From positions 773-64,772 of the forward strand of contig CAYOLL010000011.1 of the NCBI GenBank assembly GCA_964404765.1: 64,000 nt of DNA, written 5' to 3'. Shown here one piece after another: positions 1 through 64,000 of the stretch. Source of the stretch: an uncultured Gemmatimonadota bacterium. Lineage in GTDB: Bacteria > 4572-55. Numbering within the stretch: the stretch's first letter is position 1; each line of letters opens with the position of its first letter. A program made the position numbers and the translations under genes. Under the pieces are notes generated by a model. It was not told the DNA's origin and made no database searches. It saw nothing but the letters and a program-made list of their open reading frames with translations.

Positions 1-2552
1 TCATCCTGCGCTCGGATTTTCTGGGCGAATGCACCGAATTTGAGGGCTTGCCGGAGGCAATCAACGAGGCCCAGTATTTAATTCCGCGCATGAGCCGTGT
101 TGAAAAAAATCGGGCAATTACCGGCCCTATCGGCGTCGGGAAGGCCAAGATAACCGATCGTTTGATGGAGCGGCTTATTACGGATTTAGGCGATAATCCC
201 GATGAACTGCCGATCATGCAACATGCTTTGATGCGCACTTGGGATTATTGGGGAACGAATAGCAACCCGGACGAGCCGATTGATGTCCATCACTACGAAG
301 CGATTGGCACAACACGTAGCGCCCTTTCGATTCACGCCGAAGAAGCTTTTGCCGAATTGTCGGATGACCGCACGCGAAAAAATGCTGAAAAAATATTTAA
401 ATGTTTAACGGATCATGGCGCCGATAACAGGGGTGTCCGTCGGCCCACAGCGGTAAAAGATGTTTGCGAATATTTTGATTTTACGGTGTCCGATGTTCAG
501 GAGGTCACCGATTGTTTTCGTCAGGTGGATCGCTCTTTTTTGACACCACCCGCTCATGTAACGCTGCAGCCGGAAACGGTGCTGGATATTTCTCATGAAA
601 GTCTGATGCGGGTTTGGGAACGGTTTATTCAGTGGGTCGCCGAAGAAGCGGAATCCGCCCAAATCTATTTGCGCCTGGCCGCCGCCGCCGCCATGTATCA
701 GGAAGGAAAAGCAGCTCTATGGCGCGATCCGGAACTGGAATTAGCATTAAGATGGCAGGAGCAACAACAACCGACCCGCGGCTGGGCTCAGCGCTACGAT
801 CCTTCGTTTGAACGGGCGGTTGTTTTTCTGGATCACAGCCGGAGCGAGCGTGATTTTGCCGTTGCTACCCAAGAATTGCGGCAAAAGCAGGAATTGCAAC
901 GATCACGTCTGCTTGCTGCCGGTATGAGTTTGGCCGCAGTCTTTTTTCTGCTGGGGCTCCTTTATACGATCAATCTTTATACCGAATCCGAGTCGAATAA
1001 ACGCGAAGCCGTTCGGCAGCAAGAAAAGGCTGTCAAGCAGGAACAAATTGCTGTTAAAGAACGTGAACGCGCTGAAAAAGAGACAAAAAAAGCGGTTGAG
1101 CAGGAAAATATTGCCGTTAGCGAGCGACAACGCGCGGAGACAGAAAAAGAGCGGGCCATCACGCAAGAAAAAATTGCCGTTTCCGAACGTGAACACGCGC
1201 GTATCCAAGAAAAAATAGCCATAAATGAAAGGCAACGGGCCGAGCAGCAAAAAGAAAATGCCCAGGCGCAAGAAAAAATTGCCGTAAATGAACGATTGCG
1301 CGCTGAAAAAGAAAAAGAGAAAGCGGACAAATTGAGTTTGCTATCCTTAGCCCGCGCACTGGCTTTTCAAGCAGTACGAGCCAAAGGTTCGGAAAAAGAC
1401 GATCTGCCGGCTTTGCTGGCCGTGCAGGCTTATCGGCTTAATAAACAAAATAACGGGTCTTTGTATCAACCCGACATATATCACGGACTTCTCAATACTT
1501 CACGCCGTCTAAAAAAAGACCGCCCTGATTTGCGTATTAATCACACCGACAATGTCCGCAGTCTTGCGGCGAGCAGCAAAGGAACGCTGATTATTTCCGC
1601 CGGAGAAGATGGCGTCTTAAAACAATGGCAGATCAATGCTTCCGATGCGCCGACAATTCTTATGCATGCTCCTCAAACGCGCTTTCGCGTTGTCGCCATT
1701 AGCCCTGGCGATCAATATGTGGCTGCCGGGGCATCGGACGGGACGGTGCTGATCAAAAGTCTTGCAAATTCAGAAAAAGAATTCTTATCTGTTAAAGCAC
1801 ATACTGCGGTAATAAGCGGCCTCGTATTTCTCAGTAATTCCCAATTTTTAACGACAAGCCACGACAGTACTATTCGTGTCTGGCAATTACCGGCTACGGG
1901 TCAAATGAAAGTTAAAAATGTTCAGACATTTTCCTGTGCCGGCAGCGTTTTGTGCATGGCGCTTAGTTCGGACCAAAAAACGCTGGCTGTTGGATTGGAT
2001 ACTAATGTAATTGAACTACACAGCATCCAATCGCCGGATCACAATAAAACACATCGCACGGTTAATGCGCGGCTGAGCGCACTCGAATTTAGTACGGACG
2101 GACAAAAGTTAGCGGCTGGATTTGCAGATGGCATTATTCGGGTTTGGGAAGCCAACCATCTCGATGGCGAGTCTGTAATGTTTTTGGGCCATGCCTCCGG
2201 CATCACCGATATTGACTTTAATGCTGATAGCAACTTAATGGCCTCCGGCAGTCTGGATCACACAATTCGACTCTGGTCTGCTAAAAGCCCGGAAGACGAG
2301 CCGGTCGTTTTGGAAGGACATGATAATTGGGTTCTATCTATTGTTTTTGCCGCTGATGACTTAACCTTAATTTCAGGGAGTGCGGATCAAACCGTCCGCA
2401 CCTGGATTACGCAGCCGGATATTTTGGCGCAGCAAATTTGTCAACAAGTCCAACGTAATTTGGTCCTGAAAGAATGGCAAAAATATATAGGCGAAAATAT
2501 TCCGTATGAAGCTTCTTGCCCGGATTATCCAATTGAAACTAACGATAAATGA
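1..2552 (+). CDS. STAND-type NTPase (C-terminal part) - TM helix - E/R/K-rich helical repeat - WD40 beta-propeller protein; 5' partial, gene continues upstream of the window
   Basis: Frame is open from base 3 (the ORF-track 'M' at 48 is a TTG). Motifs LPIMQHALMRTWDYW and DISHESLMRVWERFIQWV...LWRDPELELALRWQ match the linker module that follows NACHT/nSTAND NTPases in bacterial WD40 proteins. Single hydrophobic segment LAAGMSLAAVFFLLGLLYTINLY. About 8 copies of a 13-aa unit QEKIAVSERQRAE. C-terminal WD40 repeats (IRVWQ, IRVWEA, IRLWSA, VRTWI). Confidence 0.7.
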   Translation, partial: ILRSDFLGECTEFEGLPEAINEAQYLIPRMSRVEKNRAITGPIGVGKAKITDRLMERLITDLGDNPDELPIMQHALMRTWDYWGTNSNPDEPIDVHHYEAIGTTRSALSIHAEEAFAELSDDRTRKNAEKIFKCLTDHGADNRGVRRPTAVKDVCEYFDFTVSDVQEVTDCFRQVDRSFLTPPAHVTLQPETVLDISHESLMRVWERFIQWVAEEAESAQIYLRLAAAAAMYQEGKAALWRDPELELALRWQEQQQPTRGWAQRYDPSFERAVVFLDHSRSERDFAVATQELRQKQELQRSRLLAAGMSLAAVFFLLGLLYTINLYTESESNKREAVRQQEKAVKQEQIAVKERERAEKETKKAVEQENIAVSERQRAETEKERAITQEKIAVSEREHARIQEKIAINERQRAEQQKENAQAQEKIAVNERLRAEKEKEKADKLSLLSLARALAFQAVRAKGSEKDDLPALLAVQAYRLNKQNNGSLYQPDIYHGLLNTSRRLKKDRPDLRINHTDNVRSLAASSKGTLIISAGEDGVLKQWQINASDAPTILMHAPQTRFRVVAISPGDQYVAAGASDGTVLIKSLANSEKEFLSVKAHTAVISGLVFLSNSQFLTTSHDSTIRVWQLPATGQMKVKNVQTFSCAGSVLCMALSSDQKTLAVGLDTNVIELHSIQSPDHNKTHRTVNARLSALEFSTDGQKLAAGFADGIIRVWEANHLDGESVMFLGHASGITDIDFNADSNLMASGSLDHTIRLWSAKSPEDEPVVLEGHDNWVLSIVFAADDLTLISGSADQTVRTWITQPDILAQQICQQVQRNLVLKEWQKYIGENIPYEASCPDYPIETNDK
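1000..1330 (+). repeat. Intragenic imperfect 39-bp (13-codon) tandem repeats encoding QEKIAV(S/N)ER(Q/E)RAE units with variable spacers
   Basis: Visible at both DNA and protein level (caagaaaaaattgccgtt..gaacg..cgcgc). The composition is E/R/K/Q-rich, consistent with a long single alpha-helix or coiled-coil spacer. Confidence 0.7.
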
Positions 2553-2744
2553 CCTTGTATATTATCGTCAACAGTTGATCGGGCGTCATTTTGAAAGAAT
2601 CTTTTTTGACGATAGCACAATGCTAATTTAAAAAAAGATTCCTACTGAATGACACCTGTTGCAGTTGAAATAACTCCCGACGAACTTCTGCCGGGCTGCA
2701 CTAGTGCAACGCGGCGTAAGTTCGTGTGAACTTTTTTACGATCA

Positions 2745-2777
2745 AAACCTGACGGGTTTCCAAAACCCGTCAGGTTT
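2745..2777. other. Perfect 15-bp stem / 3-nt loop hairpin (AAACCTGACGGGTTT cca AAACCCGTCAGGTTT), no T-tract
   Basis: Exact inverted repeat read from the sequence, about 190 bp downstream of the stop of CDS 1. Confidence 0.5.
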
Positions 2778-2860
2778 GAGGTCACCCAAACGTATGCCGA
2801 ACACCACTAGTACAATAAATTTTAAACTATCAGACTTTTAAAAAATCGGAAATTTTAAAA

Positions 2861-5086
2861 ATGGCTGATTTGTTCATCTCTTATTCACGACGAAATAAAG
2901 ATTTTGTCCGAAAATTATATGATGCGCTTGCCAACCGGACGGATATAAAAGTATGGGTGGATTGGGAAGGCATTCCGCCCACGGCGGATTGGATGGCCGA
3001 AATTCATTCAGCCATCCAGCAAGCCAATACATTTGTATTTATTATCAGCCCGGATTCGATTGCCTCACCGGTATGCAAGCTGGAGCTGGAACATGCCGTT
3101 AAGCATAACAAACGCCTGATCCCGATCCTGCACATCTTGGATCCAAATGTGCCAAAAGTACTGGCGGATCTGAATTGGATTTACTTTCAGGATACCGATG
3201 ATTTCGAAGCATCGTTTCGGAAACTGGATGAGGCGATTCACACCGATCTGGACTGGGTTAAAATGCACACCCGTCTGCTGGTCAAAGCCATCGAGTGGGA
3301 TGCCAAGCACAAAGACGAGAGTTTTCTATTACGCGGGCGCGATTTGCAGGACGCCAATAGCTGGATGCGCGATAGTACAAACAAAGAACCTATCCCGGCT
3401 CAGCTCCATACCCAATACCTGATTGCCAGCCGTGATGCCGAATCCGTGCGGCAGAAGCGGACCATGGGTTTTATTGCCGTATCGTTAATTGTTGCGGTAA
3501 TTCTGGCCATTTGGGCGGGTTATCAATCGCGCGTAGCGTTTGCCCAACGCGAAATTGCCGAGCAAAAACGAATGGAAGCCGATCAGCAGCGCAACGAAGC
3601 GCTGGTCCAGCGGGAGGAAGCCAATAAACAGCGCAGCCTCGCCATCGAACGGCAGCGGGAAGCGGAATGGGAACGGCTGCGGGCGGATTCGTTGCGCCTG
3701 ACGGCCGAGGCCAATAGCCGGATCGCTCAGGAAAACAGCCAGATCGCAGAAAAAAGACGCATCGAGGCGGAAAACCAAAAGCAACGTGCGGAAATGGAAA
3801 AAGCGAAGGCTGACAGCCTGAAAGGCATCGCCGAGATTAACGAGCGCATTGCGATTTCGCAAAAACAAAAAGCCGACAGCCTGCGCTACCTGTCCGTCGC
3901 CAGAACCATTGCCATTCAGTCCTTGCGGCTGCAGGGCGATGACGCCAATTTAAACGCGCTGCTGGCATTACAGGCTTATCGTATGAGCACGGAAAAAGGC
4001 GGTTCGGCCATGGACCCGGATATGTACAACGCGCTCCGTTCCGGCATTAATCGCTTGCAAAATCCGCAGTACCATATTTTGCGCGGTCATACTGACGAAG
4101 TCCGGCAGGTCATCTATGACCCGGACGGACATTTTTTGCTAAGCTGCAGCGATGACGGCCAAATTTTTATCTGGACAATTGCGGACAGCATCGGTCGGCC
4201 GCAGGTCATTAAAAATCTGAACAATCGTCCGCGCGCACTGGCGCTCTCACCCGATAAGCAATTGCTGGCCGCCGGCTGCGTGGACGGACAGATTCTCTTG
4301 ATTGACTTGCGAAATCCCGATATGATAAGGCAGAGCTTTCCGGCCCATAACGGAATGATAACTTCGCTGGCTTTTTCAGCAGACGGAAAGATGCTAATCA
4401 GCGGCGGTTATGACGGCTATCTTAAAGGCTGGCGCAAAACCGAAGGCCTGATGCCGATTTTGCCTTCACCAATACAGGCCGAGCATATCCCGCTACGAAT
4501 TAACTCCATAGCAATCAATCGAGATGGCCGGTTTTTGGCGGCAGCCTGCGATAGCGGCCTTATTCACTTATTAGATAAGACCACTGGTGAAGTTACAAAG
4601 ATTAGAACGCTTCGGGCGACCCGACTGTCTTCCATTGCATTTAGCAATAATGATCAGTATCTTGCCGTTGGAACGACCGATGGGGCCGTCTTGGTCTGGC
4701 CAATAGCCGATCTTTCCGTAGAACCACTTGGCTTTTTTGGTCATTCTTCGGGAATTACGCAAGTTGTTTTTAGCCGTGACAGTCAATTTCTGGCTTCCGC
4801 CAGTTTTGATAAAACCATCCGTATCTGGAGCATGGAAAAACCGGAAGATCGCCCGATTGTTTTGGAAGGCCATGATTACTGGGTTTGGTCCATCAGCTTT
4901 AATAGCGACGGCTCAAAGCTAATCTCCGGCAGCACGGATCGGACGATCCGAATCTGGATAACCCAACCGGCCCGGATTGCCGAAGAAATCTGTCATTACG
5001 TCAGCCGCAATCTAACCAAGAAAGAGTGGCAGAGCTATGTCGGCCAGGATATTGATTACGAAAAAGGATGTCCGGAATTGCCTTAG
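2861..5086 (+). CDS. TIR domain - TM helix - helical E/R/K-rich region - WD40 repeat protein; paralogous in its C-terminal two thirds to CDS 1..2552
   Basis: N-terminal FISYSRRNKDFVRKLYDAL...SPVCKLELEHAV is a TIR_2-type domain with the S-x-(W/V)C-x-x-E-L glutamate motif. HTRLLVKAIEWD...FLLRGRDLQDANSWM linker module. TM segment MGFIAVSLIVAVILAIWAGY. WD40 repeats (IFIWT, IRIWSM, IRIWIT). The C-terminal ~45 aa (WITQP..ICxxVxRNLxxKEWQxYxGxxIxYExxCP) are conserved with CDS 1. Confidence 0.8.
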   Translation: MADLFISYSRRNKDFVRKLYDALANRTDIKVWVDWEGIPPTADWMAEIHSAIQQANTFVFIISPDSIASPVCKLELEHAVKHNKRLIPILHILDPNVPKVLADLNWIYFQDTDDFEASFRKLDEAIHTDLDWVKMHTRLLVKAIEWDAKHKDESFLLRGRDLQDANSWMRDSTNKEPIPAQLHTQYLIASRDAESVRQKRTMGFIAVSLIVAVILAIWAGYQSRVAFAQREIAEQKRMEADQQRNEALVQREEANKQRSLAIERQREAEWERLRADSLRLTAEANSRIAQENSQIAEKRRIEAENQKQRAEMEKAKADSLKGIAEINERIAISQKQKADSLRYLSVARTIAIQSLRLQGDDANLNALLALQAYRMSTEKGGSAMDPDMYNALRSGINRLQNPQYHILRGHTDEVRQVIYDPDGHFLLSCSDDGQIFIWTIADSIGRPQVIKNLNNRPRALALSPDKQLLAAGCVDGQILLIDLRNPDMIRQSFPAHNGMITSLAFSADGKMLISGGYDGYLKGWRKTEGLMPILPSPIQAEHIPLRINSIAINRDGRFLAAACDSGLIHLLDKTTGEVTKIRTLRATRLSSIAFSNNDQYLAVGTTDGAVLVWPIADLSVEPLGFFGHSSGITQVVFSRDSQFLASASFDKTIRIWSMEKPEDRPIVLEGHDYWVWSISFNSDGSKLISGSTDRTIRIWITQPARIAEEICHYVSRNLTKKEWQSYVGQDIDYEKGCPELP

Positions 5087-5386
5087 TGACTTCATAAAAC
5101 AACAAGCCACAAGTTTTTAACCGCAAAGTTCGCAGAGTCACGCAAAGAAAAAAATATCAGCGTAAATTTGCGTTAAACTTGGCGATCTTTGCGGTAACGG
5201 TTCTCGCGCCCAACGCAAATGTTTGGGACTAATTTTATGATCCAGACGCCCGGAACCTTGAGTAGAATGGCCTGCAAATCATAAATATCTTGTTGACAAG
5301 TAGTCAGTGGACATATTAACTTTATCGTGCCGCTGAAATACAACTCTGAATCGTTTTCATAAACCAAATCCGCAAGTACTCCGACT

Positions 5387-8300
5387 ATGAAAAACATACT
5401 TCCCGGTCTCATACAAAATAAATTCTTAGCAGGCTCACTGCAAGGCACTCTGCAGGCGACGGCTATGTTTATTGATTTGTCCGGCTTTACCGCCATGACC
5501 GAAGCCTTAATGCGTCATGGTGATGAAGGCGCGGAAATCATGTCCGGCATTCTCAATCGCATTTTTAATCCTATTGTAAACCATGTATACCGGAGCGGTG
5601 GGTTTATTTCCACCTTTGCCGGCGATGCCTTTACCGCAATCTTTCCCAAAAAAGAAGTCCGTCCATTCGATGTATTGGTTTGTGCCAAAAAAATCCAGGC
5701 GGCCTTAAAACGCTTTGGCCGGCAGCAGACCCGATTTGGTGAATTTGTAATCAAAGGTAAAATCGGCATCTCCTTTGGCCAGGTGGAATGGGGTATTGCC
5801 GGCAGTGAGCACAAAGCCTACTTCTTCCGCGGCGAGGCAGTTGATTGCTGTGCGAAAGCTGAACATTGCGCGGAAATTAATGATATTATTTATGATAGCG
5901 CCGTTCAGACCCAATGTCCTTCAAAGTATTTGACCGCACAATCCTTGCCAGATGGTTTTTTTCGACTGAAAACTGTGGAGGCTCTGACCAAAATCAAGCC
6001 AATAAAAAAGCCACAGGCCGGTCGGTTGCGACGTACTGTCGCGGCCCAATTCTTCCCCGAAGCGGTGATCGGCTTTGCCCAACAGGGCGAATTTCGCAAC
6101 GTGGCCACCGTCTTTATCTCCTTTGCCGGTATAACCGCCAAGGCCGAATTAGATGCGTTAGTTTCCATCGCCATCAACCAGACCGAAACTTATGGCGGCT
6201 ACTTCAATAAAATTGACTTTGGCGACAAAGGCGGCGTAATGGTGGTCGTTTTTGGTGCGCCGGTCGCCTACGAAAATAATACCGATCGCGCTCTGGATTT
6301 TATCCTGGCCTTGTGCCATGAAGTTGCGGATGCCGCCCGGCTTAAGTCGCTTAAATTAAGGGCGGGTATTACCTACGGCCTGGCTTATGCCGGTTTTATC
6401 GGCGGGCTCAAGCGCTGTGAGTACACAGTTATTGCGGACGTTGTCAATTTAGCCGCCCGGTTTATGGCCAAGGCCGAATTTGGCCAGATCTGGACTTCCG
6501 AAAGCATCGCCAAAAACGCCGGCAGCGTCTTCCAATTCGAGCCGTTGGGCGCGTTTGCATTCAAAGGCAAAAGTGACAATATCCCCGCCTATAGCCTGAC
6601 CGGCAAACAAATCCGGGCGACCCAGGCCTTTGGCGGCAAACTGGTCGGGCGCAGCGAGGAGTTACAGCAAATCGCCCAAGCCTTCGCCCCGCTGCCGGCC
6701 GGAAAATTCGGCGGCATCGTTTATGTTTATGGCGAGCCCGGCGTAGGCAAATCGCGCTTAGTCTACGAACTCAAGCAGCAGCATGCTGACTACTTATGGC
6801 TATATCTGCCGTGTGACGGCATTCAACGCAAGCCTTTCAATCCCTTTTTACACTGTTTCCGCGGCCTGTTTAATCAAGACCCGGAACAGAATCAGGCGGC
6901 CAACCGCGAACAATTTGAGCGGGTTTATCAACATCTGACGCAACAGATGTCTGATGAAACGCAGCGCGAAGAACTTAAACGGCTGCAACCTTTTTTGGCC
7001 GAATTTCTGGGCATTGTGTATGAAGACTCACTCTTTAGTCAATTAGACGCCAAACTGCGCTATGACAACACCTTATACGCTATTAAGGAAACCCTGAAAT
7101 CGGTCTGTGCCCTGCGTCCGCTGATCCTGGAACTGGAAGATTTGCAGTGGATTGACGCCGACTCCCGCGAAGCCTTTAAAGTGCTGTGCCGCAATATTGG
7201 CGATATTTCGCTTCTAATCGTCTGCACCAGCCGCTACTTAGATGATGAGAGCAAGCCGACGCTGCCCATTGAAGGCCCGACGCTGGCCATAGACTTGAAC
7301 TCGCTTAGTGAAGCCGGTATGACCGAATTGGCTGAAACCTTGCTGAACGGCCCTATTTCGCCTGAACTACGTCAAAATCTCAAGCAAAAAACGGAGGGCA
7401 ACCCGTTCTTCGTCGAACAAACCCTGCTATATTATCGCGAATTTGGCATTATCGCTAATGCTGATGAGGTCTGGCGTATTGTTAAGGACGAGGCGGTCAT
7501 TCCGTCCAGCATCAACGACCTGCTGATTTCGCGCATCGACCGCCTGTCCGAAAAATTGAAGGAAGCCGTCCAAACTGCGTCCGTGCTAGGCAGCGAGTTT
7601 GATATCCAACTCCTGCAAAAAGTACTCGGCCAAATCAGCAAAAGCTGGAAAACCGCCGAAGTTAGAACCCAATTGAAAGAAGCGGAAGGCGTTCAGGTCT
7701 GGTCGATCCTATCCGAACTGCGCGGCATCTTTGCCCACGCTCTGATGCACGATGTGGTCTACCACATGCAGTTGCGGTCACGGTTGCGGCTGATCCACCG
7801 CACCATCGCCCAAATCATTGAAAAGCTTTTCGAGGACGACAAAAAAGTATACGCCGACCTGGCCTATCACTACGAACGCGCCGAAGAGACCGCCAAAGCC
7901 ATCGACTACCTGCACAAAGCCGGCGACTACGCCCGCGAAAACTACCACAATCAAGCCGCTCTTGACTACTTTGACCGCTTGTTGACCCTCCTGCAAAAGC
8001 AAATAAATATGCCGCTAAATGATTTGACCGTGGAGCAGGTAACCGCCGATAACCACCCGCTGATTGAGATCTTTGTCGATGCGTCTTTAAAGCGCGGCAA
8101 TGTTTCGCAGACGGTGGGGAAAGTTGAACAGGCGCGCCAGCATTTGGAGATCGCGCGGAAACTGGCGGAAACGCTTGGTGATGAGGATCGAATTACCCGG
8201 GCGAATGGGGAAATGGGCAAGTGGTTTTATTTTCAGGGCAAATATCCGGAAGCGATGGCATGTTACCAAAAACAACTTGAGATAAGCAAACGCTTAGATA

Positions 8301-9289
8301 TTCAAAAACAAATAGCATTGGCTTTAGACAATATTGGTATTATTAATGTACTTCGTAACGAAACAAACAATGCAATTGCAAGTTTTAATGAGGAGTTATC
8401 GATTAGTCAAAAGCTTGACTATACATTTGGAGTTTGCCAAGCAATTTGTAACATGGGTCAAGCCTACCTGAGTTCAGGTGATTTCAGCAGAGCATCCGAA
8501 AAATATGAAGAACTTATTCGGATAAGCAAGCAAGCTGGAAATATTAATTTTAGTTCACTCGGCATTGGCAATTTGGGCATCGTTCATTATCATCATGGCG
8601 ACTATACCAAGGCGATTGAATGTTTTGAGGAAAAGTTACGCCTGAGTTATGAAACAGGCAACATGAATGAAATTTCCGCGGCAGTTGGCAATTTAGGCGT
8701 AATGTACGCGGAAATTGGCGATTATGACAAAGCGCTACGCAGCCATCAGCGCAAGTTATTCTTGAGTCAGGAATTAGGAAATCGGGGCGGTATTGCGCTC
8801 GCGTATGGTAATATTGCCAACACCCTTAAAGCAATGGGAACCTACACGGATGCCCGCAATTACTATGAGCAAGCCATAGTGATCCTTCGTGATCTTAAAA
8901 GCAATTATCATTTAGTCGAATTTTTAATCGAAAGCGCTGACTTGGAAACTCGTCAACAGAGCTGGCAAATTGCAATTCAACTCTTGGAAGAAGGTCTTAG
9001 TTTAGCTGAGCAGACCAAGCGAAATGATTATATTTTAAAAAGCCAATTACTGCGAGAAAAAATCGACTTTATCAAAGGTGACCGGAACTCAGCGCTTCAA
9101 AATATAATTGCTATGACAGGCACAGTTAAGTCTTTGTCTGTGTTGAGTGATATTTATTATGAACTATGGCAAATGACCGGTAAAGCGGAGTACGCGGATA
9201 AAGCCAAAGAAACATATCGTCAATTATTCATTGAAACCCCAAAGGCGGAATATAAGCGCCGTCTTCAAGAATTGGAGAAATCCTTATGA
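5387..9289 (+). CDS. Class III adenylate/guanylate cyclase (tandem CHD domains) - AAA ATPase - TPR repeat protein
   Basis: First CHD has FIDLSGFTAMTE...FAGDAFTAIF (metal-binding D and GD present). The second CHD lacks the first Asp (FISFAGIT), which suggests an intramolecular pseudo-heterodimer. Walker A YVYGEPGVGKSRLV. The C-terminal third is TPR-like repeats (YHNQAALDYFDRLL, GDYDKALRSHQRKL, etc.). The AC-AAA-TPR architecture is well known, e.g. mycobacterial Rv0386-like proteins. Confidence 0.85.
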   Translation: MKNILPGLIQNKFLAGSLQGTLQATAMFIDLSGFTAMTEALMRHGDEGAEIMSGILNRIFNPIVNHVYRSGGFISTFAGDAFTAIFPKKEVRPFDVLVCAKKIQAALKRFGRQQTRFGEFVIKGKIGISFGQVEWGIAGSEHKAYFFRGEAVDCCAKAEHCAEINDIIYDSAVQTQCPSKYLTAQSLPDGFFRLKTVEALTKIKPIKKPQAGRLRRTVAAQFFPEAVIGFAQQGEFRNVATVFISFAGITAKAELDALVSIAINQTETYGGYFNKIDFGDKGGVMVVVFGAPVAYENNTDRALDFILALCHEVADAARLKSLKLRAGITYGLAYAGFIGGLKRCEYTVIADVVNLAARFMAKAEFGQIWTSESIAKNAGSVFQFEPLGAFAFKGKSDNIPAYSLTGKQIRATQAFGGKLVGRSEELQQIAQAFAPLPAGKFGGIVYVYGEPGVGKSRLVYELKQQHADYLWLYLPCDGIQRKPFNPFLHCFRGLFNQDPEQNQAANREQFERVYQHLTQQMSDETQREELKRLQPFLAEFLGIVYEDSLFSQLDAKLRYDNTLYAIKETLKSVCALRPLILELEDLQWIDADSREAFKVLCRNIGDISLLIVCTSRYLDDESKPTLPIEGPTLAIDLNSLSEAGMTELAETLLNGPISPELRQNLKQKTEGNPFFVEQTLLYYREFGIIANADEVWRIVKDEAVIPSSINDLLISRIDRLSEKLKEAVQTASVLGSEFDIQLLQKVLGQISKSWKTAEVRTQLKEAEGVQVWSILSELRGIFAHALMHDVVYHMQLRSRLRLIHRTIAQIIEKLFEDDKKVYADLAYHYERAEETAKAIDYLHKAGDYARENYHNQAALDYFDRLLTLLQKQINMPLNDLTVEQVTADNHPLIEIFVDASLKRGNVSQTVGKVEQARQHLEIARKLAETLGDEDRITRANGEMGKWFYFQGKYPEAMACYQKQLEISKRLDIQKQIALALDNIGIINVLRNETNNAIASFNEELSISQKLDYTFGVCQAICNMGQAYLSSGDFSRASEKYEELIRISKQAGNINFSSLGIGNLGIVHYHHGDYTKAIECFEEKLRLSYETGNMNEISAAVGNLGVMYAEIGDYDKALRSHQRKLFLSQELGNRGGIALAYGNIANTLKAMGTYTDARNYYEQAIVILRDLKSNYHLVEFLIESADLETRQQSWQIAIQLLEEGLSLAEQTKRNDYILKSQLLREKIDFIKGDRNSALQNIIAMTGTVKSLSVLSDIYYELWQMTGKAEYADKAKETYRQLFIETPKAEYKRRLQELEKSL

Positions 9290-10749
9290 AAGTATCGTAT
9301 TTTAAAAATTTTCGGTTCAGTTTTGTAGCAATGCTAATGTGTGCTAATCTCTTCGCTTTATTTGTAGGATTTGCTTATGCTGAACCACCCTTTGTTGTTC
9401 GCAACAGCCGCGGTGATACCCTGTTAATTGTTGATGAAAATGCCATCATCTTAAAAAAGGCTTTAAAAGTCTATGAGGGCAATAAGCTTGTCTCAAACAT
9501 TGGCGCCGATAGTGTTTTTTTTGATATTACCGGTTCCGGCCGGGCCTTAGAAAGCAGTTTTAGTGTTGGCGGCGGTGGTGTGCGAGCAGGCGAGAAAGCC
9601 GAATTAATGCGCCTTACACCACACCAATCCAACCAATTGTATGTAATTGAGCAAACATTAGCAAGCGATGACGGTGCTATTTGGGGACAACAAGCCGTCA
9701 CGGATTATTATGGTGTGGGTGTATTTGGACAAGGCGGTTGGACCGGGATGTTGGGCTATGTTTTCCCTTTTCCAACCGGTTTGGAGGAAAATGTGCAGGT
9801 CGATCCGGAACTCCGTGTTTATAATGGCGTCAAAGGAATTGTCTTCCCGAGGAATGACTTGCTTCGGAAGGGTGAATATCAGGGCGTTACCGGGTTTGCT
9901 CAGGGCAGCGCGTCGAACATCGGTGTTTATGGAAACGCCGGCGGACTTGGTGACTATAATCCTAACTATGAAAACGACCAGGGCGATCTTAATTTTGGCG
10001 TCTTTGCCCGGGCCAGAGACGGTAACGACGGAAATGTCGGGCTTTATGGGTACGCAAGTGGAGCGCCGACCGGTAACAATTTCGGTGTCTATGGGACTGT
10101 AAATGGTCTTCCCGGCGGAAAAAACTATGGTGTATACGGTTATGCTACAGGCGGTTTTTTGCAAAGCTATGCAATATATGGTGAAGCCGGTAATGCTTCC
10201 AACGATTGGGCCGGCTGGTTTAAAGGAGACATCAACGTAACAGGGAAGACCTACAACTTAAGTAGTGCAATGCGAATAGATAATCCACAGGACCCTGCAA
10301 ATCAATATCTGGAGCATGCTGTAGTTCATAGCGATGAATTAACAAATCTGTATAGCGGCAATATTGTATTGGATGGTAACGGGGAAGCGTTGGTGCAAAT
10401 GCCGGATTGGTTTGACGCGCTTAACACGGAAGTGCGATATCAATTAACACCCATTGGTGCGTCTATGCCAAGCCTGTATATTGCCAAAGAGCTAAGCAAA
10501 GGTGAGTTCAAAATTGCCGGCGGTGTGGCAGGCAAGAAAGTGTCATGGGCATTGACCAGCGTACGCAAGGATCCTTATGCCAAAGCGCATCCCATGTCCG
10601 TTGAAGTGCAAAAATCGGCGGATGAACGCGGTAAGTATCTTTCGCCGGAGCTTTATAATCAACCGCTCGAAAAACAAATCGGTCGTATCGATCCCGAAGC
10701 ACGGAAGCAAATAGAAAACGTCGGTACCAAACTTGAAAATCGTCAGTAA
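9286..10749 (+). CDS. Secreted Gly/Tyr-rich repeat protein (hypothetical)
   Basis: Start overlaps the upstream stop (ATGA at 9286-9289), suggesting translational coupling. N-terminal signal peptide MKVSYFKNFRFSFVAMLMCANLFALFVGFAYA. Repeated G-x-YG motifs (NFGVYGTVNGLPGGKNYGVYGYATGG). Confidence 0.55.
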   Translation: MKVSYFKNFRFSFVAMLMCANLFALFVGFAYAEPPFVVRNSRGDTLLIVDENAIILKKALKVYEGNKLVSNIGADSVFFDITGSGRALESSFSVGGGGVRAGEKAELMRLTPHQSNQLYVIEQTLASDDGAIWGQQAVTDYYGVGVFGQGGWTGMLGYVFPFPTGLEENVQVDPELRVYNGVKGIVFPRNDLLRKGEYQGVTGFAQGSASNIGVYGNAGGLGDYNPNYENDQGDLNFGVFARARDGNDGNVGLYGYASGAPTGNNFGVYGTVNGLPGGKNYGVYGYATGGFLQSYAIYGEAGNASNDWAGWFKGDINVTGKTYNLSSAMRIDNPQDPANQYLEHAVVHSDELTNLYSGNIVLDGNGEALVQMPDWFDALNTEVRYQLTPIGASMPSLYIAKELSKGEFKIAGGVAGKKVSWALTSVRKDPYAKAHPMSVEVQKSADERGKYLSPELYNQPLEKQIGRIDPEARKQIENVGTKLENRQ

Positions 10750-10759
10750 GGAAGGTTTT

Positions 10760-11776
10760 ATGATCCGGATCAAGTCATGCTTGATAATTTTAGTGAGTTG
10801 GTTAGGGCTTACCTCTACCGCATACTCTGCAAACTCCATTATCGTAAACGCTTCCGGTAAAGTCGATTTCGGCGCAAATGCGTTTGTTGATATTGCCGGA
10901 GATTTTACCAATAAAAGCCTTGCGTTCAATCCGGGAAGCGCCACCGTCAAGTTTTACGGCAGCCAAACCGGCGTGGTTAGCGGTACTGTCCCGCCGACCT
11001 TCAGCAAAGTGATTGTCAATAAATCCGGCGCAGCCATCGTTCAACTCAACACCGATGTCACCATCTCCAATAGCCTGACGTTTCTGGACGGCAATATCCA
11101 AACCGGCGCAAAAACGCTGACTCTGGGCAATGCGGCTACCCTGACCGGCGAAGGGGCCGGGCAATATGTCGTCGGTAACTTAAAGACAACGCGCGCGGTT
11201 GGTACGGCGGCGTCAACATTGGGCGGGCTTGGCTTGCAGTTGAGCAATGGCGCAGATGATCTCGGTCAAGTGACGGTGACGCGCGTCGCCGGCCCGACGG
11301 GAGTGACCCAGATCGGCGGCGTCAACGGCATTGCCCGGAACTGGCAAATCGGCTCGGAGCGCCAGCCGCTGCATGGCCGTGACATCACATTTAATTGGGT
11401 GCAGGACAATGATAATGGACTGAACTTGGCTTCCCTGCAGGTCTGGCGTGGTTCGGGCAATCTGTGGTATAAAGTAGGGTCAAACAAAAACGGCGTCGCC
11501 CGATCCGTAACGGTTAACACCGTCGCTTTTTCCACCTGGACGATGAATAACACCGTCGGGCGCGACAGCCGCGACATCAATGGCGACGGAGAACGCACGG
11601 TAGCGGATATCTTCGACATTGCCAATTATGTTTTGACCGGCCAGGGTTTGGACAGTTATCAGCGACAATTGGCTGACCGGAATGTCGATAATACGATTAA
11701 CATTAAAGACGTAGTGACGCTGGCCCAGCAATTTCGTGGCCGCGAAACCGGCGTTGATGTCGAAGTAATGGAATAG
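10760..11776 (+). CDS. Secreted beta-strand-repeat protein with C-terminal dockerin-like domain
   Basis: RBS GGAAGG 6 nt before ATG 10760; signal peptide MIRIKSCLIILVSWLGLTSTAYSA. The C-terminal DINGDGERTVADIFDIANYV...DRNVDNTINIKDVVTLAQ is a two-segment dockerin-like Ca-binding repeat. (The ORF track's earlier Met at 10733 is less likely.). Confidence 0.6.
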   Translation: MIRIKSCLIILVSWLGLTSTAYSANSIIVNASGKVDFGANAFVDIAGDFTNKSLAFNPGSATVKFYGSQTGVVSGTVPPTFSKVIVNKSGAAIVQLNTDVTISNSLTFLDGNIQTGAKTLTLGNAATLTGEGAGQYVVGNLKTTRAVGTAASTLGGLGLQLSNGADDLGQVTVTRVAGPTGVTQIGGVNGIARNWQIGSERQPLHGRDITFNWVQDNDNGLNLASLQVWRGSGNLWYKVGSNKNGVARSVTVNTVAFSTWTMNNTVGRDSRDINGDGERTVADIFDIANYVLTGQGLDSYQRQLADRNVDNTINIKDVVTLAQQFRGRETGVDVEVME

Positions 11777-11875
11777 CGCCTGCTCAATCTTTGACTGGCT
11801 TTCACCCCAAATGCAGTATTTATCGTCAAAAGGCGCATCACTTCCACGAAAATAAACCAGTGATTGCAATAGCAA

Positions 11876-14800
11876 TCAACCCTTCTCCATCTCCCGCTCC
11901 TCAAACTTCACCGACACTAACCGCGAGACGCCCGGCTCTTCCATCGTCACGCCGTAGAGCCGGTCGGCGATTTCCATGGTGCGCTTGTTGTGAGTGATCA
12001 TCACGAATTGCGAATGGCGGGTCAATTCGCGCAAAATTTTGGTGAAGCGGCCGATGTTGGCGTCGTCTAACGGCGCGTCGATTTCGTCTAAGATGCAGAA
12101 CGGGCTGGGTTTGACCAGATAGATGGCAAACAACAGGGCAATGGCTGTCAGCGCCCGCTCGCCGGCCGATAGCAGGGTGATGCTCTGCGGCTTCTTGCCT
12201 TTGGGCCGGGCAATAATGTCGATGGACGCTTCCAGCAAGTCTACATTTTCCTCGATTTTCAAGTCCGCCTCGCCGCCTTCAAACAGGGTCACGAACATGT
12301 TGATAAAGTTCAGTCGAATCTGCTCGTACGTCGTTCGGAAGCGCTCCCGCGCCTCTTTGTTGATCTCGCGCAGCGCCTTTTGCAACGAAGTTTTGGCCTC
12401 TTCCAAATCCTTTTTCTGCGTGGTCAGAAACTCGAACCGATCCGCTTCGGTCTTGTATTCTTCCAGCGCCATCAGGTTGACCGGCCCCAGGCCTTTCAGC
12501 CGCTGACGCAAATCCAGCGCGGTTTCTTCGCCCTTGTGCACATTAAGACCGCCATCCGTCTGCCAATCTTTAACAGCGGCCGGCGCTTCGGTAATCGCTT
12601 CTACATCAGCCTGATATTCTTCCAGCAATCGGGCCTTAATATTTTGCCGTTCCTGTTGCAGATGGGCCAATCGCAGCTCGATTTCATGCTCTTTTAGCTG
12701 CGCGTCTTCCCGTTCTTTGCGAACATGGCGAATCACCTTCTCAATGTCCTGAACTTGATTGGTTACCGTTTGCACAACACTATGTAGCTCGTCTGCCAGT
12801 TTGCGCTGATCTTCTTCTTTTCGGTGCCGCTCTTCCAATGAAATAGCCAGCACGCCATTACGCGACTTTAAGACTTCAATCTGCCTGCGGGCTTCCGCGC
12901 CTTCCTGCTCGTGGCGGACAATAATCTTTTCAGCGTCCTGCCGTGCCTCAGCGATGCGGCTCAAATCCGATTGCAGTTTTTCCAGTTGACCTTCGGCGGA
13001 AATCAAATCAATCTGAGCCTTATTCAACTGCGACGCCAGTTGCCCGGCTTTTTGGCGCACACCTTGCAACGTCTCGCGGGCGGTTTTCAACGCCTCTTCG
13101 GCCTGTTGGCTTTCCTTTGCCGCCTGCTGAAAAGCCAAATCCACCTGCCGAATCTTTTCGCCCGTCAGCTTTTGCTCGTTCCGCTGCTTATCGACCGTCA
13201 CGCTCAACTCTTCCTGGCGCTGATCCAGCGATCCGACCTGAAAAGTCAGGGCCTGAATCTGCCGCTCCATGGTCGTCGCCTTTTGCCGCTGTCGATTCAG
13301 CGTCTCCTGATCGTCTTTTTGCTGCTGATTCAGTTCGTTTAACTCCGCCTCAAGCCGGGAGCGCTTTTGGCCTAATTCACTCAGCCGGATTTGCAAAGCT
13401 TCGGCCTCTTTGGACAGCGAGGCGATTTGCCGTTTGCGGGCCAACAGGCTGCTATCCTTGCCCTGCTGCCCGTGCCCGCCGGTGATGATTCCCGTCCGCT
13501 CGACCGTTTCGCCGTTCAGCGTGGCCAGGTCCCATTGCGGATAATTTTTGTTGATGCGCATGGCCGTCGCCAGATCGTCCACGATCACGGTTTGGGCCAG
13601 TAAAATCCGGGCCAAATCGCCCGCCGGGCCTTTTGCTTCAATCAAATCCGCCGCCACGCCGCGCACACCCGCTTCGCGCAAAATATCGGAGTCGCGAACT
13701 TCCGTTGGCGAGGAATCCGACCGGACTTGCAAACTGAAGTTTGCTACTCCCGCGCCTTTTTCTAAGGGGGAATCCGTCGCATAAAAACCGGCTTGCCCGG
13801 CCTTATCCTTTTGCAAAGCTTCGATACCGGCCAAAATCGTCTCCGGTTTATCGGCAATAATGACCTGCACTTTTTGACCCAACGCCGCCTCAATCGCCGT
13901 CTCAAACTCCGGCTTCGTCGAAACGTAATCGGCCAGTACGCCGGCCAGACCGTCTAAGCCCCGTCCTGAGCCTGTCGAAGGGCGCGTCATAAGCTGCCGC
14001 ACGCCTTTTTGGAAACCTTCAAAACGATTCTGCAAATCCTCCAGCACCTTTAAGTTGGACTTGACCGAGGCCGCCTGCTCGCGATCCTGCTGCTCTTGCC
14101 GGGCAAGCTCGTTGCGCTGTGCCTGCTTGCGCTCCATTTCCGTCGTGCGGGATTTGATTTGATCGGTTAAGCGCTGCGCCGTTTTGTTGACTTCCTCAAA
14201 ATCTTTGGTCAGTTGGGTCAACTCTTTCTGGCGGGTTTGGCGCTCCTCGGCCATCGAGGCCAACTGCCGTTCGCCCTGCTGAAGCTGGACGGTCAAATCC
14301 TGAGCGCGCTGTTTAAAGTTTTTTAAATCATTCTCCAGGCCGAGCCGCTGCCGCAAAATCTCGCGCGTCTTCTCTTCAATCGTAATAATCTGCTTCTCGT
14401 GGACTTTGGTGTCTTCCGTTGCCCGGTCGCGCTCGACTTTGATGTGCTGAAACTGCTTTTGTAACTGACCGATTTTTTCTTGGGTGGCCGCGATGCCGCG
14501 TTCCGTCTCCACGCTGTCCTTTTTCAGCCGCTCCACTTTCGATTTCAGACCTTCGCGTTCCTGATCGAAGCGCGTGATTTGTGTTTCCAATGACTTCTGC
14601 CGCTCGCGGTTGACCAGCAATTCCTCGTCCAATTTGCGGGTTTCCTGCGCCATTTGAGCCAAAACCTGGCGGGCTTTGGTGGCATTTTCCTCTTGCCCAA
14701 GCATCTGTTGCCGTAGTGTTTCGATTTCGGCCTCGCGGCTTTCGATAGCCACGCCAAAACCGCTGATTTTATCGCCCAAATCCTGCTGTTGGCGCAGCAA

Positions 14801-15529
14801 CGGCTTTTCTTCCGCCAGCAATTGATGAAACTTGGCATAGGCCAGCGCCGTCTCCACGGCCAGCAAATCGTTGGAATACTGCTGATACATTTCCGCCCGC
14901 TTGACCTGCCGCTTGAGCGAATTGACCTGCTTGTCCACCTCGGTCACAATATCCTCGAGGCGGATCAAATCGGTTTCGGTGGCGGCCAATTTCTTTAAGG
15001 TGGACTTGCGGCGGGCTTTGTATTTCATGATGCCGGCGGCCTCGTCAAACAGAAAGCGGCGGTCTTCGGTGCGGTCGCTCAGGATGGAATCGACCATGCT
15101 CCGTTCCAGCAGCGAATAGGCGTTGGTGCCCATGCCCGTGTCCAGAAACAAGTCCACAATATCCTTGAGCCGGCATTGCTTGCGATTGATCAGATATTCG
15201 CTATCGCCGGAGCGGAACAGCCGCCGGGTCAGCGTCACGTCGGTGTATTCGAGCGGCAGCACGCCGCGGCTGTTGGTAAAGGTGATGGACACTTCGGCCA
15301 TGCCCGTCGCCGCCCGCTCCTTGGTGCCGACAAAGATGACATCCTCCATCTTTTCGCAGCGCAGGCCGCGCGCATTCTGCTCGCCCAACACCCAGCGAAT
15401 GGCCTCGCTGACATTGGACTTGCCGCAGCCGTTTGGCCCGATAATGGCCGTAATGCCGCTGCCGAAAGTCAATTCCGTTTTGTGATAAAAAGACTTAAAA
15501 CCAACCACTTCCAAATGGGTGAGTTCCAC
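11876..15529 (-). CDS. smc: Chromosome partition protein SMC
   Basis: N-terminal MELTHLEVVGFKSFYHKTELTFGSGITAIIGPNGCGKSNVSEAIRWVLGEQ (Walker A). Long coiled coils, a hinge, and a C-terminal LSGGERALTAIALLFAI...ILDEIDAPLDD (ABC signature / Walker B). 1217 aa. Confidence 0.95.
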   Translation of the reverse strand: MELTHLEVVGFKSFYHKTELTFGSGITAIIGPNGCGKSNVSEAIRWVLGEQNARGLRCEKMEDVIFVGTKERAATGMAEVSITFTNSRGVLPLEYTDVTLTRRLFRSGDSEYLINRKQCRLKDIVDLFLDTGMGTNAYSLLERSMVDSILSDRTEDRRFLFDEAAGIMKYKARRKSTLKKLAATETDLIRLEDIVTEVDKQVNSLKRQVKRAEMYQQYSNDLLAVETALAYAKFHQLLAEEKPLLRQQQDLGDKISGFGVAIESREAEIETLRQQMLGQEENATKARQVLAQMAQETRKLDEELLVNRERQKSLETQITRFDQEREGLKSKVERLKKDSVETERGIAATQEKIGQLQKQFQHIKVERDRATEDTKVHEKQIITIEEKTREILRQRLGLENDLKNFKQRAQDLTVQLQQGERQLASMAEERQTRQKELTQLTKDFEEVNKTAQRLTDQIKSRTTEMERKQAQRNELARQEQQDREQAASVKSNLKVLEDLQNRFEGFQKGVRQLMTRPSTGSGRGLDGLAGVLADYVSTKPEFETAIEAALGQKVQVIIADKPETILAGIEALQKDKAGQAGFYATDSPLEKGAGVANFSLQVRSDSSPTEVRDSDILREAGVRGVAADLIEAKGPAGDLARILLAQTVIVDDLATAMRINKNYPQWDLATLNGETVERTGIITGGHGQQGKDSSLLARKRQIASLSKEAEALQIRLSELGQKRSRLEAELNELNQQQKDDQETLNRQRQKATTMERQIQALTFQVGSLDQRQEELSVTVDKQRNEQKLTGEKIRQVDLAFQQAAKESQQAEEALKTARETLQGVRQKAGQLASQLNKAQIDLISAEGQLEKLQSDLSRIAEARQDAEKIIVRHEQEGAEARRQIEVLKSRNGVLAISLEERHRKEEDQRKLADELHSVVQTVTNQVQDIEKVIRHVRKEREDAQLKEHEIELRLAHLQQERQNIKARLLEEYQADVEAITEAPAAVKDWQTDGGLNVHKGEETALDLRQRLKGLGPVNLMALEEYKTEADRFEFLTTQKKDLEEAKTSLQKALREINKEARERFRTTYEQIRLNFINMFVTLFEGGEADLKIEENVDLLEASIDIIARPKGKKPQSITLLSAGERALTAIALLFAIYLVKPSPFCILDEIDAPLDDANIGRFTKILRELTRHSQFVMITHNKRTMEIADRLYGVTMEEPGVSRLVSVKFEEREMEKG

Positions 15530-15604
15530 AGGTTACCTCGTTAAAAGATTAAAAACAGGTGGATAGACTATAGGCTTTTAGGCTTTTAGCCTGAATTGCT
15601 CTCA

Positions 15605-16015
15605 TTATAAACCGACAACGCCATTTTGGACTAAATCGGTTTTGAGTGTCTGCCAAAGTTCCTGCGCCGTTTTGACGGCTTTGTTCGCGTCAGTCGGCGT
15701 CGCGGCCGGCCAATTTCCCGGATAGCGGGATTCAACAGCCCATTCGGTTAACTCGGACAAATCCGGCTGGGTTGTGTGAACTGTCCAATGATGCGGCAAT
15801 AAATTTCGTAAAGCATCCAAGTCGTGGCTACGCGGAAAACCTGTCCCAATTGCAATCAACGACGTTTTCAGCATTTTTTCGGCGGCTTGCTGCGCCAACC
15901 AACAGATGTGGCGCGGCGGCGCGATAAAAGGCTGATTCAGCAATTGCTCCGCGGCGGATAAGTCTTCCTGCGCGTAAGTCAGCCAGTTTTTGGCTTCAGG
16001 CGTGAGGCTGTTCAT
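15605..16015 (-). CDS. HEPN domain protein (toxin-like partner of the adjacent MNT)
   Basis: 136 aa, helical, with an ESRYP-type R-x4-6-H-like motif. Overlaps the upstream nucleotidyltransferase gene by 20 nt, the canonical HEPN/MNT arrangement. Confidence 0.65.
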   Translation of the reverse strand: MNSLTPEAKNWLTYAQEDLSAAEQLLNQPFIAPPRHICWLAQQAAEKMLKTSLIAIGTGFPRSHDLDALRNLLPHHWTVHTTQPDLSELTEWAVESRYPGNWPAATPTDANKAVKTAQELWQTLKTDLVQNGVVGL

Positions 16016-16319
16016 ACAACACTTTCCCTTCCCGTAAGGCCGGGCCTAAAAATGAGCCGATTTGCGTTTTGCTTTCTTTAATTTCCTCCGGCGTTGTGAC
16101 AAAAATATCCTTGCTGATCGGCATATCCGTGAGCAGACGGCGAATGGCCACCGCGCTGTGCCGCTTGTTGACCGTATACGGCAAAACAACCAGCAAATCA
16201 ATATCGCTGTCCGGCCCGGCCACACCCCGCGCATACGAGCCAAACAAAATGATCTGAAGCGGCTGAACCTGCCGGACAATGCGGGTAATCATTTCATTGA
16301 GATAGGCTTCAGTGGGCAT
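15996..16319 (-). CDS. Minimal nucleotidyltransferase (MNT) of a HEPN/MNT pair
   Basis: LFGSYARGVAGPDSDIDLLVVL, the GS...DxD nucleotidyltransferase motif. Confidence 0.8.
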   Translation of the reverse strand: MPTEAYLNEMITRIVRQVQPLQIILFGSYARGVAGPDSDIDLLVVLPYTVNKRHSAVAIRRLLTDMPISKDIFVTTPEEIKESKTQIGSFLGPALREGKVLYEQPHA

Positions 16320-16637
16320 TCAAGACTCCATTCGAAGATGCTTGATTACATACTTTATTAAATTCCGCGCCCAATATGGCATTTTTATGAAAGGCCTGGG
16401 ATTGAGTCATTGTTAAAACTCCTTCAAACAACCGCGCATCAAAATCATCCGCTAACCGAATCTTTCCCTTCAAGACGCGCCATCAACCTAAATTCCTGAC
16501 CCGGACTTGTCAAGCTTTTCTCTTCATCCGCCGTACACGACCACGCCACGCCGGATTTTTCCTGTTGCCATTGCCGTCGGTTTCTGTTACAATAAAGATG
16601 GGATTATTCTTACCAAACTTACACCGGAGTTCGCCCC

Positions 16638-17849
16638 ATGACCAACCAAATTCATGCCGTTTTTCGCCAGGCTTATAACGATTTTGATGTCAAGCCGTTG
16701 CGCGGCGAATTGCTGCGCAAATTCTACGTGGACAGCTTTGCCAAAGACACCGCCGCCGATATCAAAACGACCCTGGACATTTCGACCGCCAACGAGAAGA
16801 TTCTGGTCGTCGGCCACCGCGGCTGCGGCAAATCGACCGTGCTCAGCAAGATTGCCGAGGAGTTGGATGACCAATACTTCGTCATCATGTTTTCGGCATT
16901 GGACGATCTGAACATGATGGACGTGCAAACGCTGGACCTGCTGCTGATCATGTACATGAAGATCACTGAAATCATGGATCGCCGTAAGATTCCCGACTCC
17001 CTCAGCAAATTTGAAAAATTCATGGGTTTTGCCAAAAACAAAGTCAGGGTTGATGATGTGAGCGTGGGATTCTTTAAAGCGCTGTCCTTTAAGCTTAAGG
17101 TGGAACACGAGTTCCGCGATATGGTGCGGATCGAACTGCGCAATCGCTTGGATGAATTGCAAAAAAAGATTGCTGAAGCCTGCGTCGACATTCAGCAAAA
17201 GACGAAGAAGGAAGCGCTGATCATCATTGACGACCTGGATAAGCTGGCCTCGGACACAGCCCGCAAGATTTTTATTGAGGACAATCCGCTGATTACCGTG
17301 CCGGAAGCGCGCACCGTCTTTACCTTCCCGCTGGAAAGCTATTACAGCAAAGACTTTGCCAAAGTCAACAACGCCTACGACAGCGTGATGATTCCGGTCG
17401 TCAACCTGCATGATGCGGCCCAAAACTACCGGCCGGATGTGTTGGACGAGCTCAAAAAGCTGATCTGGAAGCGTTTAGATAAGCAATACATCACCGATTC
17501 GGCACTAAAATTGCTCATTGATAGCAGTGGCGGCTTGCTGCGCGACCTGGTCAAGTTCATGCAGGATGCCTGCAAAAAAGCCATCCTGGCCCAAACCGAG
17601 CAAATCACGGAAGAAATCGCTGCCCAAGTTGTCGCCGAATTGGCTAACCAATACCGTCGCTGGTTTGATTTTCCAAAATATAGACAGGCCGCGGAACAGA
17701 TTGCCAAAACCCGTGAAAAAGAGGCCATTGCCCAGGACATTTTTATCGAAATGCTGCATCACATGTTCGCCCTGGAATATCGCTACCAAAAAAAGATTTG
17801 GTTCAATCTGCACCCGTGTTTGGCGGCGGCAATGAGCAATGAGCAATGA
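16638..17849 (+). CDS. P-loop NTPase (AAA-like), hypothetical
   Basis: Walker A LVVGHRGCGKSTVLSK; Walker B-like LIIIDDLDKLA; helical C-terminus. The stop codon lies inside a heptamer tandem repeat. Confidence 0.55.
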   Translation: MTNQIHAVFRQAYNDFDVKPLRGELLRKFYVDSFAKDTAADIKTTLDISTANEKILVVGHRGCGKSTVLSKIAEELDDQYFVIMFSALDDLNMMDVQTLDLLLIMYMKITEIMDRRKIPDSLSKFEKFMGFAKNKVRVDDVSVGFFKALSFKLKVEHEFRDMVRIELRNRLDELQKKIAEACVDIQQKTKKEALIIIDDLDKLASDTARKIFIEDNPLITVPEARTVFTFPLESYYSKDFAKVNNAYDSVMIPVVNLHDAAQNYRPDVLDELKKLIWKRLDKQYITDSALKLLIDSSGGLLRDLVKFMQDACKKAILAQTEQITEEIAAQVVAELANQYRRWFDFPKYRQAAEQIAKTREKEAIAQDIFIEMLHHMFALEYRYQKKIWFNLHPCLAAAMSNEQ

Positions 17850-17869
17850 ACAATGAACAATGAACAATG
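17829..17869. repeat. Heptanucleotide tandem repeat (GCAATGA x3, ACAATGA x2, ACAATG) containing the TGA stop of the upstream P-loop gene
   Basis: Read directly: gcaatgagcaatgagcaatgaacaatgaacaatgaacaatg. Confidence 0.9.
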
Positions 17870-17881
17870 CGGAGGAATCGA

Positions 17882-18226
17882 ATGACAACGATCACCATTC
17901 AACTGACCAATGACCGGTTTACTTTTATCAAGCGGCAACTGAAGGACGGCGGATATAAAGATATCAACCAAATTTTTAGCCGTATGATTGACCGTGAAAG
18001 AGAAATTCAGGCCATCAATCAAGTCATGGAAAGAAATGTTCGGGCCTATCTTGACAAAGATGAAAAACCGCCCGTCCCGTATGCCGATCGTCTTGACGAA
18101 GCGGAAAGCCTTTTGGATGAAGTGGAAGACGAGCCGGTTGACATGACCGCAGCAGAGTGGGCCAATATAAATGCCGAAATCACCGCCCAATATCAAGCGC
18201 GTAAAAATCGCCGGAAAACCTCATGA
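17882..18226 (+). CDS. parD: ParD-like antitoxin (type II TA)
   Basis: RBS GGAGGA before ATG 17882. MTTITIQLTNDRFTFIKRQLKDGGYKDINQIFSRMIDRERE resembles the ParD/CC2985 antitoxin family. Stop overlaps the ParE start (ATGA). Confidence 0.55.
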   Translation: MTTITIQLTNDRFTFIKRQLKDGGYKDINQIFSRMIDREREIQAINQVMERNVRAYLDKDEKPPVPYADRLDEAESLLDEVEDEPVDMTAAEWANINAEITAQYQARKNRRKTS

Positions 18227-18540
18227 AAATACGCATTAGCCAACATCGGGAGGCGCGAGTCGATCTAATCGCCATTTCCCTGCAAATAGCCGTTAAGCTG
18301 AAAAAACCGACGGCGAGTCATCGCTTTACCGAAAATGTCAACGAGACCCTGAATACGCTGATTATGATGCCTTACTTGGGTTCCGGATGCAAATTCAAAA
18401 AGACAAAATATGCCAAAATGCGTTCATGCCCGGTAAAAGACTTTCCTAATATCCTGATTTTTTATACTCCGATCAAAGATGGCATTGAAGTCTATCGGAT
18501 CGTTTGCAGCGGCCCCTGTTTGGATGCCGTTTTTGCCTGA
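18223..18540 (+). CDS. parE: ParE/RelE-family toxin
   Basis: 105 aa; the C-terminal NILIFYTPIKDGIEVYRIVCSG fits the ParE/RelE fold consensus (ILIFY...I.I.RI.HG). Confidence 0.55.
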   Translation: MKIRISQHREARVDLIAISLQIAVKLKKPTASHRFTENVNETLNTLIMMPYLGSGCKFKKTKYAKMRSCPVKDFPNILIFYTPIKDGIEVYRIVCSGPCLDAVFA

Positions 18541-18542
18541 AC

Positions 18543-18566
18543 ATAACTCCATAACTCCATAACTCC
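18543..18566. repeat. Octanucleotide tandem repeat ATAACTCC x3, directly after the parE stop and upstream of the NACHT gene
   Basis: Read directly. Confidence 0.9.
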
Positions 18567-18597
18567 AACACCGCCTTCCATTTTTGAGGCAACGACC

Positions 18598-21213
18598 ATG
18601 AGACCCGCGCCGCGTTTGCGCCCCAACATCTATGACGAACTCAAGATTCACCTGCAAATCGCGCAGGTGGGCAGCTTTATCGTCGGGCTGTTCGCGGACA
18701 AGCTTGTCCCGGATGTGCTGATCGAGCGGCTCAAGCACGACCTGCCCGATCAGTTTCAGTTCACCATCCGCATTGACCCGCAAAAAGTGCATTTCCCGAC
18801 CTTTTTTAACATGAATTGGGAGCCTTTCGGCGTCAACAGCAACATCTTTCACATTATCGGCATTACCGAGTTGGCCGACGAGTGGGTCGAAAGCCTGTTC
18901 CAATATTTGCAATACGGCCGCGATCAGTTCAAGGCCCAGCCGTACGCCCTGGTCTTTTGGCTGGATGAGGCGCTGGAAAAAGAGCTGTTTTACAAAGCGC
19001 CTGACTTTCACCATTGGGTGACCGGCTCGTATGACTTTACCGATCTGGAGGCCGATGACGACGATCTGGCCGAGGCCAAAGCCGAAAATGCCGTGCCGAC
19101 GGACAAAATGGCCGCCTATCTGGACAAAACCGTCTGGCAGTTTGACCATTGGAGCGAGATCGAAAGCCGCGATTTCCTGCTGGAAGTGATGGGTCGGGTG
19201 GACTTGCGCCAATCGTATGTGCCGTCCAGCTACACCGACGAGACCGGGCGCAAGCAGCCGTTGAGCGAGTTGCTGGCCGATTTTTTGGATGACGAACAGC
19301 GCCATTTTCTGGCCTTGCTGGCCGATTTTGGCATGGGCAAATCGTCCTTTTCGCTATGCTATTTTGTGGAATTGGCCCGCAAATTTCTGGCCAAACAGAC
19401 TGATCGCATTCCCGTCTTTGTCACGCTCAAGGATTACCAGGGCGAGTTGGATTTGGAGCGCCTGATCCGGCGCGAGTTCTACGACCGTTATGGCATTGAA
19501 TTGTCCTTTTCCGTCTTTACTGAACTGGCTCTGCAAGGCCGCTTCGTCATCTTTGTTGACGGCTTTGATGAAATGACGGCCACCGCCGGTAACGCCGCGG
19601 CCATCCATAACCTGAACCAACTGACCCGCCTGACTTTTGAAAACATTCTCTTTTTAACCGAAAAAGTGGGCGCGCCGCGCCGGCCCAACAAAGTCGTGCT
19701 GACTTCGCGCACCCACTACTTTCTGACCGAGACGCAGGCGGACAAACTGCTGCGAATCAGCAAAACCCGGCTCTATCGGCTCTACGCTTATAAGGAAGAA
19801 CTGCCGCTGCCCAGCGTCCGGCTGAACGAATTTGACGAAAGCGACGTGCGCGCCTTTATCGCCCAAAAGTTTCCCCAAGCCGACGACCGCGCCTTTTTGG
19901 AAAAGACCATTGCCCAAACCTACAATTTGCAGGATTTGACGAAGCGACCGCTACTGTTGAAGATGATTAGTGAAAGCCTACCGACCCTGCAAACCAAACG
20001 TCAGATCAACGCCGCCGATCTCTACAAAGTTTACACCGACTTATGGATTGAGCAGGAAGACGCCAAATCCGTGTTGACCCCGGCCGGCAAACGCCAATTG
20101 ATGTGGAACATGGCCTGCCACATATTTGAGAAGGGTGGCGACTTTTCGCTGCACTATACCAAACTGATCGAGTCGCTCTCTGAAGGCGAGAAATTTTCCC
20201 CCTTAAAAGAGCCTGCCCTGAGCTTGTCGAAGGGGGAGGGTGTTCCGGCAATTTTTAAAGGCGAGTGGACGGAAGAAAAACTGCTCTACGACCTGACCAC
20301 CTGCTCCTTCCTGAACCGCGACGCTGCCGGCAACTTTAAATTCATGCACAAATCTTTTATGGAGTTTTTTATCGCCGAGAAGCTGGCCCGCGTCATTGAT
20401 CAATTGGACAAATCGCCTTTTTTCAAAAGCCCGGAAGTCCGCTTTTTTATTGACGGTCTAACCCGAAATGACATTTCCTTACGAAATGTCATTTCTAACG
20501 GCATGGAGGAGCGCGACGGGCGCTTTTTTAATCCTATCGCCGAGATTGAAATGGTTTACATCCCGCCAGGCCCATTTATTTATGGCGAAGGGGAAGAGCA
20601 GAAGACCGTGAATATCCAGCGCGGTTATTTTATCGGCAAATATCCGGTGACCAACGCCGATTTTAAGCGCTTTATGGACACGGGCGGTTATGCGCAGCAA
20701 GCGTTTTGGTCGACCGACGGTTGGCAGCGCAAAAGCGCAGACAAATGGTCCGAACCGCGCTATTGGCGCGATGAAAAATGGAAACAAGCCGATTGCCCGG
20801 CCGTGGGCGTGTCCTGGTATGAAGCCGAAGCTTATGCCAACTGGTGTGGCAGTCAATTACCAACCGAAGCGATGTGGGAAAAAGCAGCCCGCGGCAGCGA
20901 TGGCCGTAGATATCCGTGGGGCAACGAGGGACCGACCGATATGCATAGCAATTTTAGCAGCAAAGTTGGCCGAACCACGCCGGTCGACCGCTATCCAAGC
21001 GGTCAAAGTCCTTACGGTGTGTGGGATTTGAGCGGCAATGTGTGGGAATGGAATGCGGATTTATACAGTGTAAAAAATACACTTACGGCTCGCGTGTTGC
21101 GGGGCGGCTCGTGGGGCGGTGGCGGACTCAACTGCCGTTCGGCCTATCGCCTCAGGGACAACCCCGCCGATCGTGTCTACGACGGGGGTTTTCGCGTCGC
21201 CCGGGGATTTTAG
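18598..21213 (+). CDS. NACHT-family STAND NTPase fused to a C-terminal FGE-sulfatase (formylglycine-generating enzyme-like) domain; N-terminal ~230 aa of unknown function
   Basis: Walker A LADFGMGKSSF; Walker B FVIFVDGFDEM. The C-terminal 350 aa (VYIPPGPFIYGEGEE...YPVTNADFKRFM...WYEAEAYANWCG...LRGGSWGGGG...GFRVARGF) matches the FGE-sulfatase/SUMF1 fold. A NACHT-FGS architecture is known in STAND classifications. Confidence 0.85.
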   Translation: MRPAPRLRPNIYDELKIHLQIAQVGSFIVGLFADKLVPDVLIERLKHDLPDQFQFTIRIDPQKVHFPTFFNMNWEPFGVNSNIFHIIGITELADEWVESLFQYLQYGRDQFKAQPYALVFWLDEALEKELFYKAPDFHHWVTGSYDFTDLEADDDDLAEAKAENAVPTDKMAAYLDKTVWQFDHWSEIESRDFLLEVMGRVDLRQSYVPSSYTDETGRKQPLSELLADFLDDEQRHFLALLADFGMGKSSFSLCYFVELARKFLAKQTDRIPVFVTLKDYQGELDLERLIRREFYDRYGIELSFSVFTELALQGRFVIFVDGFDEMTATAGNAAAIHNLNQLTRLTFENILFLTEKVGAPRRPNKVVLTSRTHYFLTETQADKLLRISKTRLYRLYAYKEELPLPSVRLNEFDESDVRAFIAQKFPQADDRAFLEKTIAQTYNLQDLTKRPLLLKMISESLPTLQTKRQINAADLYKVYTDLWIEQEDAKSVLTPAGKRQLMWNMACHIFEKGGDFSLHYTKLIESLSEGEKFSPLKEPALSLSKGEGVPAIFKGEWTEEKLLYDLTTCSFLNRDAAGNFKFMHKSFMEFFIAEKLARVIDQLDKSPFFKSPEVRFFIDGLTRNDISLRNVISNGMEERDGRFFNPIAEIEMVYIPPGPFIYGEGEEQKTVNIQRGYFIGKYPVTNADFKRFMDTGGYAQQAFWSTDGWQRKSADKWSEPRYWRDEKWKQADCPAVGVSWYEAEAYANWCGSQLPTEAMWEKAARGSDGRRYPWGNEGPTDMHSNFSSKVGRTTPVDRYPSGQSPYGVWDLSGNVWEWNADLYSVKNTLTARVLRGGSWGGGGLNCRSAYRLRDNPADRVYDGGFRVARGF
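20203..20240. repeat. In-frame copy of the short repeat CCTGAGC(C/T)TGTCGAAGG inside the NACHT-FGE gene (encodes PALSLSKGEGV)
   Basis: The same 17-nt core also occurs at 13966-13990 (inside smc, opposite orientation, encoding STGSGRG) and 28646-28670 (inside the 880-aa gene, encoding STGSGHG). Confidence 0.6.
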
Positions 21214-21302
21214 ACTGTTTATTTTTTACACTTTTACGCTTTTTAATCTTCTTCCCCCTTTTCCCGCCATCAGGCGGGCGCAAAAATTTTGGGACAAATG
21301 GA

Positions 21303-21362
21303 GTAGCAAACTTCAGTTTGCAAGCCATGGCGCAATCTCGCTGCTTGCAAACTGAAGTTTGC
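21303..21362. repeat. Two inverted copies of palindromic repeat GCAAACT(T/G)(C/A)AGTTTGC (REP-like)
   Basis: gagtagcaaacttcagtttgcaagcc ... cttgcaaactgaagtttgcgattcc. Further copies at 13727-13749 (in frame inside smc) and 58391-58510 (3 copies). Confidence 0.8.
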
Positions 21363-21380
21363 GATTCCAAAATATTAAGC

Positions 21381-21418
21381 AAGATACCCACTTCCTTCAA
21401 GAAAGTGGGTATCTTTCG
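21381..21418. terminator. Bidirectional rho-independent-like terminator (12-bp stem GATACCCACTTT / AAAGTGGGTATC)
   Basis: Hairpin followed by a T-rich run, immediately 3' of the E2 gene and downstream of the NACHT gene. Confidence 0.6.
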
Positions 21419-21430
21419 TTTAGCGTATTC

Positions 21431-22669
21431 TTAAACCTGCAGCAGCAGCCGGGCCGGGTCTTCCATCAGTTCCTTGATCCGGATCAGGAAGGTCACCGAC
21501 TCGCGGCCGTCAATCAGCCGGTGGTCGTACGACAGCGCCACATACATCATCGGGCGGATCACCACCTGCCCGTCTAAGGCCACCGGCCGATCCTGTATCT
21601 TGTGCAAGCCCAAAATCGCCGTCTGCGGGATGTTGATAATCGGCGTAGACATCAGCGAGCCAAAAACGCCGCCGTTGGTGATCGTAAACGTGCCGCCGGT
21701 CATCTCATCCATCGTCAGTTGGCCGTCGCGGGCTTTTTTGGCCAGTCGGCCGATTTCGCCTTCAATTTGATGCAGGCCCATCTTCTCGGCCTGCCGCACA
21801 ATCGGCGTGACCAGACCGCGCGGCGTGGAAACAGCCACAGAAATATCGCAGTAGTCATGGTAGACAATTTCCGTCTCATCAATCGTGGCGTTGACAATCG
21901 GCTTTTCCAGCAGGGCCACGCAGGCCGCCCGCGTAAAAAACGACATAAAGCCCAGCTTGATGCCGTGCTTTTCCTCAAAAATATCCTTGTATTTCTTGCG
22001 CAAATCCATCACCGTGGTCATGTCGATCTCGTTAAAAGTCGTCAACATGGCCGTTTCGTTTTTGGCCTGCACCAATCGGCGGGCAATCGTCTTGCGCAGC
22101 GTAGACATCTTCTCGCGCCGTTCGCCACGCGGCACGGTTGGAGCCGGGGCTGCCTCGGCTTTTGGCGGCGCAGCCGGGGTCGGCGCAACAGGCAGCGCGC
22201 CCTTCTGACTCAGGGCCTGCAGGGCGTCCTCTTTTGTGATTCGCCCGTCCGCGCCGGTGCCTTTCACCTTTTCTAAAGCGATGCCGGCGCCATCCAGAAT
22301 GCCGGCGGCCAGCGGCGAAACCCGCACTTTGCGCTCCGTGACCAGCAGACCTTCGCTGCTGCTTTCGGGCTCGGCCGTTTTCGGCGCGGTCACATCTTTT
22401 AACGACGGTTTCGCCGGCGCGCTCACGGCTTTGGCATCGGTGTCCAAAAAGCCGACGGTGGCGCCTACGGCAATCGTCTCGCCGCTCTGCGTTTTAATCT
22501 CCAGTTGCCCGGCGGCTGTGGCCGGCACGGGCATGGAGGCCTTGTCCGATTCGATCTCCAAAACCGGCTCGTCCATTTTGACAAAGTCGCCATTGTTCTT
22601 GAGCCAACGGGCCAGCACGACTTCGCTGACCGATTCGCCAACCGATGGAATTTTGATTTCAACTTTCAT
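21431..22669 (-). CDS. 2-oxo-acid dehydrogenase E2 component (dihydrolipoyllysine-residue acyltransferase), single lipoyl domain, likely SucB-type
   Basis: Start taken at [16 protein letters not shown] (ATG 22669); the longer ORF-track start is unlikely. Lipoyl-lysine motif [12 protein letters not shown]; Ala/Pro-rich linker; catalytic DHRLIDG motif. Confidence 0.85.
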
Positions 22670-22694
22670 AATTTGCCCTCGTTGTAAGGATGCA

Positions 22695-22785
22695 GGTAAC
22701 CTTGCGAAGGTTAAATTTGTTGCGGAGTCAGGATTTTCAAGATTTGCCGAACTCCCAAGCGTAAACCTTCGCAAGGTTATTTTAA
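22695..22785. repeat. REP/MITE-like element: inverted copies of AACCTTGCGAAGGTTA / AACCTTCGCAAGGTTA flanking ~45 bp
   Basis: Related copies at 35178-35200 and 41397-41463, all intergenic. Confidence 0.7.
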
Positions 22786-22822
22786 AAACGGATGCGCTTT
22801 TTATGTTTGCGGCAGATCAAAT

Positions 22823-23032
22823 TTAACTTTTGACCGGCAGGACGTGAATTGCTTTGATCACCAATTCCACTTCATCGCCGATTTGCAGATTGAGGTCTTC
22901 TAACGATTCCGTGGTTAAAACGGATGCCATCTGCGCCGGCAGCGTGACCTCAAATTTTACCAGAGACATAATATCACCCTTTTTGACCGAGGTGACTTTG
23001 CCCGTTATCTTGTTTCGTGCGCCGTATTTCAT
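22823..23032 (-). CDS. mop: Molybdopterin-binding Mop / TOBE-domain protein
   Basis: 69 aa; MKYGARNKITGKVTSVKKG...GDEVELVIKAIHV matches Mop/TOBE single-domain proteins. Confidence 0.8.
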   Translation of the reverse strand: MKYGARNKITGKVTSVKKGDIMSLVKFEVTLPAQMASVLTTESLEDLNLQIGDEVELVIKAIHVLPVKS

Positions 23033-23084
23033 GATTCCTCCATAAAAACGAAAGTGGTTTTTCCGAAATAACAGAATGCAATTT

Positions 23085-23250
23085 TATCATCTATTCTCGT
23101 TAAGGGTTAGAAGTTGCAATTGTACAAAGTGTCATTCCGGCACGTTTTTAGCCGGAATCTTCTTACAGGTAAGCAAGATGCCGGATAGAAGCACTCCGGC
23201 ATGACATCGAATTGAAATGCAATTTCTAACCCTTAATCAGTATATATATG
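23085..23250. mobile_element. MITE-like element with ~25-bp terminal inverted repeats (CTATTCTCGTTAAGGGTTAGAAGTTGCAATT ... AATTTCTAACCCTTAATCAGTATATAT)
   Basis: Terminal inverted repeats read directly; no coding capacity. Confidence 0.6.
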
Positions 23251-23427
23251 AGTTCAGTCTAATAACCATGAAATACTCGAAACACACGAAAATAACGGAT
23301 TGCAGAGCGCTACGCCAGAATTTTGAGTTCTGCTTGTCCGAGCTACGCAAGGCTTTAATTCATAAACCTTTCGTGTATTATTTGTCTTTCGTGGTGAATA
23401 ATTCAGTGACTCGTATATGTTCAAATT

Positions 23428-24060
23428 TCAAAATCGGAGCTCGTGTACGTCCGGGTCGGCCAACAGTTTGGCGGTCAGGCGCTCGTGCGCTTTGGGTCGG
23501 CCACTGGCCAGCCAGCGACAGGTCATTTGATTGCCGGACTTTACCTGATGCCGTTCTTTAAGCAGTAGACCGTTGGCACGAAAAGTGCCTTCTAACTCCG
23601 CAATTTTGGGAATATTTAATGAACAAACCAGTTCGTAAGCCCGCACTTCCCAGATATTGTCAATCAAATGCTCGATCCACGGAAACAACCACAGTACAAT
23701 CAATGCCATCGCCAAACCAGCGCCGGCCAAAGCGTACTGCCCGCCGCCAATGGCCATGCCCAGCGCCGCCGTCAGCCAGATCGTGGCAGCGGTGGTCAAA
23801 CCGATCACCCGGCCGCCTTCGCGCAAAATCACGCCCGCGCCCAAAAAGCCGACCCCACTGACAATTTGGGCGGCAATGCGCGTCGGGTCCCGATCCTGCG
23901 CCAAATGACCGGACAGCATCGTAAACAGGGTGGCGCCGGTGCAGATAAAAATCAACGTGCGAAACCCGGCGGCTTTGTCACGAAACTCCCGCTCCAGGCC
24001 AATCATGCCGCCGGCTATTACCGCCAATATAATTCGGATAAAATCTTCATTGCTTAGCAT
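23428..24060 (-). CDS. MgtC/SapB family membrane protein
   Basis: MLSNEDFIRIILAVIAGGMIGLEREFRDKAAGFRTLIFICTGA is an MgtC-family N-terminus. ATG 24060 preferred over the upstream TTG. Confidence 0.85.
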   Translation of the reverse strand: MLSNEDFIRIILAVIAGGMIGLEREFRDKAAGFRTLIFICTGATLFTMLSGHLAQDRDPTRIAAQIVSGVGFLGAGVILREGGRVIGLTTAATIWLTAALGMAIGGGQYALAGAGLAMALIVLWLFPWIEHLIDNIWEVRAYELVCSLNIPKIAELEGTFRANGLLLKERHQVKSGNQMTCRWLASGRPKAHERLTAKLLADPDVHELRF

Positions 24061-24089
24061 AAAAACGACCAAATTGAAGGCTTGTGCTG

Positions 24090-24250
24090 ATTATATACTG
24101 ATTAAGGGTTAGAAGTTACATTTTAAACCCTTAGGGTTTCCGTTGCCGAAAGTGTAAAAATCGGCAAGGCTTAACCATCTCCGTAAAGAAAACCCTAAGG
24201 GTTTGTTCTGCCAAAAATAACCCTTAACGAGAATAGTGGATAGAAAATAT
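24090..24250. mobile_element. Second MITE-like element with the same termini as 23085-23250, in inverted orientation; internally contains AACCCTTAGGGTT palindromes
   Basis: TATATACTGATTAAGGGTTAGAAG ... AACCCTTAACGAGAATAGTGG are reverse complements of the termini of the first element. The two copies bracket the MgtC gene. Confidence 0.6.
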
Positions 24251-24423
24251 AAACCAATGGCTTGTCGCATCTAATCAATTTCCCGACGTGGTTTTGCTTT
24301 TTCCGGACATCTCGAATCATCTTGCCGCTGCGATAAACCAGCGTCGCCACGGTGTGTCGCAGGAATTGGCGGGTGCTTTCGGGGGATATGTTCCTTTTCT
24401 GCAACTCTACTTCAGATCGCGCT

Positions 24424-24470
24424 ACGAAAAATTATACCCTTATCTGCGGGTCATGTCAAGGAAATTTACT
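24424..24470 (+). repeat. Direct repeat R1 (AAAAATTATAC-N7-CTGCGGGTCATGTCAAGGAAATT), partner at 27586-27630
   Basis: About 40-nt near-identical direct repeats, 3.16 kb apart, delimiting a mosaic segment. Confidence 0.7.
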
Positions 24471-24588
24471 GCACAAAATGATCGTGACGGTTTGTGGTTA
24501 TTGCAGTTTCTTGACCCGTTGTTGAGTCAAGTCAATCAGGGTTTGGTAGCGGGCAGCGGTTTGGGCCAGTTTGTTGGGTTCGCGGTAG

Positions 24589-25065
<477 letters not shown>

Positions 25066-25346
25066 GCATTTTTCCCTATCTTTTGGCATGGCTTGCAGTT
25101 CCTTGCCCCGTTGTTGGGTTAGCTGAGCCAGAAAATCCCGCTATTGGTCAGCGGCACATTGGATCACAATGAGAGTGAGACGATGGTGGTGGCGGGGGTG
25201 GAGGTGATGCGAAAAACTTGCCAATGATGGTGGCGTGACGATGGATTTTGAAATATTATTAGGTTGAAAACAACCACGAGCTGATTATATTTACCAAAAG
25301 GATTGGGTTGAAGTGTCAACCGTGAACCCAAGAACGGAGGTGCGCT

Positions 25347-26198
25347 ATGCGCTTTCTGGATGTGCGAACCGATTATGCTTTTAAAAAGGTCTTTGGCTCC
25401 GAAGAGTCAAAACCGATTTTGATCAGCTTTTTGAATGGGATAATTGACTTTGTTGATGGCAGCAAAATCACCGACCTGACCATCGTTGACCCGTATCAGA
25501 TTCCGCTGATCAAGGGCATGAAGGATTCTTATGTGGATGTAAAAGCCATCCTGTCATCAGGCGGGCGAGTCATTATCGAGATGCAAGTGCTTAATTTTGA
25601 AGGTCTCGAAAAGCGCATTTTGTATAACGCCGCCAAAGCCTATTCCACCCAGTTAATGAAAGCGGAAGATCATACCCTGGAGCCAATTATTGCCATTACC
25701 ATTACGGACTTTGTCATGTTTTCCGACATTCAGCCGGTGATCACCTATTTCAAGCTGCGCGAGAAAGAAAAGTTGCTGACCTATAGCGACGACATTGAGT
25801 TGATTTTTGCCGAACTGCCGAAATTTACCAAAACCGAAGCCGAATTGCAGACGATCACGGACAAATGGCTTTATTTTGTCAAAAATGCCGGCAGCCTGGA
25901 ATATGTGCCGGCGGCGATGGCTGAGCCGGAACTGCGGCAGGCTTTTGAGATTGCCAATACCGCCGGATTGAGCGAGGCGGAGTTGGGAGAACAATTTAGG
26001 CGGCGCGATTTCATTATGGTGCAAAAGGGCATTGAACGAACCCATCGAAAACAACTGGAAAAGGCGCAGCAGGAGGCACAACAGGCCAGGCAAGAAGCCA
26101 ATAAACTGACGGCGCTGAAGATGAAAGCTAAGGGGTTAGACATGGCTTTGATTGCCGAAGTAACCGGCCTGACCCGCGAAGTGATAGAAACATTATGA
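25347..26198 (+). CDS. Rpn-family PD-(D/E)XK recombination-promoting nuclease / putative transposase (YhgA-like)
   Basis: The hallmark N-terminus MRFLDVRTDYAFKKVFGSEE and overall length fit the TIGR01784 / Rpn family. Confidence 0.8.
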   Translation: MRFLDVRTDYAFKKVFGSEESKPILISFLNGIIDFVDGSKITDLTIVDPYQIPLIKGMKDSYVDVKAILSSGGRVIIEMQVLNFEGLEKRILYNAAKAYSTQLMKAEDHTLEPIIAITITDFVMFSDIQPVITYFKLREKEKLLTYSDDIELIFAELPKFTKTEAELQTITDKWLYFVKNAGSLEYVPAAMAEPELRQAFEIANTAGLSEAELGEQFRRRDFIMVQKGIERTHRKQLEKAQQEAQQARQEANKLTALKMKAKGLDMALIAEVTGLTREVIETL

Positions 26199-26249
26199 TG
26201 ATTACGACGCTTCCAGAACTTGCTGAGCCAGGAGATGCCGCTGTTGGCT

Positions 26250-26462
26250 TCATACGGCAATCAACTCCTCGGCGTAGTCGGCGGCGGCGGCTTGCAACGC
26301 TTCCTGCCGGTTGAAGTCCAGCGCTTCTTGCAAGGTGATCTTCAAAGTCGCCAACAGTTCCTCGCGAGTTGCTTCCTGGCAGTTCACCCCCGGAACTTCT
26401 TCGATCCAGCCGATCCACCAATCACCGCTTTTTTTGACCACAGCCGTGTAAGTATTTTTCAT
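26250..26462 (-). CDS. hicB: HicB-like (UPF0150) antitoxin-type small protein, orphan (no HicA seen)
   Basis: MKNTYTAVVKKSGDWWIGWIEEVPGVNCQEATREELLATLKITLQEAL fits the HicB N-terminal domain. Confidence 0.5.
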   Translation of the reverse strand: MKNTYTAVVKKSGDWWIGWIEEVPGVNCQEATREELLATLKITLQEALDFNRQEALQAAAADYAEELIAV

Positions 26463-26509
26463 GCTAATTTTCCTTCTTAAATTTGGTCATCTTGAATTTT
26501 TCAATAGCA

Positions 26510-27205
26510 TTAGGCTGCAGGTACAGGCGGCACACTCTCCTCGTTGGTCTTGCGGCGGCGGCCCAGGGCTTTGACGCTGCGCAGGGTGCGATAGGCAGCG
26601 GCAAATTCGGGGTGTTTGGGCGCGATGACCTTGACCAATATATCCATTTCCTGACTGAGCAGGCTATCGGTTTGCCTGAACATGTCTTTCAAAGTGCCGC
26701 GGGCGGTAATGCGTTTGGCGACGGCGCTTTCCTTACCGGTTTGGGCGGCCTGATAAGCGTCAATTCGGGTTTTCAGATCGGCAACCTGGGTTTCGTTCAG
26801 GCCATACGCGGCCAAGTCGGTCAAATATTCCAGCGCGGTCTTGTGGCAGTCAGAAGTGATGGTCACTAATTCCGTATCTCGCAGGCGGCGTAAACCGGTT
26901 TTGGATAACTTCATCTGCTCGCGCAAGGCGGCATTCTCTTTGCTCAAGGCATACACGGATAAGGCTGCGGCAATCGGAATAACGCTGTCAATCAACCGGG
27001 TCTTGGCCTGCTCTTTTCCGGCTGTTTTGCCGGCGGCTACTTTACTGCGAGCTGTATCTTTCCGCCGAATCTCCTGAATCTGCTCGCTGAGGCGTTGAAT
27101 CACGGACATAAAGGCCGGCGCTTCGTCCGTAATCGTCTTATATTCATTAAGAAAGGTCAATAACCCTTCATACATGCTGAATTTGTTTTCTTGCATGTTA
27201 TTCAT
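26510..27205 (-). CDS. Hypothetical protein (231 aa)
   Basis: Long ORF on the same strand as hicB; no recognisable motifs. Confidence 0.4.
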   Translation of the reverse strand: MNNMQENKFSMYEGLLTFLNEYKTITDEAPAFMSVIQRLSEQIQEIRRKDTARSKVAAGKTAGKEQAKTRLIDSVIPIAAALSVYALSKENAALREQMKLSKTGLRRLRDTELVTITSDCHKTALEYLTDLAAYGLNETQVADLKTRIDAYQAAQTGKESAVAKRITARGTLKDMFRQTDSLLSQEMDILVKVIAPKHPEFAAAYRTLRSVKALGRRRKTNEESVPPVPAA

Positions 27206-27209
27206 GGCG

Positions 27210-27585
27210 CATCTCCTTATGAAAAAAAATGTTTTGTTGACAGAGAAAATGTTATTGCGTTGTTAGACCATGACAAATTATAATAATTACTACAATTTGT
27301 ATTCAGCAATAAATTTTTATATTTTAATAAAAAATTTATTTCTCGCGATAAATAATACATTTACGCTTAATGCGTTATTTATGCTGAGTATAAAAAATAT
27401 TTTTATTAGCGCATAAATTCTATTTAGCGTAATGTTGCTACCAATGCTTCAGTATACAAATAATTTTGCTTATGAGATAAAATATTTTGCTTTAAATTAA
27501 AATTTAATTGCTTGCGGCGCATAATATCTCGCCTTTTTGCACAAATCTCTATAACACACCGCGTAGACATTAGATAATGCCTACA
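27210..27585. other. AT-rich (~25 % GC) non-coding island with repeated TTAGCG(C/T)A(T)AA-like motifs
   Basis: Composition contrasts sharply with the ~50 % GC surroundings. Lies between the start of the 231-aa gene and repeat R2. Confidence 0.6.
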
Positions 27586-27630
27586 AAAAATTATACGCTC
27601 GCCTGCGGGTCATGTCAAGGAAATTCACTT
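27586..27630 (+). repeat. Direct repeat R2 (partner of R1 at 24424-24470)
   Basis: See R1. Confidence 0.7.
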
Positions 27631-27640
27631 GAGGATGCTC

Positions 27641-30283
27641 TCAAGCCTCATCCGCCCGCTTCTTCACTTCTTCCAGAATCAGCTTGATGCCGGGATTTTT
27701 GAGTGGATCGACGACCAATCTGGCCTTGGAGCCGTCGCGGCTGAGCTCGACCAATTGCAGCGGCAGGAGTACGCCTTCCAGCGCGCTTTTCAAGAAGGTG
27801 TGGTGCGGTGCGTCTAAGCCCTCAATCTTACCCGGCACAATGAATTTGGCGATGACTTCGTTGACTAAGGTGGCGGACTGTGCGGAGATGGCCGTTTCGA
27901 TGGTTTGATGTTTGGGGAACAGCTTTTTGAGTGGTTCGCGGATGATCAGGCCCAGCAAATCCTCAAAGTTTTTGTAAGCGGAGACGGCAAAATCAAACGG
28001 TGTACGGCCCTGTCCGGAGCCTGTCGCCGGGCCGGCGGCGGTCACAAACACGCCTTTTTGGTAGCAGGCTTTCAGCTCGTCCTGGGCCGGTTGTTTGAGG
28101 CGTTCCAGATTGTTTTCGGCCATACGGGCAATTTCGCGGCCTTCGTTGGTGGCGTCGTTGGCGTAGTCACGGGCCAGGCGGTGGGCGGCGTGCCATTCGC
28201 TCAACAACTCGGTTTGGGTAAAGGGCGCGGGCAGCCAGGCGATCACGCCGTGAATAAAGCGGTTTTCGAACTGCTGGAACAGTTCGGTCAAATGGGCTTG
28301 CTGTTCGTCCGTCTTCAGCGGCAGGCCGATCAACAGGAAAAAGTCATCTTCGGTGGCCCGCAGTTGCTGCAGGAAGTCGCGCACGGCTTTGTTGTCTACC
28401 TGCAGCAGGTCGGTCAGCCACACCTGGCCGCCGCGGGTGGTGTTCATCCAATGGGTGTGGTAGCGCACGGGTTTATCGACAAAGTTGGCCAGCGGCAATT
28501 GGCCGTAGTTGATGGTTTTGAGCAGAGCGGTCAGCATTTCCGGCGTTTTGGCCTGCTGACGGATGGCGCGGGCCTTGTCGGCATACAAATCGACGGCGGT
28601 GGCGGCCAGGTCGAACTCCAAAACAGCGTCCAACTCCGTCGCCCCGTGCCCTGAGCCTGTCGAAGAGCCGGGCGTCAGGCGCAAATAACTCAATTCGGTC
28701 GTCATTTTTTTGACCAGATGCTCGGCCAGATATTTATAATTGACGCCGCCGGCCAGATCGGTAAAGGCCTGATACAACAGCATGTTGGCCAATTGGCGAA
28801 TCGTCCGCTTGGACGGCAGGCTGGCCAGGCGCAGCAGCATCAAAATCTTGATCAGCCGCTGGGCGTAGACAACATCGCTGGGCTCGTCAGGAAACAGGCC
28901 GGAAATGCGCTTGGCAAAGTAATCGTGGTAATGATCGTAATATTTGCGCATGGCCGGTGATTCCTTGAGCCGCGTCTCAAAATGATCGAAGATACGGTCG
29001 GGCGTCAGCAGATGGGTGTAATCCTCGGCCAAAATGCCGGCGATGTTGCGGGTTGGATCGCCCTTGACCTGAAAATGGATGAAGTCCACTACGCCGCGTC
29101 GCTGGCTGAACAACTCGGCGCACACGTCCAGCAACTCGATGGTTTCGGGATGGACGGGGTAAATCTGGCGGAAGGCGTCCAGCGTCAGCGGAATGTCGTT
29201 GAAGCTGAATTTGAGCTGTTTGTAGGCTGCTTCGAGATGTGCCTGGCTACCCTCTTTTTTGAGAATCAGCCGGTAGTCGATTAGTTCTTTGATGTGGCGG
29301 GTGGACAGGCTCAGGCCGGAATGATAGCGATCCTTGATTTTGTCGATGACTTCTTTTTGGATGTCGCCGGTTTTTTCGATATGTTCCTGTAGGGCGGCCA
29401 CGACCCAGATGGGCCGGGTGGCGCTGCGTTCGCCCAAAAATTGCAGGAAGCGGGCGTCTTCGTTCAGGGCGGTTTTTTGACTTTTAGCCTTCAGAAACTC
29501 GGACAATTCGTCGATCAGCAGGACAAAGCCGTCGATTTTGTGCTGGGCCAGAATTTTCTCCAGCCGCTCAAAGCCTTCGCCGCGATCCAGCGCCAATTGG
29601 AACGGGACTTTTTGATCGAGGCCGGTCAAGTATTTTTTGGTCAGTTCGTAGGCGGCTTTTTGGTCTTTGTCCAGCAGGCGCTTCCAGGTGGTCAGGCCCG
29701 GATATTTGTCGCTGACGAGTTTGTCCAAATGGCGGGCGTGCAAGGGCAGGACGTGGACTTGAAATTGCTGCAGGAAGTAGGATTCCTCGGCTAAAGTGGC
29801 GTCGATTTTGTAGGGCGGTTTGGCCAGCCGGTTCTGGACGGCTTCGAAGACAATTTCCTCCAGCGGGCGGGCGGCTTTGTAGGCCAGCAGCGGAATTTCG
29901 ACAATCAGCAGTGTCTTTTTGCTGAGCGCAGTGAAGTGACTGCCCAGCTTGGGCTGCTGTTTAACCAGCGGTTCCCACATCTGCTTTTGGCGCTTGAGCG
30001 GCTGCAGCAACAGGCTGAGGATGCTGAGAAAGTGCGACTTGCCGGAGCCGAAGCTGCCTGATAAAAAAAAGCCTCGCCCTTGTGGACGGGCCAGGCTTTC
30101 CAGAATGATTTTCAGGTTGGTTTCAATATCTTCGGTCAGGACAAAAGAGGCGGTCAGGCCGTTGAGATATTGTTGTCCGGCCGGGTCGTCGGGCGCGGCG
30201 CTTTCGTTGACTTCGCGCAGTTTTTGCAGTTGAATGACCGTCTCCACCACGGGCAGACTGATCAGGTCTTGAATTTTTGGCAT
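27641..30283 (-). CDS. Large P-loop NTPase (880 aa), possibly defence-associated (BrxC/PglY-like is only a guess)
   Basis: Walker A FFLSGSFGSGKSHFLSIL; Walker B FVLLIDELSEFL; long helical C-terminal region. Contains two in-frame copies of Gly/Ser-rich inserts (STGSGHG, ATGSGQG) from the CCTGAGCCTGTCGAAG-type repeat. Family not recognisable from sequence alone. Confidence 0.6.
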   Translation of the reverse strand: MPKIQDLISLPVVETVIQLQKLREVNESAAPDDPAGQQYLNGLTASFVLTEDIETNLKIILESLARPQGRGFFLSGSFGSGKSHFLSILSLLLQPLKRQKQMWEPLVKQQPKLGSHFTALSKKTLLIVEIPLLAYKAARPLEEIVFEAVQNRLAKPPYKIDATLAEESYFLQQFQVHVLPLHARHLDKLVSDKYPGLTTWKRLLDKDQKAAYELTKKYLTGLDQKVPFQLALDRGEGFERLEKILAQHKIDGFVLLIDELSEFLKAKSQKTALNEDARFLQFLGERSATRPIWVVAALQEHIEKTGDIQKEVIDKIKDRYHSGLSLSTRHIKELIDYRLILKKEGSQAHLEAAYKQLKFSFNDIPLTLDAFRQIYPVHPETIELLDVCAELFSQRRGVVDFIHFQVKGDPTRNIAGILAEDYTHLLTPDRIFDHFETRLKESPAMRKYYDHYHDYFAKRISGLFPDEPSDVVYAQRLIKILMLLRLASLPSKRTIRQLANMLLYQAFTDLAGGVNYKYLAEHLVKKMTTELSYLRLTPGSSTGSGHGATELDAVLEFDLAATAVDLYADKARAIRQQAKTPEMLTALLKTINYGQLPLANFVDKPVRYHTHWMNTTRGGQVWLTDLLQVDNKAVRDFLQQLRATEDDFFLLIGLPLKTDEQQAHLTELFQQFENRFIHGVIAWLPAPFTQTELLSEWHAAHRLARDYANDATNEGREIARMAENNLERLKQPAQDELKACYQKGVFVTAAGPATGSGQGRTPFDFAVSAYKNFEDLLGLIIREPLKKLFPKHQTIETAISAQSATLVNEVIAKFIVPGKIEGLDAPHHTFLKSALEGVLLPLQLVELSRDGSKARLVVDPLKNPGIKLILEEVKKRADEA

Positions 30284-30343
30284 TGTTGTTTTCCTCTTGC
30301 TTGAATAATACTTTTTGTCTGAATGGCTTGCCCCCGCGTTCGA

Positions 30344-30946
30344 TCATGCCGCTTCCCTGCGATAAGCAGCTTTTGGCGACAGCAGCCCGACTTCTCTGGC
30401 AAAAACATCGAGACGGTTGGCGCTGCCCATGCCCAAAAAATGCCCTACCAGTTTTCGGAGTTTCGAGTATTGAACTCCCGCCACACGCAGCAAAGCTTTG
30501 GCGTCAAAATCATCTTTTGGCTCGCCGGAGACCATTTTCATGGTAATCAAATGATGCAGACCGACGACCGGAATCGCCTCATTAAAAAACACCACATCCT
30601 GCCGGGCTTCCTGAATGGCTTTGCTAAATAAACGATCCAGCCCGTCCACCCGTCGGTCAATAAAATCAACAAAAAAGTCCGGTTCACGAACCGCCACGCC
30701 GCCAATGGATAGCTGGTAAACTTGATAGCCTCTGGTTTTGAGCGCGGCTTCAATCGAAGCAATTTTTGTAGTCAAAATGGCGATGTCCACATCTTTGGTA
30801 AACTGGTGTGCGTCTTCGGGCAGATAAAGCCAGGTGGCAACCCGGCCGATCAGGGCAAATTCGGTTATGCCAAGATCGTTGAGCAGTTGGACGGCGGCCT
30901 TAAGCGAGGGATTTGGATCAAACGACGGGATTGCTTTGACAACCAT
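30344..30946 (-). CDS. Hypothetical protein, possible nucleotidyltransferase-fold (200 aa), first gene of a two-gene operon with the 880-aa P-loop protein
   Basis: IGRVATWLY...TKDVDIAIL is weakly reminiscent of the NTase GS/DxD motifs. 60-bp gap to the downstream gene on the same strand. Confidence 0.35.
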   Translation of the reverse strand: MVVKAIPSFDPNPSLKAAVQLLNDLGITEFALIGRVATWLYLPEDAHQFTKDVDIAILTTKIASIEAALKTRGYQVYQLSIGGVAVREPDFFVDFIDRRVDGLDRLFSKAIQEARQDVVFFNEAIPVVGLHHLITMKMVSGEPKDDFDAKALLRVAGVQYSKLRKLVGHFLGMGSANRLDVFAREVGLLSPKAAYRREAA

Positions 30947-30980
30947 TCTATTATATACCTCAATAGTTCTGATCTGCGTT

Positions 30981-31589
30981 CTATTTTTTTGAGTCGAATG
31001 GAGTATCGGGGTCAGAGGCGTTAGGCAGCGCTTTAGAACTTGCGGCTAACGGCGTTTCATGGTCGGATAGCGGCGCCGCCGGCTGTTCCTCAAACCAGAT
31101 CAGCACAAACAGAATCGCCACGCCGACCGAGATCGCAATATCCGCCACGTTGAAAATGGGCCAGCGGGTCATATAATAGCCGTCAAAAGCCAACGGGCCG
31201 ATCTGAAAAGGAGCAATGACAATATCGGGAAACTCAAAGTCGAAAAAATCGACTACTTTGGCCATGTAGATTCGGTCGGCCAAATTGCCCAACGCGCCGC
31301 CCAGAATCATACCCAGGCTAAGCGTGCTCCACAGATGCTGCTGGCCGTGCGTTACGTAAAGATACAGCAGCAGGCCGATCACAAAGATCGACACCAGCGG
31401 GTACGGAAATTGATGACCCAGCGAGATGCCAAAGGCGGCATTGGGATTGTAGATAAAGGTCAGCCGGAAAAAGTCGCCCCATACTTCAATCGACTCGCCG
31501 ATTTCGAAGCGGGCTTTGATGATGAATTTGGTAAGTTGATCGAGCGCCAGCACAAATACAGCCGTGCCGACAAAGAGCGAATGTCGCAT
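30981..31589 (-). CDS. lspA: Lipoprotein signal peptidase (signal peptidase II)
   Basis: MRHSLFVGTAVFVLALDQLTKFIIK...FNVADIAISVGVAILFV; four TM segments and the conserved NxGAAF/FNVAD motifs. Confidence 0.85.
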   Translation of the reverse strand: MRHSLFVGTAVFVLALDQLTKFIIKARFEIGESIEVWGDFFRLTFIYNPNAAFGISLGHQFPYPLVSIFVIGLLLYLYVTHGQQHLWSTLSLGMILGGALGNLADRIYMAKVVDFFDFEFPDIVIAPFQIGPLAFDGYYMTRWPIFNVADIAISVGVAILFVLIWFEEQPAAPLSDHETPLAASSKALPNASDPDTPFDSKK

Positions 31590-31721
31590 TCAGATATTCC
31601 ATTTCAGGCGTGAATTCAAGTTATGAGTGAAATATTACGTCCCAGTTTTTCAGCACATAAGCGAGGAACGAAAAACAAAATACGGCAATCTCAAACCCTG
31701 TCAAGCAAAATTCCAGATTGC

Positions 31722-31812
31722 ATCAAAACCCAACCGTCACGCTCCCATACCCATTCCGCCCGGCCGCCGGGTAGTAATAGTTGCCGCCCGCCCAATCGTC
31801 GTAATAGCCTGT
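31722..31812 (-). pseudogene. Duplicated 3'-end fragment of the TonB-dependent receptor gene (encodes YYDDWAGGNYYYPAAGRNGYGSVTVGF*)
   Basis: About 92 % identical over ~95 bp to 32360-32455, the true 3' end of the receptor gene. Lies immediately after the xisI stop. Confidence 0.8.
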
Positions 31813-31814
31813 TG

Positions 31815-32150
31815 TCAATTATCCCCATAACCCGTGTACTTGTGTTTATAAGGCGCCTGAAATCCCAGCACAATATCTTCCTTGGGGACGCCCATGCTCA
31901 CTAACTCGTCGGCTATGCCCAGTTCGGTGCCATTATGCTGAATCCAAATCTTCCCGTTTTTGATGTCTAAGTGAAGGATGCAGCCGTGTGTCCAGTCATA
32001 ATGATCCCACCCGACCAACATCATCTGATAGTGATCCCGCTGCGTATCAAAAATATACTGAGTTTCCACGCCTGCTGGCGGTGGAAGTTGTTGGCCCAGG
32101 TCTTGTATGAACCGGGTGATATGAGCGCGGTATTGGTCTAATTTTTCCAT
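31815..32150 (-). CDS. xisI: XisI family protein
   Basis: MEKLDQYRAHITRFIQ...IFDTQRDHYQMMLVGWDHYDWTHGCILHLDIKNGKIWIQHNGTELGIADELVSMGVPKEDIVLGFQAPYKHKYTGYGDN is a strong match to the XisI family. Confidence 0.85.
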   Translation of the reverse strand: MEKLDQYRAHITRFIQDLGQQLPPPAGVETQYIFDTQRDHYQMMLVGWDHYDWTHGCILHLDIKNGKIWIQHNGTELGIADELVSMGVPKEDIVLGFQAPYKHKYTGYGDN

Positions 32151-32362
32151 TTTAGAATCTCCTCTGTTCCGGGATCGAAAACAATCAACGTGATTTGCGT
32201 TTCTTCGCAGACCGTTTGCACAAACTGCTTCTGGAAAAAAGCTTTGTGCACATCAATCGGAATGGCCAGGTACAACCGTCTGTCCGGCTCTTTTTCACGC
32301 AGGGCAATGTTGCTTCCGCCGATATGATAGGCAAGATTTGCCTTGTCGTCAACAGAAAAGCA
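32138..32362 (-). pseudogene. xisH: XisH family protein, N-terminally truncated (C-terminal ~74 aa only); overlaps the xisI start
   Basis: Translation CFSVDDKANLAYHIGGSNIALREKEPDRRLYLAIPIDVHKAFFQKQFVQTVCEETQITLIVFDPGTEEILKWKN* matches the XisH C-terminus. It begins in frame immediately after the TGA stop of the TonB-receptor gene (32363-32365). The N-terminal half, with the PD-(D/E)XK catalytic residues, is absent. Confidence 0.7.
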
Positions 32363-34945
32363 TCAAAACCCCACCGTCACGCTGCCATACCCATTCCGCC
32401 CCGCCGCCGGGTAGTAATAGTTGCTGCCCGCCCAATCATCGTAATAGCCCGATGTTTCGTATTCCTTATCAAGCGCGTTATTCAGCCAGACCCTAAACGT
32501 CAGATCGCGCAGGCGGTTGACTTTGAGCGAAGCGTTCAGGTTGAGCACACCGTAGGGGTCAACTGTGCGCGTTTCGTCTTCCGTATTGTCCAAATACTGC
32601 TGGCCGGCATATTGATATTGGGCGGACAGGCTGACATTGCCCACAGCGGCCAATGTCCAATTCGCGGTAGCTCGCAGGTTGGCCAGTGCAGACGGAAATA
32701 AAGCAATGGTCTGGCCGTCCAACCGCTGCGGCTGCCCGTCCCACGAATAGGCGGTGAAATCCACAAACTCGTTCTGGCTGAAGGCGATGTTGCCGGATAA
32801 TTCCAACCCTAAGGGTCTCGCCTTTTGACCCTTAGGGTTTTTCCGTTGATCATCGTCAAACCCTAAGGGTTGAGAAACAAAACCCTTAGGGTTGATTTTG
32901 ATTGCCGTGCTCAATTCGAGGCCCTGGTGCAGCGTTTTGTCGGCGTTGCCGCGCACGGCCCGGCCTTCTTCCACTACCTGGCCGTAAGGTACCAGCTCGT
33001 TGCGGAAGTCCATGCGATACAGGTTTAGCTTGGCGTTCCAGCTCCACAGATTGCTAATCTGTGCTACACTAAGGCCGAGCTCGTAATCGTAAACTGTTTC
33101 GTGTTGGGTCAACGGGTCGCTCCATTCCACATAGCGAATCGAACCATCGGCCTTGTAGACGTTTTTGGATTTGGCAAAGAGCGGGTCCACGCCAAAATCG
33201 TCCGCGCCCTGCCATTGATCGAACATGTCGGCGTCGGTCGGCTCGCGCTGGCCGACGGAGAAATTGCCAAAGGCGCTGAGGCCGCTGGAAATTTCATAAT
33301 TCACGCCGAGCTTGGGATTGAAAAAAGTGTAGTCCACCACGTAATAATTGAGTTCTGCGCCGGAGAAATTACCGGCCGATTTTTGCTCCATCGTGCGCTT
33401 TTTGTATTGCAGTTGCAGCTCGGCCATTAGACGCACGGACGGGGTCAGGGCGTAGTTTTCGTGGGCGTAGACGGTGGCCCACCACTTTTTGCCGTCGTAG
33501 TCGTAATAGCGCAGATTCGGTTGCGCATCCGGCGGCAGATTGGACGCCCACTTGACCTCGCCCCAGTGCGACGACCAAAAATCGCTCAACTCGCCGCCGA
33601 TGGCCAATTGTCCGCGTCCGGCGCTGTGCCGCACATCTAAGCGCGGCAGCCAGCCGATTTGATCCTTGTCCACCCACTTTTGCCGCACAATGTCGAATTC
33701 GCTGATCGTTTGACCCGTGCCGCCCGGGTAATAATCGTAACCGTGTGCGACCAAATCCGCCCCGGTCTTGAACGTCTCGTAATAACCTTCGCCATGCACG
33801 TAAAACAAAGTGTTGCTCAAGGTCAGACCGTCGCGCAGCCGCCACTCGTGTTGCAACTGATATTGGGGCTGATTGAAATTGTCCGTGGTGGGCACATTGG
33901 CATGGTAATGCGTGGGATTGGCGCGATGATTCAGCTTCAAGTCGGCCTCGGCCACGGCGTCCCAGGCCGCGTCCAGATGAAACGGGCCGCTAAAGATGTT
34001 GACGCGCGTGGTCATGTTGGCGTCGAAGCGGGCCGCGCCGATAAAGTAAGCCCAGGCGTCCAGACCGGAACGCTCGCGATAGCCGTCAGTCAGCACTTTG
34101 GAATAGCGGCCATACACGGCGTAGGTGTTGTTGATCAGCCCGGAGCGGAACTGGGCCGTGTATTTGCGTGTGCCGTAACTGCCAAAACCGGTGGTCAGGC
34201 TCACGCCTTGCGCGCCGGTCAGATTGTCCGTGACAACGTTGACCGAGCCGCCAAAACCGCTCAGGCCGACCATGCCACCCACGCCACGCTGCACCTGAAT
34301 ATCCTGCACACTCTCGGCCACATCGGGCAAATCCACCCAATAGACTTGGTGATCTTCCGGGTCGTTGAGCGGCACGTTGTTGATCATGACATTGACGCGC
34401 TGCTGGCCAAAACCGCGAATCTTCAGATACGAATAGCCGATGCCGTTGCCCGATTCAGAATAGCTGAGCAGATTCGGCGTTTCCTGTAGCAGCATGGGGA
34501 TGTCCTGCCCCTGATTGGCCGCGGCAATACGCTCGTGATGCAGATTGGCAAAGGCCATAGGTGTGCGGCCGTCGGCCCGTGTGCCGGTGATGATCACTTC
34601 CTGGCCGGGCAGAATGGTCGGGGTTAATTGGAGCGTCAAAACGGCGCTTTGACTTACGGACACGCGCTGCTTGCCGACGCCGTAACCGAGATGACTGGCG
34701 CTGATCGTATATTGGCCGTCGAGGATATCAGCGATCTCGAATTGACCGGCGGCGTTGCTGACGGCTCCGCGGTTGAGCCCTTCCACCAGCACATTGACGC
34801 CGGGAATGATCGCACCGGAAACAGCGTCCGAAACCGTGCCGGAAACGGTAGCGCAATGGACAATGGACAATGGGCAATGGGCAATAAAAAGAAAAACGGC
34901 GAAAGTGCAGGTAAAAAATCGTAGATTAAAGATTGAAGATTGCAT
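32363..34945 (-). CDS. TonB-dependent receptor with N-terminal carboxypeptidase-regulatory-like domain
   Basis: CarboxypepD_reg-like TVSGTVSDAVSGAIIPGVNVLVEG...GQFEI; plug DIPMLLQETPNLLSYSESG...LKIRGF; barrel ending ...GSVTVGF. Start taken at the second Met (the ORF-track start is 34981). Confidence 0.85.
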   Translation of the reverse strand: MQSSIFNLRFFTCTFAVFLFIAHCPLSIVHCATVSGTVSDAVSGAIIPGVNVLVEGLNRGAVSNAAGQFEIADILDGQYTISASHLGYGVGKQRVSVSQSAVLTLQLTPTILPGQEVIITGTRADGRTPMAFANLHHERIAAANQGQDIPMLLQETPNLLSYSESGNGIGYSYLKIRGFGQQRVNVMINNVPLNDPEDHQVYWVDLPDVAESVQDIQVQRGVGGMVGLSGFGGSVNVVTDNLTGAQGVSLTTGFGSYGTRKYTAQFRSGLINNTYAVYGRYSKVLTDGYRERSGLDAWAYFIGAARFDANMTTRVNIFSGPFHLDAAWDAVAEADLKLNHRANPTHYHANVPTTDNFNQPQYQLQHEWRLRDGLTLSNTLFYVHGEGYYETFKTGADLVAHGYDYYPGGTGQTISEFDIVRQKWVDKDQIGWLPRLDVRHSAGRGQLAIGGELSDFWSSHWGEVKWASNLPPDAQPNLRYYDYDGKKWWATVYAHENYALTPSVRLMAELQLQYKKRTMEQKSAGNFSGAELNYYVVDYTFFNPKLGVNYEISSGLSAFGNFSVGQREPTDADMFDQWQGADDFGVDPLFAKSKNVYKADGSIRYVEWSDPLTQHETVYDYELGLSVAQISNLWSWNAKLNLYRMDFRNELVPYGQVVEEGRAVRGNADKTLHQGLELSTAIKINPKGFVSQPLGFDDDQRKNPKGQKARPLGLELSGNIAFSQNEFVDFTAYSWDGQPQRLDGQTIALFPSALANLRATANWTLAAVGNVSLSAQYQYAGQQYLDNTEDETRTVDPYGVLNLNASLKVNRLRDLTFRVWLNNALDKEYETSGYYDDWAGSNYYYPAAGRNGYGSVTVGF
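32800..32905. repeat. Four copies of palindrome CCCT(A/T)AGGGT(T) inserted in frame inside the TonB-receptor gene (encode ...NPKGFVSQPLGFDDDQRKNPKGQKARPLGLE...)
   Basis: The same palindrome family forms the MITE-like elements at 23085-24250 and 40185-40275. Confidence 0.75.
34854..34885. repeat. Heptamer tandem repeat (CAATGGA x2, CAATGGG x2) inside the 5' coding region (signal-peptide region) of the TonB receptor gene
   Basis: Read directly; on the coding strand it encodes IAHCPLSIVHC. Confidence 0.85.
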
Positions 34946-35250
34946 TGTTGCCTCCTTATAGAAATTGACGGAGGCAAACAAGCTGAAAGCGGATGGCTGG
35001 AAGCTGAGAGCTTGAATCCTGTTCCCTCCGCCGGTATGATCCGGATCAGGTTCGACGGGTGCGTTCTCAGCCCGCTTATGGCGGGCGCCCCGACAGGAAA
35101 TTTATGTGAATAACTGTTAGAATCAACCACACTTGCTAAGGTTAAAGTCGGTAAGAAATCAACAGTTTCAAGATCTTTGCAATCCTGAAGTGTAACCTTC
35201 GCAAGGGTACGCAACCTTTGGTCTATCCTTCATGTCGTCATATTTTCAAA

Positions 35251-36813
35251 TCAGATGAGCAATCCGGCGATAGCCGCGCACATAAAGGTAGCGAGACTGC
35301 CACCAATCATGGCGCGTAATCCCAGGCGGGCTAAATCGCTGCGACGCGTCGGCGCAATGCCGGCGATGCCTCCGATTTGGATGGCAATCGAAGCAAAATT
35401 GGCAAAACCACACAGGGCGTACGTCACAATAATTTTTGAGCGGTCGCTAATGGCATCCGGCGTATTTTGCAACAGCTGGCTTAAATCCAGATAAGCTACA
35501 AATTCGTTAAGAACGGTTTTGGTGCCAAGCAACTGTCCGGTGATAGCGCAATCCGAAGGCGAAATACCCATCAACCAGGCCAGCGGCCAGAAAACATAGC
35601 CAAAAACGACTTGCAGATTAACCTCCGGATGGCCAAAAATTCCCGCGACAGAACTAATGCCGGCGTTTAGTACGGCCACCAGCGCGATAAAAGCAATAAG
35701 CATGGCGGCTACATTCAGTGACAAGGTTAGGCCTTCGCTGGCGCCGCGGGCTGCAGCATCAATAACATTGGCATCAATTTTTTCAACATTCATTTTTACA
35801 TCGCCGCGGGTCATGGAAGGCTCGGTTTCGGGATGCATGAGTTTAGCAATCACCAGCGATGCCGGCGCGCTCATCACACTGACAGAAATCAGGTGTCCGG
35901 CAATGTCCGGAAAGTAGCCTTTCAACATGCCGACATAGGCGGCCAAAACACCACCGGCAGTATTGGCAAATCCTCCAACCATAATGGCCATCAACTCGGA
36001 ATTTGTCATGGTATTCACGTAAGGCTTTACGCACAAAGGCGCTTCGGTCTGTCCTAAAAAGATATTGGCGGCGGCTGAAAGCGTTTCGGAGCCGGATGTT
36101 TTCATTGTCCGCTGCATAATGCGGGTAAAAAAATTCACCACATGCTGCATAACGCCCAAATGATAAAGAACGGTCATCAGGGAAGAAAAAAAGATGATGG
36201 TTGGCAGCACATTAAAGGCAAAGAAACTGCCCACATTGGCCCATCCGGTCTGCATGTGAGGCAGGACAGGACTCATCAGCGGGCTGTCGGGATCAATAGG
36301 TGTTCCGACAGGCACGTTGTTGTGAATCAGATTGCCGAAAACAAAGCTTGCGCCCTGCTCAGTAAAGCCAAGCAGAGTGACAACGACATCATTCATTTTG
36401 GAAAAGAACCACCGACCGGGCGGCGTCACCAGAACCAAAAATGCGAAAATCAATTGCAAAGCCGTGCCCCACATCACCATTCGCCAATCTACGGCTTTTC
36501 GGTTGGTAGAAAGCAGCCAGGCCAGACCTAACAAGCCCAGTATACCAATAATGGATTGAAGGCGGTTCGCCCAGGTCGAATTCGTACCCCTGCTTTTGAG
36601 ATCGGCCAGATTGGTTTTTTTGATCTCGGACGAAGGCGTGGCTGGGCTTTCCTCGGTCGACGCGGCGGCGGGCGGCGGCGTAGAAGTGACGGCCGACTCG
36701 GCCACGGCGGACGCCGGCGCAACATCCTGAGCCTGGCCAGACCCGCACCACAGCAAACAGCCGCTCCAAAAAAGCAGGCCGCATAAAAAGAACTGAAACC
36801 GATTCGATCGCAT
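35251..36813 (-). CDS. Concentrative nucleoside transporter (CNT/NupC family) with extended low-complexity N-terminus
   Basis: The C-terminal ALCGFANFASIAIQIGGIAGIAPTRRSDLARLGLRAMIGGSLATFM matches the NupC family. Confidence 0.85.
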   Translation of the reverse strand: MRSNRFQFFLCGLLFWSGCLLWCGSGQAQDVAPASAVAESAVTSTPPPAAASTEESPATPSSEIKKTNLADLKSRGTNSTWANRLQSIIGILGLLGLAWLLSTNRKAVDWRMVMWGTALQLIFAFLVLVTPPGRWFFSKMNDVVVTLLGFTEQGASFVFGNLIHNNVPVGTPIDPDSPLMSPVLPHMQTGWANVGSFFAFNVLPTIIFFSSLMTVLYHLGVMQHVVNFFTRIMQRTMKTSGSETLSAAANIFLGQTEAPLCVKPYVNTMTNSELMAIMVGGFANTAGGVLAAYVGMLKGYFPDIAGHLISVSVMSAPASLVIAKLMHPETEPSMTRGDVKMNVEKIDANVIDAAARGASEGLTLSLNVAAMLIAFIALVAVLNAGISSVAGIFGHPEVNLQVVFGYVFWPLAWLMGISPSDCAITGQLLGTKTVLNEFVAYLDLSQLLQNTPDAISDRSKIIVTYALCGFANFASIAIQIGGIAGIAPTRRSDLARLGLRAMIGGSLATFMCAAIAGLLI

Positions 36814-37311
36814 GAATGATCTCTCCTTTCGAGTTATTCACCAGGGAAGCACAAAGGATACGAAAATGTTAGAAATATAATGTCAGCATAATCCGGCAAA
36901 ATTTTCTAAGTCAGATTTAGTTTTAATTTTAATTTCGGATTTTATCAATTCTTTTATGATACTTGGGTGTTGGCAAATTCCCGTAATAAATTAATAAACA
37001 TTGACAATATTATCGGGAATCTGGATCAGCAGCAATGTCTCATAGAAGCCGTATAAATTTGTATTAAAAAATAGGGGTAACAAGGAAATATGTCAAGAAG
37101 AGATTTAAGTTTTAAGTTAGTGCGACCTCACCGGGCGATAACGGCTACCGGTTAGTACAAGGCTGAAAATCAAACCGGTATTCTGGATGATAAATAGCAA
37201 CACTTTTGGCTTGCTGCCGGAAAATGCTTGACACTTTTCTCAAAACCTTTATACTGTCTGCCGTTCATTAACTGATTCAATATTTACCAACTCATTAGGG
37301 AGGTCAAGCTT

Positions 37312-38373
37312 ATGAGATCGTTCCGTTTCTATGCGCTTTTGCTGTTAATTGCCGCGTTTGCTACACTGACCGGCTGTCAAAGTACAGCGATGAGCAGCGC
37401 AAAACTTTATGAGCAACAAGGCAAACCGGAAGAAGCCATCCGTGTGCTGAAAGAAGGCACGGTCAAAGAACCGGCTAACGCCGAGATCTGGTATCAATTG
37501 GGTGTTTTGCACGGCAAGCAAAACCAATTTACAGAGATGAATGAAGCGTTAAACAAGGCCGCTTCCATGAACGCCGCATATCTGCCCAAAGCCGACGAGC
37601 AACGCAGCTTCTATTGGAAGACACATAATAACAACGGCATTACGCTGGGTAATGAAAACAAAAATGAAGAAGCGCTAAAAGAGTTCCAATTAGCGGCGCA
37701 AATTGATGATAAAAAAGCGCAAAGTCAATTTGGGATAGGCTGGATTTATGCCAAGTTAGGCAAGCATGAAGAAGCTGTCCCCCATTTAGTGAAAGCAACG
37801 GACATGGATCCGACTGACAAAAATGCCTGGCATCAGTTGATAAGTGAATACTATGTAATGAAGAAAGACGATGATTTAATAGCCGCATGCAAAAAACTGT
37901 TGCAAACACAGCCAACCGACGCTGTCGCGCTTGAATATGCCGCCCGTGCGTACGAAGCCAAGAAAGAAACGGACTCGGCAGTTCAATATTACGAACAAGT
38001 TGTAAAAGTTAAACCTAATGACGGCAATATCTGGTTTAATTTGGGCGCGCTTTACGGCACTTTGAAGAAATTTGATGACGCTGCCCGGTGCTTTAAAGAA
38101 ACACTCAAGTATAGCGCTAACGACAAAGACGCTTTATTCAATCTCACGCTGGTTTTGAATCGTCTGGAAAAATATGACGATGCACTGATGTACGCGGAGC
38201 AGCTTATCAAAGTGCAACCGGACAAGCCTGAAGGTCATCGTTTACAAGGTGAGGCCTATCGCGGGATGGCCGAAAAGTTTGAAAAGTCCGGCAACGAAGC
38301 TAAAGCCGACGAGTATAAGACAAAAACCGCCCAATCCTATAAAAAAGCTCAGGAATTAAGCGGTGGCGAATAA
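37312..38373 (+). CDS. TPR-repeat lipoprotein
   Basis: Signal peptide with lipobox LTGCQ; multiple TPR-like repeats (AEIWYQLGVL, KNAWHQLISEYY, GNIWFNLGALYG). Confidence 0.7.
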   Translation: MRSFRFYALLLLIAAFATLTGCQSTAMSSAKLYEQQGKPEEAIRVLKEGTVKEPANAEIWYQLGVLHGKQNQFTEMNEALNKAASMNAAYLPKADEQRSFYWKTHNNNGITLGNENKNEEALKEFQLAAQIDDKKAQSQFGIGWIYAKLGKHEEAVPHLVKATDMDPTDKNAWHQLISEYYVMKKDDDLIAACKKLLQTQPTDAVALEYAARAYEAKKETDSAVQYYEQVVKVKPNDGNIWFNLGALYGTLKKFDDAARCFKETLKYSANDKDALFNLTLVLNRLEKYDDALMYAEQLIKVQPDKPEGHRLQGEAYRGMAEKFEKSGNEAKADEYKTKTAQSYKKAQELSGGE

Positions 38374-38517
38374 GCGCGTTGTTTGTTAATCGAGGGAAAC
38401 ATTACCCTTTTGTAACCCCGGTAAGCACGCTCCGAAGATTTTATTTTAAATTTTAGAACACCCTGATTTTTTTATTGACATAAGCCTCAAACGTTACTAT
38501 TTTAAATGCACATTTAT

Positions 38518-38594
38518 GGGGTCGTAGTTCAGCTGGTTAGAACGCTGGCCTGTCAAGCCAGAGGTCGCGAGTTCAAGTCTCGTCGACCCCGCCA
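38518..38594 (+). tRNA. tRNA-Asp (GTC)
   Basis: Cloverleaf: acceptor GGGGTCG/CGACCCC, anticodon loop CTGTCAA, T-arm GCGAG TTCAAGT CTCGT, CCA encoded. Confidence 0.9.
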
Positions 38595-38604
38595 TTGAAT
38601 GAAA

Positions 38605-38637
38605 ATTGCAGAGGTCCAAAGCCTCTGCAATTTTTTA
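38605..38637 (+). terminator. Rho-independent terminator (stem ATTGCAGAGG / CCTCTGCAAT + T6)
   Basis: Follows tRNA-Asp. Confidence 0.75.
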
Positions 38638-38653
38638 CTATAAGGGGACTGAT

Positions 38654-38729
<76 letters not shown>

Positions 38730-38762
38730 TCCTCTTCTAACGGTAGGATTATTAAGTGGAAT

Positions 38763-38838
38763 GCTGGCGTAGCTCAGCTGGTAGAGCAGCTGATTCGTAA
38801 TCAGCAGGTCAACGGTTCAATTCCGCTCGCCAGCTCCA
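38763..38838 (+). tRNA. tRNA-Thr (CGT)
   Basis: Acceptor GCTGGCG/CGCCAGC, anticodon loop TTCGTAA, CCA encoded; one A-C mismatch in the T stem. Confidence 0.8.
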
Positions 38839-39065
38839 CTTGTCCTGCCGTTTTTTTATCAAAAATGTAACTATTCAGTAACCGAGGCCCCGCTGGGTCT
38901 TTTCCCATTCGTGTCTATTTGTGTTCATTAAGTGGCTGAATAGTTATTCAAAAATTCAAATTGTGTCATTTCGTAATTTGAGCTGGTCGGCTTTTCAACT
39001 AAAACGTTTTCAACTTCATAATCTTACATTTGTAATTACGAAGATACTACAAACAGGAGGTCTTC

Positions 39066-40163
39066 ATGGCAAACGTCATTTTGCCCGGTACATATATTAC
39101 CGTCCGGGATGAAGGTCTGATTAGCGCCGGCGCTGTTAGTGTCGGTAATGTTGGTGTGGTTGGTACTGCAGACAACGGCGATGTTAGCAAGCCTTATATT
39201 TTAAGCGGTTTTATGGCTGCCAGAGAAATATTCTCGCCGGTTCAGGAACAGGGCAAGGCGTCCAAGCCGGTAACCGGTAATTTACTTAGTACCTTAGAGC
39301 TTATTTTTGGTAATGGCGCTACCACTGTCTACGCCGTACGTGCCAAGGATGAAACAGCTGACGCCTATGCCGATGCGCTGGCCGCATTGGAGAAAGAAGT
39401 TGTTAACATCGTGCTGCTGGCCGGACAAGATGCCGGTAAAAGCGACATGGTGCTTAAACTTAAGAATCATTTGGATTTTACCGAAGGGATTCAGCGCGAA
39501 CGAGTCGGTGTTGTCGGCAGCAACGGCACAACGGACGCCAAGAAAATCAGCAATGGTATTGATCTCGTTACAAACGACAAAGGCCGCCTGATTTATGTCG
39601 CGCCCGGTCTAAAATTGAAGCGCCGCAATCCAGCCACCGGCGAAGAAACCGAGGATGTTCTTTCTGGGGCTTACACGGCAGCGGCTGTAGCCGGATTGAT
39701 TGCCTCTTTACCGGTTCAGACCAGCCCCACCAACAAGACCATCAATATCAGTGGATTGGGCGCCGAATTCAACCATGGCCAATTGGAAAGTCTTGTGACA
39801 AGCCGTGTACTAACGGTCGAAAAGCGGGAAGGTTTTCGGGTCGTTAAAGGCATCACCACTTCCACCAACACGGCCTGGGCCCAGGTGACAACACGGCGTA
39901 TTGTCGACAAAGCCATCTACGGCGTTCGATCCTCATGCAATCCCTACATTGGCAAGCTGAATAATGATCGTGTTCGTGGCGCAATGAAAGCCACAATAGA
40001 CGGCTTTTTGACCCGAATGGTTGAAGAAGAGGCACTTAAAACGTACAAGCTGGAAGTCAGCGCTACACGCGCCCAGGAAATTGCCGGGCAGTGTATGGTC
40101 AATATGACTTTGCAGCCCACGTTTAGCATTGATTACATCATGGTGACCATGTACTTAGGCTAA
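39066..40163 (+). CDS. Contractile tail sheath protein (phage / CIS-type)
   Basis: N-terminal VILPGTYITVRDEGLISAGAVSVGNVGVVGTADNG...FG fits the sheath N-terminal consensus (PGVY..E......GvsT...vG). The C-terminal ...NDRVRGAMKATIDGFLTRMVEE...CMVNMTLQPTFSIDYIMVTMYLG fits the sheath C-terminal domain. Confidence 0.7.
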   Translation: MANVILPGTYITVRDEGLISAGAVSVGNVGVVGTADNGDVSKPYILSGFMAAREIFSPVQEQGKASKPVTGNLLSTLELIFGNGATTVYAVRAKDETADAYADALAALEKEVVNIVLLAGQDAGKSDMVLKLKNHLDFTEGIQRERVGVVGSNGTTDAKKISNGIDLVTNDKGRLIYVAPGLKLKRRNPATGEETEDVLSGAYTAAAVAGLIASLPVQTSPTNKTINISGLGAEFNHGQLESLVTSRVLTVEKREGFRVVKGITTSTNTAWAQVTTRRIVDKAIYGVRSSCNPYIGKLNNDRVRGAMKATIDGFLTRMVEEEALKTYKLEVSATRAQEIAGQCMVNMTLQPTFSIDYIMVTMYLG

Positions 40164-40184
40164 TCATAAAGAAGAATATTCGTC

Positions 40185-40275
40185 TGACTAAACCCTAAGA
40201 GTTTTCCGTCAAACAGGGGCAAATACCTGAAAAAGTCTACAATTTCCAGGTAAAAAACCTTAGGATTTGGCCTTC
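40185..40275. repeat. Palindromic repeat element (AAACCCTAAGAGTTT ... AAAAACCTTAGGATTT) between the sheath and tube genes
   Basis: Same CCCTWAGGG family as 23085-24250. Confidence 0.6.
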
Positions 40276-40315
40276 GGTGGTGTTAAACGAATATTTGCAA
40301 TCATAAGGAGTTTTT

Positions 40316-40825
40316 ATGCCGAATAATAACGTATTCAGCGGCTCGGATGCAGCTTTGGTGCTGGCTGTTGATGACAGTTCAACCGAAGAAGGCAAGTTAG
40401 CCGACGGCATTCTGAATGAATATCAGTTGTCCAGCATTGTAGGTCGTTTACAAGAAGTCCAGGTCAAAGTCGAAAATGCAGTCCGACCCTATCATGAACT
40501 GGGAAAGCGTTTTCCGACTGAACTGCGCCCCGGTAATATCAACGTGACCGGCTTTGCCAAACGCGCCCATATCAATGGCGCCATGCTCAAGCTGCTACTT
40601 GGCGGCGGAGCACAAAGCCCGCCCGCAGCGGATCCGTTACCGCAGCCATCTTTTAACCTGGTCATTAGCATGAAAAATCCGGCCGTGCCGGGAAATAGCA
40701 GCAAGTTGGTTCTGTTTGGCGTCAAGTTTGATAGCTGGGCGTTTGCGCTGCCCGAAGACGATTTTGTGATGGAATCCGTCACCTTCAGAGCCATCCGCAT
40801 CAGCACTGAAGAAACCAGCGCATAA
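40316..40825 (+). CDS. Putative tail tube protein
   Basis: 169 aa. The position (sheath, then tube, then chaperone) is canonical for myovirus/tailocin clusters; primary-sequence similarity is weak. Confidence 0.5.
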   Translation: MPNNNVFSGSDAALVLAVDDSSTEEGKLADGILNEYQLSSIVGRLQEVQVKVENAVRPYHELGKRFPTELRPGNINVTGFAKRAHINGAMLKLLLGGGAQSPPAADPLPQPSFNLVISMKNPAVPGNSSKLVLFGVKFDSWAFALPEDDFVMESVTFRAIRISTEETSA

Positions 40826-40839
40826 TTTGTAAGGTCACG

Positions 40840-41187
40840 ATGAACACAATCCAGTTGACACCAGAAGATTTGCTGGCCGGCGCAGCCGTCACGTATGACA
40901 TTGTTGTGCCGCCGGACCTTCTGCAGCCTGGTGTTAATCCCACGCAAGCCGCGCAAGGCATTTTGCATCTGCGTCCGCTAAGCATTGGCGCTTTTCAACT
41001 GATTATGAAGGCCGCTAAAGCTGATTCGAGTTTAATACCGTTGCTGATGATCAAAGAAGCAGTGGTTCAGCCGACGCTGTCACTGGATCAAATTAAGCGG
41101 CTTCATCTGGGCCTGGTTAACTTTTTGATCAACCACATTCGCGAAATCAGCGGGCTTGAGCAAAAAAAAACTTTGCTGACGAATTGA
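40840..41187 (+). CDS. Tail assembly chaperone, G form (0-frame product)
   Basis: 115-aa ORF ending ...GLEQKKTLLTN* with an A9 run (41162-41170) 15 nt before the stop. A -1 shift reads on for 48 more codons. Confidence 0.65.
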   Translation: MNTIQLTPEDLLAGAAVTYDIVVPPDLLQPGVNPTQAAQGILHLRPLSIGAFQLIMKAAKADSSLIPLLMIKEAVVQPTLSLDQIKRLHLGLVNFLINHIREISGLEQKKTLLTN

Positions 41188-41315
41188 GTGCGTCCTATCT
41201 CGTCCGGGCGGCCTTTCGTCTGGCAAAAGAATTTGGCTGGACACCCTTAGATATTCAACAAATGACCATGGGGCAGATTGCCCTTTATATGGCCATGCTG
41301 GATAGGGATTTATGA
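41162..41315 (+). other. Programmed -1 ribosomal frameshift site (A AAA AAA) plus the -1 frame extension producing the GT-type fusion (…NFADELSASYLVRAAFRLAKEFGWTPLDIQQMTMGQIALYMAMLDRDL*)
   Basis: Manual translation. The -1 frame after the A-run is open for 48 codons to TGA 41313-41315. This is the hallmark of tail assembly chaperone G/GT pairs. Confidence 0.65.
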
Positions 41316-41396
41316 CTGTTTGATAGTGTGTAATTCTAAATTCCGTTTTGAGTTGTTGTGTCAGGTTGTAATTGCTCAAAAAGTAGCGGCGGATCA

Positions 41397-41463
41397 AACC
41401 TTGCGAAGGCTTTGGTGCGCAATCCCACAAGTTTTGCGGTGAAGCCTTCGCAAGGTTGCCCAC
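41397..41463. repeat. REP-like inverted pair AACCTTGCGAAGGCTT ... AAGCCTTCGCAAGGTTG
   Basis: Same family as 22695-22785. Confidence 0.7.
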
Positions 41464-41548
41464 AGTTTTTGAGCAATTACGTCAGGTTCAAAACAATGCT
41501 TTGGGTTACGAATCCTCTTTTGTGGCGAATAAGTAACATTTTAACCCA

Positions 41549-43063
41549 ATGGAATATAAACCGGAAGTTGATATAGCAGCCTTAGTTGCGTTGGGTGAAC
41601 GCCTGCGGGCCGATTTTGCATCAATGATGGTAAGACTTCAACCGCAAGGGATAATGCCGGCGGACATTCTTGCCATTGATTTGCAGCAAACCGGCTTGAT
41701 TGCGGGTGATGCGGCTGATTTTTTGCAGGAATTACTAAGCTGGCTGCGACTGGAACGCCTGCTAAATACCGGCCTAAGCAATGACATCCAATTTCATGAT
41801 GCTGTTTCTCCGCCCGATCCCCGCCAATTTGAAGATATTGTCCCGTCGATGGCATGGCCCGACGTAGAACGAACACCTTCAGCAGCAAATCCAACGATAC
41901 TCCGATCAGAAACCGTTTCAACCGCTTCGGCTATCCATCAAATTTCGTCCGAAGCAGACGCCATGTCGGTGTCGCAAAGTTTTGTAAATCACCGGCCCGC
42001 TTCCGGAGACGATCCGGTGTTGCTCCAAACGACAACTGAGCCGGTTGAAGTTGACTTTGATCGTCGTGACGCCGGGTACTCTGTCAGCGAGGCCACAGCT
42101 CTGGAAGCTATTCAAGACGCCGCGACATTTGGACGGGTTCTAACAGTTACAGAGGCGCCGATTTCTCTACCAACTGCATCGAACGCGAAAGTATCCCGAA
42201 GTCTAAAAGATTTAGCCCGCCTGGTCGAAAATACCCCTTTATTAGTGAACGACGCGCCAATTTTGTCGGTTACCGAAAAAATGCAAATCGCTTCGCCGAC
42301 ACCGATGGATAAGAAAAACATATCGAGCTTTAAACCGGTTGTAGATGTTGGAAATGTCCCTAATCCCGCCGTAATTTCTCCAATTCCGTCTGCCGGATAC
42401 GCTATGGATAATGATGCAATTGCGGAGCAGTTTACCGCTGAAAGTCCGTATACTTCGCCGGCTGACAAAATGTTGGCTTCTCAGCAACCGACTTTTGAGA
42501 TGGCGCGTAACAACCGGGTTACCTTGCAAAATAAACTTGCTACAGAAGATTCGGAATATCCGACCGATATTGTCTACAACCCGAAGGCGGGCACACAGCC
42601 TCAAATTCGGCGGGATCATTTGCAAGGCACAAGCTCCAAAAACAAGACATCACCATCCGTCACAACGTCGGCCTTGCAGCTACACGACTGGTTGCAATTG
42701 ACCTGGCAAGTACCACTGCTGGAGTCGATGCATAATAGCCCGGCAATTGCAGCAGAATCGCAAGCTTTGTCGCCAGGCAATAGCACTGCCGCTCCAGCGC
42801 AGCAAAAGGAGCAAGCGCCGCAAATTACGGCCGCGAAAGCCCGGTTGAATCCAACCACAACCGTGAAATCAAAAACAATTAGCCCGCAATTGCAAAAGCA
42901 ACCCTCTCCATCTGAATTTTCGGCCTCTGAAACTATAAACGAAGCCCGGTTTATTTATCGTCAGGATGAAGTAAAATCCCCGTCATCACTGGATGCGGAC
43001 GAGATCATGGAAGTGTTGCTAAAGGAAATTCAACTGGATTACAGACGCTTTTACGGAGTTTAA
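41549..43063 (+). CDS. Low-complexity Pro/Ser/Thr/Ala-rich protein in the position where a tape-measure protein would be expected
   Basis: 504 aa, mostly predicted disordered. Structured-looking N-terminal ~90 aa and C-terminal ~40 aa (EIMEVLLKEIQLDYRRFYGV). No typical tape-measure features. Confidence 0.35.
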   Translation: MEYKPEVDIAALVALGERLRADFASMMVRLQPQGIMPADILAIDLQQTGLIAGDAADFLQELLSWLRLERLLNTGLSNDIQFHDAVSPPDPRQFEDIVPSMAWPDVERTPSAANPTILRSETVSTASAIHQISSEADAMSVSQSFVNHRPASGDDPVLLQTTTEPVEVDFDRRDAGYSVSEATALEAIQDAATFGRVLTVTEAPISLPTASNAKVSRSLKDLARLVENTPLLVNDAPILSVTEKMQIASPTPMDKKNISSFKPVVDVGNVPNPAVISPIPSAGYAMDNDAIAEQFTAESPYTSPADKMLASQQPTFEMARNNRVTLQNKLATEDSEYPTDIVYNPKAGTQPQIRRDHLQGTSSKNKTSPSVTTSALQLHDWLQLTWQVPLLESMHNSPAIAAESQALSPGNSTAAPAQQKEQAPQITAAKARLNPTTTVKSKTISPQLQKQPSPSEFSASETINEARFIYRQDEVKSPSSLDADEIMEVLLKEIQLDYRRFYGV

Positions 43064-43075
43064 AAGGAGCCAGCC

Positions 43076-43651
43076 ATGCCCATTGAATTAGGGACGCTCA
43101 CCCTCAATCGAATTCATAAGATTGCCACGACCGAGCAAGCGGCTTTTGTCCATCACCCGATTCCCGGTTTAGAGGGCAGCGCCACCCAAAACCTGGGTCG
43201 GCAGCCTGTTCGTCTGACCATTGAGGGCATTTTTTTCGGCGTAACGGCCAAAGACGATCTGACCAAATTGCGTGAGTTGTATATCAAACGCGAGGCTCTG
43301 GACTTTGTGGCGGATATTGTCGGCGAGGCCTACATCGGCAAAGTACTGCTGGAAAAATTTGAAGTGATGGAATCCGCCGCCGATCCGACCCAATTCAGCT
43401 ACCTTGTGACCGTTGTCGAGTACACGCCCTCAACCAAAACCACCAGCGCCGCAGCGGCCACCAACCAGAAAGCAGCCGCCTTAGCCGCCGACCGCCTGTC
43501 CGCCATGTCTCTGCCGGATGACCTCTCCCTCGGCTCCATCCCGGAAATCAGCGACCCAATTACGCCCCTCAAAGCCTCCTTAGAACCCGTCCGCGAAGCC
43601 ACCACCGCTTTAACCGACTCCCTCGGCGCGCTCAAAAATCTGTTTGGGTGA
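43076..43651 (+). CDS. Hypothetical protein (191 aa) in the sheath-tube cluster, possible tail/baseplate-associated
   Basis: RBS AAGGAG before the ATG. Globular N-terminal 120 aa, then an Ala/Ser/Thr-rich tail. Confidence 0.4.
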   Translation: MPIELGTLTLNRIHKIATTEQAAFVHHPIPGLEGSATQNLGRQPVRLTIEGIFFGVTAKDDLTKLRELYIKREALDFVADIVGEAYIGKVLLEKFEVMESAADPTQFSYLVTVVEYTPSTKTTSAAAATNQKAAALAADRLSAMSLPDDLSLGSIPEISDPITPLKASLEPVREATTALTDSLGALKNLFG

Positions 43652-43756
43652 TATAGCGCAAGCTTATGCTGATAACTATCGCCTAACCGACAATCGGTGT
43701 AAAACCTGTTGCGCCATTGGCTTTAGCATGTAAATTACCTACCGTATCCTTGGCCA

Positions 43757-44953
43757 TTGCTAAAACCCCGTCACCCGGAACAACTTATGCCGTCCAAATC
43801 TACTGCGGACAATGCGGAATTATACGAACTGCTGTTTGCTAAAATGCACCAACTGCGCGAAGCGCATATTTTGGAAACAGACACCGCGACCAAGTTTAAA
43901 TTGACACAGCAAATTCAAGAAGCCGAACGAGAACTGGCTACACTGGAAATGCAGTTTAATTTGATTGCCAATACCTGGGTAAAGGAATTACTGGCGCAAG
44001 TGCCGCAGCTTTTGGCCGAAGCCCAAACGCTCCAGCAAAAAGGGGCATACGCCGAGGCGTTGGACAAATATGCCCGGATCGAAAAAATTTTGAGCAACAA
44101 ACTTTTGGAAGTGTACCGCCATACCCGTTATATTTACCTGCGGCAAGGCAAAACCAAGTCATTGGAACTCTATTTGGACAAGACCAAAAAACTGCTGGGC
44201 AAGAGGAAAAAAGCGGATGCGGAAACCGCCCGCTACAAGCTGGATCAGGCCAGGGTATGGGCGAACCGCGGAAAAATAGACCCGGCGATTGAATTGGCCA
44301 AAGAGGCCGTGCGAGATTATGGCAATCTGGTGAAAGATTTGGAGCAGGCTCGGGCGTTGATTAATTTGGGCAATATGTACCGCCAGAAAGACCGCGATGA
44401 ACAAAAAAACTGCTATGAAAAGGCCATCCGGTTATTAACGCCATTGCCCGATTCCCCTGAAAAAGATGAAACGACGGCCATTGCCAATAACTCCCTGGGC
44501 GCATGTTACCTTGATAGAGCGTATGTCCGACCTGCGGATGGGACGCTGGCATCCGGTGATTTTAAAAAAGCCATCGATTTCCTCCAAACGGCGCGGGAAT
44601 TGTTTCAAAAATTGGCCAATCCGCGCATGGTTTATGATTGTCTGTTCAATTTAACGCAGTGTGCGGCTGAAGTTCACGAGTTTGAGCTTGCGGATACTTA
44701 TTATGCGGAATTGCGCCAGGCCGCCCGTCAAATTGAAGAAGACCTGAGCAACCCGGAGGCGCGTTCTCGTTTTGCCAGGTTACTTAATACTCTTGGCAGT
44801 GTACATCTTGAAAAGGGAAATTTCCAAATCGCGCGAGTTCACCTGGAAGAAGCTCGCCAGATTACTCTGGATTTGCCAGAAAACTGTGCCGAAGAAAAAG
44901 AAGACTTGTTGGATGCAATTGGGGAAAATATAGATAAAATTCAGAGCAAATAA
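43757..44953 (+). CDS. TPR-repeat protein
   Basis: Multiple TPR-like helices (YAEALDKYARIEKIL, ARALINLGNMYRQK, SLGACYLDRAY). Confidence 0.6.
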   Translation: MLKPRHPEQLMPSKSTADNAELYELLFAKMHQLREAHILETDTATKFKLTQQIQEAERELATLEMQFNLIANTWVKELLAQVPQLLAEAQTLQQKGAYAEALDKYARIEKILSNKLLEVYRHTRYIYLRQGKTKSLELYLDKTKKLLGKRKKADAETARYKLDQARVWANRGKIDPAIELAKEAVRDYGNLVKDLEQARALINLGNMYRQKDRDEQKNCYEKAIRLLTPLPDSPEKDETTAIANNSLGACYLDRAYVRPADGTLASGDFKKAIDFLQTARELFQKLANPRMVYDCLFNLTQCAAEVHEFELADTYYAELRQAARQIEEDLSNPEARSRFARLLNTLGSVHLEKGNFQIARVHLEEARQITLDLPENCAEEKEDLLDAIGENIDKIQSK

Positions 44954-44963
44954 AATAGGGGGG

Positions 44964-47900
44964 ATGATGCGCCTCAATAATGCTGTAATTTTATTCCTCA
45001 CTGTGAGTTTCATTTTTTTTACAACGGTCGCCTTTGCGCGTACCTGGACCGTTAATGACAGCGGCGGCGCGGATTTTACCGACATCCAACCAGCAATTGA
45101 TGCTGCTTCTGCGGGTGATACAATTAAAGTTGCGGAAGGTCGGTACATTAATGCGAATACGACAGTGATTGACCGAAAAAGCAGTATCTTTTTATGCGGA
45201 GGTTGGTCCGAAGATTTTAGTCAATATGATCCAGATCACTACATATCCTATGTCGAAAATGTAAATACCGTTAAGGGAACAACATTTTCAATTACTTGGT
45301 GCGATTTTGTTGAGATTCAAGGCTTTGAAATTCACCTGACATCTGGAGCACCTGAATTGCCTCACGCTAACATTTATGCGAGCGACAATAGAAAGGTAGT
45401 TATACGTCGTAACAAACTCTATATGTCGTTAGCCGCAAATTACACAAATACGATATTAATTCACGCGCCAAATTTTTTAAATGAGGCTGTTGTTGATTCA
45501 AATATCTCAATTGATACTCAGCGACATCAAAACACGTATCAGCCCCACTTTGTTGCCGGGGCAATTATCCAAGGTAGAATCCATGCAGAGTTTAGATATA
45601 ATGAGATTCATGCAAGGGATGGTATTGGAATTGTCCTACAAACTGTTCCAGAAAGTAGGGTTCATACGTATGCTTCAGGGGTAATAGAAAATAACCTTGT
45701 ACGTTGTTACGGAACCGGTTGGGGATTGGCGGCATCGGCTCCTGTTGATTCGGTTGAGGTAACCATACGAAATAACGTGGTGATCAACTCAGGCTACTTG
45801 GCAATAGAAGCCACCACACCAAATCAAGGTGGGCATATAGCCGCTTTTATTTACAACAATACTGTTGACTCAGTTTTTGTAAGTTGGGCATCAGATCCCA
45901 TGGGAATTTATGCAAATAATTTGTCTGCTACCTCAACTGTTGATTTTCGTAACAACTTGGTAATGAATGCCGATAGAGCTATCGCTTGGACCGGCCAAGG
46001 ATCTGTTACAGCAGAGTACAACACGCTTTATAATAATCGTGTTAACGCCTACAATTTATCGCTAAACGCAACGCATCTTTTTACTGACCCGATTTTGACC
46101 AAATGCAATGATATTGGCAATCCTTTTGAAGACATTAGTTATTGCCTAAATGAGAACTCCCCCTGCATTGACGCCGGCGATCCAAGCCCAAGTTATACCG
46201 ACGCAGATGGCACCCGCAATGATACTGGAGCAATATACTATCGCCACCCGGCTACGCCGCCAGTTGTGTGGAAAGTCAATGACAACGGCGGGGTGGATTT
46301 TTCAACTCTGCAAGCTGCGATTGACGCTGCAAGTAATGGTGACACCATTAAAGTTGCCGAAGGTTTTTATTCAACAGAATGGCATACAGGATACATTGAT
46401 GGAAAACAAAATATTCATCTTATTGGAGGCTGGACGAATGATTTCAAAAACTTCGATCCCCAAAATTATCCTACGATACTTAAATCAGAAGATGTCCATG
46501 TCATCTCCATTATAAATTCATCCGATATTTCTGTAGAAGGTTTTGATATAATTGCTGACGGTGTTAATGAGCAATCCAGTGGAGTTGCTATAGCAAACAG
46601 TGACCGAATTCAGATTCAACATAACCGCGTTCAGCTAACAAATAAAGCATCTTTAGGAACAGCGATCTCTATTGTTTCATGGGGAGCCAATACTGCATCA
46701 GCAATTGTTCAGGAAAATATACTTATTAACCCAAAAACGACTTCAACGTTTGGCCAACGCCTGCTTCAGATATTCAGCGGTAATAGTGGAAGTACTCGAG
46801 CTATGATACAGCGTAATGTAATCATAGGTAATCAGGAAATAGGTTTGTTTTTTTTCTCAACTGCTGATAGCTACAATTCATGCTATGCAGAAGTATTAAA
46901 TAACACAATTGTCAGTTCAGGAGTTGGGATTAGTGCATGGTCTTCATCTTATACCCAAATGGACACTTTGATACTCAAAAATAATATAATCTTAGATTGC
47001 AGAGATGGCATTGTGAAAGGAACTGAGTTCGCATACTTTTCAGCCGAACATAACAATTCTTTCAATAACAACTCAAATTTCATGAATTTTGAGCCTACCG
47101 GGAGCAATATATCTTTTGATCCACAATTTGTATCTTGTCTCAACAAATCATTTCCTTTTGAAAATAAACCTTATTGTTTATCCTCTATTTCCCCTTGCAT
47201 AGATGCAGGCGACCCCAACCCCAAGTACAACGACCCGGATGGGACACAAAATGACATGGGCGCAATTTACCATCATCGCGCAGGTATTCCCCGGACATGG
47301 AAGGTAAATGACAGTGGAGGCGCAAATTTTACAGACATCCAAGCTGCTATTGATACAGCAGCGACTGGCGATACGATAAAAGTGGCGGCCGGAAATTATA
47401 TGATTCAAATACCTATCAGTATCCAAAAAAAGTCCAACATTTATATATCCGGCGGTTGGGCAGAAAACTTTAGTCAACAAAATTCGACGCAATTTGTCTC
47501 ACGGATTCAAAATACCAACGCCACCGATGGCTCTGTTTTCCTGATTGTCAATTCGAATAGTATCCAATTGGAAGGGTTTGAGATACATGTCACAAATGGT
47601 AGCTACCTTGCTGCCGATGGCATTAATATTAAAGATTGCTTGGATTTTGTGCTACGACAAAATACGATTTATGTGGAAACGGCCGCAATCTTGGCGCGTG
47701 GGATTATTGTCGCTTCTGATGTTACTGCTGCATCTGGAGTTGTGGAACATTGCACCATTAATGATACACAAACCAATCGTGTAAACCAACAATTATTGGT
47801 TGGGTATGCCAACACATTTGGAAACCTGGATATCACTTTCAGAAGGAATAAAGTTTACGTGCGTGATTCGGAAGCCATAACCCTTTATGCTGAACGAACT

Positions 47901-50900
47901 GTGGGCAGTGAACATCCTAAAATTAATGGACTTATCGAAGAAAACTATATTGTCGGTTATGATGAATGGTGGGCCAATGGGATTATTGCTAATGCCACTG
48001 ATAATTGCTCTATAACGACAACTATTCAACGGAACATAGTAAAAACAGTAGAAGGTCAGGGCATAACTGTAACCAGCAATGGCTCTGGTATTCTGAATTG
48101 TCTTGTGCAAAATAATACCATTGACCATGCGACTTCGCATGGTATTTATGCCTCTGCCGACTCTCCAGCAGCATCCATTTTCATCAAAAACAATATCGTG
48201 GTCAATTCCAATTTTGGTATTCGGCAAGTTAAAGGCCATGTATCAATTCAGTACAACAATTGCTTTGCCAGTTCTTCAAAAAATTACGAAGGCTTTACGC
48301 CAGATGTCACAAATATTTCAAACGATCCTCAGTTTATCATTTGCCAAAATCAGAGCTTTCTTTTTGAAAATCTTCCCTATTGCCTTTCGGGAACATCACC
48401 GTGTATTGGCACAGGCGATCCTGATCCTCAATTCAATGACCCGGATGGGACACAAAATGACATGGGCGCAATTTATTATCATCGTACACGTACGCCGGGC
48501 GTTTTGACTGTCAATGACGATGGTGGAGCTGATTTTTCTGATATTCAGGCGGCAATCAATGCGGCCCAGCCTGGTGATACGATCAAAGTTGCTGGGGGGA
48601 TGTATACAAACGATTCAGGCTACAGCTTGTGGAGCAAAGACAACATTATCATATTAGGTGGTTGGTCTGATGATTTTTGGCAAAGGAACACAATTCAACA
48701 TGTTTCTTTGCTCGAAAGTTCTCCATCCGCCACCTCGACTATTTTTATACTATTTTCGGGTTGTAGCAACGCAAAATTTGATGGCTTCAAAGTTCATGTT
48801 ATTCATGAGAATTGTACGGGTATCTCCATTCTTTCAGGTCCTGAAGTTACATCTGTAACGATTAGCAACAACGATGTAACTACAACAACCAGTGGGAGTG
48901 GCATTAATGTTTGGGCAGGTTTGAGTCAACGTGTTTCGGCCACAATCGAAGATAATACAGTTTCCGCTATTGAGGTATCAAATACGTACTCAACCAATAT
49001 TTCCGTCTCTGCCGGATTAGGCGGCGTATTAGAAAATATAATTGTAAGAAGGAACAAGGTTGATAATAAAAATACCAATGGAATTGTTTTTTACGGCTAT
49101 GTTGATAGTCTTAAGACTACGCGTATCAGCGGGATTATTGAAGAAAATTATATCAATTGTAATGGAAAAGGAAGCCGTGGCATATCAGTTGGAACAAATT
49201 TTACGGATGTTTCTTTAGATGTTACTATTTGTAAAAACATCATCGAAAATTCGCAGTGGGCGGGTGTTATAGTTTGGAGCGATCATGCTATCAAATCCTT
49301 TCGTTGTAAAGTGCTCAATAACACTGTTAAACAAATTGACGATGATGATACCAATACAGCAGGAGTTTATATTGATTTTCGAGAGTCGATGAGCGCATCG
49401 TTAGAAATTCGTAACAATGTCATGATTAATGGTGGTTATGGTATTCAAGCGCAAGCTATTCCAAGCGGCATAAATATACGTTTTAACAATGCTTTCGGAA
49501 ATAGACACCAAAACTATTTTGCTTCCAACTACACTTTTGACAATACAAATCTGCAAATAAACCCGCAGTTCACAAGCTGTACAAATCAAAATTTTCCGTT
49601 TGAAAACCTTCCCTATTGCCTTTCAGCAACTTCCCCATGCAAAAACACGGGCGACCCTGATCCCCAATACAACGACCCGGATGGCACACGCAACGACATC
49701 GGTGCATTGTATTTTCATCAAACACGTGGATTAGCGCCAATCGCCGTCATTGACGCCATCACCCCTGCGCCAGCTACCATCTTCGATGTCATTCATCTAC
49801 GTGGCCACGGTTACGATCCTGACCATCTGAATGATCCGCAAGCCATTACGGCCTATCGCTGGGCTCTCAAAGTCAATGACGCTGTCTATCAAATCGCCGC
49901 CAGCGCCGATACCACGCTGCGGGCCAATTATCCGTTTCAGTCGGGTTACAACGTCTTGCAATTTCAGGTACAAGATCAAGATGGGTTATGGTCCACGGCC
50001 GCGGAACAAACTTTGTATATCTTTGGCCCGTCGCGGGCCATTATCTGCGCCGGTCACCGCAATTTGAGCGGTTCTTGGCAAAGCGACGCCCTCTGGCCCT
50101 TAACCGATCAGGTCACCACCCACGCCTACCGCGTCCTGGACGAAGGCATCCATCCCGATACCACCCAAAGCAAGGCCAACATCTATTTTTTACATCCGGA
50201 TATTCAGCGACCCCAAACGGATGCCACATCCACTTTAGAAAATCTGCGCCAGGCCATTACGAATTGGGCTCCGACGCAAGGCGTGGGGCCGGGCATTCCT
50301 TTGCTCATTTACTTGACCGGACACGGCGGCAGCGATTACTTTGAAGTCAACGGCGCGTACGAACGCCTCTCCGCCGACACCCTCAATGTCTGGCTGAACG
50401 ACTTGCAGCAACGAACCGGCTGCGATCAGGTCATGGTCATCGCCGATTTTTGTTATTCCGGAACATTTTTAGACAATCTGCGCACCGCCGCCCGGCGGGA
50501 GCAATCAACCCAACAGCGCGTAGTCATTAGCAGCACCGGCTCACAAGTGGCCCATTTTCTGAGTGGCACGTCCTTCTCTCAAGTTTTCTTCAATCAAATG
50601 GCCGGCGGGCAAAAACGTATGATTGGCGATGCCTTTGCCGCCGCCAAAGACGAAATGGCCAAGAACAGTCTCTTTGGCAATCAAATTCCTTTGCTGGACG
50701 ATGACGGCAACGGTCAGGATAACCCCCCTGAGCAGGCCAGAAGAGTGCCGGTCATCGTTTATATTGACGCAGGCGAACCGCCGAAACTAATTCTCAGAAT
50801 GGCAGACCGCGAACTGCCCCGCCCCGGGTTGCCGGATACACTGCTAATGGATGTATCCTCGCCCCATAAAGATTTGGCTTACGTGGGCGTGTCCATCGTG

Positions 50901-51299
50901 CCGCCCAATATCGTCATTCCCGATAAGACGGAACAATTTCAAACGCCCATCTTGCAATTGGAAACCTTGCCCTTGCAAAATATAGGCGAAATCAGCCCCC
51001 GTTTATATCGCTATCGCCTTATCTACAACAAGCTGAATCAGTGCGGCATGTACACCTTCAACGTCTTTGCCTACGATACCGACGGCAACTATGCCCTGTC
51101 CGTCACCCACAAAGTCAAAGTCGCCGCCGGCCTCGGCGATGTCAATTTCGATTGCCGGACCAATCTCGCCGACGCTTTGTTAATCCTGCAACACATCCTC
51201 AAGCTGAACACGCTCACCGCCGCGCAACAAGCCAACGCCGATGTTAATCGTGACGGCACGGTCGATATCCGGGATGTGCTTGGTTTGCTTAATCGATAA
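44964..51299 (+). CDS. Giant secreted modular protein (2111 aa): 4 tandem right-handed beta-helix modules, Ig-like region, clan-CD cysteine-peptidase-like domain, C-terminal dockerin
   Basis: Signal peptide MMRLNNAVILFLTVSFIFFTTVAFA. Four ~350-aa modules each start W(T/K)VNDxGGxDF(S/T)DIQAAIDAAxxGDTIKVAxGxY and end SPCIDAGDPxPxYNDxDGTxNDxGAIYYH. Clan-CD-like His/Cys dyad (LIYLTGHGGSDYFE ... VIADFCYSGTF). C-terminal dockerin (GDVNFDCRTNLADALLILQ...ADVNRDGTVDIRDVLGLLNR). Confidence 0.75.
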   Translation: MMRLNNAVILFLTVSFIFFTTVAFARTWTVNDSGGADFTDIQPAIDAASAGDTIKVAEGRYINANTTVIDRKSSIFLCGGWSEDFSQYDPDHYISYVENVNTVKGTTFSITWCDFVEIQGFEIHLTSGAPELPHANIYASDNRKVVIRRNKLYMSLAANYTNTILIHAPNFLNEAVVDSNISIDTQRHQNTYQPHFVAGAIIQGRIHAEFRYNEIHARDGIGIVLQTVPESRVHTYASGVIENNLVRCYGTGWGLAASAPVDSVEVTIRNNVVINSGYLAIEATTPNQGGHIAAFIYNNTVDSVFVSWASDPMGIYANNLSATSTVDFRNNLVMNADRAIAWTGQGSVTAEYNTLYNNRVNAYNLSLNATHLFTDPILTKCNDIGNPFEDISYCLNENSPCIDAGDPSPSYTDADGTRNDTGAIYYRHPATPPVVWKVNDNGGVDFSTLQAAIDAASNGDTIKVAEGFYSTEWHTGYIDGKQNIHLIGGWTNDFKNFDPQNYPTILKSEDVHVISIINSSDISVEGFDIIADGVNEQSSGVAIANSDRIQIQHNRVQLTNKASLGTAISIVSWGANTASAIVQENILINPKTTSTFGQRLLQIFSGNSGSTRAMIQRNVIIGNQEIGLFFFSTADSYNSCYAEVLNNTIVSSGVGISAWSSSYTQMDTLILKNNIILDCRDGIVKGTEFAYFSAEHNNSFNNNSNFMNFEPTGSNISFDPQFVSCLNKSFPFENKPYCLSSISPCIDAGDPNPKYNDPDGTQNDMGAIYHHRAGIPRTWKVNDSGGANFTDIQAAIDTAATGDTIKVAAGNYMIQIPISIQKKSNIYISGGWAENFSQQNSTQFVSRIQNTNATDGSVFLIVNSNSIQLEGFEIHVTNGSYLAADGINIKDCLDFVLRQNTIYVETAAILARGIIVASDVTAASGVVEHCTINDTQTNRVNQQLLVGYANTFGNLDITFRRNKVYVRDSEAITLYAERTVGSEHPKINGLIEENYIVGYDEWWANGIIANATDNCSITTTIQRNIVKTVEGQGITVTSNGSGILNCLVQNNTIDHATSHGIYASADSPAASIFIKNNIVVNSNFGIRQVKGHVSIQYNNCFASSSKNYEGFTPDVTNISNDPQFIICQNQSFLFENLPYCLSGTSPCIGTGDPDPQFNDPDGTQNDMGAIYYHRTRTPGVLTVNDDGGADFSDIQAAINAAQPGDTIKVAGGMYTNDSGYSLWSKDNIIILGGWSDDFWQRNTIQHVSLLESSPSATSTIFILFSGCSNAKFDGFKVHVIHENCTGISILSGPEVTSVTISNNDVTTTTSGSGINVWAGLSQRVSATIEDNTVSAIEVSNTYSTNISVSAGLGGVLENIIVRRNKVDNKNTNGIVFYGYVDSLKTTRISGIIEENYINCNGKGSRGISVGTNFTDVSLDVTICKNIIENSQWAGVIVWSDHAIKSFRCKVLNNTVKQIDDDDTNTAGVYIDFRESMSASLEIRNNVMINGGYGIQAQAIPSGINIRFNNAFGNRHQNYFASNYTFDNTNLQINPQFTSCTNQNFPFENLPYCLSATSPCKNTGDPDPQYNDPDGTRNDIGALYFHQTRGLAPIAVIDAITPAPATIFDVIHLRGHGYDPDHLNDPQAITAYRWALKVNDAVYQIAASADTTLRANYPFQSGYNVLQFQVQDQDGLWSTAAEQTLYIFGPSRAIICAGHRNLSGSWQSDALWPLTDQVTTHAYRVLDEGIHPDTTQSKANIYFLHPDIQRPQTDATSTLENLRQAITNWAPTQGVGPGIPLLIYLTGHGGSDYFEVNGAYERLSADTLNVWLNDLQQRTGCDQVMVIADFCYSGTFLDNLRTAARREQSTQQRVVISSTGSQVAHFLSGTSFSQVFFNQMAGGQKRMIGDAFAAAKDEMAKNSLFGNQIPLLDDDGNGQDNPPEQARRVPVIVYIDAGEPPKLILRMADRELPRPGLPDTLLMDVSSPHKDLAYVGVSIVPPNIVIPDKTEQFQTPILQLETLPLQNIGEISPRLYRYRLIYNKLNQCGMYTFNVFAYDTDGNYALSVTHKVKVAAGLGDVNFDCRTNLADALLILQHILKLNTLTAAQQANADVNRDGTVDIRDVLGLLNR

Positions 51300-51310
51300 A
51301 GGAAATTACG

Positions 51311-51652
51311 ATGCCAAAAAAAAACCGCCGTTCATCGGCGCTCTTGAAAGAACCGTCCGTCGCTTATGAAACCGCCATGCCAACGGATGCTCGCGCGAAC
51401 GATTTTATCCACAATCTTCACCTGCAGTTTGTTACCAATGCCGCCGGCATCCAGACGGCGGTTGTCATTCCTATATCCGAATGGCAGCGTTTGGTCAGGG
51501 CATACCAGGCTCTTTTGCGTCGTTATTCCACAACGACTGAAGAAATTACCTTCTGGTCCGATGCGGAAATAGATTACCTTGGTGAAATACTGCCGTTTAG
51601 CCATGACGAAAATGAGGAGGACACCGGGGAATGGTTCGAAAAATCTATTTAA
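51311..51652 (+). CDS. Putative antitoxin partner of the MazF-like gene (hypothetical)
   Basis: 113 aa; 3' end overlaps the MazF-like start by 22 nt; no clear family match. Confidence 0.3.
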   Translation: MPKKNRRSSALLKEPSVAYETAMPTDARANDFIHNLHLQFVTNAAGIQTAVVIPISEWQRLVRAYQALLRRYSTTTEEITFWSDAEIDYLGEILPFSHDENEEDTGEWFEKSI

Positions 51653-51969
51653 CCAGAATTTACTACACCAGTATGACCGATTATAAAGATCGACCGGTGT
51701 TAATCGTCAAAGAATATGAGAAATTCGATGTGCTATTTGCGCCTTTGACAACTAATTTGCAGCGCGGCGGCATTGAAATTACCACTGCCGATCTGGAACA
51801 TGGCTCGCTTTTACGTCCATCGGTTGTTATTGCGGCAAAGTTGGCCACCATTAGTCAGACATTATTGTTGAAAGAACTTGCCACACTCAAGCAAGAGACG
51901 TTTGCAAAAGTGATGCGTCAGATTTGCCAGGGTTTTGCGTGCACCGATTTTTTAGGGAATCAGGGGTGA
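51631..51969 (+). CDS. MazF/PemK-family toxin-like protein
   Basis: DYKDRPVLIVKEYEKFDVLFAPLTTNLQRGGIEITTADLEHGSLLRPSVVIAAKLATISQTLLLKELATLKQETFAKVMRQI fits the MazF/PemK pattern (RP.LVV...........PLTS...........L.....V......TI....L.). Confidence 0.5.
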   Translation: MVRKIYLTRIYYTSMTDYKDRPVLIVKEYEKFDVLFAPLTTNLQRGGIEITTADLEHGSLLRPSVVIAAKLATISQTLLLKELATLKQETFAKVMRQICQGFACTDFLGNQG

Positions 51970-51978
51970 AAAAAAACC

Positions 51979-54198
51979 ATGCCACACTCACTTGCCGATC
52001 ACATCCATTTTATCGTAGGCGACTTGCACGAGGGATTCATTTATCCCGGCGCCAAGATCGCCCTCCTCACCGACCATCAGATATTTGCCCGCTTTCATCG
52101 ACGGCATCGCCGGTTGAAGTTTGGCGGCGGCGTCAGCCTGAGTAGCTTGTCCGCGCTCAATCCGGGTGATTACGTCGTGCACGTGCAGCACGGCATCGGC
52201 GTGTACAAAGGCGTGGAGCGTATCAGCGTCCAGGGCGTCAGCGGCGATTATTTGACGGTCGAATACAGCAACGGCAAGCTGCGCGTACCGGTCGATCAAT
52301 TCAATCAGGTGCAGAAATACGCCAAAGAAGGCGCGGAAGGCGGCGTCAAGCTGCACAAGCTGGGCGGCACGGATTGGGAACGCACCAAGGCCAAAACCCG
52401 CCAGGCCCTGAAGCTAAAAGCCGAGGAGTTGCTGCGCCTCCACGCCGAACGCGAACTACACGCCGGCCACGCTTTTCCGCCGGATGCGTCCGATATGCGC
52501 CAATTGGAAGCCTCTTTCCCGTGGCAGGAAACGCCCGATCAAATCCGGGCCATCGGCGATGTCAAAACCGATATGGAAAAGGGCCGACCTATGGATCGGC
52601 TGATCTGCGGCGACGTGGGTTTCGGCAAGACCGAGGTGGCGATTCGCGCGGCTTTTAAGGCGTTTACAGACGGCAAGCAAACCGCCGTCCTCGTGCCCAC
52701 AACGATTCTGGCCCAGCAGCATCTCAACACCTTTAGCGAGCGGCTGCGCGATTTTCCGGTCACGATTGAGATGCTGTCCCGTTTCCGCGATGCCGCCCAG
52801 CAAAAGGACATTATCAAGCGGCTGAACGAGGGCAAGATCGACATTATCATCGGCACCCATCGGCTGTTTTCCAAAGACGTGCAGTATCCGCGACTGGGCC
52901 TGGTGGTGGTGGACGAGGAGCATCGCTTTGGGGTCAAGGACAAGCTGCGGCTCAAGGAATTGCGCCGCACGGTCGACTTTATGACCATGACCGCCACGCC
53001 GATTCCGCGCACGCTGCAAATGGGTCTGATGTCGATTTGGGATATGTCGGTCATCAACACGCCGCCGCGCAACCGCTACCCGATTCATACCGAAATCGCC
53101 TCCTTTCACGACGACGTGATTCGGCGGGCGGTGGAGCGCGAGTTGAGTCGCAACGGCCAGGTCTATTTTGTCCACAACCGGGTGGAGACGATTCCGGCCA
53201 TGTACAATTATCTCAAGCAGATTTTGCCGGACACACGGATTTGCGTCGCCCACGGCCAGATGAACGAGCACGAATTGGAGCAGTCCATGATTGACTTTTA
53301 CGACCGCAAATACGACATGCTGCTGGCCACGACGATTATCGAAAGCGGCCTGGACAATCCCAACGCCAACACGATTTTGATCAACCGCGCCGACAAGTTT
53401 GGTCTGGCCCAATTGTATCAGTTGCGCGGGCGGGTGGGCCGGTCGTTTCATCATGCTTACGCTTATTTGCTGATTCCGCCGGATCGGACGCTGAGCATGG
53501 TTGCCCGGCGGCGGTTGCGGGCGCTGGAAGAAGCGGAAGAGTTGGGCAGCGGTTTAAAATTAGCCATGAGCGATTTGGAGATTCGCGGGGCCGGCAATTT
53601 GCTGGGCGCGGAACAGAGCGGGCATGTGGCCGCGGTCGGCTTCGATCTCTACAGCAAGCTGCTCAAAGAGGAAGTGGAACGTCTGCGCGGCAAGCCACGC
53701 CACGAACGGCCGGAAGTCAAGATCGAAACGGATTTTGAATGCCTGCTGCCCGACGAATTTATCACCGACAGCGAGGAAAAAATCATCATCTATCAACGAT
53801 TGTCCGAGTGCGAAAACATCACGCAAGTGGAGGATATCGGCAAGGAGTTAAAAGACCGGTTTGGCGATGTGCCGCTGCAGGCGGTCAATCTGCTGGATTT
53901 TATCGCGCTCAAGAAAGTGTGCGAGCAAACGCCTATTGCCCATCTGGATTTGCGCAACGATCAAATCTACTTCGAGTTCCGCGATCCACAAAATCCGCCC
54001 TTGCGCCCGTTTGAAAAAGCGTTCAAGGAAGTCAAAATCGAGCTTCGCCCCTATCCGACCAAAAAGGGCATTGCCGTCGTCGGCAAGATGGGCGGGATTG
54101 AGCGAGCAAGCCAGTTGATGACGCTGCGGTTGGCGTTGGAAGGGTTGGTGGCGAAGGGGGAGCAACAAAGCGGGGTTTTGTCATCGCCATCTCGCTGA
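51979..54198 (+). CDS. mfd: Transcription-repair coupling factor Mfd homologue lacking the N-terminal UvrB-homology module (corresponds to about E. coli Mfd residues 430-1148)
   Basis: RNAP-interacting domain motif GDYVVHVQHGIGVYKG; superfamily-2 translocase motifs LICGDVGFGKTEVAIRA and VVDEEHRFG; C-terminal TRCF domain (LEIRGAGNLLGAEQSGHVAAVGFDLY...). Only 739 aa. There is no room upstream (the TA module ends at 51969) for the ~450-aa N-terminal domains. Confidence 0.8.
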   Translation: MPHSLADHIHFIVGDLHEGFIYPGAKIALLTDHQIFARFHRRHRRLKFGGGVSLSSLSALNPGDYVVHVQHGIGVYKGVERISVQGVSGDYLTVEYSNGKLRVPVDQFNQVQKYAKEGAEGGVKLHKLGGTDWERTKAKTRQALKLKAEELLRLHAERELHAGHAFPPDASDMRQLEASFPWQETPDQIRAIGDVKTDMEKGRPMDRLICGDVGFGKTEVAIRAAFKAFTDGKQTAVLVPTTILAQQHLNTFSERLRDFPVTIEMLSRFRDAAQQKDIIKRLNEGKIDIIIGTHRLFSKDVQYPRLGLVVVDEEHRFGVKDKLRLKELRRTVDFMTMTATPIPRTLQMGLMSIWDMSVINTPPRNRYPIHTEIASFHDDVIRRAVERELSRNGQVYFVHNRVETIPAMYNYLKQILPDTRICVAHGQMNEHELEQSMIDFYDRKYDMLLATTIIESGLDNPNANTILINRADKFGLAQLYQLRGRVGRSFHHAYAYLLIPPDRTLSMVARRRLRALEEAEELGSGLKLAMSDLEIRGAGNLLGAEQSGHVAAVGFDLYSKLLKEEVERLRGKPRHERPEVKIETDFECLLPDEFITDSEEKIIIYQRLSECENITQVEDIGKELKDRFGDVPLQAVNLLDFIALKKVCEQTPIAHLDLRNDQIYFEFRDPQNPPLRPFEKAFKEVKIELRPYPTKKGIAVVGKMGGIERASQLMTLRLALEGLVAKGEQQSGVLSSPSR

Positions 54199-54487
54199 AA
54201 ATACGTTGCTCCAAACTGGCTTTGAATTATCGTTATACGCGTGATTTTGATACCCAACCTTATAGTGAGGACAAAATCGACATGGGCCTGCTAACCCGGC
54301 TCGGTCTCAAAACGTTGATCGGCCAACTGCACCCGCTCCGTTTGAGCGCCTGGACCGCGCGCCGAACGCTGTCATAACCGCCGTCATAGCCCAAACTCCG
54401 TAGCCGATCATAAATCCAGGTTGCCCGATACGCCCCGTCCTCGTTCAGCCAGGCTCAAATGCGGCAACAAGATTTCAGCATTCAGAC

Positions 54488-54527
54488 CCGACGGGTTTCA
54501 AAAACCGGCCGGGTCTGAATTTGCCAC
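54488..54527. terminator. Hairpin TTCAGACCCGACGG-loop-CCGGCCGGGTCTGAA downstream of the minus-strand ABC gene
   Basis: Inverted repeat read directly. Confidence 0.5.
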
Positions 54528-56486
54528 TTATTCTGCACTTGTAAAATCAGCAATCGCCTCTTGCTGGAATTGATTCGTATATAAATGATAATACCGCCCA
54601 CGTTGATGAATCAACTCATGGTGATTACCGGATTCCAGAATTTTGCCTTGGTCGATGACCAGAATGCGATCCGCAGCGCGAATGGTCGAGAGCCGATGGG
54701 CGATGATAAAGCTGGTCCGGTTTTCAAGAACTTTCCCGATGGCTTTTTGAATCAACTGCTCCGTTTCGGTATCCACCGACGAAGTCGCTTCATCCATTAC
54801 AAACAAGCGCGGATTGGCCAGTAACGCCCGGGCAAACGAAATTAGCTGCTTTTGGCCGGTCGATAACAGGCTGCCGCCTTCGCCTACCTGGTTTTGATAG
54901 CCTTTTTCAAAATTCCGGATAAAAGCGTCGGCATGAACCACCTGCGCCGCGCCGATCACCTCTTCATCCGTTGCTTCCAGGCGGCCATAGCGAATATTTT
55001 CCAGAATGGTGCCGCCGAACAGATGCGGCGTTTGCAAGACCACGCCCAGGTTGGATTGCAGCCAGTGCAAGCTGCGTTGGCGATAGTCTGTGCCGTCAAT
55101 TAAAATATGACCGGCAGTCGGCTCGTAAAAGCGGCAGGCCAGATTCACAATCGTACTCTTACCGCTGCCGGTTTCGCCCACCAGGGCAATGGTTTCACCT
55201 GCTTCAACGATTAAGTTGAAATTGTCAAGCACTGCCCGGCCATTTTTGTAGCCAAAACATACATTGCGAAATTCAACCCGGCCCGCCATAACATCTTCCT
55301 TAGAAGAGTTCTTTTCTATGCCGGACAATCCCCGTGCCTCATTTTTTAAGGAGGAATTACCGAGTGTTTGCGTGAGATGAAAATCAGGCATGTGTCCGTT
55401 GCCGTTTCCATTGGGATGCGCTTTAAGATAGTTCGCAGCCGGCACAATATGCAACGACTCACGGACTTCAGATCCATCAACTATTTCCGGCTCGGTTTCA
55501 ATCAGGGTAAAGATGCGCTCAGCCGATGCCTGCGCATTTTGTAGCTCGGCAAAAACACGGGCCACCTCCTGAACCGGTTCGAAAAAACGGGTGGCATACG
55601 AAATAAATGCCACCAGGGTACCATACGTGATCGTCTCATGAATGACGCCGCTGCCGCCAAACCATACGGCCAGCGCCGAGCCAATAGCGCCCAGCAACAG
55701 CACCAATGGCAGATAGGTGGCGGATTGCACGGCTGCCAGAACCGATGACTTAAACATGGTGTCGGTCAGGCCTTCAAATTCGGTCAGATTTGCCTGTTCC
55801 CGCACTAATGTCTTGGTTGTTTTTGCGCCGGTAATGCCTTCATTAAATGCGCCGGTGATTTTAGAGTTCGTTTTACGCACCGTGCGATAGCTGCTCAAAA
55901 TCCGTTTTTGGAAAACGCCGCTGATCCAAACCAGCGGCGGCACAACAGATAGAACAATCAAGGCCAGCTTCCAGTTAAGATAAAACATAACGGCGGCGAT
56001 GGCCAACATCATGGTATGACCCCAGACAATATCCACCACACCCCAGGCCAGAATATTGCCTAACCGGCTCACATCCGAGCCCATTCGTGCCATCAGCCAG
56101 CCCACATGCGTCCGGTCAAAATAGGAAAACGAAAGCTGTTGCAGCTTTTTAAAACCGGCCTGGCGAATGTCGTAGCAAATCCATTGATTCACCTTGCCGG
56201 CCAAGGTGATAAGCAGCCAAACCACCAGACCCAGCATGACATTGAGGAGCATAAAAACCAGGCCGAATAATCCCAAACCGTCCGTTTGACGCGGCACGAT
56301 AAAATGATCAATAGCAATTTTGGTAAGCAGGGGATATATGGCATCCAGCATACCAACAAACATCATAACCCCTGCCAGACTTATAACATAGGCGCGATAT
56401 GGTCGCATAAAAACGAGAACCTTTCGCCATAAGCCAAAGTCAAATCGCTTATTATATTCTTGCTCATAAAAATCTTCATGTGACAT
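54528..56486 (-). CDS. ABC exporter, fused permease / ATP-binding subunit (MsbA-like), with a ~40-aa insert between the TMD and NBD
   Basis: Six TM helices; Walker A GETGSGKST; signature LSTGQKQLISFARAL; Walker B LFVMDEATSSVD. Confidence 0.85.
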   Translation of the reverse strand: MSHEDFYEQEYNKRFDFGLWRKVLVFMRPYRAYVISLAGVMMFVGMLDAIYPLLTKIAIDHFIVPRQTDGLGLFGLVFMLLNVMLGLVVWLLITLAGKVNQWICYDIRQAGFKKLQQLSFSYFDRTHVGWLMARMGSDVSRLGNILAWGVVDIVWGHTMMLAIAAVMFYLNWKLALIVLSVVPPLVWISGVFQKRILSSYRTVRKTNSKITGAFNEGITGAKTTKTLVREQANLTEFEGLTDTMFKSSVLAAVQSATYLPLVLLLGAIGSALAVWFGGSGVIHETITYGTLVAFISYATRFFEPVQEVARVFAELQNAQASAERIFTLIETEPEIVDGSEVRESLHIVPAANYLKAHPNGNGNGHMPDFHLTQTLGNSSLKNEARGLSGIEKNSSKEDVMAGRVEFRNVCFGYKNGRAVLDNFNLIVEAGETIALVGETGSGKSTIVNLACRFYEPTAGHILIDGTDYRQRSLHWLQSNLGVVLQTPHLFGGTILENIRYGRLEATDEEVIGAAQVVHADAFIRNFEKGYQNQVGEGGSLLSTGQKQLISFARALLANPRLFVMDEATSSVDTETEQLIQKAIGKVLENRTSFIIAHRLSTIRAADRILVIDQGKILESGNHHELIHQRGRYYHLYTNQFQQEAIADFTSAE

Positions 56487-56505
56487 AAAAACCCCTTGTT
56501 GAAAA

Positions 56506-56568
56506 ATTAGGAATTAGAAATTAGAAATTAGGAGTTAAATTACCCATTGCTCATTGCCCATTGTCTAT
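56506..56568. repeat. Two heptamer tandem arrays: AATTAGR x4 (56506-56533) and CATTGYY x3 (56548-56568); the latter contains the stop codon of the upstream ABC gene
   Basis: Read directly; on the minus strand it reads CAATGGG CAATGAG CAATGGG. Confidence 0.85.
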
Positions 56569-58374
56569 TACATTTTGAAAGTCGGCTTCCAGTGAATTTT
56601 GAATATCCCAGACCCTGCGGTACATTCCGGCCCGATTCACTAATTCGTCGTGTGTGCCGATTTCAACAATCCGCCCGTGCTCCAGAACAGCAATCAAATC
56701 GGCGGCCATGACCGTTGTCAGGCGATGCGCAATCACAAATGTTGTGGCCAGGCCGCGCCGGGATTTCAGCGCTTGTTGAATTCTAACTTCGGTTTCTGTA
56801 TCGACCGCGCTGAGTGAGTCATCAAAAATCAGAATAGCCGGGTTTTTGATAATGGCGCGGGCAATGGCTACGCGCTGTTTTTGGCCGCCGGAAAGGGTCA
56901 CGCCGCGCTCGCCCACCAGCGTCTCATAGCCTTTTTCAAAACCGGTAATCACCTGATGGATGGCGGCTGCGCCGGCGGCTTCTTCGACTTGTCGCAAATC
57001 GGCCAACGGATTACCAAAGCGGATGTTATCGCCAATTGTTTTGGAGAAAAGAAACGGTTCCTGCAACACGATGCCGATTTGACTACGCAGCCACTTGCGG
57101 TCAAATGTTTGTAACTCCTGACCATCCAATGTGATACGCCCGCTTTGATAGTTATAGAGTCGCGGCAGCAAGTTAACCAGCGACGTTTTGCCTGAGCCGG
57201 TCGGACCCATAATGGCCATCGTTTGGCCGGCCCTGACCCGAAAATGAATGTCGCGTAAAATCGGAATGTCATCGTGATAAGCAAAGTTGACCCGATCAAA
57301 AACAATCTCGCCGCGCACTTCGGTCAGCCGGATATTGGCGGCAGGTTCGGCCGATCCTTCCAGTGGCGTCTGCAAAATTTCCTTGATGCGCGTCAGTGAA
57401 ACAACGGCCATGCCCAGATCGGTCAAAATTTTGCCCAAATGACGCACCGGCCACATCAACATCCCGTTATAAGTGATAAAAACAACTAGTGTGCCCAACG
57501 AAATGATTCCGTCAACAGCCCGCATGACGCCGACCACAGTGACCAGCGCAATCTGCGTCATGCACAGAAAATCAGAAAATGACCAATAAGTTGCCAAAAG
57601 CAGCATCACGCGGAAGTTTTTATCCCGAAAGCCTCTGTTTTTAGCCTCATATTTGGCGATTTCATAGTCTTGCCGGGCAAAAGCGCGCACGACCCGAACG
57701 CCGGTCAGATTTTCCTGCAAGACCGTGGAGAGTTCGCCCTCGGCTTCGTCGGCCAGTTCAAACGTGCTTTTGACTCTGGAATAGAATGCAACGGCAATGG
57801 TCAGGATAACCGGCACAATAGCCAGCGACAATAAAGCCATCGTCACATCCAGCGAAACGATGATCGGAATCATCAGCGCCAGCATGATGATAGCCCGGCC
57901 TATTTCCGGGAGTTGCAGCACGACGAAGTTGCGCACGGTGTCCACGTCCGATGTGCAGCGCTGAATCAGATCGCCTGTCGCTGCTTTGGCGTGATAGCTA
58001 AACGGCAGATGTTGCAAGTGGTCGTATAATTGCTCGCGCAGGTCGCGCGCCAGATTTTCGGCAGCGAGAGCGGACCAACGGCCTTTCAAATACGTAAAAA
58101 ATCCCTGAAGTACCGCCGCCAGAATGAGAATGCCGCTGCAAATCCACAGATTCTTTGCCAGCGCCGATCTGCCGCCGATCCACTCGATCCATGCAACAAT
58201 AAATGTGGGCGCTTCGATGACTTGATCGCCAATGATCGAATCCAGCGTCAGGCGAATGATCAGCGGCGCGATGTAGGAAAATGTTGTGGCTAATGCTACC
58301 GCCGCCAACGAGCCCAGGTAAAGCCAACGATTGGTTTTGAGCCATTCCCAAATCGTCTTTAGATGTACAAACAT
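56551..58374 (-). CDS. ABC exporter, fused permease / ATP-binding subunit (partner of 54528..56486)
   Basis: Walker A GPTGSGKTS; signature LSGGQKQRVAIARAI; Walker B LIFDDSLSAVD. Confidence 0.85.
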   Translation of the reverse strand: MFVHLKTIWEWLKTNRWLYLGSLAAVALATTFSYIAPLIIRLTLDSIIGDQVIEAPTFIVAWIEWIGGRSALAKNLWICSGILILAAVLQGFFTYLKGRWSALAAENLARDLREQLYDHLQHLPFSYHAKAATGDLIQRCTSDVDTVRNFVVLQLPEIGRAIIMLALMIPIIVSLDVTMALLSLAIVPVILTIAVAFYSRVKSTFELADEAEGELSTVLQENLTGVRVVRAFARQDYEIAKYEAKNRGFRDKNFRVMLLLATYWSFSDFLCMTQIALVTVVGVMRAVDGIISLGTLVVFITYNGMLMWPVRHLGKILTDLGMAVVSLTRIKEILQTPLEGSAEPAANIRLTEVRGEIVFDRVNFAYHDDIPILRDIHFRVRAGQTMAIMGPTGSGKTSLVNLLPRLYNYQSGRITLDGQELQTFDRKWLRSQIGIVLQEPFLFSKTIGDNIRFGNPLADLRQVEEAAGAAAIHQVITGFEKGYETLVGERGVTLSGGQKQRVAIARAIIKNPAILIFDDSLSAVDTETEVRIQQALKSRRGLATTFVIAHRLTTVMAADLIAVLEHGRIVEIGTHDELVNRAGMYRRVWDIQNSLEADFQNVIDNGQ

Positions 58375-58390
58375 GTATGCCTCCTGTTAA

Positions 58391-58510
58391 TAATGGAATA
58401 GCCAACTTCAGTTTGCGCGTAGTTTATGTGACCAAATGCCGCGCATTTGTTTGCAAACTGAAGGTTTGCTACCCCGGGTTGTCTTTATTTGCAAACTGAA
58501 GTTTGCAACT
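58391..58510. repeat. Three copies of palindromic repeat GCAAACTKMAGTTTGC (REP-like) in the intergenic region
   Basis: agccaacttcagtttgcg / tttgcaaactgaaggtttgc / tttgcaaactgaagtttgcaac. The ORF-track ORF 58436..58639 is an artefact of these repeats. Confidence 0.8.
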
Positions 58511-58965
58511 CCGGTTTTGGAAAACAAAAAACCACGAATTCACAGGGAATCCGTGGCTATGGCGGTTGCCGAATATAAAAAAGCCACGGACGTTAAGATA
58601 TTGTGCGTTCGTGGCTTAGAAGAATTTTTACTAAATTGAACTTAGTGTCGCATCTTCACCACGGTGCACAAAACGGCCCGATAATCACTGTAAACTAAAA
58701 ACATTACAGTGCGCGGGAACCTTTGCACAAAAGTTGTGGTGAATTTTAACATGCAATAAACTCCTAAAGAGAGTTATTAATTATATTCGTTTTTATCTAT
58801 AAAAAGTCCGGTTGGACTATAACCTAAAATTATCAGCGGGTTAAAGATATTTTTTCTTAAAACGATGTCAAGCGGATTTTTTAAATTTTTAGCCAATGAC
58901 GAAAAAATTTAAAATGGATCCCAGCCCCGCATGAGCCGGGACCGGGATGCAAAAGTCTGTCAACG

Positions 58966-59075
58966 CAACAGCGCCATCTTCTTCGTCTCCGTGCCGGACG
59001 GCGTTTGCAGGCGATAGACATTGACGCCGCCGCGCACGGCTTGACCGTCGTCCGCGCCGCCGTCCCATATTCCAC
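58966..59075 (-). pseudogene. Fragment of a T9SS C-terminal sorting domain coding end (…WDGGADDGQAVRGGVNVYRLQTPSGTETKKMALLR*)
   Basis: About 90 % identical to the 3' ends of the LVIVD genes at 60055-60180 and 61618-61750. Confidence 0.7.
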
Positions 59076-59080
59076 AACAA

Positions 59081-59431
59081 TCAACGTGTTTCAGCAAAAT
59101 CTTGTTTCGAAGAGCCAATTCGCTTCCGCTGTTTGGTTCGCTTTTCCAGGCCGGGTAGCTGAGCCATTAATCCCATCAACGAACGCAATGCCCGGTTGAC
59201 GGATTGTGAATCCGGGAAACAGGTCAACACATCGGGATCAAGCCGCACGGTGCCCGCTTCATAACGCACTTGTTGAACTTCCGTGGTCCCGTCCGCTTTG
59301 TGGATTTCAATGGTATAACCTTCGTGCAGCGGGCGATAGTGCCGGCCACGCACGGCTCCCCGTAAATCGTATTCCGAGCGAAGTTCGTCCACTTCGTTTT
59401 TGATAGGCGGGTTAGATGCTTTCTTCTTCAT
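59081..59431 (-). CDS. brnA: BrnA-like antitoxin
   Basis: 116 aa; ...LRSEYDLRGAVRGRHYRP... motif. Overlaps the brnT stop, the canonical BrnT-BrnA order. Confidence 0.65.
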   Translation of the reverse strand: MKKKASNPPIKNEVDELRSEYDLRGAVRGRHYRPLHEGYTIEIHKADGTTEVQQVRYEAGTVRLDPDVLTCFPDSQSVNRALRSLMGLMAQLPGLEKRTKQRKRIGSSKQDFAETR

Positions 59432-59696
59432 ACATTTTCCTCTCTTGCCGTGTTGCTCGGCGGCAGCTAATGATCCGAATACATCCTCTGCGTTCAGTGT
59501 AATTTATCAGTAGCAGTCGTCCCAGGGACGAATAGCCAACCCCAATGAAACGATCCTCATCCTCCGAATGGTCCGGATCGTGAATTGTCGCAATATGCGT
59601 ATCGTTAAAGATGGTCGCGCCTTCTTGAAAGCTTACGTCATGTTTTTTGAGATTGGTCTTTGCTTTTTCCTCATCCCATACAAATACAGAACTCAT
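59412..59696 (-). CDS. brnT: BrnT (DUF497) ribonuclease toxin
   Basis: MSSVFVWDEEKAKTNLKKHDVSFQEGATIFND...DPDHSEDEDRFIGVGYSSLGRLLLINYTERRGCIRIISCRRATRQERKMYEE is a strong match to the BrnT family; start chosen at the internal Met. Confidence 0.8.
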   Translation of the reverse strand: MSSVFVWDEEKAKTNLKKHDVSFQEGATIFNDTHIATIHDPDHSEDEDRFIGVGYSSLGRLLLINYTERRGCIRIISCRRATRQERKMYEEESI

Positions 59697-59762
59697 AAAA
59701 ACTTCCGATAACCCTTTCTCTGGTAAATGGTTTTCTCTCACGTTACTTCAGCAAAACCGGCA

Positions 59763-59830
59763 CGTTTTGAGGATCAGCATAACAGCGCCATCTTCCCGGT
59801 TTCCAGGCCATCCGGCGTTTGCAGGCGATA
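59763..59830 (-). pseudogene. Second degenerate T9SS-CTD 3'-end fragment (MQIYRLQTPDGLETGKMALLC*)
   Basis: Homologous to 58966-59075 and to the LVIVD gene ends. Confidence 0.6.
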
Positions 59831-60049
59831 AATTTGCATGTTTGATCCTTTTCAGAGTGTTACGAATGGGCACTTGAATAGGAGTAAAATAGGACTGCGC
59901 CAATTTATTGTCAATACCAAACGGCAGGCAGGATAAAAAGAAAAAGCCGCTCTCCATTTCAAGAGAGCGGCTTTGTCCCATGTCCCCGGCACTTTTTGTA
60001 CAACTATGGATACGGCACACTTCCGGTAAGTGCCGGGGACATTTCAGAA

Positions 60050-61360
60050 TCAGCGCAGCAAAACCATCTTCTTCGTCTCCGTGCCGGCCGGGGTTTGCAG
60101 GCGATAGAGATAGACGCCGCTGCTCACGGCTTGACCGTCGTCCGTGCGGCCGTCCCAGGTGAGTTCATGCGACCCGGCGGCTAAGCGCTCCCGGGCCAGG
60201 GTCTTGACCAGCCGACCGGCGGCGTTATAGATGCGCAGGTGGATTGCGCCGGCCCGGGCGAGTTGGAAGCGGATGGAGGTTTGCTCGGTAAAAGGATTGG
60301 GATAATTGCCGGTGGTGAGCGCTGCGGTTGGCTGCGGTTGCGGGTCGTCTTCGATGGCGGTGAGGTCGGTATAATACAGGATGACCAACCCGCCATACCA
60401 ATTGGCCACGTAGGCATAGTTACCGCTGACCGCCACGCCAACAGCATCGATCGGCGTGTCGTAAGAGCCTATTTCGACGGGCGCAACCGGGTTACTGACG
60501 TTGATCACCCGCAGCCCGGAACCATAATCGGCCACGCAGGCATAGCCGCCACTGACCGCCACGTCAACAGCAACGCCCGGCGTGTCGTAATAGCCAACCT
60601 CGCTGGGCGCAGCCGGGTTGCTGACGTTGATCACCCGCAGCCCGCCATGACCATCGGCCACGTAGGCATAGCCGCCACTGACCGCCACGCCATAAGCACC
60701 GCCCGGCGTGTCGTAAGAGCCCGCCTCGCTTGGCGCGGCCGGGTTGTTGACGTTGATCACCCGCAGTCCGGAATCATAATCGGCTACGTAGGCGTAACCG
60801 CCGCTGACCACCACGGCTAAAGCGCCCGGCGTGTCGTAATAGCCAACCTCGCTGGGCGCAGCCGGGTTGCTGACGTTGATCACCCGCAGTCCGCCATAAC
60901 CATCGGCCACGTAGGCATAGCCGCCGCTGACCGCCACGTCCCCAGCATAGCCCGGAGTGTCGTAATAACCAACTTCGCTGGGCACGGCCGGGTTGCTGAC
61001 GTTGATTACCCGCAGCCCGGCATAATAATCGGCCACGTAGGCATAGCTGCCGCTGACCGCCACGCTATAAGCAGCGCCCGGTGTGTCGTAAGAACCAACT
61101 TGGCTGGGCGCGCCCGGGTTGCTGACGTTGATTACCCTTAGCCCGACAGAACCCGCGGCCACGTAGGCGTAGTCGCCGCTGACCGCCACGTCATGAGCAT
61201 AGCCCGGGGTGTTGTAAATACTCACCGCGCTGGGTGCGCCCTGCACCGCGCCTTCGGGAGCATCTACAAACGCCAAATTTTGGCTCCAGCCTGCTATCGG
61301 ACATAAGGCCAACGCCGTAAAAATCATAAACATCGCCGCATACAGCAGTTTCGTAAACAT
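60050..61360 (-). CDS. LVIVD-repeat protein with T9SS C-terminal sorting domain
   Basis: RBS GAGGGGGA before ATG 61360; signal peptide [26 protein letters not shown]. About 8 LVIVD repeats ([32 protein letters not shown]). C-terminal [37 protein letters not shown]...[20 protein letters not shown]. Confidence 0.8.
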
Positions 61361-61614
61361 ATTGTCCCCCTCGTTTGATAGGTGAACTTCAAAAAATCCG
61401 GAAAAATCATACTCGAAAATTAAACAATTACCAGGTCTTTGCAAGAAAAATCGGCCTATCCGCTGACGGATCACTTGGAACACCGGCAGTTTCTAAAACC
61501 CGGCGGCTCGCCGACCGGATAAAAAGAAAAGCCGCTCTCCATTCTCCGAGAGCGGCTTTTAGATAAACAACGGCGTTAGATGGACGCCACCTTTGAGGTG
61601 GTGTCCATCTAAAA

Positions 61615-63777
61615 TCAACGCAACAAAACCATCTTCTTCGTCTCCGCGCCGGACGGCGTTTGCAGGCGGTAGACATAGACACCGCTGCCCACGGCTTGAC
61701 CGTCGTCCGTGCGGCCGTCCCAGGTGAGTTCATGCGACCCGGAGGCCAGGCGTTCATTGGCCAAGGTCTTGATTAGCCGACCGGCGGCGTCATAGATGCG
61801 CAGGTGGATTGCGCCGGCCCGGGCGAGTTGGAAGCGGATGGCGGTTTGCTCGGTAAAGGGATTGGGATAATTGCCGGCGGTGAGCGCGGCGGTTGGTTGC
61901 GGCTGCGGGTCTTCGATGGCGGTCGAGCCGCTGTATTGCAATGTAAACAGCCCCCCACTGCCATTAGCCATATAAACGTAATTGCCAGACAAAGCAATAC
62001 CTTCTACTCTATTTGAAGTCTCGTAAAATCCAACCTCTTTTGGATGCGTTGGATCACTAATATTAACAACCCGCAGACTAACGCCATCCTTGGCTACATA
62101 CGCATGAATTCCGGAAATAACGATCTGACCTGCATAATTGCCCGATATAAAACCAGTTTCTGCGGGAGTGGAAGGCGTTGCAATATTGAGAATTCGTAAG
62201 GCGGATGTACCTGCGACATAAGCATAGTTGCCGGCAATTGCGACTCCCCTGGCATCATCGGGGGTAACGTAATGCTTAACTTCCGTGAGAGATTGCACAT
62301 TACTGATGTCAATGATTCGCAAATCACCGTCGGCTATATAGGCGTAATTTCCGGATATGGCAACATCAGATGCATTTTTGGGAGGGTCGTAATATCCGGC
62401 TTGACGAGGCGACGCTGGATTGCTAACATCAATAACACGTAAGCCCTTACTGGAACCGCCAACAACATAGGCGTAGGCCCCAGAAATGGTCACAGCATCA
62501 CCACGGTCGCCTAAATTAATCTCGGCTACGCCTTGTGGATTCATCGGATCACCTATGTTGATAATGTTCAAATTGCCATTGCGGTTACTCACGTTGTTAT
62601 TAATCAAATACGCATAATTGCCGGATACGGCAATGTCCATGGCGTAAAATGACACCGGACTTGCAAGCTGCCCTATTGGATTCGGATATACGGGATTGCT
62701 GATATTGAGGATACGCAACCCTCCATTCTGATCAGCTACGTAGGCGTAGTTGTTTACAACGGCCAAATTCTGTGCATAGCCTGGTGTGTTGAAATAGCTA
62801 TACTCGGAAGGATTGACAGGATCGCTCACATTTACAATTGATAAACCCCGCAGACCGGCCGCTATGTAGGCATAGTTGCCTGATACGGTTAGATCCAGAG
62901 GTTCAGTCTGTGTATCATAAAAATTGAAAAAACGTGGTGTCGTAGGATTACTGACATCAATGATGTACAACGCTCCAGATTGACCAGCAACATAAGAAAC
63001 ATAGGCAAGGTTGCCTGAGACAACAACATCTAATGGGCCACCTAAGCCGGATGTCAGATCAAAAAATCCAACTTCTGTAGGACTAGCCGGATTGTTAATG
63101 TTGAGTATTCTCAAGCCGCTTTTATGTTCGGTGATGTACGCGTAATTGCCAGAGATGAATAATCCAATAATGGGCACGGATGCTGTAAACTTACCAATCT
63201 CGATCGGGTTTGTGGGATCATTAACATTTAATATCCTCAAGTCGGGACCGGCAGCAAAATACGCATAATTTCCAGAAACAGCGACAGAGACCGGAACACC
63301 AAAATTAACATTATTACTAAATTGACCGACTTCATTGGGCTTTTCGGGATTGCTGATATTAATGATCCGCAACTTACCGCCTTTTTCGGTTACGTAAGCA
63401 TAATTTCCAGAGACAGCAAGATCATCTGTGAAACTCAAATCAATATGGCCAATTTCTGTAGGGTGGACAGGTGCATTCCCAATAACGTGCAACCCGCGTT
63501 CTCCAATGACGTAAGCATAATTACCGCTGACAGCTATTCCCTTGACGTCCACGATGGAATAGCCCAATGTTACAGCCGCGGCTGGATTACTCGCATCTAG
63601 GACACGTAAAGAGCCTCCCGTGCCTACATAGGCAATATTGCCCTGCACAACAACAGCGTTTGTGGCGCCATGGGGCCAATGCCCAATTAAATTCACATTC
63701 TGGCTCTGCTGGCCAAAAACCGCGCTGCTCCAACTCGCCAACAGCGCAAACCATAAAGCGATCCGAAACTTCATCAT
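61615..63777 (-). CDS. LVIVD-repeat protein with T9SS C-terminal sorting domain (paralog)
   Basis: RBS GGAGGAGG before ATG 63777; signal peptide MMKFRIALWFALLASWSSAVFG; many LVIVD-type repeats; the same C-terminal sorting domain. Confidence 0.8.
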   Translation of the reverse strand: MMKFRIALWFALLASWSSAVFGQQSQNVNLIGHWPHGATNAVVVQGNIAYVGTGGSLRVLDASNPAAAVTLGYSIVDVKGIAVSGNYAYVIGERGLHVIGNAPVHPTEIGHIDLSFTDDLAVSGNYAYVTEKGGKLRIINISNPEKPNEVGQFSNNVNFGVPVSVAVSGNYAYFAAGPDLRILNVNDPTNPIEIGKFTASVPIIGLFISGNYAYITEHKSGLRILNINNPASPTEVGFFDLTSGLGGPLDVVVSGNLAYVSYVAGQSGALYIIDVSNPTTPRFFNFYDTQTEPLDLTVSGNYAYIAAGLRGLSIVNVSDPVNPSEYSYFNTPGYAQNLAVVNNYAYVADQNGGLRILNISNPVYPNPIGQLASPVSFYAMDIAVSGNYAYLINNNVSNRNGNLNIINIGDPMNPQGVAEINLGDRGDAVTISGAYAYVVGGSSKGLRVIDVSNPASPRQAGYYDPPKNASDVAISGNYAYIADGDLRIIDISNVQSLTEVKHYVTPDDARGVAIAGNYAYVAGTSALRILNIATPSTPAETGFISGNYAGQIVISGIHAYVAKDGVSLRVVNISDPTHPKEVGFYETSNRVEGIALSGNYVYMANGSGGLFTLQYSGSTAIEDPQPQPTAALTAGNYPNPFTEQTAIRFQLARAGAIHLRIYDAAGRLIKTLANERLASGSHELTWDGRTDDGQAVGSGVYVYRLQTPSGAETKKMVLLR

Positions 63778-63936
63778 AACCTCCTCCTTTGAATGAATTG
63801 AATGAACTTCCCAAAAACCCGGTGACCTAAACAAAAAATCCCCACCTCGCCATCGGCTCACCGCCCGACAACGAAATAGGGATCAAATCGAAAAATCGCA
63901 CTAAATGGAACGCCAAAACGCGGGTTAGGTGATATA

Positions 63937-63951
63937 CCCCCCCCCCCCCCC
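63937..63951. repeat. Homopolymeric C15 tract
   Basis: Read directly; about 160 bp upstream of the start of the LVIVD gene 61615..63777 (on its promoter side). Confidence 0.9.
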
Positions 63952-64000
63952 TTTTACTTCTCCCCAAAATTTCTTACGCAAAATAACCCCTTTCACATGG

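Follow-up and report, generated by a model that had tools for sequence, protein, structure and literature searches.

Integrative elements such as the tRNA/tmRNA islands, SGI1 in trmE and the MGIs in yicC insert into gene 3′ ends while bringing a replacement end, and leave CIMEs as remnants. They are kilobases long, have a tyrosine or serine recombinase encoded within them or adjacent, accrete in tandem at one site, and typically retain toxin-antitoxin modules as surviving cargo. Homology-facilitated illegitimate recombination is known from natural transformation in Acinetobacter and Streptococcus pneumoniae; reports of it usually describe loss of recipient DNA and not its duplication. Restriction-modification units, which lack mobility genes, undergo insertion with long target duplication of ~100 bp (Furuta, Abe and Kobayashi 2010, PMC2853133; Nobusato et al. 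2000, as cited in PMC3874152). The published repeat pairs are mostly more alike than those described below, many of them near-identical (44/46, 47/47, 417/423 and 384/412), and the duplications were validated against an empty-site genome (PMC2853133). These insertions are the closest described precedent for the loci reported here, and the mechanism that a preliminary description of this DNA had thought possibly undescribed is thus not wholly so.

The window, a stretch of 64,000 nucleotides from a contig of an uncultured Gemmatimonadota bacterium (CAYOLL010000011.1), contains an array of sorting-domain genes and a brnTA module, with all genes of the locus on the minus strand:

61615–63777, minus strand: gene A, coding for an LVIVD beta-propeller with a T9SS C-terminal sorting domain (Pfam LVIVD, 1.4e-112; FlgD_ig; Por_Secre_tail)
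61527–61560, minus strand: intrinsic terminator 3′ of gene A, homologous to the gene B terminator
60050–61360, minus strand: gene B, a further LVIVD/T9SS sorting-domain gene (Pfam LVIVD, E=1e-84; FlgD_ig; Por_Secre_tail)
59943–59974, minus strand: intrinsic terminator 3′ of gene B
59886–59914, minus strand: promoter-like site TTGACA-17-TATTTT (10/12 matches), 5′ of the relic ORF and brnTA
59774–59839, minus strand: relic ORF of 21 codons (MQIYRLQTPDGLETGKMALLC*), with an AAGGA ribosome-binding site at 59846–59850
59774–59830, minus strand: orphan fragment 2 (57 nt), the final 18 codons and stop of the relic ORF
59412–59696, minus strand: brnT toxin gene, 94 aa from its ATG (Pfam BrnT_toxin, E=6e-26)
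59081–59431, minus strand: brnA-like antitoxin gene, 116 aa, overlapping brnT by 20 nt
58960–59067, minus strand: orphan fragment 1 (108 nt), the last 35 codons and stop of a sorting-domain gene (self-BLAST)
58917–58943, minus strand: terminator-like hairpin immediately 3′ of fragment 1, unrelated to the terminators of A and B

Judged by its sequence, the brnTA pair forms a type II toxin-antitoxin operon that is intact and ~0.7 kb long. Its BrnT retains every invariant column of a 24-protein alignment; an identical protein was recovered (P0001), with a nearest homologue at 66% identity. The brnA-like product matches the BrnA_antitoxin profile below threshold (E=0.085), and shares 69% of its amino acids with the partner gene product of the closest brnT homologue (L083).

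Self-BLAST and a repeat search of the window, which returned the same repeat families, recovered four same-strand sorting-domain 3′ ends and confirmed that the two orphan ones bracket the intact operon, as the preliminary description had held; the fragments that it had placed at 58966–59075 and 59763–59830 exist, with limits now revised to those listed above. Genes A and B share a 3′ end and terminator (60048–60361 vs 61613–61923: 90.8% identity over 314 nt, E=9e-122). Because their bodies differ in GC content (0.457 in gene A, whose last 314 nt reach 0.64, and 0.614 in gene B) while their ends are 91% identical, the two genes prove, on these figures, that an array existed locally and that gene conversion acted on its 3′ ends. 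Fragment 1 belongs with them to one homogenised end (88–92% identity): with homology beginning at the W-D-G codons, 13 nt past the brnA stop, and a stop codon at 58960–58962, it is 88.0% identical to the end of gene B (60050–60157) over 108 nt (E=3e-32) and 89.8% to that of gene A (61615–61722; E=6e-35). It differs from them by 7–8 non-synonymous and 3–4 synonymous codon changes, including a Y to N change within a conserved strand. Fragment 2 is the outlier among the four ends, though positioned between gene B and fragment 1, with 72% identity to gene A, 74% to gene B and 79% to fragment 1 (self-BLAST aligns 59781–59830 with 58967–59016 at 82% over 50 nt, E=4e-6). Since it is the in-frame tail of an ORF with a promoter, a ribosome-binding site and an ATG, a gene formerly ended directly 5′ of brnT; the module follows immediately on the stop codon of a former third gene in the LVIVD/T9SS array. 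Homology among the window copies stops 1–3 nt past the stop codon, and their upstream edges are sharp, with no further homology beyond them. A Logan assembly (L082) independently recovered the gene B end, fragment 2 and brnT, identical except for a 12-nt loop indel.

The parallel drawn by the preliminary description with a TonB receptor/xisHI locus in the same contig proved to be real:

32363–34981, minus strand: TonB-dependent receptor gene (Pfam TonB_dep_Rec_b-barrel and Plug)
32360–32455, minus strand: receptor 3′ end, the upstream repeat copy
32141–32308, minus strand: truncated xisH, C-terminal 51 residues only (Pfam XisH positions 83–133 of 134, E=1e-13)
31815–32150, minus strand: intact xisI (Pfam XisI, 3.5e-41)
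31720–31815, minus strand: orphan copy of the receptor 3′ end, 96 nt

The two copies are 92.7% identical over 96 nt (E=8e-34, self-BLAST), with clean homology running from 5 nt past the xisI stop to 3 nt past the stop codon of the orphan; their five differences comprise four synonymous and one non-synonymous. As the xisH match is confined to the end of its profile, the xisHI module is 5′-truncated. The receptor end, truncated xisH, xisI, orphan and lspA were recovered independently, and identically, in Logan assembly L001.

The same footprint, namely a gene end, a small module and an orphan copy of that end, recurs in unrelated metagenome contigs, so that the recurrence claimed earlier is no quirk of this contig. 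Of five further loci with close BrnT relatives that were examined, two show it (L226/L227 and L234); with the window counted, three of six lack it. In L226/L227, whose BrnT is 67% identical to that of the window, a 76-aa gene is followed by brnTA, an orphan of ~130 nt, a CopG antitoxin gene and a second orphan; the two orphans start within ~8 nt of each other, and the gene differs from the second orphan at 10 nt, falling in nine synonymous and one non-synonymous codons. A synonymous bias of this kind would be equally expected if the copies were once functional paralogues. L234 (BrnT 66%) has the end of a DUF87 gene, brnTA with DUF2269, and an 85-nt orphan 13 nt past the last stop. Elsewhere, a MalG-like gene end precedes intact xisHI and an orphan (L164), and a PIN/HigBA array carries xisI, a PIN pair, a 151-nt orphan, a HigB pair and a 59-nt orphan (L107). 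Across these loci the pairs are 76–95% identical, the inserts measure 0.4–1.3 kb, the orphan begins 5–19 nt after the last stop codon of the module in every case, and the right boundary of the repeat is never more than 10 nt from the stop codon. Besides the receptor and sorting-domain genes, the diverse anchors comprise genes for a MalG-like permease and a HerA/DUF87 ATPase, a 76-aa AF_1447-like gene and xisI itself. They thus include cytoplasmic proteins, which undoes the proposed link with outer-membrane or secreted proteins or with a sequence coding for a C-terminal beta-strand.

As background, a scan of non-target loci took the terminal 150 nt of each of 2,751 ORFs of at least 100 aa; six matched, of which four are full paralogue ends or repeat elements, leaving at most two true 3′ stubs (that of L107, and one in L213 counted as possible). 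Nor is the footprint a rule for such modules: 40 BrnT loci on viral contigs were all free of flanking repeats, xisI loci (9/60) are not enriched relative to the ORFs around them (13/112), and the four further toxin-antitoxin-type pairs of the window that were tested (HEPN/MNT, ParDE, MazEF and a DUF2442 pair) have no flanking repeats above shuffled controls. A noisy scan of toxin-antitoxin-rich loci found partial copies of 41 ORFs as 3′ ends only and of 32 as 5′ ends only. Pfam-scanned ORFs near brnTA and the TonB/xisHI locus include no integrase or transposase domain. No sister or empty-site genome was found in any collection, the closest homologues being 57–67% identical and lacking synteny; the insertion is therefore reconstructed and was not seen directly. 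Taken together, the preliminary interpretation is partly supported.

The reading we lean towards, with slightly less than even confidence, is that a cassette enters just behind a stop codon by a recombination that supplies or duplicates the gene end, the older end being displaced downstream. Here, entry would have been anchored within the 3′-terminal part of the third array gene, whose last 60–140 nt would have been replaced by a supplied copy, or duplicated. The gene would have remained intact, ending at that stage in fragment 2, while the end already present (fragment 1, together with its terminator) would have become an orphan 3′ of the cassette. A later internal deletion of the gene body would have spared the promoter, ribosome-binding site, ATG and last 18 codons; fragment 1 would now be decaying, with its hairpin probably serving as the terminator of the brnTA transcript. 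In other genomes, repeated rounds would have given the arrays of gene, cassette, orphan end, cassette and orphan end. None of the cassettes encodes a recombinase, and candidate routes include RecA-dependent single-crossover integration of a circular cassette bearing a gene-end copy, one-sided homologous plus illegitimate recombination with DNA from a related strain, and a "long target duplication" as in restriction-modification units. The divergence of fragment 2 amid homogenised ends (72–79%) is what would be expected of a substituted end. Counting against cassette entry are the paralogue array itself, in which gene stubs arise naturally; the brnTA flanks, 79% identical and unequal (57 vs 108 nt), which oblige one to assume an extra deletion; the 5′ stubs that toxin-antitoxin-rich loci also contain; the absence of the footprint from most BrnTA and xisHI loci; and the lack of any junction motif common to the footprint loci. 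The same flanks dispose of a simple target-site duplication at brnTA, as does the fact that fragment 1 resembles the ends of genes A and B more closely than it does fragment 2.

The main rival, rather unlikely though far from negligible, is that the fragments record the decay of a paralogue array independent of the arrival of brnTA, in which four tandem LVIVD/sorting-domain genes once existed, brnTA settled without harm in the spacer between the third and fourth, and deletions removed both bodies but halted at the addictive module and the needed terminator, so that two 3′ stubs remain. Genes A and B attest a local array with gene-converted ends; the excess of non-synonymous changes in fragment 1 fits decay, the flanks of brnTA are unequal in length with neither the nearest relative of the other, the signals 5′ of fragment 2 show an internally deleted resident gene, and toxin-antitoxin islands hold other partial duplicates, 5′ stubs among them. 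This history nevertheless calls for two further ancestral genes and a minimum of two deletions, each leaving a 3′ end abutting the module, and the middle gene alone must have escaped local homogenisation; it hardly explains a footprint behind single-copy, non-array genes (TonB receptor, MalG-like, DUF87 and AF_1447-like), and leaves the nearly coincident starts of the L226 orphans unexplained. Improbable, in our view, is a CIME-like relic of a larger integrase-borne island that carried a replacement end and lost its other cargo, with the gene-end copies as attL and attR: the order of an intact or once-intact gene end, element and displaced end, the homology breaking off at the stop codon, suits it, as do the synonymous-biased divergence and the tandem accretion in L226 and L107, which is typical of att sites, yet no integrase or remnant lies in or near any of the six footprint loci, the inserts are merely 0.4–1.3 kb, the uniform 5–19 nt between stop and orphan would require repeated exact trimming, and the anchor genes all differ, with no common core sequence visible. 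Least probable is a true in-situ long target duplication, through staggered breaks 60–140 nt apart filled in after capture of the module. Repeats of ~100 nt and variable length, the absence of mobility genes, and the overlap of published cases with gene 3′ ends (PMC2853133) agree with it; however, the copies would have been identical at birth, and pairs here are 76–95% identical against mostly 93% or more, many near-identical, in the tabulated cases. Their differences are also synonymous-biased (9:1 in L226 and 4:1 at the TonB locus) where ~40% synonymous is predicted with one neutral copy, and random staggered cuts do not predict a right boundary within 10 nt of the stop codon.

Returning to cassette entry as the favoured reading, the footprint hints that small selfish modules can stack behind a host gene without themselves encoding a recombinase. 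The module in the window resembles the BrnT/BrnA type II family in its BrnT_toxin domain, conserved residues, toxin-first order and overlapping downstream antitoxin gene; it differs in the sub-threshold score of the antitoxin. Restriction-modification insertions share with our loci a small addiction-type unit free of transposase or integrase and direct repeats of host sequence, tens to hundreds of bp long and variable in length; some of their repeats likewise overlap the 3′ end of an adjacent gene. Ours always end at the stop codon, are more diverged with a synonymous bias, enclose toxin-antitoxin or xisHI cargo instead, and come without an empty-site comparison. The 3′-end integrative elements have the same direct-repeat order of gene end, element and displaced end, and likewise show tandem accretion and toxin-antitoxin cargo, but here there is no recombinase, the inserts are far shorter than kilobase-long islands, and the targets vary by locus. 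Integron cassette arrays likewise consist of stacked sub-kilobase cassettes in one orientation, often toxin-antitoxin modules, with a repeat of 60–150 nt after each; in our loci, however, that repeat is real coding sequence of the upstream host gene and not an attC hairpin site, intI is absent, and the cassettes have their own promoters. Homology-facilitated illegitimate recombination, with one junction in conserved host sequence and the other arbitrary, bears a likeness to these cassettes, and would account for both the 5′-truncated xisH and the toxin-less CopG gene in L226.

The preliminary description placed two orphan copies of a sorting-domain gene end on either side of a brnT-brnA toxin-antitoxin pair, and both BLAST searches and independent Logan assemblies bear this arrangement out. 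All genes of the region lie on the minus strand, in the following order:

63777-61615, minus: gene A, LVIVD repeats and a T9SS sorting domain
61576-61612: long palindrome between the gene A stop codon and terminator, unlike the gene B palindrome
61560-61527, minus: intrinsic terminator behind gene A
61360-60050, minus: gene B, same architecture as gene A
59980-60042: long palindrome between the gene B stop codon and terminator, unlike the gene A palindrome
59974-59943, minus: terminator behind gene B, homologous to that of gene A
59914-59886, minus: promoter-like site TTGACA-17-TATTTT
59839-59774, minus: 21-codon relic ORF, opened by an AAGGA ribosome-binding site and ATG
Last 18 codons of the relic ORF 59839-59774, minus: fragment 2, a sorting-domain end
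59696-59412, minus: brnT
59431-59081, minus: brnA
59067-58960, minus: fragment 1, a sorting-domain gene end (35 codons plus stop) lying 13 nt behind brnA
58943-58917, minus: hairpin terminator of fragment 1
Beyond 58917, minus: AT-rich promoter region, then an ABC-transporter operon

The last ~80 residues of genes A and B match the Pfam families PF18962 (Por_Secre_tail) and PF13860 (FlgD_ig), placing the T9SS sorting domain at the extreme C-terminus of both, and BLAST aligns the two genes across 314 nt (E=9e-122). Fragment 1 matches the ends of genes B and A (E=3e-32 to 6e-35) and a sorting-domain profile at 1e-9; fragment 2, too short for the profile, was matched to sorting-domain ends by BLAST only (E=4e-6). 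All four copies thereby exceed chance by a wide margin. The predicted toxin covers the full BrnT profile (PF04365, DUF497; positions 1-77; E=6e-26) and is intact, with 15 of the 15 invariant columns of a 24-protein alignment retained; its domain and conserved residues are those of a BrnT toxin. The brnA-like gene (116 aa) overlaps brnT by 20 nt, and this putative antitoxin gene is 69% identical at the amino acid level to the partner of the nearest brnT homologue, with a weak match to the BrnA (ribbon-helix-helix) family PF14384 (E=0.085; 13.7 bits against a cut-off of 26.1 bits). In the independent assembly L082, the loop of the gene B palindrome carries a 12-nt indel (60002-60013).

The sequences on either side of brnTA do not represent a fresh target-site duplication. 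In the 57 nt common to all copies, fragment 1 (108 nt long) is nearer to gene A (91.2% identity) and gene B (87.7%) than to fragment 2 (78.9%), which itself is 71.9% identical to gene A and 73.7% to gene B and spans just these 57 nt. Upstream of either fragment, no further homology rose above shuffled controls. The changes in fragment 1 are mostly non-synonymous, including a Y to N replacement in a conserved strand. Genes A and B themselves differ in their bodies (GC 0.457 in the gene A body versus 0.614 in gene B, with repeats only about 60-70% alike); despite this, they have a 314-nt end and the terminator in common, 91% identical. The last 314 nt of gene A (61615-61926) have a GC of 0.64, like the whole of gene B, and the rest (61927-63777) of 0.457; this sharp boundary suggests that gene conversion carried the sorting domain and terminator between the two genes. 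The ends at this locus are recombination-prone.

A comparable layout is found at a second locus of the window, the anchor of which is a different kind of gene:

34981-32363, minus: TonB-dependent receptor (Pfam), C-terminus ending in ...GYYDDWAGSNYYYPAAGRNGYGSVTVGF followed by the stop codon

Behind the receptor come 55 nt of unrelated sequence holding a promoter-like TTGACG-17-TATCAT, a xisH reduced to its last 51 codons, an adjoining intact xisI and, 5 nt behind it, a second copy of the receptor end (last 28 codons, stop codon and 3 bases), beyond which lie the native spacer and lspA. Five positions distinguish the two receptor-end copies, and at four of these the change is synonymous. The parallel with a xisHI insertion that had been drawn earlier holds for the layout; the loss of all but the last 51 codons of xisH makes the module 5'-truncated, which had been overlooked. 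Since the junctions at both loci are reproduced in independent Logan assemblies, we rule out an assembly artefact.

We then found the same footprint, namely an intact gene end (the anchor), a small cassette and an orphan copy of that gene end, in metagenome loci outside the window. It is present in three of the six BrnT lineages inspected, which are those closest to the window's: the window itself, the contig pair L226/L227 and contig L234. L226 (2665-4273) has a gene for an AF_1447-like protein of 76 aa, followed by brnT, brnA, an orphan corresponding to the last ~130 nt of the AF_1447-like gene, a CopG antitoxin gene without its toxin (BrnT partner) and a second orphan; the start points of the two orphans differ by only about 8 nt, and the outer one differs from the gene by 10 nt (nine synonymous and one non-synonymous codons). 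L227 shows the same arrangement, which was thus seen in two samples. In L234 (916-2339), a DUF87/HerA-like gene is followed by a brnT-brnA-DUF2269 insert of ~1.25 kb and, 13 nt behind the DUF2269 stop, by an 85-nt orphan of the DUF87 end (76% identity). Two more cases are among the xisI loci: an intact xisH-xisI pair in L164 (1-1081) is flanked by the end of a MalG-like permease gene, cut by the contig edge, and its orphan copy with a nonsense change; and in L107 (36-2107), a PIN pair lies behind xisI, next comes an orphan (151 nt) of the xisI end, and then a HigB pair with a further 59-nt orphan after it; a 5' fragment of higA is found farther downstream (2869-3282). In every case the orphan starts 5-19 nt past the cassette's last stop codon, the copies cease to be homologous at most 10 nt past the stop codon of the anchor gene, and the copies are never near-identical (76-95%). 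The footprint is confirmed as an observation. No common junction motif was visible across these cases. The preliminary description had taken the recurrence to exceed coincidence and had placed the modules behind outer-membrane or secreted-protein genes, proposing that gene 3' ends or C-terminal beta-strand coding sequence are targeted. This interpretation is partly supported: the footprint is indeed recurrent and non-random, but the diversity of the anchor genes contradicts both the outer-membrane tie and a beta-strand coding motif as target, which we dropped, and simple target duplication does not hold either.

Several surveys set this footprint against a background. Within the window, no flanking repeats were found at the HEPN/MNT, ParDE, MazEF and DUF2442 pairs, which are likewise of toxin-antitoxin type, and none of 40 BrnT loci of viral contigs had any. 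Flanking repeats of xisI seemed significantly enriched over random positions (9/60 loci versus 6/265), but the enrichment was gone against neighboring ORFs of the same loci (9/60 versus 13/112); this ORF-anchored control is itself imperfect because about half of its matches are toxin-antitoxin or defence genes. When the 150 nt that close each of 2,751 ORFs (at least 100 aa; non-target sets) were scanned for stubs, six ORFs had matches: four of these were full-length paralogue ends or repeat elements, one was in L107, and one was flagged as a candidate in contig L213 (3400-3838). There, a 104-aa ORF is followed after ~60 nt by a 70-nt copy (73% identity) of its own 3' end, which is situated ~160 nt upstream of brnT. 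Together with the individual loci, these counts indicate that the footprint is uncommon overall and concentrated at small addiction modules, yet far from universal there. Stubs of 5' ends also occur in toxin-antitoxin-rich loci (e.g., the higA fragment of L107), and a symmetric 5'/3' stub scan, noisy from antisense and spurious ORFs, gave no proof of a 3' bias. Among the 30 matches of a narrow profile built from few sequences, the only orphan sorting-domain end was fragment 1 of the window; a 103-aa sorting-domain search for same-genome paralogues gave 22 candidates (best 55% identity), and five xisI loci had no Rfam matches that would mark the repeats as ends of RNA genes. Population polymorphism was seen among contigs L216-L222 (loci of protein P0016), some of which have brnT-brnA with a second brnT and a CopG gene, and others the CopG gene alone with the second brnT missing. 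In another metagenome contig, L155 (319-2974), xisH-xisI is flanked by two CRISPR arrays with ~37-nt repeats that are variants of each other.

The window holds further features around its other modules and defence-like genes. A MazE-like/MazF pair with 10-12-nt spacers is wedged amid a gene for a 2,111-aa protein and mfd (51311-54198), the latter encoding 739 aa that begin at the RNA-polymerase-interacting domain, without the N-terminal UvrB-homology part. A PD-(D/E)XK_2 (Rpn-like "transposase") gene (25347-26198) has a 26-nt imperfect direct repeat on either side (about 25122-25147 and 26222-26247). A 49-nt direct repeat (24422-24470 and 27581-27629; 88% identity) contains a perfect TTGACA-17-TATAAT promoter on the minus strand, and the ORF overlapping its first copy (24288-24602) is probably spurious. 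Additionally, there are defence-like genes for nSTAND NTPase-WD40, TIR-WD40, adenylate cyclase-AAA-TPR and truncated DUF6079 proteins (48-9289 and 27641-30283), and a phage-tail-sheath cluster resembling a contractile injection system (39066-51299).

The host contig (64,777 nt, from an NCBI MAG) is of an isolated lineage. The best matches of its TonB receptor (57% identity), ABC transporter (64%), BrnT (66%) and XisI (67%) come from KSB1-like, "Cloacimonetes 4572_55"-like and unassigned metagenome contigs. In a scan of 185,579 species genomes, the receptor had this 57% match as its best, synteny was lacking, and none of 80 loci held 3'-end duplicates; likewise, at the protein level BrnT had no match above 66% and the neighboring ABC transporter none above 64%, and the gene order around the best BrnT, ABC-transporter and other matches is unrelated to the window's. 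Across the genome, metagenome and protein collections, we thus recovered no relative that is syntenic or above 57-67% amino acid identity, and look-ups of the exact proteins yielded nothing beyond short contigs that were identical and came from the same samples.

As to how the flanks of brnTA arose, we tentatively favor a displacement linked to the insertion. A third gene of the array would have ended in fragment-1-type sequence followed by the terminator at 58943-58917; through recombination anchored in the gene end, the brnTA cassette would have entered directly after this gene's stop codon. The gene would still have had a complete end, now seen as fragment 2, which is divergent and possibly imported, and the resident end would have become the orphan behind brnA, fragment 1. 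The 21-codon relic would be what a later internal deletion spared when it took the gene body. In this way, a single insertion and a single deletion would explain an outlier end amid three homogenized ends, and the same history is consistent with the five other loci. The main rival, in which the array decayed independently of the arrival of brnTA, draws on the locus itself being a paralogue array; however, it calls for two additional genes, two deletions and an intergenic insertion that did no harm, and does not carry over to single-copy anchor genes elsewhere. We consider it somewhat unlikely, and insertion-linked displacement the likelier of the two.

That brnTA is the remnant of a decayed integrase-borne island, with the flanks as attL and attR, is improbable: no recombinase domain occurs in the Pfam-scanned ORFs of the window or among the recorded Pfam families of the called genes at the loci of BrnT relatives, and for L107 and L164 the check extends to the scanned part of each locus. 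In-situ long target duplication appears still more improbable. As in the definition used for restriction-modification units, both window loci have direct repeats of >30 bp (57 and 108 nt for brnTA, 96 nt for the truncated xisH and xisI) around an insert, with no transposase or integrase domain in the nearby Pfam-scanned ORFs, but the copies are not (near-)identical (78.9% between the fragments and 92.7% between the TonB receptor ends), as copies duplicated upon insertion would be expected to be. Because the T9SS sorting domain is removed after secretion, we rejected the reading of the copies as silent cassettes for surface variation.

Regarding the mechanism, the cassettes encode no recombinase. 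Where the copies are little decayed, their differences are biased to synonymous sites, which points to both copies having mostly diverged as ends of working genes; and in two cases a cassette that follows a gene-end copy has lost its 5' part (xisH in the window and the toxin-less CopG gene in L226). DNA of a diverged strain may have entered through homologous pairing within the anchor gene, its second junction being arbitrary, or circles excised between two gene-end copies may have integrated by a single crossover. Duplication by a staggered cut would fit the divergence, synonymous bias and truncations less well than these two routes. A broader, rather doubtful reading is that small addiction modules (BrnTA, xisHI, HigBA, PIN pairs and CopG) are stacked behind an arbitrary anchor without a cassette-encoded recombinase, the host 3' end playing the part of attC. 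Each cassette would bring along a duplicate of the anchor's terminal 60-150 nt and enter immediately after the stop codon of the anchor, perhaps by one-sided homologous recombination or in the form of a RecA-dependent circle, pushing older cassettes and older gene ends downstream into an integron-like cassette array.

The movement of chromosomal toxin-antitoxin modules across genomes is largely unexplained because most of them are unlinked to any recognizable mobile element. If reproducible, the footprint would provide a concrete pattern to search for and a mechanism that can be put to the test. For annotation, short orphan 3' ends beside small modules, which can be mis-called as small genes or missed, may serve as landmarks of past insertions.

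Among described phenomena, insertion with long target duplication comes closest and provides a partial precedent for what had earlier been considered a possibly undescribed mechanism: restriction-modification units, small addiction-type units without mobility genes, are flanked by repeats of host sequence of 46 to >400 bp, sometimes overlapping a gene 3' end (PMC2853133). A later review attributes it to restriction-modification units alone and does not extend it to toxin-antitoxin systems (PMC3874152); if our reading is true, this mode of mobility would extend to toxin-antitoxin and xisHI modules. In contrast to the restriction-modification insertions, the cargo here is toxin-antitoxin or xisHI modules, the repeats are divergent, the boundary is constant at the stop codon and arrays are formed. 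XisH has been described as a likely endonuclease and XisI as a directionality factor, their pairs occur without xisF in several lineages, and flanking duplications are absent from this account (PMC4853749). Unlike site-specific integrative islands, the elements have no integrase within or beside them in the Pfam-scanned ORFs of the window. Finally, unlike in integrons, the intI gene was not found in the scanned ORFs, and the repeats between cassettes are 3' coding sequence from the gene upstream, with reading frame and stop codon conserved.
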